32,000 nt of DNA, from contig NQJD01000015.1 of the NCBI GenBank assembly GCA_004284765.1, positions 25,167 to 57,166 on the forward strand, written 5' to 3'. This document shows, piece after piece, positions 1-32,000 of this stretch; the stretch's first letter is position 1, and every line of letters begins with the position of its first letter. A program made the translations under genes and the position numbers. Under the pieces are notes generated by a model. The model had not been told where the DNA came from. It saw only the letters and a program-made list of their open reading frames with translations, and ran no database searches. Source of the DNA: Candidatus Electronema aureum (GTDB lineage Bacteria > Desulfobacterota > Desulfobulbia > Desulfobulbales > Desulfobulbaceae).

Positions 1-7
1 CCTTGTC

Positions 8-769
8 ATGAAGATCACAACCAATACTTGCCCGGAAAAGGCCGCGCTGCTGATAGAATCCTTTTTCCCGATAGCCTGCGCTTGGGGCCGCCTACGGGTA
101 GAAAAACAAAAGCGCATTGCTTTAGTTGATCTCGACCAGCTGCGCGAGGACGACGTAGTATTGCTGCTTTCTGAAGCAGAAAGGATATATTTTCAGCGTT
201 TCCACCACCCCAAACGGCGGCGGGAATGGCTATGCGGTAGGATTGCGGCTAAGATGGCCTTGCTGGATATGTACGAAGCAGAGGAGTTCCGGCGATTGAC
301 TCTTCTCCCGGATGAACACGGTAGGCCCGTGGTGAGCGGCTTGACGAAGAACAATCTATCACTTTCCATCACTCACAGCGGTAAATACGCTGCCGCATTG
401 GCTGTGCCGAGAGAAAGCTGCGGCATTGATCTGCAAAAAATATCCGATAAACTGCCTTCGTTGATTAATTATTTTGCTTCAGAGACTGAACTGAAGCTGC
501 TGAAGAATCAATCTGATCTCGGTAATCAGGAAACAGCGTTAACCATGCTCTGGGCGGTCAAGGAGGCAGTGAAAAAGAGCGTGTTTGCAGATCAACCGGG
601 GATTTTCTCCGGGATTGAGGCGCAGCGGATATCTGCTGCTGGAGATCATACTTGGCGATTTGAATGCGGCACGCACGGCTGTGCGATACAGATAGTGGCC
701 GTGCATGATTTTGCCCCGTATATTTTAGCATTGACCGAAAAAGATGGTCAGAATACGTTGCTTGCTTGA
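8..769 (+). CDS. 4'-phosphopantetheinyl transferase, Sfp-type
   Basis: 253-aa ORF. Blocks 'SLSITHSGKYAAALAV', 'CGIDLQ' and 'WAVKEAVKKS' match the conserved PPTase superfamily signatures (G-x-D and W-x-x-KEA-x-x-K). The size is typical of Sfp-type enzymes. Confidence 0.8.
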   Translation: MKITTNTCPEKAALLIESFFPIACAWGRLRVEKQKRIALVDLDQLREDDVVLLLSEAERIYFQRFHHPKRRREWLCGRIAAKMALLDMYEAEEFRRLTLLPDEHGRPVVSGLTKNNLSLSITHSGKYAAALAVPRESCGIDLQKISDKLPSLINYFASETELKLLKNQSDLGNQETALTMLWAVKEAVKKSVFADQPGIFSGIEAQRISAAGDHTWRFECGTHGCAIQIVAVHDFAPYILALTEKDGQNTLLA

Positions 770-1012
770 TGATTCAAAACTTACAGATCAAGCTGGTCGA
801 ACAGATTTTTAGTCGGTCTGATATTGCGTTATCTTTTGTTTTCAGGCTTTTTCTATTCAGCCTGCGCTTTTAGCTTGCGGAATCTGGGTAGAGTCTATAT
901 AACTATGAAATACAAATTTTTAAATTTCTCACCGCAGCATCTTTTTCAGGTCAGACATTGCCCAGCGAAAGAGTTCTGCGCTGAGGCGATATCAACAAAA
1001 GAAGGAAGGAGG

Positions 1013-1972
1013 ATGAACACAATGAAACTCAAGGTGTTGTTCCAAGCTGCGGTTTTGCTGGCTCTATCGGTTTGTGCTGCTCAAGCGGTCACTGTGACCA
1101 ACGTGCGCCGTAACCCGTTTTATCAGCCGCCACTGACTTCGGTATCTGATCTCAGATACATGATGCAGGCTACCCAAGAAGACATTAGAGACGGCCTGTA
1201 TCAAGCAGGCTATCCTGAGCTGTATCAGCCACTAATGGAGCAGTATCCCCAAGCTCCGGTGAGCAGGGTCGATTACCTGTCAGGCCAGAATTTTGTCTGG
1301 ATGCTGTCCAAAGAAGGCGGTTACGGCTCAGTGCGAGTCGTCAGCGACATGGTCTGGGGCGGAAAGTCTTTGGCTGCGTATGAGTTTTCCATCTACAGCA
1401 ACGGCGCGCAGTACGTCTTTTCTGTGCCGTTAGCCTGTGGCAATTTGGCTCTGAAAGAAGTCATCACCACTGGAGGTGGCGTAGTCGGAACAGGTCAGGT
1501 TGGTTGCCTGTCTTGCTACGGCTTCCGCTTTGTTGCCGATGTCGGCTATCTGCATCAGTCTGACCCAGCAGATTACCTTATGCTGCGGGCAGGTGTTGAG
1601 CATTCTTTGAGCAATCGACTTTCCTTTTTAGCGATGGTCGGTGGTGCGCCGCATCTGTCCGGCACTGACGGCGACGATGCAATACTGGTGGATTTCCTCC
1701 TTCAGTATGACTGGTTCCGCTTCATGTTCGGCAACCAGTGGTCACAGGCTTTTGTTGGAGTTGGTCTGGGTGGCTGGATTACTTCTGGCGACGACAACCT
1801 TGAGGCAGAAGACACTGACGTGGATGTGATTGCCAACATTGGTGCTCGTATCTACGGTCAGCCGGAAACCTTCAACGCCTCACTGTTCTTCGAAGCTCGC
1901 TCTGCTGTTGACGAGTTTGACACCCTCGGCGAGTACGGACGTTTCGGAGCTGGGCTGCGCTGCCGCTTCTAA
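1013..1972 (+). CDS. secreted protein, probable outer-membrane beta-barrel
   Basis: The internal ATG at 1013 follows 'gaaggaaggagg'. 'MNTMKLKVLFQAAVLLALSVCAAQA|V' is a classic signal peptide. The C-terminal half is Gly/aromatic-rich and ends in '...GLRCRF' (terminal Phe, OMP-like). The upstream ORF extension 824-1012 lacks these features. Confidence 0.6.
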   Translation: MNTMKLKVLFQAAVLLALSVCAAQAVTVTNVRRNPFYQPPLTSVSDLRYMMQATQEDIRDGLYQAGYPELYQPLMEQYPQAPVSRVDYLSGQNFVWMLSKEGGYGSVRVVSDMVWGGKSLAAYEFSIYSNGAQYVFSVPLACGNLALKEVITTGGGVVGTGQVGCLSCYGFRFVADVGYLHQSDPADYLMLRAGVEHSLSNRLSFLAMVGGAPHLSGTDGDDAILVDFLLQYDWFRFMFGNQWSQAFVGVGLGGWITSGDDNLEAEDTDVDVIANIGARIYGQPETFNASLFFEARSAVDEFDTLGEYGRFGAGLRCRF

Positions 1973-2000
1973 GCAGCTGAGTCTCCTGCGGCCTGAACAA

Positions 2001-2046
2001 GGCGGAAAGTTCAGTCAGTTGACTGGGTTTTCCGCCTTTCTTATTT
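2001..2046 (+). terminator. Rho-independent terminator after the secreted-protein gene
   Basis: GGCGGAAA (2001-2008) pairs perfectly with TTTCCGCC (2029-2036). An inner CAGTCA/TGACTG stem sits in the loop. The T-rich tract 'tttcttattt' follows, about 30 nt after the stop at 1972. Confidence 0.7.
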
Positions 2047-2054
2047 GACCACAA

Positions 2055-2083
2055 TTGACCGCTGCTGCTTTCATCGTTATGAT
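2055..2083 (+). promoter_or_regulatory. candidate sigma70 promoter (TTGACC-17 nt-TATGAT)
   Basis: -35 TTGACC at 2055-2060 (a second TTGACC lies at 2045-2050), a 17-nt spacer, then -10 TATGAT at 2078-2083. It sits directly after the terminator and upstream of the ATG at 2130. Confidence 0.4.
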
Positions 2084-2129
2084 AGCGACATTGGCTTGTT
2101 TGCCGTCCCTTCCCGAACACTTGCAAAAA

Positions 2130-3692
2130 ATGTCCGCACAACGCTGGAACACCGCTGAACTGCTTGATCTTGAATTTTTCCTGCATCAGGACGAGGGCGA
2201 AGATATGGAACGGTTGGCCACCCGCGACCGGGCAATCTGTCTTACTCTGCCTGCGGCGGTCAGCGAGCAACCGGACGTACTGCTCCGCAGCTGGTTAGCC
2301 AGCCGGAGAGCGGCGGAAACTACGGCTCTGCCCGGTGCGCTCTGGCAGGAGTTGTTTGTCCTCTTTTTCGGCGCAGCGGCACTGGCCGGACTGAGCAGCG
2401 GAGCGGGCTTGGCCTTTTCCTTACTTGCTTATTCTGGTGCCCAGCCGGTTAATGTGGCGGCATATTTTGCTATTTTTGTTCTGCTCCAGCTATCCCTGAT
2501 TCTGCTGCTAACTGCCTCCATCTTCTGTAGTAATTTGAAAGGAATCAGTATCCTCGAATCTTCTCTGCTCTATCGGCTGACCGGGCGGCTTTTTTTCTGG
2601 CTGCTGGAAAGATGCACAACCGCCGGTCGGCGCGCTACTTCGCGTATTTCTGCGGAAACCCGGATGAACTGGGCAGCCCACGCGAATAGTTTCAAAAGCC
2701 TACGGCAGCGGCATGGCCTGCTCTTTCTTCGGCCCTTTTTTCTCCTTGCCCAACTCTTCGGTATTAGCTTCAACATCGGGGTGCTGGCCGCAACTCTCCT
2801 CAAGGTAATCGGCTCTGATTTGGCTTTTGGCTGGCAAACCACGCTCCAGATTGATGCCGCCGCTGTTCATGCCTTGGTCGCCGCAATCAGCCTCCCTTGG
2901 TCTTGGCTGCCGAATTGCATTCCTTCTTTAGCGCAAATCGAAGGCTCGCGGCTGATTCTCAAAAATGGCATCTATCATTTGGCAAATCAGAATCTTACCT
3001 CTTGGTGGCCCTTCCTCTGCCTCTCGGTTCTGAGTTACGGCCTGCTGCCCCGGCTGGCTTTATTTTTCGTTGGAATTCTCCGCCAGCGCAAGGAATTAGC
3101 GCAATTCGATATGCAACAAGGCCGCTTCCGTCAGATTCTTCACCGGATGCGTACCCCGTTAGTTTCCACTGCCGCCCGGACTGAGGAGCGGCGATCTTTA
3201 TCTGAAGAAAAAAAATCGACTACAGTCAAGCCGCCGAATGATGAACAGCTCGTCTCTGCTGACCGCAAACTGCCGCCGGTCATCGCCCTGATTCCTGACG
3301 AGCTGGCGACCGTTCTGCCCTTCGCCGCTGTGGCGGAACAGCTCCGTTGCCGAGCCGGGCAGCAGCTTCTGCAGATTGTGCCGTTCTGGACACTCGACCG
3401 CAGCGAAGAAGAGGAATTAGTCGCGCTCAAGACGGCAATGATAGCGCAGGACTGCGCTGACGTGGTGATTATCCACGAGGCGTGGCAGCCACCAGTGCAG
3501 GAGCTGCTGACTTGGCTTGGTCTGCTGCGCCGCACCATTGGCCCGCAGGCGATGATCAGTATCGCCTTGATCGGCAGACCGGCAGCGGACAGCCTGATCA
3601 CCCCAGCGCAGTCGGAGCATCTGCGCATCTGGCGGCAGAAAATCGCGACAATTAGCGACTCCGGTCTGCATGTCATCGAATTGGTGAAATGA
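2130..3692 (+). CDS. DUF2868-like polytopic membrane protein, partner of the downstream GTPase
   Basis: Long ORF (track 2055-3692) with several hydrophobic segments. Its TGA overlaps the downstream ATG (ATGA at 3689-3692). Architecture and pairing recall the DUF2868/DUF3482 gene pairs. The start is ambiguous (TTG 2055, ATG 2079 or ATG 2130); 2130 was chosen because the promoter-like element covers 2055-2083. Confidence 0.55.
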   Translation: MSAQRWNTAELLDLEFFLHQDEGEDMERLATRDRAICLTLPAAVSEQPDVLLRSWLASRRAAETTALPGALWQELFVLFFGAAALAGLSSGAGLAFSLLAYSGAQPVNVAAYFAIFVLLQLSLILLLTASIFCSNLKGISILESSLLYRLTGRLFFWLLERCTTAGRRATSRISAETRMNWAAHANSFKSLRQRHGLLFLRPFFLLAQLFGISFNIGVLAATLLKVIGSDLAFGWQTTLQIDAAAVHALVAAISLPWSWLPNCIPSLAQIEGSRLILKNGIYHLANQNLTSWWPFLCLSVLSYGLLPRLALFFVGILRQRKELAQFDMQQGRFRQILHRMRTPLVSTAARTEERRSLSEEKKSTTVKPPNDEQLVSADRKLPPVIALIPDELATVLPFAAVAEQLRCRAGQQLLQIVPFWTLDRSEEEELVALKTAMIAQDCADVVIIHEAWQPPVQELLTWLGLLRRTIGPQAMISIALIGRPAADSLITPAQSEHLRIWRQKIATISDSGLHVIELVK

Positions 3693-5110
3693 TGCCGAAT
3701 AACGTTCCTGTACCCGAATTCGCCATTGTCGGCCATCCTAACGAAGGCAAATCTTCAGTGGTTTCAACCCTGAGCGAGGATGACTCGGTGCGGGTCAGTC
3801 CGGTGCCCGGTGAAACCACGGAATGCCGCATTTTTCCAGTGTTGATTGACGGACGCGAGGTCATTCGTTTCATCGACACGCCGGGCTTTCAGAACCCTCG
3901 CAAAACTCTGGCGTGGATGCGGGCGTATCAAGGCGATGACCGCGAAATGCTGGCTGAATTCATCCGCATTCACAGTAAAGACCCAGCCATGCACGACGAC
4001 TGCGCTTTGCTTGCACCGTTATCCTCTGGCGCAGGGATTATTTTTGTTGTCGATGGTTCTCGCCCGCTCCGCAATATGGACCGAGCCGAAATGGAAATTC
4101 TGCGTCTCACCGGCAGGCCCCGCATGGCGATCATCAACTGCAAGGACGAGAACAGCAGCTTTCTTGCTGATTGGCAAAATGAATTCAGAAAGCATTTCAA
4201 TTCAATCCGTTTGTTCAATTCCAACCGAGCCACCTACAGTCAGCGTATCGCTCTGCTCAACAGCCTCAAGGCCATTGATCAGGATTTGGAAGGGGTGATT
4301 GAAACTGTCATTCAGGCGTTCAGTGCGGACTGGGAAAACCGCCGCCGCCAGAGCGCGACCTTGATCACCGCCATGCTCGCCGAGAGCCTGCGCTACCGGG
4401 CCAGCGCGGACTGTCCGCCCGGCAAAGATGAAACGCAGCTCAAAGCGCAGCTGCACCGCGAATACACACAGTTTGTCACCAAATTAGAACGCACGGCGCA
4501 CCAGCAAATCCGCAGGCTGTTCAAGCACAACCTTTTCAAGGTGCAACTGCCGGAGCAGTCGATTTTACAGGAAGATTTGTTTGCCGCCAAAACGTGGCAG
4601 TTTCTTGGTCTGCGTGATGAGGATTTGATCTGGGCGGCGGCGATGAGCGGGGCGGCAGTGGGCGTGGGGCTGGATGTTATGACCGCAGGAATTTCCTTTG
4701 GTGTGTTTGCGGCCATCGGTGGAGTGATCGGCGCAGCGGGCGCGGCTTTCAAAGGCAAGGAGCTGCTTTCCGGCAGCAGGCTTTTGGGCATGAAATTGGA
4801 CAAGCAGCAGCTACAGGTCGGGCCGGTGACGAATATCCAGCTTCTCTACATCCTGCTCGACCGCGCCCTGCTTTACTGCCGCCAGATCATCAGTCGGGCG
4901 CATGGCCGCCGCGACAGCACCTCCGCATTGCTGGTCGATGAAGGCGAGAAGCAGGGCTATGCCTCCAGCTGGACAACTGAGGAACGAAAAATTTGCGACC
5001 GTTTTTTCAGAGCATTGCAGAAAGAGGATGCTCCTGCCCAAGAATTGGTTGAAAAGGAGCTAACTGAGTTAATTCGGGAAAAACTGCGGAAGATAGCGGA
5101 ACATGCTTGA
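3689..5110 (+). CDS. GTPase with C-terminal membrane-associated domain (DUF3482-like)
   Basis: G1 'GHPNEGKSS', G2-like 'PGETT', G3 'DTPGF' and G4-like 'NCKD'. The C-terminal region holds a Gly/Ala-rich hydrophobic stretch, 'AAAMSGAAVGVGLDVMTAGISFGVFAAIGGVIGAAGAAF'. Confidence 0.75.
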   Translation: MMPNNVPVPEFAIVGHPNEGKSSVVSTLSEDDSVRVSPVPGETTECRIFPVLIDGREVIRFIDTPGFQNPRKTLAWMRAYQGDDREMLAEFIRIHSKDPAMHDDCALLAPLSSGAGIIFVVDGSRPLRNMDRAEMEILRLTGRPRMAIINCKDENSSFLADWQNEFRKHFNSIRLFNSNRATYSQRIALLNSLKAIDQDLEGVIETVIQAFSADWENRRRQSATLITAMLAESLRYRASADCPPGKDETQLKAQLHREYTQFVTKLERTAHQQIRRLFKHNLFKVQLPEQSILQEDLFAAKTWQFLGLRDEDLIWAAAMSGAAVGVGLDVMTAGISFGVFAAIGGVIGAAGAAFKGKELLSGSRLLGMKLDKQQLQVGPVTNIQLLYILLDRALLYCRQIISRAHGRRDSTSALLVDEGEKQGYASSWTTEERKICDRFFRALQKEDAPAQELVEKELTELIREKLRKIAEHA

Positions 5111-5120
5111 GATACACAAA

Positions 5121-5621
5121 TTACCTTGCCGGAAACTCGTGAATTGCTCCCCGCAGTTCCTTGCCGATTTCCAGCGTGGCATAGGTGCAGAGATTTCCGT
5201 ATCTACAGTTCATTTGAAAAGAGCCTGGGTTGATGATCAATTTTCCCTCGGCCCGATGACAGACCGCTTTGTGCGTGTGGCCGTAGATCAGGCAAGCGGC
5301 TTGGGAAAAATGGGCGAGTAGCCCGGATTCTATCTCCTTGCCCTGCCTACCAAACTGGTTGCCGTGGGTTAGGCCGAAAGCAAAACCACCCAACTCAAAC
5401 TCCAGCTGTTGGGGCAGAGCAGCTTGGGTGGACAGGTTGCAGCAGTTACCATGCACGGCGTACACAGTCTTATCGCGGAAGACATCCAGTGTGAAAACAT
5501 CAACGACATCGCCTGCATGAATGACGACGTGGCAGTCGGCAAAGCAGCGGCGGACAGCATCGAGGAAATCCACGCTGACGCGGGTCAGGTGAGTATCGGA
5601 AAGAATGCCTGCCTTGATCAT
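5121..5621 (-). CDS. metallophosphoesterase, YfcE/MJ0936 family
   Basis: 'GILSDTHL', 'HAGDV', 'VHGNCC' and 'YGHTH' are the calcineurin-like phosphoesterase metal-binding motifs at the expected spacing. ATG 5621 is preferred over GTG 5630. Confidence 0.8.
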   Translation of the reverse strand: MIKAGILSDTHLTRVSVDFLDAVRRCFADCHVVIHAGDVVDVFTLDVFRDKTVYAVHGNCCNLSTQAALPQQLEFELGGFAFGLTHGNQFGRQGKEIESGLLAHFSQAACLIYGHTHKAVCHRAEGKLIINPGSFQMNCRYGNLCTYATLEIGKELRGAIHEFPAR

Positions 5622-5740
5622 GAGGTCCACGCGGTTGGATGTTCAGGTAAAAAATATGCGGGCTGATTTCCCCGGATGACTGCTGATACTCAGCACTTTA
5701 AAAGAGTTTCCCGTGCTTGACAAGAAAAGACAGGGAAAGG

Positions 5741-5769
5741 TTGCAAAAAACAGAGGCATCTCGTAACAT
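5741..5769 (+). promoter_or_regulatory. weak candidate sigma70 promoter upstream of efp (TTGCAA-17-TAACAT)
   Basis: Hexamers at 5741-5746 and 5764-5769 with a 17-nt spacer. This is a pattern match only. Confidence 0.25.
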
Positions 5770-5836
5770 GCGGCCTTATATGTACTACTCGCAGCACCTT
5801 ATCATTTAACCAACACTTTTCACAGAGGATACACCA

Positions 5837-6403
5837 ATGTACACAGCAGCAGACCTCCGCAAAGGACTGAAAGTTCAGGTTGACGGCGAGCCGTATATTG
5901 TGACCGATTTTGAGTTTTCCAAGCCAGGCAAAGGCCAAGCTCTCTACCGCACCAAGATGCGAAGTATGATCTCTGGCAACCAGTTGGTCAATACCTACCG
6001 CTCCAACGATAAGTTTGAGAAGCCGGACTTGGACGAGCGAAACATGCAGTTCCTCTATGCTCAAGGCGAGGAATTCCACTTTATGGACACCGCCTCTTTT
6101 GAGCAGATATTTCTGACCCGCGAACAATTAGGCGATAACGTTCATTTTCTCAAAGAAGGCATGGAAGTGCAGGTGCTCTTCTTTGGTGGTAGTCGGCCCA
6201 TTGACGTGTCTATACCCAACTTCGTCAACCTGAAGGTAACGCAGGCTGATCCTTGGGCCAAAGGCGACACCGCAGGTACTGACACCAAGCCGATCACAGT
6301 GGAAACCGGTTATCAGCTTCAAGTACCGCCTTTTGTTGTCGAAGGTGACTTGATCCAGATCGACACCCGTTCAGGAGCGTATCTTACTCGAGTGAAAGAA
6401 TAA
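5837..6403 (+). CDS. efp: translation elongation factor P
   Basis: 188 aa. 'MYTAADLRKGLKVQVDGEPYIVTDFEFSKPGKGQALYRTKMRSM' is a near-canonical EF-P N-terminus, including the KPGKG loop lysine. SD 'gagga' lies 8 nt upstream. Confidence 0.95.
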   Translation: MYTAADLRKGLKVQVDGEPYIVTDFEFSKPGKGQALYRTKMRSMISGNQLVNTYRSNDKFEKPDLDERNMQFLYAQGEEFHFMDTASFEQIFLTREQLGDNVHFLKEGMEVQVLFFGGSRPIDVSIPNFVNLKVTQADPWAKGDTAGTDTKPITVETGYQLQVPPFVVEGDLIQIDTRSGAYLTRVKE

Positions 6404-6421
6404 ACCAACACGGAGGACAAC

Positions 6422-6979
6422 ATGGCAAAGCCCCGCATTCTGCTCAATCTGTTTCATCCTAACATTGAGCATTCCAGAGGCAACCGGATGCTGATCGAAA
6501 AAGTCAGGCAAATCTCCAACCTCACGTGCCGCAATCTGTATCAGGAGTATCCTGATTTCAAGATTGACGTGAAAAAGGAGCAACAGCTGCTGTTGGATCA
6601 TGATCTAATCGTTTTTCAGCATCCCATCCGCTGGTACAGCGGCCCGGCTTTGCTCAAAGAATGGCAGGATCAGGTGCTGCAATACGGCTTTGCCTATCCT
6701 CCAGGTGTGGGCAACCAACTCAAGGGCAAGTTTTGGCTCTCCGCAGTCACTACCGGCGGGCCGCAGGATGCTTACCGCTCCGGTGAGCGCAACAACTACA
6801 CCATGAGCGAATTGCTGCGCCCGTTTCAGCAAACTGCTCAACTCTGCGGCCTGACGTGGCTGCCGCTTTTTGTCATCCACAGCGTTTTGCCTGTGAGCAT
6901 GAACGGCATCAGCGACGAAGAAATAAGCAAGCGGGCGGAAGAGTATTTCACTCTATTGGACGGCTTCACCATTGGCTAA
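6422..6979 (+). CDS. KefF/KefG-family NAD(P)H quinone oxidoreductase-like flavodoxin-fold protein
   Basis: It aligns by eye along its length with E. coli KefG/KefF ('YPDFKIDVKKEQQLL..HDLIVFQHP..WYS.PALLKEW.D.VL..GFAY', 'TTGG', 'LRPF'). No Kef antiporter gene lies next to it. Confidence 0.75.
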   Translation: MAKPRILLNLFHPNIEHSRGNRMLIEKVRQISNLTCRNLYQEYPDFKIDVKKEQQLLLDHDLIVFQHPIRWYSGPALLKEWQDQVLQYGFAYPPGVGNQLKGKFWLSAVTTGGPQDAYRSGERNNYTMSELLRPFQQTAQLCGLTWLPLFVIHSVLPVSMNGISDEEISKRAEEYFTLLDGFTIG

Positions 6980-7536
6980 TGCAGCAAACTGGGCATCATT
7001 TTGTTTATGGCACTCTGAAGGATTATCTCAGTGGCGAGGAACTGCCGGACACCGACGATGAGCGGTTCCGGCAGTCTTTGGCACGGCTGATAGTCGAGGA
7101 AAAGGGCTTTACCAAAGAGGAGCTGGAGCCGCGTCTTGCTCTTGAGACCTGCTTCAATAGCATCTTTGTCCGCTCGGTGATCGACCTGACTGTCTCGCTC
7201 GGCGGCCAGCGGGTGATGATTCTTCGTTACGGGCCGGGTTCTCTTGTCACCCGCGAAAAACCAGCCGTAGCTGCGGCGCGGTTGTTGGACGCTAGCGGCT
7301 GCATTCCGCTGGCAATTGTCACCAACGGACAAGATGCCGAGCTGCTGGAAACAACGGCAGGCAAAGTGCTGGCAATCGGCATGACGGCTCTTCCTGACAG
7401 GGTGCGATTAAAGGCGTTGGTCAGAGAATATCCACCTCGTCCACCTCTCAGCGGGGCAGAAAGGGAACGGAACCTGCGGGTGCTGAATGCCTTTGATCTG
7501 GAGGTGTGCTGCCGGAAGGAGCAGTGCAGGGTATGA
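6979..7536 (+). CDS. HsdR N-terminal-domain-like (PD-(D/E)xK-like) small protein
   Basis: The ATG at 6979 overlaps the upstream stop (TAATG). The pattern 'ERFRQSLARLIVEEKGF...VIDLTV...VMILRYG...AIVTNG' resembles stand-alone type I restriction HsdR N-terminal domain proteins. The assignment is from memory. Confidence 0.45.
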   Translation: MQQTGHHFVYGTLKDYLSGEELPDTDDERFRQSLARLIVEEKGFTKEELEPRLALETCFNSIFVRSVIDLTVSLGGQRVMILRYGPGSLVTREKPAVAAARLLDASGCIPLAIVTNGQDAELLETTAGKVLAIGMTALPDRVRLKALVREYPPRPPLSGAERERNLRVLNAFDLEVCCRKEQCRV

Positions 7537-7749
7537 CATTAGACCTCTTGCATGAGTTATTCGCCCGTACTTTTTTGCTCCATGTTATAACTGGCTGTTA
7601 TCATGCTCAAGTCTATGTCGAATCTTTTTTTTGTTTGATACTGCTCACGTAAAATACGAAATATTTTGAGTTGACGAACAACCTGAAGAAAAAGGACAAT
7701 TTTTCAAATTGCCAAAGCCGTGATTCAAGACTGACCTGTAAAGATTTTC

Positions 7750-7778
7750 TTGTCCTGCGGCGGGCGGTCTGCTATACC
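7750..7778 (+). promoter_or_regulatory. weak candidate sigma70 promoter upstream of the TPR gene (TTGTCC-17-TATACC)
   Basis: Hexamers at 7750-7755 and 7773-7778 with a 17-nt spacer, inside a 330-bp AT-rich intergenic region. Confidence 0.25.
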
Positions 7779-7865
7779 AAGGACGCAGGATTGCGCTTCT
7801 GTATCGCGCCGCCTGGAGCAGTCCCTGAATTATGTTTTCCCTGACGCTGAGGAGGAATCAAGTCT

Positions 7866-9104
7866 GTGTCCAATATAGCCCTATCGCCTGAATCTTACGG
7901 GCAACGCCTGATTGCCCAGAAAAAAAAGTTGCTGCCTGCCCTGACAGCAGCCATCGAAACTCGCGATGACAGCAGACGCGAAAAGCTCCAAATGGCCGTG
8001 ACTGCCATCACCGAGGCTTTGACCTTTTTTAAGCAGAGCTACCGGAACGAGATTGCCTGCCGCAAAAGTGCCTTGACCGCGCTGACAAAAATGCAAAACA
8101 TGCTGGACAAGGCCGATTACGATCTGGCTTCTGTTGGTCTTCAAGCCAATGCCAGCACGGCAGAGGCGGAACAGGTTTTCGACAAGTTAGTCGGCAAAGG
8201 CGGAAAAATTGGTGCTTTTGCTGCCTTTCACAGCGGGCGGTTGTCGGAATGCCGGATGGATTTCAGCCGGGCTGCTGTCCGTTTTGACAAGGCAATTGAG
8301 TTAGATAAAAGCAACATTCATTATCTGAAGGCAGCGGGATTGCTGGCGCGGAAAATGTACCAGCACAAAAAGGCATTGGCCTGTTTCTCCGCGATTGAAA
8401 AGCTGTTAGTGCAGAAAGGCGAGGAATCGGCAGAGCTGGCTTTAGCTTGGCGAGAAATCGCCTGGACCGCGCTGCTGTCTGGTCAGCCCGGTCCAGCAGG
8501 GGAATATTGCAAAAAAGCTATGAACGGCATCGCGAAACAGCTGGGTAAAGAACACGCGGAAATGGGAACCTGCTGGTTTTTGCTTGGCCAACTTCAGGAA
8601 AGCCAAGGCCAGTACGAGAAAGCAGAAGGGCCGTACAAACAGGCCTTGGCGATTATGGAAAAGAGCGACAACGACTTGGTACTGGCCGGAATCCTTGATA
8701 AGCTGGCTCGCCTGCACATGGAACTGGAGGCGGAATTCGAGGCCATTCCCTTGCTGGAGCGACTGCTGAAAATCAAGACGAAGTCGCCTCAGCCTGACTT
8801 AGCCAGCTTGATCATTATCTATAATCATTTAGCCGAGGCCAGCCGCATCTGCGGTAACTACGACCGCTCTGAGGAATTTTACAAGCAAGCTCTGATTGTG
8901 ACCCAGAAGCTGCGCGGCAAAGATCATCCAGCTGTCGGCAGTATCTATCAAGAGTTGGCCAAACTCTGCGACCGACAGCGGAAAAAGGATGAGGCAAAGC
9001 AGTATGCTGAGATGGCCTCAGCCTTGTTCAAGCGTGTTCTGGAGGCACAAGAAGCGCAAGAGGCGGCAGCCGGGGGGCAAACCGAGGCGCGACTGACGCT
9101 GTAA
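7866..9104 (+). CDS. tetratricopeptide (TPR) repeat protein
   Basis: GTG start preceded by 'gaggagga'. It has repeated 34-42-aa helical units with the A/Y/L pattern, e.g. 'AEGPYKQALAIMEK', 'SEEFYKQALIVTQKLRGKDHPAVGSIYQELAKL' (kinesin-light-chain-like TPR). Confidence 0.75.
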   Translation: MSNIALSPESYGQRLIAQKKKLLPALTAAIETRDDSRREKLQMAVTAITEALTFFKQSYRNEIACRKSALTALTKMQNMLDKADYDLASVGLQANASTAEAEQVFDKLVGKGGKIGAFAAFHSGRLSECRMDFSRAAVRFDKAIELDKSNIHYLKAAGLLARKMYQHKKALACFSAIEKLLVQKGEESAELALAWREIAWTALLSGQPGPAGEYCKKAMNGIAKQLGKEHAEMGTCWFLLGQLQESQGQYEKAEGPYKQALAIMEKSDNDLVLAGILDKLARLHMELEAEFEAIPLLERLLKIKTKSPQPDLASLIIIYNHLAEASRICGNYDRSEEFYKQALIVTQKLRGKDHPAVGSIYQELAKLCDRQRKKDEAKQYAEMASALFKRVLEAQEAQEAAAGGQTEARLTL

Positions 9105-9178
9105 ACGTTACTGTTGCAAGGACGTATGTCTAAGAACAGTGCGTCATTTTAACAATTTAAATTTTCTCTTATTCTGCC

Positions 9179-10606
9179 ATGACCCACTTTGATCAGTCCT
9201 TAGATTTGTTGGCTTTCAACCTCAAATTGGCCAGCCGCAGTACCCGCACGAGAATTTTGGTCAGCTCCGGCAAGCAGGAGGATAAGAAAGCTCTCCTTCC
9301 TCATATCAAAGAGCTGCATGAAGTTGGAGTTGAATTTTTCGCCACGACAGGAACCAGTCAATTTCTTTTAGATAACGGGGTAAGTAACACCACGCTGCAC
9401 AAAATTGCCGACAATATCGCGCCCAATATTCTGCATTACCTATCAGATAGCAAATTTGATCTGGTTATCAACATTCTTACTGGCAACAAGGACTATGATG
9501 AGGACTCTGATTCATCGACAATCAGAGCACTTTGTATCGAGAATGGTATTCCAATATTTACTAATATAAAGTTAGCTGCCATGACCCTTGAGCGTTTGCT
9601 CAAGGATAAAAAACAGAATATCTTTAAATACTCCATCACTGACCCATCTGCGCCTTGGGATATGAAGAAATACTTCCTTCAGATGGTGTTAGAAAAAGGA
9701 GGTTTTGCCTGCTATCATGCCCACTTTGACAAATCATACATCATATCTCCTGACAACCTGAAATTAAGTCAGGCGAACATGCAGAAGAAGTGGGAATTAT
9801 ACAAATATGTGAAGGAAAATTATTCAGAAAGCGATCTGACCGAAAGGATGAGCCGTTGTATAGAGGTGATGAAGGCGCAGGGTGTCACTCATTGCCGCAC
9901 CTTTATTGATGCTGACAATACGGTCAAACTCCTGCCGATGCAGGTTGCTCTCGCGCTCAAGGAAAAATATAAACACGAGATAAAAATTGAAATTGCAGTG
10001 CAGCCATTAGAGGGCGTTCTTGAGGAAAAATCAAGAAATTTCTTTGAAAAAGCCTGTGAAATGGCAGATGTCGTCGGTGGATTACCATCGAAAGATCGGC
10101 CTTTACCAGAAAAGCATTTAGATATCATTTTATCTATTGCCAAAAATCTCGGCAAGCCAGTGGATGTGCATGTGGATCAAGAAAACAATCCTGATGAAAA
10201 CGAAACCGAACTGTTGGCTCTTAAAGCGATTGAACACGGTATGGAAGGACGGGTGCGGGCTGTGCATTCGGTATCGTTAGCCGCCAAAGATCAGAGCGAA
10301 CGCAAGCGGATCATGCGGGTGGCCAAGGATGCAGGACTGAGCTTCATAGTCTGTCCTTCTGCTGCCTTGAGCATGAAGCAACTTCAGAAATACGCTCCCT
10401 TGCACAATTCCATCGCCCCGGTGGAGGAGTTAGTGAGCAGCGGCTTGCCGGTTTATCTGGGCGCGGACAACATCCATGATCTCTTCATGCCTTTAGTTGA
10501 TGGTGACATGTGGACAGAATGCCGTTTTTTGATGGAAGCATGTCGCTATTATGAGCTGGAGACAGTAGCAAATTTAGCGACAGATAAATCGGGTTTCTCT
10601 CGATAG
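9179..10606 (+). CDS. amidohydrolase-superfamily protein (cytosine-deaminase-like) with N-terminal MGS-like domain
   Basis: The N-terminal ~140 aa ('ILVSSGKQEDKKALLPHIKEL..GVEFFATTGTSQFL', 'DLVINILTG') resemble the methylglyoxal-synthase-like fold. The C-terminal part carries metal-ligand-like motifs 'YHAHFDK', 'VHVDQ', 'HSVS' and 'GADNIHD'. Confidence 0.6.
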   Translation: MTHFDQSLDLLAFNLKLASRSTRTRILVSSGKQEDKKALLPHIKELHEVGVEFFATTGTSQFLLDNGVSNTTLHKIADNIAPNILHYLSDSKFDLVINILTGNKDYDEDSDSSTIRALCIENGIPIFTNIKLAAMTLERLLKDKKQNIFKYSITDPSAPWDMKKYFLQMVLEKGGFACYHAHFDKSYIISPDNLKLSQANMQKKWELYKYVKENYSESDLTERMSRCIEVMKAQGVTHCRTFIDADNTVKLLPMQVALALKEKYKHEIKIEIAVQPLEGVLEEKSRNFFEKACEMADVVGGLPSKDRPLPEKHLDIILSIAKNLGKPVDVHVDQENNPDENETELLALKAIEHGMEGRVRAVHSVSLAAKDQSERKRIMRVAKDAGLSFIVCPSAALSMKQLQKYAPLHNSIAPVEELVSSGLPVYLGADNIHDLFMPLVDGDMWTECRFLMEACRYYELETVANLATDKSGFSR

Positions 10607-10650
10607 TGAAGCAGGAGCAAGATTATTAGACTGCCTGTGCAATAAAAAAG

Positions 10651-10687
10651 GGAGTCAGTTCGGAAGAGCTGACTCCTTCTTTATTAT
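10651..10687 (+). terminator. Rho-independent terminator
   Basis: GGAGTCAG (10651-10658) pairs with CTGACTCC (10669-10676). The stem can extend around a GGAA loop. It is followed by 'ttctttattat' and preceded by an A-tract. Confidence 0.8.
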
Positions 10688-10948
10688 GACTTGCGCAACT
10701 ATCCGATTTTTCCTGATTCATATTGAAATTCTACCTACACAGCAAGCAGTGTCGCAAGAACAAAAAAATAGATAAGGATTCATCAAGCCGGGTGGTTAAA
10801 AATGGGGAAAAATGGGGAAGCGACCTGCGAGCCAATCCTGTTTGACTTCTGATTTCAGCCATTATACAGTGAAGATATGCGGGCCTCAATCGCCCTTCTT
10901 TCAGTGTTCCGTCAAGAGTTGTTCGCCTCTTTTACTGCGTAATCTTTT

Positions 10949-13642
10949 ATGGAAAGAACAGTGCATTCTGATCTCAAGCATCTTCGCTGCTGGGTACTGA
11001 CCGCTTTCATATTTTGGTCGATTCTGATCAATGGTTCTCTTTGCCTATTTGTCCGCAACCAGTGGAACAACGTCAAGTTTATCGGCAAAGAAATAGGGCT
11101 GGCTGCCATTCATAAGGACCATATTTACCGGATATGGAATGCCCGACAAGGCGGCGTTTATGTGCAAATCAGTGATAAAACCCCGCCAAATCCTTATTTG
11201 AGCAATCTGTCGAATCGAGATGTCAGCACCACAGACGGAAAAAAGCTCACGATGGTCAACCCGGCTTACATGACCCGCCAGATTCATGAGCTTGAACAGG
11301 AGATGAACGGTGTTTTCACCGGGCATATCACCAGCCTGCGAGTAGTTCGGCCTGAAAATAAGCCTGATGATTGGGAAAATCAGGCATTGCGGCAATTTGA
11401 ACACGGGGCGAAAGAATTTGCTGAACTGACCAATAAGGACGGCAAGCCGTTCATGCGGGTTATGAGTCCAACCATTGTGCAGGAATCTTGCCTGAAATGT
11501 CATGCTGAACAGGGATATAAATTAGGTGATATCCGTGGTGGTATTAGCGTCATCGTCCCGATGGAAGAAACCGTAAACTTGTTTCAAAGGCAGTTCAAAA
11601 CTAGTGCCCTCTATCATCTCTTGATTTATCTGATTGGTGTGACCGGTCAGGTGATTTTTTATTCCCAGAGCAGCAGACTGCGCCGCAAGCGGGCGATGGT
11701 GGAGGAAAAACTCTCAAGTCAAGAACAGCATCTACGCAGTATTGTTGATAACATTTCCAACGGCATTGCGGTTTATGAGGTAGATCAAGAAGGACAGGAC
11801 TTTCAGGTTAAGCGAATCAACCCAGCTGGAATGCGCATCGCTAGGCTGGATGAAGCGACTGACCCAGCAGGCAGAAGACCGACCGAGCTATTTTTCGGCT
11901 TCGCTGAGTCGGGATTACTGGAAGTTTTTCAGCGAGTAGCAAAGAGTGGCAGCCCAGAGCATTGTTCTGTCTCCTCGTGCATTCAAAAAACAACTATCGG
12001 TAACGATAGTAAGGACACATCATTTCCCTGCCTGGAATATTACATCTACAAGTTGCCGACTGGCGAGATCGTCGCGGTGTATGAGGATGTGACCTCGCGG
12101 AAACAGGCCAGGGAATTGCTGATCCGTAAAACTGAGGAATGGGAAAGTACCTTTGACGCGATCCCTGATATCATCACTCTGCAAGATAAAGACATGCGGA
12201 TTATCCGCGCCAACCAAGCCACCTTTGAATTTTTCCGCCTGCCACCAGAAAAGCTGCTCGGTATGACTTGCCACAGCCTGTTCCGAGGTTCGGATCAACC
12301 CTGTGCGGGCTGTCCTGGCCTTCATGCGATCAGCGATCGACAGAAACACTGCGGCGGCATGGAACACAAGGCGATTGGCAAATTTTTCCATGTCTGTGCC
12401 GCGCCAGTGCTCAACCCGGAGGGTGAATTCCTTTATTTTGTCTATATTGCCCACGATGTCACTGACAAAAAAAAGCTAGAGGACGAGCTATTTCAGGCGC
12501 AAAAGATGGAGGCTATCGGCACCTTGGCAGGCGGCATTGCCCACGACTTCAACAACATCCTCGCCGCAATTCTCGGCTACACCGAGCTAGCTCGAATGGA
12601 GCTGCCAGAGGGCAGCAATGCTCGCAACGATCTGGAACAGGTGCTTATCGCGGGGAACCGGGCAACGGAACTGGTCAAGCAGATACTCACCTTCAGCCGC
12701 AAAAGCGAGCACCGCAAAAAACCACTGCGGATTTATTTGCTCGTCAAGGAAGCGGTGAAAATGCTGCGTTCTTCGCTGCCGTCAACCATCGATATTCGTA
12801 CCGAAATCGACGAGCACAGCGGTCTCGTACTGGCTGATCCAACCAGCATCCACCAGATCGTTTTCAATCTCTGCACCAACGCTGCCCAGGCTATTGGCAG
12901 CAAGCAGGGAAAAATGGAAATCATCCTGCGCCAAACAGAGCTGACCGCTTCCCAGAGAGAAGAGCGGCCTTTGCTCCAACTAGGGCTGTTCATCGTTTTG
13001 ACCGTTCGGGACAATGGCTGCGGCATGGACGAAAAAACGATGGCCCGCATCTTTGATCCTTATTTTACTACCAAGGAACAGGGCGCGGGTACTGGCCTAG
13101 GCTTGGCTGTCACGCACGGGGTGGTCGAAGACTGCCAAGGCTTCATCGAGTTGGAAAGCGAGTTGGGTAAAGGAACAACGTTTCATGTTTATCTACCAGT
13201 CCTGCCAGAAGAGAGCAAGAATATGCAGCAGGAGACAGACAGCGTGGCGCAGTTACCTTGCGGCACGGAGCGCATTCTCTTTGTGGATGACGAGCCGTCG
13301 ATTGTCCATATCAGCCGCGCGATTCTGACTACGCTGGGCTATTCGGTTCATGCTGAAACCGAGAGCATGGCTGCCTTGGAAAAATTTCGGCAGAACCCAG
13401 CATTGTACGATTTGCTGGTTACAGACCAAACTATGCCTGGTCTGACCGGCAGCGAACTGGCCAAGGCGGTGCTAGAAATCCGTCCCGACCTGCCGGTGAT
13501 TCTCTGCACTGGCTACACCGCTGCCTTGGCGGAAAAAGAGGCACTAGCCCTAGGGGTGCGCCGCTACGTGATCAAACCGTTGAATTCAACGAAACTGGCC
13601 ACTTTGGTCAGAGAAGTGCTGGATGAGGCGAAGCTGGGCTAA
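10949..13642 (+). CDS. hybrid sensor histidine kinase/response regulator with periplasmic haem-c (DUF3365-like) sensor and PAS domains
   Basis: TM segment, a ~190-aa extracytoplasmic region with CXXCH ('CLKCH') and a second TM segment. These are followed by PAS regions, HisKA ('GGIAHDFNNILAAILGY'), HATPase_c ('DNGCGM', 'GTGLGLA') and a C-terminal REC domain ('ILFVDDE...LLVTDQTMPG'). Confidence 0.9.
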   Translation: MERTVHSDLKHLRCWVLTAFIFWSILINGSLCLFVRNQWNNVKFIGKEIGLAAIHKDHIYRIWNARQGGVYVQISDKTPPNPYLSNLSNRDVSTTDGKKLTMVNPAYMTRQIHELEQEMNGVFTGHITSLRVVRPENKPDDWENQALRQFEHGAKEFAELTNKDGKPFMRVMSPTIVQESCLKCHAEQGYKLGDIRGGISVIVPMEETVNLFQRQFKTSALYHLLIYLIGVTGQVIFYSQSSRLRRKRAMVEEKLSSQEQHLRSIVDNISNGIAVYEVDQEGQDFQVKRINPAGMRIARLDEATDPAGRRPTELFFGFAESGLLEVFQRVAKSGSPEHCSVSSCIQKTTIGNDSKDTSFPCLEYYIYKLPTGEIVAVYEDVTSRKQARELLIRKTEEWESTFDAIPDIITLQDKDMRIIRANQATFEFFRLPPEKLLGMTCHSLFRGSDQPCAGCPGLHAISDRQKHCGGMEHKAIGKFFHVCAAPVLNPEGEFLYFVYIAHDVTDKKKLEDELFQAQKMEAIGTLAGGIAHDFNNILAAILGYTELARMELPEGSNARNDLEQVLIAGNRATELVKQILTFSRKSEHRKKPLRIYLLVKEAVKMLRSSLPSTIDIRTEIDEHSGLVLADPTSIHQIVFNLCTNAAQAIGSKQGKMEIILRQTELTASQREERPLLQLGLFIVLTVRDNGCGMDEKTMARIFDPYFTTKEQGAGTGLGLAVTHGVVEDCQGFIELESELGKGTTFHVYLPVLPEESKNMQQETDSVAQLPCGTERILFVDDEPSIVHISRAILTTLGYSVHAETESMAALEKFRQNPALYDLLVTDQTMPGLTGSELAKAVLEIRPDLPVILCTGYTAALAEKEALALGVRRYVIKPLNSTKLATLVREVLDEAKLG

Positions 13643-15429
13643 TCCGAGGATGGAGCAACAGGCAAGTCGATATGCACGGCGGTGCCACTCCCCAGCAGCG
13701 AATCCGCTTCAATGTAGCCTTCGTGCTGACTGACTATCGAGGCGGCGATAGTTAGCCCCAGTCCCATCCCCTTGGTTTTGCCCCTTGTTTTCCCAGAAAA
13801 ATAGGGATCAAAAATGTTGGGCAAATCGTCCTTGCGAATGCCACGGCCTTGATCGCGGACAGTGATGCGGACATATTCCCCTTCTTTGCGGCCAGCAGCC
13901 TCATGACCGAGCAGGCAGATATTTTCTGCGCTGACCTGCACTCGTCCTCCAGCAGGAGCCATCGCCTCTGTTGCATTACGGAACAACTCGCGCAGTACCT
14001 GCTCAATCTGCCCAGGATCGGCATAAATCGGCAGCAAGTTATCCGACATATCCAGCTCTGGCACAACGTTCCCGCCTTCAAAAAAGGAAAAGCAAGTCGC
14101 CCTAATCAACTCCGCAGGTGCCACAGCTTGCCGCACGGGTGGCGTGAAACTCGAGAACAGCAAAAATTTGTGCGATAGCTCCTTGGCCTCTGTTGCTGAG
14201 GCGGTTGCATCTTGGAGAAAGCCCAGAGCGCGGTGCTCCGGGTGGAGCTTCATCATCGCCAGCTCAAGGTTGCCGGTAATCGCCATCAGCAGGTTGTTGA
14301 AGTCATGAGCGATACCACCAGCCATCATCGATACGGTTTCCATCTTTCGGTTGCGGATTAGCTCCTCTTCCATTTTTTTCCGACGGCTGATATCGATGCA
14401 ATATTCAATCACCCGCGTGACTTGGCCCTGTCGATCTGTCACCGGACAGGTATGAATTTCCATCGTTTGCGGATTACCTGCTGCATCAGTACCGACATGC
14501 TCGACCATGACTGGCCTGCCCTGCTCGCGCACGATGTTGAGCGGGCATTCTAATCCCTGTTCAAAACAAGGCTGGCTGAAACCGTGCATGTATTGATAGC
14601 AGGTTTTCAAGTGATCCCGACCTGCTGCCTGACTACCTGCGGCCCTGTTGGCAGCCAAGATTCGGAACGTGGCGACATCAATGACCGCAAAAGGATGCGG
14701 CAACGAATTGATCACCGTGCTGAGAAAGCGATTCTGCTGGAGGATTTCTGCACTGCGTAGCTCAATCTGCTTCTCTAAGCTGTCACGGTGGAGGCGGATT
14801 TTTTCCTCAGCCCGCCGCCGTTCCTTAATTTCTTTGGTCAGCAGATCGTTGGTGTGGCGGAGTTCAGCGGTTTGCTCACGCACATGCTCTTCCAGCATAT
14901 TCCGCTGCATAACTAAAGCGGACATAGCCTGTTTATGCTCCACCGTTAAATGCCATTTTTCAATCAAGGCTGCTGCTGATTGGCGAATTTCAATCGCCTC
15001 AAAGGGCTTTTTCAGGATCAACAGCTTGTCGGCAGAGAGCAGAGCCGAGCTGATATCCTGCCACGAATAATCAGAATACGCCGTGATCACCACAAACTGA
15101 AGCTGATAATCCTCCTGCTGGAGTCGCTTTATGGTCTTCAAGCCGTCCATACCGGGCTGGAGTCGCATATCGACGTAGGCCAAGGCGTAGGGTTTTCGCT
15201 CTAACCGAGAATGCCGGACCATCTCCACTGCCTCCTCGCCCCGGAAGGCTGAGTCGATCAGCAAATCCGCCTTTTCTTCCGTCGGTGCCTCTTGACCAAC
15301 AATATCAGCGAACAGAGCATCCAATTCGCCTGATTCATTCTGGTGCAGCAGAATTTTTTTGATGTCACTGTGGATGTCTGGATTGTCGTCAACAATCAAA
15401 ATTCGGTCGATCCTGCCGTTTTTTTTCAC
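13639..15429 (-). CDS. response-regulator receiver / PAS / histidine kinase fusion protein
   Basis: The GTG start overlaps the upstream stop (GTGA). It has an N-terminal REC domain ('ILIVDDNPDIH', 'YVDMRLQPGMDG'), a coiled coil, a PAS domain, HisKA ('GGIAHDFNNLLMAITGN') and HATPase_c ('DQGRGI', 'GMGLGL'). Confidence 0.9.
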   Translation of the reverse strand: MKKNGRIDRILIVDDNPDIHSDIKKILLHQNESGELDALFADIVGQEAPTEEKADLLIDSAFRGEEAVEMVRHSRLERKPYALAYVDMRLQPGMDGLKTIKRLQQEDYQLQFVVITAYSDYSWQDISSALLSADKLLILKKPFEAIEIRQSAAALIEKWHLTVEHKQAMSALVMQRNMLEEHVREQTAELRHTNDLLTKEIKERRRAEEKIRLHRDSLEKQIELRSAEILQQNRFLSTVINSLPHPFAVIDVATFRILAANRAAGSQAAGRDHLKTCYQYMHGFSQPCFEQGLECPLNIVREQGRPVMVEHVGTDAAGNPQTMEIHTCPVTDRQGQVTRVIEYCIDISRRKKMEEELIRNRKMETVSMMAGGIAHDFNNLLMAITGNLELAMMKLHPEHRALGFLQDATASATEAKELSHKFLLFSSFTPPVRQAVAPAELIRATCFSFFEGGNVVPELDMSDNLLPIYADPGQIEQVLRELFRNATEAMAPAGGRVQVSAENICLLGHEAAGRKEGEYVRITVRDQGRGIRKDDLPNIFDPYFSGKTRGKTKGMGLGLTIAASIVSQHEGYIEADSLLGSGTAVHIDLPVAPSSD

Positions 15430-17294
15430 GCTCCCCTCCTCCTACCCGCTGTGGTCGGCAGCTCCAGCCTGAAAACCGCCCCTTTGTCTTCGCCCGGACT
15501 TCCCGCCGTCAGCGTACCGCCCATTTCCGTTGCCAGATTAGCCGCGTTGTGCAGACCAAAGCCATGTCCGCCTTTTTTGGCCGTAAAGCCAAAAGCAAAA
15601 ATATGCTCCATGATCTCGCTGCTGATGCCTCTGCCGTTGTCTGCTACTTCTACCATAACGTGTTCATTCTCTGTGTCAACAGGCTGGAGCCGGAGGCTGA
15701 TTTTTCGCTCTGTTTGCTTGAGTCCCTCAAACGCATCAGCGGCATTACTAATCAGATTAACCATAATCTGTAAGATTTTGCGCCGTTCGCCCTGCATGGC
15801 CGGAAGTCGGGCATAATTGCGTTCCACCTGAATCTGCCGCTCAGTGATCTTTTGCTCAAAAATCTCCATGCTTTCCTCAATCACTGAAGCCAGATCAAAT
15901 TGCTCGATCAGCACCTTGCCGCCCGCAGCATCCTGCTGGGTACGGATGATGTCAGCGGCTCGGCGGACATGCCGGAGCTGATGCCCAATTTCCTCTAAGA
16001 GCCGCCAACGCTCTTTAGTCAACTGGGCAGAAAGGCTGGCAAAGTAGAGCGGCAGTTTGCGGCCCTTGGGATCGCTGCCAAAGAAAGCCGCTGGATCCTC
16101 CTTGTGCTGCTCTATCAACTCGACAATCGCAGGCAGGGTGGAGCTGCCGCTTTTCTGTACCATTTCCCCCAACCGTTCTGCCGAAACCGAAATGCTATTC
16201 AGCGTGTTGCCGACATTGTGCAATACCTCAGTCGCCACTTCAGCCTTGCCTGCTAGCCGCGAGGTATCCAAGAGCGTTTTTAAGATATGTGCATGTTCAA
16301 CCGCCAAGGCGCAAACCCCGGACACGTGCAGGGCGGTGTTCATGTACGAGCCGATATGCTGAGGAAAAGCGACCTGCTGCACGAGCACCACAGCCAAGGT
16401 CTTTCCACCTGTACCGATCCGCAAAAGAAAGCCATCACCGCTGGCCAAGAGTTGGTGTTGTCGTTCGCTCTCAAGAAGGAATTGCGTAGCAGCCTGCTGT
16501 TCCTCCGCGTTTAAGTCAGCTAATCGATCCGTGGCAAGGCCGTTTTTCGTCACTGGGAGGCAGCGAATCTGCCGAGGCGCAAAGAGCATGGTAAATAGCT
16601 CGGCAATTCCAGCGAAAGCCTCTGGCTCCGAACTCGCCTTGACCACTAACCCCAGCATGTCGAAGATCATGGCGGTCTGTGCGGCCTGTTGACGAGCCTG
16701 CTCTTTCTGTCGCTCTAGTTCCTCCTGTCGATATTCTGCTGCTATTTTGGTTAATAGTAAGCCGTGATATTCCAAGCCTATAGGCAGAATTTCGGCTGGG
16801 AGCTGGAAAAGGTCGGCCAGCTCGGCGAGATGCAGACTCGCTTGCTCATCCCTGCCCGTGTCTAACAGAACCAGCTTGTTGACATCGTGCTCAAACAGCT
16901 CTGCCGCTTGGGTTCGATCAGCTAACTGCTCTTGCCAACGAGCCAACCAGCCTGGCAAAAGCAGTCCAGCTCCGCTCTGACGAAGATGTCTGACCAAGGT
17001 TGGGCTACAGAGCAGATGTACGCACTGCTCGGCACGCCGGATTCGACTGCCAGGAATCTTCAAATCCTTGGCAAGACAGCGGCAACCAATGATCTCAACG
17101 GCATCTGCCCCACTCTCTTTCACCAAAGCGATCAACTCTTCTCTGTCAGCCAGTCGGGAAGCACAATGAGCGGCAAAAGCTCTCACTTCAAGCCCAGTTA
17201 TCCCCTGAAGCTGCGCGGCCGCTTGGGTATCAGGCAGGAGCTGCTTGCAAACCAAAAAGCAGAGAGAAAGCGGTCTCACGAAGAGCGGCCCCAT
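15426..17294 (-). CDS. cytoplasmic sensor histidine kinase with Cys-rich N-terminal DUF1638-like domain
   Basis: H-box-like 'EVLHNVGNTLNS' and HATPase_c ('NLISNAADA', 'DNGRGI', 'GHGFGLH'). ATG 17294 is preferred over the TTG at 17345 and overlaps the upstream gene by 19 nt. The N-terminal ~190 aa carry 'EIIGCRCL' and 'AEQCVHLLCSP...LLLPGWLARW'. Confidence 0.8.
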   Translation of the reverse strand: MGPLFVRPLSLCFLVCKQLLPDTQAAAQLQGITGLEVRAFAAHCASRLADREELIALVKESGADAVEIIGCRCLAKDLKIPGSRIRRAEQCVHLLCSPTLVRHLRQSGAGLLLPGWLARWQEQLADRTQAAELFEHDVNKLVLLDTGRDEQASLHLAELADLFQLPAEILPIGLEYHGLLLTKIAAEYRQEELERQKEQARQQAAQTAMIFDMLGLVVKASSEPEAFAGIAELFTMLFAPRQIRCLPVTKNGLATDRLADLNAEEQQAATQFLLESERQHQLLASGDGFLLRIGTGGKTLAVVLVQQVAFPQHIGSYMNTALHVSGVCALAVEHAHILKTLLDTSRLAGKAEVATEVLHNVGNTLNSISVSAERLGEMVQKSGSSTLPAIVELIEQHKEDPAAFFGSDPKGRKLPLYFASLSAQLTKERWRLLEEIGHQLRHVRRAADIIRTQQDAAGGKVLIEQFDLASVIEESMEIFEQKITERQIQVERNYARLPAMQGERRKILQIMVNLISNAADAFEGLKQTERKISLRLQPVDTENEHVMVEVADNGRGISSEIMEHIFAFGFTAKKGGHGFGLHNAANLATEMGGTLTAGSPGEDKGAVFRLELPTTAGRRRGA

Positions 17295-18310
17295 TGCTGC
17301 ACTGCCGCAGAGATCGCCAGCAGAATCTCGTCGCTGACCTGCCAAGGAATTTCACCGTGGTTATCGGTAAGAATGAAGCCACCGCCCGCTGCGGCTGCGG
17401 CCAGAGCCTCCTTTACTTTTGCCTCGGCTTGCGTCGGTGTCCAACGACGCATTTCAATTCCATTCAGATTGCCCGCCACCGTGATTTTTCCTTTGCACGC
17501 TGCTTTAACTGCGGCCAGATCATCTAATGCGCTTACACCGGCGGCGACCGCACCGACTTTGGCTAGTTCCTCCACCATTGCCAGACAGCGGCCTGAACCC
17601 AGATGAATGCAGGCCGGACCGTTGAAGTAGGAGAGACACTGCCGGGCCATCTCCAGTCCGGTGCGGCGGTACATTTCAGGTGGAATCATGTCGGGCGAGG
17701 CCAGCGGATCAAAATAGCAGACCGTTGTGGCTCCGGCCTGAAACTGAGCATTCGCCCAAGCCACGCAAAAGGCTTGGTTCACCGCCATCAGTCGGGCGAA
17801 CAACTCCGGTTGTTCGTACAGCAGCTCAATATAGGCGGCAAAGCCCATCTGCATGACTGGCAGAGAAAAGGGCGAAATAACCACACCGATAATCGGCACG
17901 GTGTTGCCAGCCCGCTCTTTGAGGCCACTGATCACATCCAGCATTCGGCAGAGACAGGGCGTTTCGTCCACCACTGGAACTTGCAAGGCAAGGATATCCT
18001 CTGGCTTTTTGAGCACTGGTGCGCCGCTGTTGGGCGGGCCGTCCTCATACCATACGATTTCGCCGCCAAAGGCTTCGGCTTCTGCTGCGCCGTACAGCAG
18101 AGGATAGAAGCAGTCGTGGTGGTATTTGGCCCGCAGGCGGCATTGACCTTCAATAACATATTTTGCCTGAGAAAAATACTCGCGGATACTTAGACCTAGT
18201 TCTTTAGCCCCGTGCATAGTCAGCAGGAGAAAAAACGGGACGCGGTCTGGCTCTCGGTGACTGAGCGTGGTCAGCACCCGTTCCATCGAGGTCATTTCTG
18301 CGTTGCTCAT
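17276..18310 (-). CDS. uroporphyrinogen decarboxylase (URO-D) family protein, MtaA/CmuA-like methyltransferase
   Basis: The ATG at 18310 follows 'ggagga' and overlaps the upstream stop (ATGA). 'MERVLTTLSHREPDRVPFF' and the overall TIM-barrel-sized 344-aa protein match the URO-D/MT2 family, which is usually paired with corrinoid proteins. Confidence 0.75.
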   Translation of the reverse strand: MSNAEMTSMERVLTTLSHREPDRVPFFLLLTMHGAKELGLSIREYFSQAKYVIEGQCRLRAKYHHDCFYPLLYGAAEAEAFGGEIVWYEDGPPNSGAPVLKKPEDILALQVPVVDETPCLCRMLDVISGLKERAGNTVPIIGVVISPFSLPVMQMGFAAYIELLYEQPELFARLMAVNQAFCVAWANAQFQAGATTVCYFDPLASPDMIPPEMYRRTGLEMARQCLSYFNGPACIHLGSGRCLAMVEELAKVGAVAAGVSALDDLAAVKAACKGKITVAGNLNGIEMRRWTPTQAEAKVKEALAAAAAGGGFILTDNHGEIPWQVSDEILLAISAAVQQWGRSS

Positions 18311-18951
18311 TGGGTAAGTTCCTCCATGCAGCGGGCCACTGCTCGTACTGCTTCGGCGGCGTTGTTTCCGCTTGCATCTGCCCCCACTTCCCGCCATAAT
18401 TCTGGGTCAAAGCGAAACGGTGCCCCGCCGACAATGATTTTCGTTGCAGAACCAGCAGCGACGAGAAGTATTTTCACCTGTTTGATTTGAAGCGCGGAGT
18501 GAAGCATGAGGGTGGAGATTAAGACAATCTTCACTTCATCGCGGCAGATTCGTTCGGCCAGCTCTGGGGCAGTCAGCCTGCCGTAGTCGCAGAGTTCATA
18601 GCCACTGGCCCGCAACGCAGCGCAGACGATCGTTTTGCCGAGGGCATGATAATCATCGAGCAAGGCAATACCAATTTTTGGGCGAAGAATCCGCTCTGGG
18701 CTGGAGGGCGGTAGGAGCTTATCGACCAGCTCCTCGCAAATGCGGCTGCTCATATACACCTGCGCTAAGGCCGCGCTGCCTTGCTCCCAGCGTCTGCCGA
18801 TTTCCTCCAGAGCAGGCACCACTAAGCGTTCCACCGCTTTGAGCGGCGCATCTTGCGCCCGTGCCTCGGCCAGCATCTGTTCTGCTCCGATGCGGTCAAG
18901 TACCAACAGTTTATCTGCAAAAATTTCGCTACTGCGGTCTGCTGCGGTCAT
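18307..18951 (-). CDS. cobalamin (B12)-binding corrinoid protein
   Basis: It has an N-terminal helical cap plus a Rossmann-like domain with the canonical D-x-H-x-x-G motif ('LLDDYHALGKTI') and 'IIVGGAPF'. ATG 18951 follows an 'aggaa' SD. The longer track ORF (to 19044) runs through the predicted promoter. Confidence 0.85.
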   Translation of the reverse strand: MTAADRSSEIFADKLLVLDRIGAEQMLAEARAQDAPLKAVERLVVPALEEIGRRWEQGSAALAQVYMSSRICEELVDKLLPPSSPERILRPKIGIALLDDYHALGKTIVCAALRASGYELCDYGRLTAPELAERICRDEVKIVLISTLMLHSALQIKQVKILLVAAGSATKIIVGGAPFRFDPELWREVGADASGNNAAEAVRAVARCMEELTQ

Positions 18952-19043
18952 GGAAAATTCCTGAAGAAAAGATACCGTAGATTGCCTGAAAAGGCACGGG
19001 GTTATTTTACTGCCCAGAACAGGCTTGTTAAAATAATCAGCCA

Positions 19044-19073
19044 ATTTTACTGATCCTTTTTCGCTGCTGTCAA
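19044..19073 (-). promoter_or_regulatory. candidate sigma70 promoter of the corrinoid/kinase operon (TTGACA-18-TAAAAT)
   Basis: On the minus strand, -35 TTGACA is at 19073-19068 and -10 TAAAAT at 19049-19044, with an 18-nt spacer, about 90 nt upstream of ATG 18951. Confidence 0.45.
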
Positions 19074-19210
19074 ATTATTTCCGCTCGGTTGGCAAGAATC
19101 AGAGGCATCGGCTGTTTTTTTTATTGCATTGCGGTAGCTTCCAAGGCACCATGTTTCTCAGATAGAGATGAATTCTTGTTTTTTTCGATATACCACAAGC
19201 AGGAGAGCGC

Positions 19211-22200
19211 ATGAGTTTCAAGAGCACCTTCCTCGCTGCCCAAAGCAGCGTCCGGCGCAGTGCCCACACCGCTAAAAAACATGTTTTTTGCTCCCTGTTG
19301 ACTGGAATGCTGCTTCTGGGAGTATTCTATTTTCTTTCCGTTCTTTGGATGTATCAGCAGCAGGATGCGGTGCGGCAGAGTGAATGGCGTGAGATGATTA
19401 ACGACCTCTATGCCCGCCGGATCGCGGAAAACGGACAAATGTTGCAAACACTCCTGCTGACTTTGAGCGAGAACCAGGAGCTGTTACGGCAGTTTCTCGC
19501 CAAAGACCGAGTGACCTTACTGCGCTCGGCTCTGATTATCAACCGTCATCTCAGTCGCCACAGCCAGATCACCCATTTTTATTTTCATAACCGGGATAAA
19601 ACTTGCTTTCTGCGGGTGCATCAGCCTGACCGTCACGGCGACCGCATCAATCGTGTTACCTTAGAGCAAGCGGCAGCTACAGGCAATGCGGTTTCTGGTT
19701 TAGAAATTGGTCCGCTCGGTACTTTGACTCTCCGGGCGGTCATGCCTTGGCACGACCAAAAAGGGCAGTTAATCGGCTACATCGAGCTGGGTCGGGAGTT
19801 AGCCACTTTGCTGCCAATTTTTGCCGAACTCAAGCCCATTGACGGCTACCAGCTCACCGTGGGCAAGGGATACCTTAACCAGCAGGGCTGGGAACAGGGC
19901 ATGAAAATGCTGGGCCATGTCGCAGACTGGTCAGCGTTCCCAGATCGGGTAATCATGGCTGACCAACTGCCGCACGGCATAAACTGCTCCAGTAGCAGCA
20001 GTCACAAGCACAGCTGGCCGCAGGAGTTGCTGCGCAAAATCATACCCGACTCGATGTTCTGCATGAAGCACACGGTGCCAGTGATCGACGCGGGCGGGCA
20101 GCAGGTCGGCAGCCTGCTTTTTGTCCGTGACGAGTTAGACAAGCTGCTGGCTGCACGCCGAATCAACACCTTTTTTCTGCTCTTTTTGCTGGGTACTACT
20201 GCCGGGCTACTGCTCTTATATTACATTTTTCTCCACCGAATGGAGAACCGCCTCGCCGAGTCAGATGAGGTGCTGGAAGAGAGCCGCAGGCAGCTGGCTT
20301 TAGCCTTGGAGGTGGCGGGGTTGGGCATGTGGGATTGGCATCCTCGCCGCAATGTGCTGCACACCAACGACATCTTTTTCACCATGCTCGGCTGGCCACA
20401 TGATGCTTTTCAGCGCACCAATAAGCTCTGGCAGGAGCTGATGCACCCAGAGGATTTTATCGCCACCGGTGCAGCAGTGCAGCCTTTTCTGGAGCGCGAT
20501 GACGGCTGTTGTAGCGCAGAATATCGCCTGCGCACAGCGGACGGCCAGTGGCGATGGATTCGCGCTCTGGGTCGGGTGATCGCCCGCGATGCTGAAGGTC
20601 GGGCAGTGCGCTTTATGGGTGTGCATATCGACATCACCCGCAGCAAGGAAACCGAGGCCGAGCTGCTGGAAAACTTCCATCGCCTGACCACCTTCATGGA
20701 AACCCTGCCTGACGCGGTGTTTCTCAAAGACGGCAAAGGCCACTGGTTACTGACGAACGGGGTAGCTCGGCAACTTTTTCATGTGGAAAGGATTGCGTGG
20801 CAGGGTAAAACTGATACAGAAATCGGGCAGGAACAGCCAGTCTTGGCCAATGTGCTCGCTGCTTGTACGGCCAGCGACGAACGGGCTTGGCAAAAGCGGG
20901 CCATGCTGATCGAAGACGAGACAGCCACCGATCTAACCGGCCACCCACGCCTATTTGAAGTCCGCAAGATGCCGCTCTTTTTTGCCGACGGCAGCCGCAA
21001 AGCACTCGTCATTATCGGTAGAGACATCACTGAGCAGCGACAGATTGAGCAGCAACTCATTGAGGCTCGGCGGGAGGCTGAGGCAGCCAGTCAGGCCAAG
21101 TCAGATTTTTTGGCCAACATGAGTCATGAAATCCGCACCCCGATGAATGCGGTGATTGGCATGTCTCAGTTAGCCTTAGCTACTGACCTTTCGCCTGTTC
21201 AGCAGAATTATTTAGAAAAAATAAGCAGTTCTGCCGAGCTATTGCTGGGCATTCTCAACGATATTCTTGATTTTTCCAAGATTGAAGCAGGTAAGCTGGA
21301 GATTGAGCAAATCAACTTCAGTCTGCACTCGGTGTTAGAGAGTTTGCACAGTTTGCTCGGCTTCAAAGCGGCAGAGCAAGGTTTAGAGCTGACTGTCAAC
21401 AAGGCAGCAGAGGTGCCAGATAACCTTCGTGGCGACCCGCTGCGTCTTGGCCAAATCCTGATTAATCTCGGTAACAATGCGATTAAGTTCACCCAGCAGG
21501 GCAGAGTCACTATTCGGGTTGATCTCATCGAGCGGGCAGGACGCAGGGCGGTGTTGCGTTTCTCGGTCAGCGACACTGGTATCGGTATCACCCAAGAACA
21601 GCAGCGGAATTTATTTCAGCTTTTCAGTCAAGCAGATAACTCAATCACCCGGAAGTACGGCGGTACCGGTCTTGGTTTGTCGATCAGCAAAAAATTAGTT
21701 GAGATGATGGGTGGTTCGATCCACGCAGAAAGCGTGTACGGGCAGGGTTCGGTTTTTACCTTCACCTTACCGCTTGAAATCAGTGAGGAAGAAAGGCCAC
21801 GTTCTGCGCCGACCCAGCTGTCATCTGATTTCGGACGACTACGCGGGGCAAGAATTTTGTTGGCAGAAGATAATCCGCTGAATCAAGAGCTGACCTTGAT
21901 TTTGCTGCGGCGGAGAGGTATAGAGGTGACATTGGCTAACAACGGTGCTGAGGCACTGGAAGCTCTGAGCCGAGAAACCTTTGACTGTGTGCTGATGGAT
22001 TTACAGATGCCGGTCATGGACGGCTGCACTGCCTGTCGGGAGCTGCGCAAGCAGCCGCGCTACAAAGACCTACCAGTCATCGCGTTGACTGCCAATGTCA
22101 TGACCGGCGACCGCGAAAAAAGCAAATTAGCTGGCATGAACGGCCACATCGGTAAGCCTTTCCGTGAGGAAGAACTGCTGGCTACCTTGTGCCGTCTGCT

Positions 22201-22606
22201 GCCGCCAAGTCGTTCGTCTGCTTTCTCTGAGCAGTCGTCAGCACCCGTCGCCGCTCCCGTCGATTTTACTGCTTTAGTCGGCATCGATGCGGAAAAAGGT
22301 TTGGCTAACACCATGCACGACCCGGATTTCTACCGCAGAATCCTGCTGCTCTTCCGGCAAGATCAAGCCGATTTTGTCCAGAAATTTAAAACGGCCCAAC
22401 AGACTGGCGATGTCAGCGGTGCAGCTCGATTAGCCCATACTCTGAAAAGTGTTGCTGCCACTATCGGTGCGGAAGCTCTACAAGAGGTCGCTTCTCAGTT
22501 GGAAAACACCTGTTGCCAAGGTGGAAACACCGAAGACTTGCTTCAGCAGGCAACGGCAGAGTTAGAACAGGTGCTGCGGGGAATAGACCGTTTCACTTTG
22601 GCGTAG
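19211..22606 (+). CDS. hybrid sensor histidine kinase (Cache-like periplasmic domain, 2 PAS, HisKA, HATPase_c, REC, Hpt)
   Basis: SD 'aggaga'. TM segment, an extracytoplasmic ~280 aa ('THFYFHNRDKTCFLRVHQPDRHGD') and a second TM segment. These are followed by PAS regions, 'SHEIRTPMNAVIGMSQ', 'GGTGLGLSISK', REC ('ILLAEDNPLNQ', 'VLMDLQMPVMDG') and Hpt ('AHTLKSVAATIGA'). Confidence 0.9.
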   Translation: MSFKSTFLAAQSSVRRSAHTAKKHVFCSLLTGMLLLGVFYFLSVLWMYQQQDAVRQSEWREMINDLYARRIAENGQMLQTLLLTLSENQELLRQFLAKDRVTLLRSALIINRHLSRHSQITHFYFHNRDKTCFLRVHQPDRHGDRINRVTLEQAAATGNAVSGLEIGPLGTLTLRAVMPWHDQKGQLIGYIELGRELATLLPIFAELKPIDGYQLTVGKGYLNQQGWEQGMKMLGHVADWSAFPDRVIMADQLPHGINCSSSSSHKHSWPQELLRKIIPDSMFCMKHTVPVIDAGGQQVGSLLFVRDELDKLLAARRINTFFLLFLLGTTAGLLLLYYIFLHRMENRLAESDEVLEESRRQLALALEVAGLGMWDWHPRRNVLHTNDIFFTMLGWPHDAFQRTNKLWQELMHPEDFIATGAAVQPFLERDDGCCSAEYRLRTADGQWRWIRALGRVIARDAEGRAVRFMGVHIDITRSKETEAELLENFHRLTTFMETLPDAVFLKDGKGHWLLTNGVARQLFHVERIAWQGKTDTEIGQEQPVLANVLAACTASDERAWQKRAMLIEDETATDLTGHPRLFEVRKMPLFFADGSRKALVIIGRDITEQRQIEQQLIEARREAEAASQAKSDFLANMSHEIRTPMNAVIGMSQLALATDLSPVQQNYLEKISSSAELLLGILNDILDFSKIEAGKLEIEQINFSLHSVLESLHSLLGFKAAEQGLELTVNKAAEVPDNLRGDPLRLGQILINLGNNAIKFTQQGRVTIRVDLIERAGRRAVLRFSVSDTGIGITQEQQRNLFQLFSQADNSITRKYGGTGLGLSISKKLVEMMGGSIHAESVYGQGSVFTFTLPLEISEEERPRSAPTQLSSDFGRLRGARILLAEDNPLNQELTLILLRRRGIEVTLANNGAEALEALSRETFDCVLMDLQMPVMDGCTACRELRKQPRYKDLPVIALTANVMTGDREKSKLAGMNGHIGKPFREEELLATLCRLLPPSRSSAFSEQSSAPVAAPVDFTALVGIDAEKGLANTMHDPDFYRRILLLFRQDQADFVQKFKTAQQTGDVSGAARLAHTLKSVAATIGAEALQEVASQLENTCCQGGNTEDLLQQATAELEQVLRGIDRFTLA

Positions 22607-22634
22607 TTCTTATCAAGAGAGAGAGGGAAATTTC

Positions 22635-23822
22635 ATGTCAGAAGACAACTACACAGAAGTCACCAACGAATCTTGGTTCAGCCGAATTGGTGGGGCCTTT
22701 AAAGGCATTATCTTTGGCTTTGTCCTGTTCATCGCTGCGTTCCCGCTCCTGTTGTGGAATGAAGGTCGGGCGGTAAAGACTTACAAAACCCTGAAGGAAG
22801 GCAGCGGCACAGTGATCTCTGTGCCTGCGGACAAGGTTACTCCAGCCAACGAGGGAAAGTTAGTGCATCTGAGCGGCAAAGCTGTCACCGAGGCCACGCT
22901 GACCGATCCAATTTTCGCCGTGTCTGCTAATGCCCTCAAACTGCGAAGGGAAGTGGAGATGTATCAGTGGCAGGAAAGCTCGAAGAGTGAGACCAAGAAG
23001 AAGCTCGGCGGCGGCACAGAGACAGTGACGGAATATTCGTACAGCAAGGTCTGGTCAGGCAACACCGTCAGCTCCTCCAGTTTCAAAAAGTCAGGGCATG
23101 AGAATCCTAACTCCATGCCCTATCACTCCGAAGAGCTGGTAGCGGACAACGTCACGCTGGGAGCTTTTACCCTGCCGTCCTCCTTGGTCAGCAAGATCAG
23201 CGGTTCGCAAGCCTTGCCGATCAGCAGCGAGCTTTCCTTGCCTCAAGAGCTGGAAGGGAAGGCGAAGCGGCACGACGGCGGATTCTATCTCGGTGCTGAT
23301 CCTTCCTCGCCCCAAGTTGGTGATGTGCGGATTACGTTTGAGACGGTGCCGCCGACTGATGTGAGCTTGGCTGCCCAGCAAGTTGGCAGCAGCTTTGCTC
23401 CTTACCAAGCCTCAACGGGCGACACTATCGAACTCTTGCAAGCAGGTACCCACACGGCGGCAGCGATGTTCCAGAAAGCCCAGAGCGACAACAAGCTGCT
23501 GACTTGGATTCTCCGAGCTGTAGGCTTTTTCCTGATGTTTGCTGGATTAGGTATGATCTTCAAGGTGCTGTCTGTGCTGGCCGATGTTCTGCCGTTCTTA
23601 GGTAACGTGATCGGTGCGGGTACAGGCATCATCTCTTTCTTGATCGCGGCGGTGCTATCGCTGATCACCATTGCATTGGCTTGGGTTGTTTACCGGCCTC
23701 TTTTTGGCATCATCCTGCTCGCCGTTGCAGTTGGGCTGATTGTCTTAGTTAAAGGCAAGCTTGGCACAGCAAAGAAGCAAACAACAGCAGCAATGCCTCC
23801 GCCTCCACCGCCCCGCTCGTAA
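22635..23822 (+). CDS. TMEM43/DUF1625-family membrane protein
   Basis: N-terminal TM segment followed by 'WNEGR', then 'LRREVEMYQWQE' and a C-terminal cluster of TM helices. This layout is typical of bacterial TMEM43 (LUMA) homologues. The C-terminal tail is 'MPPPPPPRS'. Confidence 0.7.
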   Translation: MSEDNYTEVTNESWFSRIGGAFKGIIFGFVLFIAAFPLLLWNEGRAVKTYKTLKEGSGTVISVPADKVTPANEGKLVHLSGKAVTEATLTDPIFAVSANALKLRREVEMYQWQESSKSETKKKLGGGTETVTEYSYSKVWSGNTVSSSSFKKSGHENPNSMPYHSEELVADNVTLGAFTLPSSLVSKISGSQALPISSELSLPQELEGKAKRHDGGFYLGADPSSPQVGDVRITFETVPPTDVSLAAQQVGSSFAPYQASTGDTIELLQAGTHTAAAMFQKAQSDNKLLTWILRAVGFFLMFAGLGMIFKVLSVLADVLPFLGNVIGAGTGIISFLIAAVLSLITIALAWVVYRPLFGIILLAVAVGLIVLVKGKLGTAKKQTTAAMPPPPPPRS

Positions 23823-23874
23823 ACACATGATCCATGCTAGCATGGAGTTTTCCTCCGCTGTAGAGCTGAAAATA

Positions 23875-23903
23875 TCGTCATCTTGCTCCATGCCTGCTAT
23901 AAT
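23875..23903 (+). promoter_or_regulatory. candidate sigma70 promoter upstream of the beta-helix gene (TCGTCA-17-TATAAT)
   Basis: Perfect -10 TATAAT at 23898-23903 and a weak -35 at 23875-23880 with a 17-nt spacer. Confidence 0.3.
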
Positions 23904-24104
23904 CATGCGGCACGGAGCAGCTTGCACAGGGCAGGCCAGTTCATGTTCAACAAGGACGAATCAGCGGGCTTGCAAGAGCGATATGATGGATGGCACATTC
24001 ATAGACGTGGTGATCAACAAGCTGCAATGGCTGCTTGATCATCCTGAAGTGACATGGAGCGGCAGCGGCAAGCAGAACATATTCATCTTTGCACGGAGGA
24101 CAGA

Positions 24105-25646
24105 TTGAAAACACCACTGAAGGGACTACTGTTCTTGGCTGCGCTGCTGATGGCTGTCGGCACAGCGCAGGCGGCAACCATCACCGTAGATATAGGCGGT
24201 GCCTGCACGTTAGCTGATGCCATCACTGCAGCCAATACCGACACAGCCACCGGCGGCTGCGTGGCAGGCGCAGGAGATGACACCATAACCTTGGAGACAG
24301 ATATCACTCTTGCCGCCGCCCTGCCGACAATCACGAGCACGGTCATCATTGAGGGCGGCTACTACTTCATCAGCGGCAATAATAATTCCAGCGTAGGCAC
24401 TGTGCTGAGAGTAGCCAACAGCGGCAACCTAATCCTGAATCAAGTCATTGTTACTCGCGGCTATAACAGCACATCAGGTCTTGGCGGAGGAATTTACACT
24501 AGCGGCGGCACAGTTACGCTGAACAACTCCACAGTCAGCGAAAACTCTATCTCCTCCTCTTCTTCCTCTGCTGGCCTTTCCTACAGTGAGGGCGGGGGGA
24601 TTTACAGCTATAGCGGCACAGTCACACTGAACAACTCCACAGTCAGTGGGAACTCTGTCTCCTCTTCTCCCCCCTCCTCCGACTTTATCTGCCACAGTGA
24701 GGGCGGGGGGATTTACAGCTATAGCGGCACAGTCACGCTGAACAACTCCACAGTCAGTGGGAACTCTGTCTCCTCTTCTGTCTCCTCCTCTTCCTCCTTT
24801 CTCTACTACAGTAAGGGCGGGGGAATTTACAGTAGCGGTACAGTCACGCTGAACAACTCCACAGTCAGCGGGAACTCTGTCTCCTCTCCCGTCTCCTCTT
24901 CCTCCTTCTTTATCTACTACAGTGGCGGCGGGGGAATTTACAGTGACGGTACAATCACGCTGAACGACTCTACAGTCAGTGGAAACTCTGCTTCCTCTTC
25001 TGTTTCATCTTCCTCTTTCATTGAATACTACGGTGGTGGCGGAGGGATTTACAGTGGCGGCACAATGATGATGAATCACTCTACAGTTAGCGTGAACTAT
25101 ATTTCCATGTCCTTCTCCTCATTATCCGGTGTTGTGTCATTTAGCGGTGGGGGAATTTACAGTGGCGGCGGCGCAGCCATATTGCGCAGTTCCCTTGTCA
25201 GCGGCAACACAGCCATGCTCCACGGCCCAGATTTCGCAGCTTCCAATAGCAATGAAGTCCAGGGCACAGTGACAGCAGATGGCCATAATCTCTTCGGCCA
25301 CAGCGGTGAGACGAGCGCACAGGCATTCTCATCCTACAACTTCACGCCCGGCAGCAGCGACATTACCGCCACCAGCGACGGCACCAAGCCTACTGCGCTG
25401 GCCGCTATCCTCTCCCCTCTGGCCGACAACGGCGGTGCTACCAAGACCCACGCACTGCCTGCGGGCAGCCCGGCGATTGATCTGGACACGACATGCAGCA
25501 CTGGCCTGACCATAGATCAGCGCGGCTATCCGCGTCCGGTTGGTTCAGGCTGCGATGCGGGTTCTTTTGAATACGGGAGCGTTCGTACGGTCACCGGCAT
25601 AAACATGGCACCCATCTACAAGCTGCTGCTGTTCAAGCGGCGATAG
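24105..25646 (+). CDS. secreted parallel beta-helix repeat protein with C-terminal choice-of-anchor-Q-like domain
   Basis: The TTG at 24105 follows 'ggagga' and gives a textbook signal peptide, 'KTPLKGLLFLAALLMAVGTAQA|A' (the track ORF starts at ATG 24054). It has about 7 repeats of 'GGGIYS..GTVTLNNSTVSGNS'. The C-terminus reads 'LSPLADNGGATKTHALPAGSPAID...DQRGYPRP...CDAGSFEY'. Confidence 0.75.
   Translation: MKTPLKGLLFLAALLMAVGTAQAATITVDIGGACTLADAITAANTDTATGGCVAGAGDDTITLETDITLAAALPTITSTVIIEGGYYFISGNNNSSVGTVLRVANSGNLILNQVIVTRGYNSTSGLGGGIYTSGGTVTLNNSTVSENSISSSSSSAGLSYSEGGGIYSYSGTVTLNNSTVSGNSVSSSPPSSDFICHSEGGGIYSYSGTVTLNNSTVSGNSVSSSVSSSSSFLYYSKGGGIYSSGTVTLNNSTVSGNSVSSPVSSSSFFIYYSGGGGIYSDGTITLNDSTVSGNSASSSVSSSSFIEYYGGGGGIYSGGTMMMNHSTVSVNYISMSFSSLSGVVSFSGGGIYSGGGAAILRSSLVSGNTAMLHGPDFAASNSNEVQGTVTADGHNLFGHSGETSAQAFSSYNFTPGSSDITATSDGTKPTALAAILSPLADNGGATKTHALPAGSPAIDLDTTCSTGLTIDQRGYPRPVGSGCDAGSFEYGSVRTVTGINMAPIYKLLLFKRR
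24477..25212 (+). repeat. in-frame tandem coding repeats (~111-117 nt period, ~7 units)
   Basis: Units recur with 'ggcggggg(g/a)atttacag...acagtcac.ctgaacaactccacagtcag.gg.aactct'. Segments 24585-24668 and 24696-24779 differ at 1 of 84 positions. Confidence 0.9.
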
Positions 25647-25656
25647 AAAAAAACGC

Positions 25657-25788
25657 ATGACTGACATCATAGCCCCTGATCATCCTCAAAGCCGCCTGCA
25701 TCGACTCTTTGACCGCAACTTTCTCGACTACACCGCCTACGTTATCCGCGAGCGGGCCATCCCGGACATCGACGACGGCCTGAAACCA
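25657..25788 (+). pseudogene. duplicated 5' fragment (44 codons) of the ParC-like topoisomerase gene
   Basis: Codons 11-44 ('QSRLHRLFDRNFLDYTAYVIRERAIPDIDDGLKP') are identical in protein to codons 15-48 of the intact gene at 26014. Homology stops abruptly before the conserved 'VQRR', and the frame then reads unrelated sequence to a stop at 25878. Confidence 0.8.
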
Positions 25789-25849
25789 ATTTTCCGCAGC
25801 AACGTCCACAGCCAAGAAAACAATCTGCGCTATAACACGGAGGAACAGC

Positions 25850-26013
25850 ATGGAAAAGATTCTGTATCTTCATATTGAGAAACTGCCGGAAGGGGTTTAT
25901 CTGGCAACTTCAGAGTCTGTGCAGGGGCTTATCGCTCAGGGACGGACAGTCGCTGAAACCTTGGAAATCGCCCGTGGTGTGGCGCGGAAGCTCTCTGAAG
26001 CTGCAACAAACGT

Positions 26014-26017
<4 letters not shown>
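25850..26017 (+). CDS. HicB-like / UPF0150-fold small protein (55 aa), orphan
   Basis: Not in the ORF track because it is under 60 aa. SD 'ggagga' lies 5 nt upstream. Translation: MEKILYLHIEKLPEGVYLATSESVQGLIAQGRTVAETLEIARGVARKLSEAATNV. The 'EG.Y.A.....GL..QG.T..E.L' pattern matches the HicB N-terminal / DUF1902-type fold. Its stop overlaps the downstream ATG (ATGA, 26014-26017). Confidence 0.5.
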
Positions 26018-28029
<2,012 letters not shown>

Positions 28030-28047
28030 AAGTTAAGGAGAGCAACC

Positions 28048-29292
28048 ATGAAGCATTCAGGAACAATTTTCACTGTCAGAACTAAGGCATTTCGATCATT
28101 TCGTGATGAAACGGCATTTGAGATTCGCCCCCTGACCTTGCTGTACGGTTTCAATCAGGCTGGCAAAAGCACGTTATTACGATTGCTTCCACTACTTGCT
28201 GAATCCATTCAGCCTCATGCAGGGCCGCTTGCTTTAAGCTGTCCTGCCGTAGGAGGAGCAAGTTTGAAGGAAATGGGATGGCTTGGAAAAAATCCAAATA
28301 TGTCACCAAAGATCACCATTGAGGCTTCCTGTCTTCCTTCAAGCCCGAATTTGACTATCCAGTTTACGAATGATAATGGACTGCTCGTCAACCGTCTGAA
28401 AATCGTATCGCATGAAAAAGAGGTTTTTTCTGTTGATTATCAAAAAATGGCATCCCGCAATGGAAAAGAAACCAGAGCAATCTATACTGGAACCTGTAAC
28501 GGCATCGCATGGACTGGAGAATTAAGATTCAACACCATGCTTCCTTCTGGCCTGCCAGAAAATGCTGAAAAGATAGTCAAGGAAATTCATTGTGCAATCA
28601 AATCTCTTGAACGACTTCAATGGCTGCAAGCGAATCGTATTACAGCTCAACCTCATAATGATAGAAATAGTCTTTGCTGCCATTCTGATGGAACCGACTT
28701 GCCCGATCTCCTGAATAACCAAGAAGGGCAGGAACAGCTAAAAAAAATATCTGGATGGCTGCAAGGTCAAGATGGACTGGGCAACGAAATCAGCATCCGG
28801 CCAAATTTTGCCGGTCATTTGGAATTTATTCACGGAGCGCAAGGACGAGAGCAGCTTCCCCTTTTTCTTGCAGGCGAGGGAATCAGGTCTCTTTTGCCAA
28901 TTATAGCCTGCGCCTGCTGGGCTGAAAACAAAAATGAATCTGCTCCCTCAATGCTTGCTGTGGAAGAGATTGAAGCGCATCTTCATCCCACTGTGCAGGT
29001 GGCTCTTTTTGATAGGCTGATTGAAACCGTGCGCACAGGAATTCCAATTGCGCTGGAGACACATTCAGTTTATCTTCTTCGAGCGATGCAACTTGCTGTT
29101 CTTGAAGGAAGGCTTTTGCCTGAAGACATCAGTCTGTACTGGATAGAACAAGCAAAAGACAGCGCAGCTACGGCAAGCAGAATCGAAATCAGACCGGATG
29201 CCACTCTTGTTGGATGGCGGCCAGATATTTTTGAAAAAGAGCAGGAGCTTGCTCATAGAATACTTGATCTTCGCTGGACAGGGAGAAAATGA
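28048..29292 (+). CDS. ABC-type AAA ATPase (AAA_15/AAA_21-like, DUF3696-like C-terminus)
   Basis: SD 'aaggag'. Walker A 'GFNQAGKST', signature-like 'LAGEGIRSLLPII', Walker B/D-loop 'MLAVEEIEAHLHP' and H-loop 'ALETHS'. The C-terminal 'IEIRPDATLVGWRPDIFEKE' resembles the DUF3696 'WP.GFF' tail. Confidence 0.75.
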   Translation: MKHSGTIFTVRTKAFRSFRDETAFEIRPLTLLYGFNQAGKSTLLRLLPLLAESIQPHAGPLALSCPAVGGASLKEMGWLGKNPNMSPKITIEASCLPSSPNLTIQFTNDNGLLVNRLKIVSHEKEVFSVDYQKMASRNGKETRAIYTGTCNGIAWTGELRFNTMLPSGLPENAEKIVKEIHCAIKSLERLQWLQANRITAQPHNDRNSLCCHSDGTDLPDLLNNQEGQEQLKKISGWLQGQDGLGNEISIRPNFAGHLEFIHGAQGREQLPLFLAGEGIRSLLPIIACACWAENKNESAPSMLAVEEIEAHLHPTVQVALFDRLIETVRTGIPIALETHSVYLLRAMQLAVLEGRLLPEDISLYWIEQAKDSAATASRIEIRPDATLVGWRPDIFEKEQELAHRILDLRWTGRK

Positions 29293-30237
29293 ATGATTAT
29301 CTGGCTGCATGACCGTCTATTTGCGAACGATAGGCAAGGAGATTTAGCTCTACTGACACTGCTTCGCAATGCTGCGGCGCGTGGCCACACTCTGATTATC
29401 TCCAATAGTCCAAACTCTCCATTCCACAGGCGCAGCTCTTCATATTTTGAACAATGGATCAGCACCTTTCCTGTTAGACTTGAAGAAGAACTCAAGTTGA
29501 TTCGGCAGCAACTGATGATAGTGTCAGCCAACTCGACAGTGCGCGGAACGGGACGGCTGCTTGTTTCTGCCAGAAAAATCCCTGATGGAATCACAGGCTG
29601 CCAGATTTCTTTAGAGGAAGCGGTGCGGGCGGCAGCGCAGCCTCTTTATGTGCTTGTGGAAAATCAGATCAATGATGCCGCATTTCTCCGTCGTGTGATG
29701 CCGCCGGTTTGGAGCAAGAAGCTGCTGCAATGGGAAAGTGAGGGAAAGTTGCGCTATGAACATAGCGGAGGTATTGATACCATGAGAAATATTGTTATGT
29801 TTTATACACAAGACGACAAGGCAAGGCTGGCTTTTGGTCTGCCTGCGCAGATATGGCAACTCGGTCATTTTATCATTTATGATCATGACGGGAAGAATGC
29901 TGAAAATCCCAGTCAGTCTTCAATGGATTTAAAAAAGATTTGTGTGCAGAACCGCAGCCACCGCCTACTTCGGCGATGTCAGGAAAATTATCTGCCAAAA
30001 GAGGTAATGCTAGCTATAATCGAGAAACGCATCACCGATCCTAATGACCGGATACAACGCAGAATTAAAATTGACCAGCATTGTTCTGGTGGAGATCAAC
30101 GCCATTTCACCAAACTTGACAAGCTGTTCAAAAACGGATTCACCGAGGAAATAGCGTGGGTTGAAGACTGGTTCAAAAATGACGGCTCTTGGCCTGAGAT
30201 GACCGAGTTGGCTGAAAAAATCGCAGCAGCGATGTAA
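29293..30237 (+). CDS. Toprim-like (DUF4435/OLD-type) protein with uncharacterised N-terminal domain
   Basis: It starts immediately after the ATPase stop (TGAATG). Ordered motifs are 'LYVLVENQINDAAFL' (Toprim Glu), 'GGIDTMRN', 'IIYDHDG' (DxD) and 'RRCQENYLPKE' (the ENYL motif seen in DUF4435/OLD C-termini). Confidence 0.5.
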   Translation: MIIWLHDRLFANDRQGDLALLTLLRNAAARGHTLIISNSPNSPFHRRSSSYFEQWISTFPVRLEEELKLIRQQLMIVSANSTVRGTGRLLVSARKIPDGITGCQISLEEAVRAAAQPLYVLVENQINDAAFLRRVMPPVWSKKLLQWESEGKLRYEHSGGIDTMRNIVMFYTQDDKARLAFGLPAQIWQLGHFIIYDHDGKNAENPSQSSMDLKKICVQNRSHRLLRRCQENYLPKEVMLAIIEKRITDPNDRIQRRIKIDQHCSGGDQRHFTKLDKLFKNGFTEEIAWVEDWFKNDGSWPEMTELAEKIAAAM

Positions 30238-30253
30238 TTGAAAGAGGTGTATC

Positions 30254-31867
30254 ATGCCATTTTATGAACGACAGCCGTATATACAGCCTTTACATCAAGT
30301 TGTTAAAGAGGTGATGGAAGGAGAGATACGGGTACCAAGATTTCAGCGACCAGGTACGGAAGAAACATGGAACCCTGAAAGACGAGGAGACCTTCTTGAC
30401 AGTATTTACCGAGGATTTCCTATCGGCACCATACTGCTATGGTCTGCAAATCAGAAGATTCGCACAATGGATGCAGTCGGTGGATTCAAAATACCATCAC
30501 TAAAACAGGAAGATAGTCAGCAAAGATTGCTCCTCGACGGACATCAGCGCCTCTCAACCTTGGTGCAGCTTCTTGGTAGAGCCTTGAAGGAGGAAACGAA
30601 TAATCAGACACCAAAGGAACAGATTGACGAGAAAGAGTGTTGGTTTTTTGAATTGCGGCCAGAAAAAACGGCATCAAGCAGAGACCGATTTATTCTCTTG
30701 AAAAGAGGGAAGGAACCTGACAATACCCACCTGCCGATCAATATAATTTTGAACAGATCAGAATTGAACAAGTGGATTCGCGATCATTCTGGATATTTAA
30801 ATGACAAGATGATTGAAGAAGCAGATACATTGCGTGACAAGATTCGGGAATACAGCATACCGGTTGCAGTACTGGTGACTGATTCTTTGCAGGAGGCAAC
30901 CGAGAGTTTTAAACGGATAAACTCAAGCGGAGTCAGGATGAATGATTTCAATATGTTTTCTGCGCTTTCCTATAACGACGAATTCGATGCTCAAAAAATA
31001 TTTGAAGATTATCGAAGTTTAATGCTTGAACCTATACATTGGCAGAATGTATCTGATTTAGAAATTCTTCGGATTTGTGCTGGTCTTGTTGAAAATCATC
31101 CAGCAACTTTTTTGGTGGAAAAACTATCAAAAGACTTGAAGGATAAAAAAGAAATTATTGAGTTGGCATTTAAGGCGATAGAACGTGCAGCTATTATTCT
31201 AAAAAGGAGCTGCGGCATACATGGCCGAAGGTCTCTTCCTTATGCTTGGCAACTGATTACCATAGCAATTTATCTCGCACATAACGCAGATGAAAATAAA
31301 ATTGATGAAGAAGCGATAGCAAAATGGTTCTGGCTTACAACTTATGGTGAAGTTTTTAATAGCTTCAAAGATAAGACCTATGACAGGAGCCGTGAGGCAC
31401 TTGTGTCGATGATAGCCGGGCGTTCATGGGGGGCGATGGAACGGGATGTCACGAGGAAAGTTGAAATGATCAGTCGTTTCGATTTCCGGGCGGCTCGTTC
31501 CAAAGCCTGCGCCTTGTGTATGGCGCGGCATCAGGATGAAGACGATTTTGAGGGTGATGCTCACAAAGCTTTAGCAGAAGGCGTTGACTCTATGGGAGTC
31601 ATCTGCTCAAAAGGACAACGATCTGTATGGTGGCATTTAGCGATTGCTACCTCTTCTGATTCTTTGATACAATATCGTAATGCCCTTGCCTTAGCTGCAA
31701 AAAATACTGATCAAGAAGAGCATAGTGTCATTTTGAAAAAATTAGGTTTTCCTGATAGCAGCAAAGGAACAGTTAAGGAGCTTCTTGAGGAACGGATGAG
31801 GATGTTAATAGAGAAAGAAAGTGAATTTATTAAAGAGCTGGAGTTAGATGCTTCTGCACTTTCTTAA
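30254..31867 (+). CDS. DUF262 (ParB/GmrSD N-terminal-like) domain protein without recognisable DUF1524/HNH domain
   Basis: 'IRVPRFQRP', 'FPIGTILLW' and 'LLDGHQRLSTL' correspond to the DUF262 signature (QR...W, DGQQR). I could not see a His-Me finger motif in the C-terminal ~300 aa. Confidence 0.75.
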   Translation: MPFYERQPYIQPLHQVVKEVMEGEIRVPRFQRPGTEETWNPERRGDLLDSIYRGFPIGTILLWSANQKIRTMDAVGGFKIPSLKQEDSQQRLLLDGHQRLSTLVQLLGRALKEETNNQTPKEQIDEKECWFFELRPEKTASSRDRFILLKRGKEPDNTHLPINIILNRSELNKWIRDHSGYLNDKMIEEADTLRDKIREYSIPVAVLVTDSLQEATESFKRINSSGVRMNDFNMFSALSYNDEFDAQKIFEDYRSLMLEPIHWQNVSDLEILRICAGLVENHPATFLVEKLSKDLKDKKEIIELAFKAIERAAIILKRSCGIHGRRSLPYAWQLITIAIYLAHNADENKIDEEAIAKWFWLTTYGEVFNSFKDKTYDRSREALVSMIAGRSWGAMERDVTRKVEMISRFDFRAARSKACALCMARHQDEDDFEGDAHKALAEGVDSMGVICSKGQRSVWWHLAIATSSDSLIQYRNALALAAKNTDQEEHSVILKKLGFPDSSKGTVKELLEERMRMLIEKESEFIKELELDASALS

Positions 31868-31876
31868 ACAAAATTT

Positions 31877-32000
31877 GGTAATAGAGATCTGTGAGTGATC
31901 AATGAAATAAAATACAATCGTTGTAGTGATTAATAAATCTCCAAACAGATGCAGTTAAGTTTTCAATGCTTCTCGAAAACGACAATGTCTTCCTGACTAA
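31877..32000 (-). mobile_element. end of an IS1-family insertion sequence (partial, continues beyond the window)
   Basis: On the minus strand the element ends '...TCTCTATTACC' at 31877, sharing the terminal ATTACC (GGTAAT on the plus strand) with E. coli IS1 inverted repeats. The stop codon of the transposase fragment lies inside the IR region, as in IS1. Confidence 0.5.
31899..32000 (-). CDS. IS1-family transposase, C-terminal 33 codons (partial)
   Basis: Reverse translation gives LVRKTLSFSRSIENLTASVWRFINHYNDCILFH*. Compare the E. coli InsB C-terminus '...[28 protein letters not shown]'. Confidence 0.5.
   Translation of the reverse strand, partial: LVRKTLSFSRSIENLTASVWRFINHYNDCILFH

Follow-up and report, generated by a model that had tools for sequence, protein, structure and literature searches.

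Corrinoid proteins of ~210 aa, built as a cap plus a Rossmann domain with a DxHxxG motif, are encoded beside a URO-D-fold partner in the MtaC/MtaA, MtbC/MtbA and MtsA/B systems of methanogens and in bacterial O-demethylases. We found the same pairing in a window of 32,000 nt, the whole stretch of DNA analysed here, from Candidatus Electronema aureum (GCA_004284765.1, contig NQJD01000015.1, positions 25,167-57,166, forward strand). The MtaC/MtaA-type systems were the top HMM and PDB matches, but the module to which the pair belongs scored far below their family cut-offs. It also differs from them in its composition: the zinc cysteines of the URO-D-like partner are replaced, there is no MT1, second methyltransferase or activase, and the gene after the pair encodes a DUF1638/GAF signalling protein (80 of the 81 loci that could be evaluated).

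Cobalamin-binding domains are likewise used for signalling, not catalysis, in CarH/LitR, in AerR/PpaA and in B12 domains fused to kinases or GGDEF domains (8j2y). Unlike in CarH/LitR and AerR/PpaA, the corrinoid protein of the module is separate, is of the methyltransferase type without W-x9-EH, and needs a URO-D-like partner, and its link to an output runs through DUF1638-GAF. A matching logic is found in H-NOX/HahK and NosP/NahK, where a stand-alone cofactor-binding sensor protein is co-operonic with a kinase or diguanylate cyclase; the separate cofactor protein modulates the adjacent kinase or cyclase, and the outputs are interchangeable between species. In the module, however, the cofactor is cobalamin rather than haem, a third, enzyme-like component is obligatory, and the kinase has its own docking or reader domains.

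The DUF1638 gene PGA1_c13340 of Phaeobacter inhibens adjoins a gene for a B12-binding protein and is required for the function of a split methionine synthase, and the presence of stand-alone DUF1638 tracks that of a RamA-like activase (PMC5764234; PMC12478193). These genetics therefore link DUF1638 with the state of a corrinoid bound to protein. The module resembles PGA1_c13340 and SPO2162 of Ruegeria pomeroyi in encoding DUF1638 beside a B12-binding protein. Whereas the stand-alone proteins are short and metabolic and co-vary with the activase, in the module DUF1638 is the N-terminal domain of signalling proteins and belongs to a subfamily of its own, marked by a Cys4 pattern; C44 was missing in those stand-alone relatives that we examined.

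MsmS and RdmS of Methanosarcina acetivorans ('methyltransferase associated sensor kinase') are soluble GAF-containing kinases encoded beside corrinoid methyltransferase genes (PMC11784639). They differ from the module in being archaeal, in having no H-box and no DUF1638, and in lying beside catabolic fused corrinoid methyltransferases rather than being translationally coupled to a corrinoid/URO-D pair. The sensor in MsmS and RdmS is haem or thiols. Our search of the literature on DUF1638, on corrinoid/URO-D/kinase combinations and on cobalamin in cable bacteria returned no description of the module, nor is it treated in a paper on photoglobin and B12.

Four coupled genes and their products

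The operon comprises four translationally coupled genes on the minus strand (13639-18951), downstream of a TTGACA-18-TAAAAT site, which encode in order a corrinoid protein, a URO-D/MtaA-like protein and two soluble kinases. Open reading frames and sequence bore out this layout as originally predicted, including the three overlaps between genes. The corrinoid gene, whose ATG at 18951 is preceded by AGGAA, meets the URO-D-like gene in an ATGA overlap (18307-18310). The URO-D-like and kinase 1 genes share 19 nt (17276-17294), which requires kinase 1 to start at the ATG at 17294, a start backed by homologues beginning MGPLFVRPLSLCF... The two kinase genes are joined by a GTGA overlap (15426-15429). 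The TTGACA-18-TAAAAT site lies where it had been placed, but five promoter-like sites were found against 3.8 expected after shuffling; since this count is not above expectation, we regard the site as a plausible promoter only. An Rfam search of the whole window, leader included, found no cobalamin riboswitch and no other family. MT1, pterin methyltransferase and reductive activase genes were absent from the window, and the operon encodes no DNA-binding response regulator.

Table 1 Features of the operon in the window (positions of the window; aa positions refer to the encoded protein).
Feature	Position	Strand	Basis or remark
Sigma-70-like promoter candidate, TTGACA-18 nt-TAAAAT	19044..19073	-	11/12 matches, best in the region
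5' leader, ~90 nt			downstream of the TTGACA-18-TAAAAT candidate
Corrinoid (cobalamin-binding) protein, 214 aa	18307..18951	-	PF02607 + PF02310
URO-D/MtaA-family protein, 344 aa	17276..18310	-	PF01208, E 2.9e-47, aa 7-339
Kinase 1, 622 aa, soluble: DUF1638, long helix, GAF-like, helix, DHp (H359), HATPase_c	15426..17294	-	
DUF1638 alpha/beta domain of kinase 1, aa 10-172	16779..17267	-	model pLDDT 90-92
Module-specific GAF-fold domain of kinase 1, about aa 200-335	16290..16697	-	Foldseek
Transmitter of kinase 1: DHp helix + HATPase_c (aa 504-615)	15450..16262	-	Pfam + sequence
Kinase 2, 596 aa, soluble: REC, coiled coil, PAS_4, HisKA-like DHp, HATPase_c	13639..15429	-	Pfam

The corrinoid protein matched Pfam B12-binding_2 and B12-binding (E 7e-16) and consists of a four-helix cap and a Rossmann B12 domain with the His-on signature DxHxxG...SxL...GG. 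The cobalamin-binding motif noted at the outset was confirmed as D100-Y-H102-A-L-G105, and D100, H102, G105, S146, L148, G175 and G176 were identical in 80 of 80 orthologues. The nearest solved relatives were methyltransferase corrinoid proteins (7xcn, 4jgi and 3ezx), with CarH and cobalamin-binding GGDEF structures (5c8a, 8j2y) among the weaker PDB matches. Against TIGR02370, the MtaC/MtbC/MttC type, the protein reached 61.5 bits compared with a family cut-off of 215.3; judged by sequence, it is a separate subfamily. A CarH-type photoreceptor was rejected: the CarH model gave 31 bits against a cut-off of 400, far under the methyltransferase corrinoid models, the cap reads W55-x9-V65-Y66 instead of W-x9-E-H, and the protein stands alone, with no fused DNA-binding or output domain.

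The second protein proved to be URO-D-like (Table 1), as predicted. Its best NCBIfam match was MtaA/CmuA (TIGR01463, 105.8 bits, under the cut-off of 235.4), and it reached 85.6 bits against 400 for the MtaA equivalog. A bona fide HemE was rejected, with 39 bits against 302.95 for hemE (TIGR01464) and an N-terminus (EPDRVPFFLLLTMHGA) that lacks the HemE substrate motif R-Q-A-G-R; the EPDRVP motif in this region resembles MtaA rather than HemE. A bona fide MtaA/MtbA was also rejected, on scores under the cut-offs, replaced zinc cysteines and the lack of an MT1 or activase alongside. Because the family profile matches UroD structures as well as MtaA, the family is roughly equidistant from the two.

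The segment 'ACIHLGSGRC' had raised doubts about the zinc site of this protein. In an alignment to MtaA (4ay7), IHLGSG lies opposite LHI-CG and TDNHGEIP opposite APGCGIAP. At the MtaA zinc-ligand positions, 85 of 87 sequences retain His236; Ala/Gly-Ser stands in place of the first cysteine and His318 (85 of 87) in place of the second, so that both cysteines of H-x-C ... C are replaced throughout the family. The doubt was thus justified for the canonical ligands, but 'catalytic competence uncertain' is better worded as 'a different, strictly conserved site', because the protein is highly conserved and not degenerate. The constellation His236, Glu/Asp263, His318 and Glu320 is retained, with site residues at least 97% conserved; 95 of the 344 positions are at least 95% conserved among the 87 sequences, and identity between phyla is 57-65%. 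By alignment, the protein is among the most conserved parts of the module. Methyl transfer by it is putative, given the absence of the canonical zinc site.

The third and fourth genes had been called kinases, one with an N-terminal REC domain, and Pfam domains agreed. For kinase 1 this call stood but had overlooked an N-terminal DUF1638 and a GAF-fold domain. PF07796 (DUF1638) matched at 30.3 bits compared with a gathering cut-off of 27. Four cysteines (C16, C44, C73 and C91), each after consecutive beta-strands, are kept in 56-59 of 60 sequences (93-98%), and the domain also has W116 and W120. Models predict a Rossmann-like alpha/beta fold; Foldseek against the PDB gave nothing significant (best E 2.7e-3, TM at most 0.42), and a profile-sequence search of the PDB found no relative. 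The GAF domain matched that of KdpD (4y2f; E 1e-4, TM 0.71) and carries the motifs A-x-AM-x-x-D-L and LFxMLFAP. In the structure models, DUF1638, helix, GAF and helix follow one another as in modular sensor kinases. HATPase_c matched at 72.9 bits with readable N, G1, F and G2 boxes, and the DHp, which has no Pfam HisKA match, contains H359 in EVLHNVGN, nearly invariant across orthologues. The full-length query recovered proteins 92% identical to it. On these domain assignments, the physical link to signalling, absent from the earlier reading, is the predicted DUF1638-GAF region.

In kinase 2 the REC domain (aa 9-151) has the DD pair, the D in VDM, and the T and K. HATPase_c matched at 81.7 bits, again with readable N, G1, F and G2 boxes, while HisKA reached 20.7 bits, under the cut-off of 26.9, with the H-box AHDFNN.

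Recurrence of the triad and exchange of outputs

We scanned genomes with an alignment of the URO-D-like protein as seed and looked for DUF1638 by a profile search of representatives. The scan yielded related loci in the genomes of at least 561 species, spread over more than 12 phyla. The corrinoid gene adjoined the URO-D-like gene in all of the best 80 loci, with overlapping junctions in the same order, and the arrangement is therefore far beyond chance. The triad with overlapping junctions was likewise present in all nine unrelated contexts first inspected. Of 81 evaluable loci, 80 had a third gene with DUF1638, the module-specific GAF or both. Twelve loci without DUF1638 keep the GAF-like domain alone, so DUF1638 cannot be the only reader.

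The original prediction would have been undermined by clusters elsewhere with MT1 and activases in place of kinases; the survey found the opposite, a signalling protein nearly always. Around the triad, the nine annotated contexts showed no gene for an MT1, a pterin methyltransferase or RamA/activase. These enzymes were likewise missing from the 25 commonest of 86 matched upstream-neighbour families, and the 39 genes directly downstream included neither an MT1 nor an activase. Upstream neighbours were mainly signalling genes or unrelated housekeeping genes, and B12 transport or synthesis genes occurred neither in the window nor among the most frequent upstream-neighbour families of related loci. 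The genes directly downstream contained REC in 20 of 39 cases and HATPase_c in 14 of 39. The kinase 2 gene is also next after the triad in Electrothrix.

The C-terminus of the third gene's product varied: kinases of the HisKA, HisKA_2, HWE and HisKA_3 types, GGDEF, HD-GYP or STAS. Among 62 third-gene products, HATPase_c was found in 34, GGDEF in 9 and REC in 7, and DUF1638 was matched in 47. In a set of 64 representatives, DUF1638 was matched in all 64, and the outputs were HATPase_c (45), GGDEF (6), HD-GYP (2), STAS (1), HisKA_2 (4), HWE (3) and HisKA_3 (1). Proteins with DUF1638 were 188-1403 aa long and always had it at the N-terminus (725 clusters at E<=1e-30). The idea that HATPase_c might be an ATP-driven activase, not a kinase, was dropped because GGDEF, HD-GYP and STAS take its place in orthologues.

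The constant DUF1638-GAF N-terminus and the swapped outputs therefore point to a sensory input module and not a metabolic operon. Together with the lack of a nearby MT1 or activase, they support the original interpretation of the corrinoid/URO-D-like pair as an input module, now extended to the DUF1638/GAF gene; for the three genes together as a signalling input module we put the probability at roughly 85%. Given its recurrence in hundreds of bacterial species, with signalling outputs that can be exchanged, the set of three genes appears to be a hitherto undescribed B12-based sensor and not a pair of metabolic enzymes.

The hosts are largely anaerobes and gradient dwellers, including cable bacteria, Thiomargarita, Parabeggiatoa, magnetotactic bacteria, Methylobacter and Desulfonema. 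Many come from groundwater, deep sediment and anaerobic reactors (Thermodesulfovibrio, Syntrophobacterales, Anaerolineae, Riflebacteria), and some live at illuminated sediment surfaces. The module was present in every cable-bacterium genome of this analysis and also in giant sulfur bacteria and methanotrophs.

Proposed mechanism and alternative explanations

We propose, at slightly better than even odds, that the module is a dedicated cytoplasmic cobalamin sensor in which DUF1638-GAF reads the state of the cobalt and kinase 1 passes the signal on to the REC domain of kinase 2. The fully conserved motifs suggest that the corrinoid protein would bind cobalamin base-off/His-on. The URO-D-like protein would dock on it and set or reset the upper cobalt ligand, possibly through methyl transfer at its non-thiolate His/Glu/His site. 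Whether the cobalt is methyl-Co(III), Co(II) or Co(I) would then depend on how far this reaction is offset by intracellular oxidants or by the redox poise, our preferred cue. DUF1638-GAF may bind the corrinoid protein in a state-dependent manner, perhaps through a Cys4 metal or Fe-S site, and the domain architecture would allow the signal to pass along the two long helices of kinase 1 to the DHp/CA transmitter. The adjacency of the genes (the GTGA overlap and the frequent downstream REC) suggests that kinase 1 phosphorylates the N-terminal REC of kinase 2, which would gate this second kinase to act on a further regulator. In other bacteria the same input would drive GGDEF, HD-GYP or other kinase types. 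A read-out of cobalt redox or methylation state with an oxidant or redox cue is a tentative part of this proposal, somewhat short of an even chance. We also consider it possible, though somewhat short of an even bet, that the module represents widespread light-independent B12 signalling, in which a non-thiolate enzyme of the URO-D family holds a dedicated corrinoid protein in one defined cobalt state, and this state is read by a Cys4 (possibly Fe-S) DUF1638 plus a specialised GAF and controls kinases, c-di-GMP enzymes and other outputs. A cycle based on Co(I) sits uneasily with the lack of a reductive activase gene nearby.

The cue might instead be a specific methylated or methyl-accepting metabolite, with the URO-D-like enzyme shuttling the methyl group and the kinase reading methylated versus unmethylated cobalt, so that the substrate is reported by turnover. 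In methanogens and acetogens, enzymes of the URO-D family act as corrinoid methyltransferases, and the MtaA/CmuA top match (105.8 bits), the MtaA-like EPDRVP motif and the best scores of the corrinoid protein against methyltransferase corrinoid proteins are all in keeping with such a chemosensor. However, ligand-specific chemosensors normally diversify, whereas the URO-D-like protein hardly varies over more than 12 phyla from widely differing habitats; it also lacks the thiolate-activating zinc site, and no activase is present to maintain Co(I). We therefore hold this explanation to be unlikely. Light sensing is less likely still. Here photolysis of methyl- or adenosylcobalamin would alter corrinoid binding to DUF1638-GAF, and the URO-D-like protein would re-alkylate for dark recovery. 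B12-binding domains are established photoreceptors (CarH, AerR), 5c8a and 8j2y were among the weaker matches, and part of the hosts inhabit illuminated surfaces, but the low CarH score (31 vs 400 bits), the W55...V65-Y66 cap and the many hosts from groundwater, deep sediment and reactors argue against it, and known B12 photoreceptors work without a methyltransferase-like partner.

It is very improbable that the operon holds an ordinary methyl-transfer pair and the two-component system regulating it, with no mechanistic coupling. The precedent would be MsmS and RdmS, which adjoin corrinoid methyltransferase genes (PMC11784639). Yet MT1, pterin methyltransferase and activase are missing from the window, the nine contexts and the top 25 of 86 upstream families; 80 of 81 loci have the DUF1638/GAF region in the third gene, irrespective of which output domain follows; and the operon has no DNA-binding regulator, while the frequent GGDEF or HD-GYP outputs do not regulate transcription of a neighbouring operon. 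Least probable of all, in our estimate, is a cobalamin-availability sensor or chaperone whose kinase reports apo versus holo corrinoid protein and tunes B12 uptake or use. The fully conserved cobalamin-binding motifs fit it, and a leader without a cobalamin riboswitch leaves room for sensing at the protein level; against it, the most conserved component, the URO-D-like protein, would be left without a role, and B12 transport and synthesis genes are not found nearby.

To our knowledge, the regulatory roles of cobalamin are confined to riboswitches and photoreceptors, and a cobalamin sensor made of protein and assisted by an enzyme would put the cofactor to a new use. We also know of no sensors by which these hosts position themselves in redox gradients. 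Under the reading as light-independent B12 signalling, DUF1638 would be a general 'corrinoid-state reader', which would also explain its genetic requirement in reactivating the split methionine synthase. Versions with a GGDEF output would offer a simple enzymatic read-out, and cultured hosts open to genetics include Desulfonema magnum 4be13 and Ca. Methylobacter oryzae KRF1. Such a sensor would also offer a first way into the function of DUF1638 and of the URO-D-like clade, whose members in hundreds of genomes currently carry the name 'uroporphyrinogen decarboxylase' or 'MtbA'.

Operon structure and gene coupling

The original prediction described four overlapping minus-strand genes, and both the genes and their junctions were confirmed from the ORFs and the sequence. 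The corrinoid and URO-D-like genes share an ATGA overlap (18307-18310), and the two kinase genes share a GTGA overlap (15426-15429). The figure of 19 nt for the overlap between the URO-D-like gene and kinase 1 (17276-17294) hinges on the ATG at 17294, a start backed by orthologues beginning MGPLFVRPLSLCF. The corrinoid, URO-D and kinase identities and the N-terminal REC domain were likewise borne out by Pfam. A protein of Candidatus Electronema aureum is 100% identical to the URO-D-like protein, which assigns the window to this cable bacterium or a very close relative. The proposed TTGACA-18-TAAAAT promoter is present at 19073-19044 and is the top consensus match in the region, where the number of promoter-like sites was not above that of shuffled sequence. 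Public annotations label the URO-D-like genes "uroporphyrinogen decarboxylase family protein" or "methylcobamide--CoM methyltransferase MtbA", and other labels of module genes are "ATP-binding protein", "histidine kinase" and "DUF1638 domain-containing protein".

Genes of the minus-strand operon and the basis of their assignment
Feature	Position	Strand	Basis
Corrinoid protein	18307-18951	-	ORF; Pfam B12-binding_2 + B12-binding
URO-D-family protein	17276-18310	-	ORF; Pfam URO-D
Kinase 1	15426-17294	-	ORF; Pfam HATPase_c, DUF1638 (PF07796)
Kinase 2	13639-15429	-	ORF; Pfam REC-PAS_4-HisKA-HATPase_c

A conserved triad with variable outputs

We searched one genome per GTDB species with the alignment of the URO-D-like protein, which uncovered at least 561 confirmed relatives. 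The best 80 of these (57-96% identity) were found in Desulfobacterota, Chloroflexota, Nitrospirota, Gamma- and Alphaproteobacteria, Leptospirales, Verrucomicrobiota, Planctomycetota, Acidobacteriota, Actinomycetes, Bacillota, Riflebacteria, Bacteroidales and SAR324. HMMs of the window family were then run on the best loci. The corrinoid gene adjoins the URO-D-like gene in every locus scanned (the best 80 of at least 561). In 80 of the 81 loci having a downstream region, the third gene encodes DUF1638, the module-specific GAF domain or both. Both domains lie in one ORF in 61 loci and are split over adjacent ORFs in three; 12 loci carry GAF only and four DUF1638 only, three of the latter being cut by a contig end. 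DUF1638 is thus not the sole coupling element, since 12 loci have only the GAF domain.

Nine contexts, from Electrothrix, Chloroflexota, Thermodesulfovibrio, Leptospirales, Acidobacteriota and unbinned metagenomes, were inspected individually. All had the order B12-binding gene, URO-D gene, third gene, with mostly overlapping junctions and otherwise unrelated flanking genes. In some Electrothrix genomes the set is rearranged (URO-D, corrinoid, an optional second URO-D, DUF1638 kinase) and still complete. The three genes also occur in Desulfonema magnum 4be13 (NZ_CP061800.1, 7,499,816-7,510,841; L087), and loci L060 and L080 encode a DUF1638-GAF-GGDEF orthologue. Upstream neighbours of the triad are mainly other signalling proteins or unrelated genes. 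Directly downstream, REC was found in 20 of 39 genes and HATPase_c in 14 of 39, in agreement with kinase 2 here. No substrate methyltransferase (MT1), pterin-binding methyltransferase or RamA-type reductive activase was found in the window or in the nine annotated contexts. Homologous clusters with an MT1 and an activase and without kinases, which had been named as evidence against a signalling role, occurred in none of the annotated contexts.

The third protein combines a constant N-terminus with a changing C-terminus. Among 62 third-gene products, Pfam detected HATPase_c in 34, HisKA in 19, GGDEF in nine, REC in seven, HisKA_2 in two and HWE_HK in one, together with various PAS domains. A search of 1.84 billion representative proteins with the DUF1638 profile gave 1437 matches at E<=1e-3 (725 at E<=1e-30), in all of which the domain is N-terminal; the proteins are 188-1403 aa long (median 622). 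In 64 sampled representatives, the kinase domains were HATPase_c (45), HisKA (35), HisKA_2 (4), HWE (3) and HisKA_3 (1), and the other domains were REC (17), GGDEF (6), HD-GYP (2), Hpt (1) and STAS (1). Fusion of one fixed domain to so many kinds of signalling output is a classic mark of sensory input domains. The conserved triad, its variable outputs and the lack of metabolic partners support the original prediction of a signalling input module. The link to signalling, which that prediction had overlooked, lies in the DUF1638-GAF region of kinase 1.

Additional associations were observed in single lineages. Immediately upstream of the triad, two loci from Hyphomicrobiales (Rhodomicrobiaceae; L063 2-4259 and L050 103-4249) have a second, distant set. 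It is a further URO-D/DUF1638/kinase association, composed of an MtaA/CmuA-like gene, a gene for a stand-alone DUF1638 protein of 246 aa with no equivalent of C44, and one for a PAS-HisKA-HATPase-REC kinase. At a distance of 1.8-2.7 kb downstream of the triad, two loci from Desulfatiglandales and Desulfobacteraceae (L032 7834-9321 and L059 8733-10082) encode a fusion of an MtaA/CmuA-like protein (148 bits) with a thioredoxin-like (seleno)protein-motif domain; the next ORF in L032 begins with a P-loop GTPase motif.

Domain architecture of kinase 1 and the URO-D-like protein

No membrane segment was found in kinase 1, and its N-terminus matches DUF1638. The AlphaFold model of residues 1-365 (mean pLDDT 90) has an alpha/beta DUF1638 domain (aa 10-172), a 44-residue helix, a GAF-fold domain and a long helix into the DHp. 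Such stacking of domains through helical linkers is typically seen in modular sensor kinases. The top Foldseek match of the GAF-fold domain was the KdpD GAF domain (4y2f, E 1e-4, TM 0.71). The DUF1638-only model (pLDDT 92) had no significant fold match in the PDB (best E 2.7e-3, TM <=0.42), nor did the DUF1638 profile match PDB sequences significantly.

Four DUF1638 cysteines (C16, C44, C73 and C91) each directly follow one of four consecutive beta-strands in the model. They are kept in 56-59 of 60 sequences, and W116 and W120 are likewise conserved. In NuoB and hydrogenase small subunits, Fe-S clusters are held by strand-end cysteines of a flavodoxin-like sheet. By this analogy, the four strand-end cysteines make a metal or Fe-S site in DUF1638 plausible. 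A further cysteine, C328 (VCALAI; window ~16311-16313), sits in the helix that exits the GAF-like domain; 50 of 60 orthologues keep it, and it is reminiscent of the cofactor-binding cysteine in the MsmS GAF domain.

The URO-D-like protein was the most constrained part of the module, with 95 of 344 positions at least 95% conserved (87 sequences). In an alignment to MtaA (4ay7), the zinc histidine is retained as H236, whereas Ala/Gly-Ser takes the place of the first zinc cysteine and His318 that of the second. The D-N-H-G-E-I-P motif around His318 resembles the G-H-G motif of UroD. Residues H236, E/D263, D316, H318, E320, D66, C67 and C182 are each kept in at least 85 of 87 sequences. The earlier doubt about the zinc site was right in that both MtaA cysteines are replaced, and the change is a family-wide trait. 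Nor does the protein seem to be a pseudo-enzyme in decay. An MtaA/MtbA or HemE identity was ruled out: the protein falls under both curated cut-offs, and the replaced cysteines and its own conserved residue set place it in neither family.

Some Electrothrix loci carry two URO-D-like paralogues (Electrothrix communis, L006 4916-5971 and 6949-7995; also L017 and L019). The in-triad paralogue is without H318 and reads ATAATL where others read ASGRCL. The upstream paralogue is intact and nearer to the window protein (65% vs 61%).

Proposed signalling route and neighbouring genes

In Phaeobacter inhibens, a DUF1638 gene adjoins the gene for the B12-binding subunit of a split methionine synthase and is needed for methionine synthesis, and DUF1638 presence follows that of a RamA-like reductive activase across Alphaproteobacteria; the authors put forward no mechanism (PMC5764234). 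In Ruegeria pomeroyi, DUF1638 and RamA proteins increase jointly on methylated osmolytes (PMC12478193). These reports suggest that DUF1638 handles the state of a protein-bound corrinoid. We propose that the corrinoid protein would be the cofactor-bearing receptor and that the URO-D-like protein would set or reset its upper cobalt ligand. The DUF1638-GAF region would bind this pair in a state-dependent manner and switch the transmitter, and kinase 1 would then phosphorylate the REC domain of kinase 2. Because all four proteins are soluble, the cue would be intracellular or membrane-permeant.

We favour, at a probability of about 0.4, a read-out of the cobalt redox or methylation state that reports on oxidants or redox poise. 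This reading is favoured because the URO-D-like enzyme does not diversify between habitats, because the hosts in the genome scan are mainly anaerobes and gradient organisms, and because DUF1638 is linked to corrinoid reactivation. As a cue, a specific methylated metabolite is unlikely, though the EPDRVP N-terminus of the URO-D-like protein, being of the methyltransferase type, speaks for it. Light is less probable again. The corrinoid protein is closer to the methyltransferase type (MtbC 62 bits; PDB 7xcn, 4jgi, 3ezx) than to CarH (31 bits), and in place of the W-x9-EH signature of CarH it has W55...V65-Y66. Cobalamin availability is very improbable as the cue, though two findings speak for it: every cobalamin-binding residue (D100, H102, G105, S146, L148, G175, G176) is kept in 80 of 80 corrinoid-protein orthologues, and an Rfam search of the operon leader matched no family.

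The components of the module are known families, and systems pairing an accessory sensor with a kinase are already known. Full-text literature searches yielded, on DUF1638, the two papers cited above alone; they found no corrinoid/URO-D/DUF1638 signalling module and no cobalamin-kinase work in cable bacteria. A read-out of cobalt state, if true, would be a new sensing principle.

Two hybrid kinases flank the operon. One (10949-13642, +; Tll0287-like haem-type sensor, PAS, HisKA, HATPase_c, REC) is convergent with kinase 2, and the two genes share their last 4 bp (13639-13642), so that there is no space for terminators. It may be functionally linked to the module, since a Tll0287-like hybrid kinase also adjoins it in Electrothrix communis (L006 11750-14020). 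The other, a divergent 1131-aa protein (19211-22606, +; dCache_3, two PAS, HisKA, HATPase_c, REC, Hpt), shares an intergenic region of ~260 bp with the operon and is not conserved as a neighbour in Electrothrix. Further away on the plus strand are an overlapping pair at 2055-5110, encoding a DUF2868 protein (545 aa) and a DUF3482 GTPase (MMR_HSR1, 473 aa), and, at 22635-25646, a bacterial TMEM43-family gene (E 1e-86) and, after it, a 530-aa ORF for which neither Pfam nor PADLOC gave a match. Three consecutive plus-strand genes at 28048-31867 match PDC-M55, a candidate defence system in PADLOC (A, E 5e-30, and NsnB at 6e-36; B, 7e-12; C, 3e-71, with a GmrSD_N/DUF262 domain) and lie in a low-GC stretch (0.40-0.47 vs ~0.53 elsewhere).

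Follow-up and report, generated by a model that had tools for sequence, protein, structure and literature searches.

Three adjacent open reading frames of Candidatus Electronema aureum, which encode an ABC ATPase (P1), a two-domain protein (P2) and a DUF262 protein (P3), probably form one operon and a Menshen-type tripartite system against phages (or mobile elements) belonging to the PDC-M55 family. Their positions within the window, the whole stretch of 32,000 nucleotides that was analysed, are compiled in Table 1. An earlier note on this DNA had presented the trio as a candidate undescribed system, not recognised as a named one; however, in PADLOC-DB v2 all three proteins match the models PDC-M55A, PDC-M55B and PDC-M55C (E-values of 5.2e-30, 6.8e-12 and 3.4e-71, respectively), so that description no longer applies. 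The cassette shares with PDC-M55 the three proteins and the one-strand layout, has no known difference from it, and keeps its genes adjacent in an order shared by all 15 related loci. PDC-M55 is one of 145 "phage defence candidates" (Payne, Hughes, Fineran & Jackson 2024), and as neither a description nor a mechanism nor an experimental test of it has been published, the label provides a name and not an explanation.

Table 1. Features of the cassette and its borders, in positions of the window.
Feature	Positions	Strand	Description
AAGGAG ribosome-binding site of P1	28035-28040	+	Read from the sequence; inside the 18-nt gap upstream of P1
P1	28048-29292	+	414 aa; ABC ATPase, NsnB-like
P2	29293-30237	+	314 aa; two domains
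P2 N-terminal alpha/beta domain	29293-29583	+	Residues 1 to ~97; AF2 model
P2 C-terminal Toprim-like domain	29584-30237	+	Residues 98-314; domain-only model pLDDT 97
P3	30254-31867	+	537 aa; DUF262 protein
IS1-family insertion sequence, left end	31877-32000	-	Runs beyond the window edge; cassette boundary, outside the system

All three frames are on the plus strand and lie far above chance expectation, with tens to hundreds of homologues each. The positions and the spacing reported earlier, with 0 nt between P1 and P2 and 16 nt between P2 and P3, were exact on re-check, and every motif quoted at that time is present (GFNQAGKST, EEIEAHLHP and ETHS in P1; VENQIND, YDHDG and QENYL in P2; FQRP and DGHQRL in P3), the key residues being invariant or nearly so across homologues. 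The first junction reads ...aaaaTGAATGatt (TGAATG), while the second gap contains a GAGGTG-like ribosome-binding site. Upstream, a topoisomerase IV-A gene has its stop codon at 28029, which leaves 18 nt to the first codon of P1. A promoter scan at the cassette revealed no promoter-like sites above chance, and since the 18-nt gap is too small for a separate promoter, the cassette may share the topoisomerase transcript or use a promoter in the 3' end of that gene.

This close placement, with no promoter of its own seen, would also fit a housekeeping DNA transaction (repair, partition or anti-plasmid compaction by a ParB, an SMC-like ATPase and a Toprim protein), maybe linked to the adjacent topoisomerase, given that ParB-like, ABC/SMC-like and Toprim modules also serve chromosome maintenance, as in ParB-SMC. 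We regard such a role as very improbable, considering that the topoisomerase gene neighbours the cassette in none of the 15 other loci, that the taxonomic distribution of the cassette is patchy, and that its composition is unlike that of the host genome. The AT-rich character attributed to the block is real: its GC content is 0.442 and its GC3 0.37-0.47, compared with 0.565 and 0.71 for the topoisomerase gene and a GC content of 0.528 for the remaining window, a deviation that makes the block look horizontally acquired. The IS1 end was also correctly placed; GGTAAT... begins at 31877, 9 nt past the P3 stop, a weak terminal inverted-repeat pair of the element spans ~760 nt, and the next gene in the source contig encodes a DDE_Tnp_IS1 / Zn_ribbon_InsA transposase (L022 12607-13314, minus strand). 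A VapC toxin-antitoxin pair is found nearby in the source genome. The window contains no defence island, and the histidine kinases and housekeeping genes upstream count against a defence reading.

The synteny sample comprised 15 related loci, 11 of them genome loci and four distant ones. The order ATPase, P2, DUF262 is present in 11 of 11 loci from Desulfobulbia, Gammaproteobacteria, Betaproteobacteria and Myxococcota, and in all four distant loci, where P2 identity falls to 26-27%; co-occurrence of the trio in this order, on which the earlier note had made its reading depend, was therefore found in every locus examined. In the remaining loci the P1 and P2 frames share 4 nt or 1 nt, and the DUF262 gene lies 10-17 nt from P2 in 15 of 15. 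The flanks vary between loci, and the GC content of the cassette is below that of its flanks in 8 of 9 cases. The cassette is a conserved operon that moves horizontally. Defence neighbours occur at some loci (a type IIG RM, PDC-S20 and a PD-DExK protein, and elsewhere a methyltransferase with a nuclease), and some copies are carried on IMG/VR viral contigs; the housekeeping flanks of many related loci, on the other hand, count against a defence role.

A mobile, low-GC and IS-adjacent distribution, together with the copies on viral contigs and the VapC pair near the cassette, would also suit a selfish addiction or abortive module of the toxin-antitoxin kind that stabilises its mobile DNA, in which the Toprim protein would be the toxin and the ATPase its restraint, with no dedicated phage sensor; AriB, the Toprim protein of PARIS, is toxic once released from its ATPase AriA. 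This explanation appears quite unlikely to us: most loci are flanked on the chromosome by housekeeping genes and show no obvious mobile element, three large enzymes whose NTPase sites are intact exceed the complexity of a typical addiction module, and the homologous Menshen system protects against phages.

The earlier note held P1 to be an ABC-type ATPase, and this is correct; Pfam matches to AAA_15 (3.5e-18) and AAA_21 (1.9e-12) assign it to the AAA_15/AAA_21 (OLD-ABC) kind. Its best PADLOC model is NsnB (5.8e-36, model positions 5-338 of 345); the match to PDC-M55A is near full length, and the models for AriA, GajA (many), AbiLi and HEC-01A are matched as well. The Walker A motif corresponds to G34-S41 (28147-28170), the GxG signature to G276-E277-G278, Walker B to E306-E307 and the H-loop to H339, while the Q-loop position is occupied by R197; all these residues, including G276-E-G278 and R197, are invariant in 10 homologues. 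NsnB is likewise of the OLD-ABC type, with GxG instead of SGG and an Arg at the Q-loop (PMC12065111), so P1 shares both features with the protein whose model it best matches. In NsnB, a C-terminal DUF3696 helix binds NsnC (PMC12065111), whereas P1 has no Pfam match to DUF3696 at E<=1; its C-terminal tail (residues ~384-410) is conserved, and the NsnB alignment extends to residue 401. P1 is placed in the OLD-ABC/NsnB defence clade and not among SMC proteins, and no relative of it was found in the PDB at E<=0.01; both points argue against the housekeeping role considered above.

P3 was earlier described as a DUF262 protein with no visible HNH/DUF1524 nuclease, and this stands: it matches GmrSD_N (1.6e-24) as its sole Pfam family and, over its full length, PDC-M55C, and no DUF1524/HNH was detected in it by Pfam, PADLOC or structure match. 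Menshen NsnA consists of a ParB-DUF262 domain (QRxxxW, DGxQR, FxxxN) and a ParBDB helical domain (PMC12065111). The three DUF262 motifs are intact in P3 as R29-F-Q-R32...W39, D95-G-H-Q-R99 (30536-30550) and F219-K-R-I-N223, and they are invariant in 11 homologues, motif I having a longer spacing than the published QRxxxW. The match to the NsnA model is weak (1e-7) and covers the DUF262 core (53-200 of 385). The HEC-05 (BrxU-like) model aligns with residues 14-384 (4.9e-17), ending at 427 of 600, and the nearest solved structure is BrxU 7p9k, in the DUF262 region only. Up to approximately residue 384 P3 aligns with a GmrSD-like linker, which suggests that the region following DUF262 may be GmrSD-M-like, and the C-terminal ~150 aa match no known family. 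P3 therefore shares DUF262 and DGxQR with GmrSD, BrxU and SspE, but these proteins carry a fused DUF1524/HNH that P3 lacks, the candidate nuclease in trans being P2.

P2 matches no family in Pfam, NCBIfam or PHROG, and its match to PDC-M55B covers residues 104-282. Its family has 1047 cluster representatives at E<=1e-3; all 99 relatives checked match PDC-M55B and none of them a Pfam family. Neither P2 nor its 66 + 99 relatives match Pfam DUF4435 or PADLOC AriB, and the NsnC, DUF4276 and RloB models (Pfam/PADLOC) do not match P2. In the AF2 model (pLDDT 95.2) the protein has two domains. The N-terminal one, with strands at 2-6, 33-37 and 88-91 and with conserved D7, H32, W55 and E66, is a candidate adaptor placed like the inactive-PIN domain of Menshen NsnC, and the PDB structural matches of the P2 model include no PIN structures.

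In the model of the C-terminal domain, E123 (29659-29661) directly follows strand 118-122, D128 belongs to the helix that comes next, G159-G160 directly follow strand 153-157, D197-H-D199 (29881-29889) directly follows strand 192-196, and E231 lies past strand 222-224. P2 thus has the conserved Glu after beta-1 and the DxD after beta-3 of a Toprim domain, and none of E123, G159, G160, D197 and D199 varies among 99 sequences, which reach as low as ~22% identity. E231, too, is an invariant residue. A Foldseek search of the PDB with this domain ranked AriB first (8ux9_A, E 0.053, prob 0.93), Ts OLD fourth (6p74, prob 0.82) and, in ninth place, another AriB entry; no match had E<0.05, and AriB and OLD miss E 0.001. 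An hhalign comparison with a class-1 OLD Toprim profile (115 sequences) gave a probability of 0.2%, and a P2 profile matched none of the PDB sequences. The Toprim idea of the earlier note is consequently supported by the position of the acidic residues past their strands and by AriB and OLD as best domain matches, but not by sequence, where DUF4435, Toprim_OLD and the class-1 OLD comparison were all negative. We consider a Toprim nuclease moderately supported, though statistically not secure; the active site (E123, D128, D197, D199 and E231) is predicted with confidence.

These similarities bring P1 and P2 close to PARIS, in which the ABC ATPase AriA and the DUF4435 (PF14491) Toprim protein AriB are likewise split and the pair works alone. 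The acidic residues of AriB (E26, D30, D88, E90 and E122) follow the same order as the five of P2. The cassette could accordingly be two systems side by side, with P1 and P2 as a self-sufficient PARIS/AbiL-like pair that senses a phage protein and P3 as an independent module, either a DUF262 accessory or type IV-like, from which the pair receives no signal. The first rank of AriB in the structure search with the P2 domain, the P1 matches to AriA, GajA, AbiLi and HEC-01A, and the autonomy of such pairs in PARIS are in keeping with this arrangement, which we nevertheless judge unlikely. PARIS consists of two genes and lacks a DUF262 partner, whereas the cassette always includes the third gene (15 of 15 loci), at a distance of 10-17 nt even at 26% P2 identity. 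P3, having no nuclease domain, cannot restrict alone; PADLOC treats the three genes as one system; and NsnB, the best match of P1, works with a DUF262 partner. P2 differs from AriB in its extra N-terminal domain and in the lack of a DUF4435 sequence match, and P1 matches AriA more weakly than NsnB. The ATPase of OLD/GajA belongs to the same clade as P1 and the Ts OLD structure is among the matches of P2, but in these proteins ATPase and Toprim are fused, whereas the cassette has separate frames joined at TGAATG; it also has no helicase gene that would correspond to the UvrD-like GajB of Gabija.

The Menshen system (NsnA-NsnB-NsnC), experimentally validated against phages (Millman et al. 2022; Li et al. 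2025, PMC12065111), has the same three roles as the cassette: a DUF262/ParB-like protein, an AAA_15-type ABC ATPase and a two-domain effector. NsnC itself combines an inactive-PIN N-terminal domain with a C-terminal effector domain (PMC12065111), and variants with Toprim-fold effectors (DUF4276 and RloB) are known (Li et al. 2025, PMC12065111). The logic of the trio is hence already published, and the earlier idea that the DUF262 protein replaces or supplements a sensing module, such as that of PARIS, is better expressed as a system of the Menshen type whose gene order is permuted. Menshen is defined by the order A-B-C, that is nsnA, nsnB, nsnC (PMC12065111), as opposed to B-C-A in the cassette and all 15 related loci. 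P2 belongs to a Toprim-like family different from NsnC, DUF4276 and RloB, and NsnA has ~385 aa compared with the 537 aa of P3 and its additional C-terminal ~150 aa. What is already known, then, is the candidate family and the Menshen logic; what differs is the order, the Toprim family and the longer DUF262 protein.

Under the Menshen-type reading, P3, a DUF262 NTPase of the ParB-like kind whose DGHQR centre is intact and which has a putative helical DNA-binding region, would be the sensor of foreign, possibly modified, DNA. The NsnB-like P1, translationally coupled to P2, would act as an ATP-driven switch and, by analogy with AriA-AriB and the predicted NsnB-NsnC, probably keeps P2 inactive in a complex. 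P2 would be the effector, docking on the ATPase through its N-terminal domain and, once released or activated, cutting nucleic acid with its predicted two-metal acidic Toprim site; its substrate could be DNA or, as for AriB, tRNA.

More tentatively, PDC-M55 may stand as a defence family of its own that connects the Menshen lineage with that of OLD/PARIS. In it, a DUF262 sensor of DNA would gate an NsnB-like ATPase, which would release a Toprim nuclease resembling OLD and AriB that had not been classified before and might be a tRNase. The order B-C-A, a Toprim family of ~1000 representatives with no Pfam model, and the increased size of the DUF262 protein would then point to a lineage that is old and independent, as opposed to a reshuffled Menshen; this is possible, but we would not favour it at present. 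If validated, the cassette would turn a PADLOC candidate into a working system and would demonstrate that DUF262 sensing of the Menshen type can be coupled to a Toprim effector of the OLD/AriB type, a connection between two of the large ABC-ATPase defence lineages. P2 defines a sizeable family without a Pfam, NCBIfam or PHROG model, whose predicted active-site residues are clean mutational targets, and the cassette enlarges the little-known defence repertoire of cable bacteria.

The cassette comprises three open reading frames on the same strand, which code for an ABC-type ATPase (P1), a two-domain putative Toprim effector (P2), and a DUF262 protein (P3). Its anatomy agrees in each factual element with the description in the earlier note: the three ORFs lie exactly where they had been placed, and the gaps between them, including the one to the upstream gene, have the lengths previously reported. 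The stop codon of P1 and the start codon of P2 directly abut in the sequence TGAATG, P2 and P3 are separated by 16 nt that contain a ribosome-binding site, and the upstream gene, topoisomerase IV subunit A (NCBIfam NF007209, 1.1e-274), ends 18 nt before P1, whose ATG has an AAGGAG 7 nt to its 5' side. P1 and P2 are translationally coupled. The block is also more AT-rich than the topoisomerase gene, as had been noticed, with a GC content of 0.442 and a GC3 of 0.37-0.47, compared to 0.565 and 0.71. The IS1-type inverted repeat announced for the 3' boundary was found as well; GGTAAT... begins 9 nt past the P3 stop codon, and the next gene in the Candidatus Electronema aureum chromosome OW818638.1 codes for an IS1-type transposase on the opposite strand (DDE_Tnp_IS1, Zn_ribbon_InsA). 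The element has a weak pair of terminal inverted repeats spanning ~760 nt. No Rfam families or tRNAs were found in or near the cassette.

Features of the cassette and of its 3' boundary. Positions are those of the window; L022 is the source contig reaching beyond the window end.
Feature	Position	Strand	Description
P1	28048-29292	+	414 aa ORF
P2	29293-30237	+	314 aa ORF
P3	30254-31867	+	537 aa ORF
IS1-family element	31877-32000 and on (L022 12585-13333)	- (transposase ORF)	single 235-aa ORF, directly 3' of the cassette

The scan of the genome collection with the P2 family yielded 11 loci, from Electrothrix, Competibacteraceae, Lamprocystis, Accumulibacter, Massilia, Polyangium, and another Myxococcota genome. 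The co-occurrence of the three genes in the same order, proposed earlier as a check, held throughout: the ATPase, P2, and the DUF262 protein are tightly spaced and equally ordered in all 11 loci (tblastn), two of the trios being cut by contig ends. In the other loci, the adjoining ends of P1 and P2 overlap, by either 4 nt or 1 nt, and the gap between P2 and P3 ranges from 7 to 17 nt. The order is also kept in the four loci with distant relatives of P2 (26-27% identity), where the partner proteins again carry AAA_15/21 and GmrSD_N. The three genes are thus one unit that is strictly co-inherited. The flanks vary from locus to locus (e.g., a radical SAM enzyme, an RND efflux system, or ABC transporter components), and it is only in the window that the topoisomerase gene adjoins the cassette, which therefore moves as a unit of its own. 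As no other locus has the topoisomerase gene, we rejected it as a possible member of the system. Two IMG/VR contigs with a viral classification (L028 and L029) each hold a distant version of the trio.

Upstream of the cassette, a 105-nt direct repeat, 92% identical (25683-25787 and 26052-26156, within 25657-26156), copies the 5' end of the topoisomerase IV-A gene, and an ORF at 25657-25878 is a 73-aa copy of the N-terminus of this protein. This duplication points to an earlier rearrangement immediately 5' of the cassette.

Defence-related genes neighbour the trio in several loci. A type IIG restriction-modification gene is found directly upstream in L009, and a PDC-S20 KAP NTPase among the neighbours in L002. 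In L029, the trio is closely followed by genes for a DNA methyltransferase and a nuclease, and in the source genome a PD-DExK protein is encoded on the far side of the IS1 element. Some related loci have no defence neighbours, and the window upstream of the cassette holds mostly histidine kinases and housekeeping genes.

The following observations also concern these surroundings. The type IIG restriction-methyltransferase of L009 (99-5584) is divided between an ORF of 711 aa and an overlapping one of 1122 aa, and may be frameshifted. Just past the window end, L022 carries on the minus strand (13692-17999) four unassigned genes of 185, 152, 536, and 210 aa, the last of which matches the PADLOC PD_DExK model (6.7e-51), followed by a pair formed by a VapC PIN protein and a small antitoxin; these genes possibly form another small cluster with a defence or toxin-antitoxin role. 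Within the window, four large PAS/HATPase sensor histidine kinases and hybrid kinases are densely clustered at 10949-22606, with a URO-D-like gene between them. A second low-GC patch (0.435-0.456, ~9000-11500) spans an MGS-like/amidohydrolase gene (9179-10606) together with the first part of a hybrid histidine kinase gene. A 530-aa ORF at 24054-25646, with no Pfam family on record, has a hydrophobic segment in its N-terminal part, contains many Ser-rich repeats (GGGIYS..GTVTLNNSTVSGNS), and resembles a secreted protein of the beta-helix or adhesin repeat type.

P1 is, by its sequence, an ABC ATPase, with Pfam matches to AAA_15 (3.5e-18) and AAA_21 (1.9e-12). Its top match in PADLOC-DB is NsnB, the Menshen ATPase (5.8e-36, model positions 5-338 of 345), followed by PDC-M55A (5.2e-30) and, more weakly, by AriA, GajA, HEC-01A, AbiLi, and PtuA; the sequence search against the PDB gave no relative at E<=0.01. 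The Walker A residues G34 and G39-K40-S41, the GxG signature G276-E-G278, the Walker B E306-E307, the H-loop H339, and R197 at the Q-loop position are invariant in 10 homologues. The GxG signature and the replacement of Gln by Arg are precisely the departures reported for NsnB.

P3 had been described as a DUF262 protein without a visible HNH or DUF1524 nuclease, and our searches agree: Pfam assigns it to DUF262/GmrSD_N (1.6e-24), and neither a DUF1524 nor an HNH domain was detected. In PADLOC-DB, it matches PDC-M55C over its full length (3.4e-71), the BrxU-like model HEC-05 up to residue 384, and NsnA, the Menshen DUF262 protein, only in the DUF262 core (1e-7). The closest solved structure is BrxU (7p9k), the match being confined to the DUF262 part. 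Eleven homologues show no variation in the motifs R32...W39, D95-G-H-Q-R99, and F219...N223.

P2 matched no Pfam, NCBIfam, or PHROG family, nor did its relatives (66 close and 99 distant) match any family at E<=10 or E<=0.01. Its family has 1047 cluster representatives at E<=1e-3, and the PADLOC model PDC-M55B is matched by every one of the 99 distant relatives (best E 2.7e-44). In the AlphaFold2 model, which is of very high confidence (66-sequence alignment, pLDDT 95.2), P2 has two domains, the N-terminal one being a small alpha/beta domain that extends from residue 1 to ~97. In the remainder of the model, E123 follows strand 118-122 with D128 in the next helix, G159-G160 follow strand 153-157, D197-x-D199 follow strand 192-196, and E231 follows strand 222-224. 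Toprim domains have a Glu after beta-1 and a DxD after beta-3, and E123 and D197-x-D199 are placed in the same way; likewise, the acidic residues of AriB, the PARIS Toprim subunit (E26, D30, D88, E90, and E122), have five parallels in P2.

The statistical support for a Toprim domain is weaker than this motif picture. The Foldseek search of the PDB with the full-length model gave nothing under E 0.1, with an OLD nuclease, AriB, and T7 primase in the top 20, all sub-threshold, and that of BFVD gave nothing useful. When the C-terminal domain was modelled alone (pLDDT 97), AriB (8ux9_A) ranked first in the PDB (E 0.053, prob 0.93, TMq 0.38), Thermus OLD (6p74) fourth (prob 0.82, TMq 0.39), and a second AriB entry ninth. 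We assigned the 306-residue chain of 8ux9_A to AriB by size, the subunits being 35 kDa for AriB and 55 kDa for AriA. The P2 family profile found nothing relevant among PDB sequences. Aligned by hhalign to an OLD Toprim profile of six sequences, the family had GG and DxD in register at a prob of 0.2%; the class-1 OLD Toprim profile, built from 115 relatives of P2-Old (an OLD protein distinct from the P2 of the cassette), gave the same prob with no meaningful alignment, which we treated as negative for class-1 OLD specifically. The Toprim region of P2-Old alone as query returned only fragments and no plasmid match. We consider it probable that the C-terminal domain is an OLD/AriB-like Toprim nuclease domain. 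The Toprim idea put forward for P2 is probably right, favoured by the motif layout and the first rank of AriB and disfavoured by the class-1 OLD comparison. No DUF4435 match was found by sequence.

Since all three PADLOC models were matched, the cassette is a member of PDC-M55, one of the candidate systems found via "guilt by embedding", 145 of which were released untested (Payne et al. 2024); our literature search found no paper mentioning PDC-M55. The earlier view of the trio as an undescribed system was therefore overstated, the more so as its three-part logic has been published for Menshen (Millman et al. 2022; Li et al. 2025, PMC12065111), whose effectors include Toprim-fold ones. The cassette shares with Menshen this logic and an NsnB-like P1; however, it lacks the defining gene order A-B-C, P2 matches no NsnC, DUF4276, or RloB model, and P3 matches NsnA weakly. 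Because of these differences, and with the inactive-PIN and ParBDB domains unconfirmed, we did not file it as Menshen proper. Nor is it PARIS, given the third gene and the absence of a DUF4435 sequence match, OLD/Gabija, since ATPase and Toprim are separate proteins and a helicase is lacking, or GmrSD/BrxU, since there is no DUF1524.

The best-supported reading of the cassette is a Menshen-type relay. P3 would act as an NTP-dependent sensor of foreign DNA, P1 as a transducer that binds the effector, and P2 as the effector, whose Toprim domain would cut nucleic acid; sensor, transducer, and effector are the roles proposed for NsnA, NsnB, and NsnC. That an ABC ATPase can sequester a Toprim nuclease until the trigger arrives has been experimentally shown for PARIS. 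The catalytic motifs are intact in all three proteins of the cassette. The defence role of the trio, the sequence of its steps, the formation of a complex, and a DNA or tRNA substrate are our inferences. Less probable rival explanations are an autonomous PARIS-like pair of P1 and P2 with an accessory DUF262 protein, an addiction module, and a housekeeping role in DNA transactions.

The PDC-M55 catalogue label and the three-part Menshen logic were already known. What the cassette adds is a permuted operon, a predicted family of OLD/AriB-like Toprim effectors that lies outside Pfam, and an enlarged DUF262 partner.
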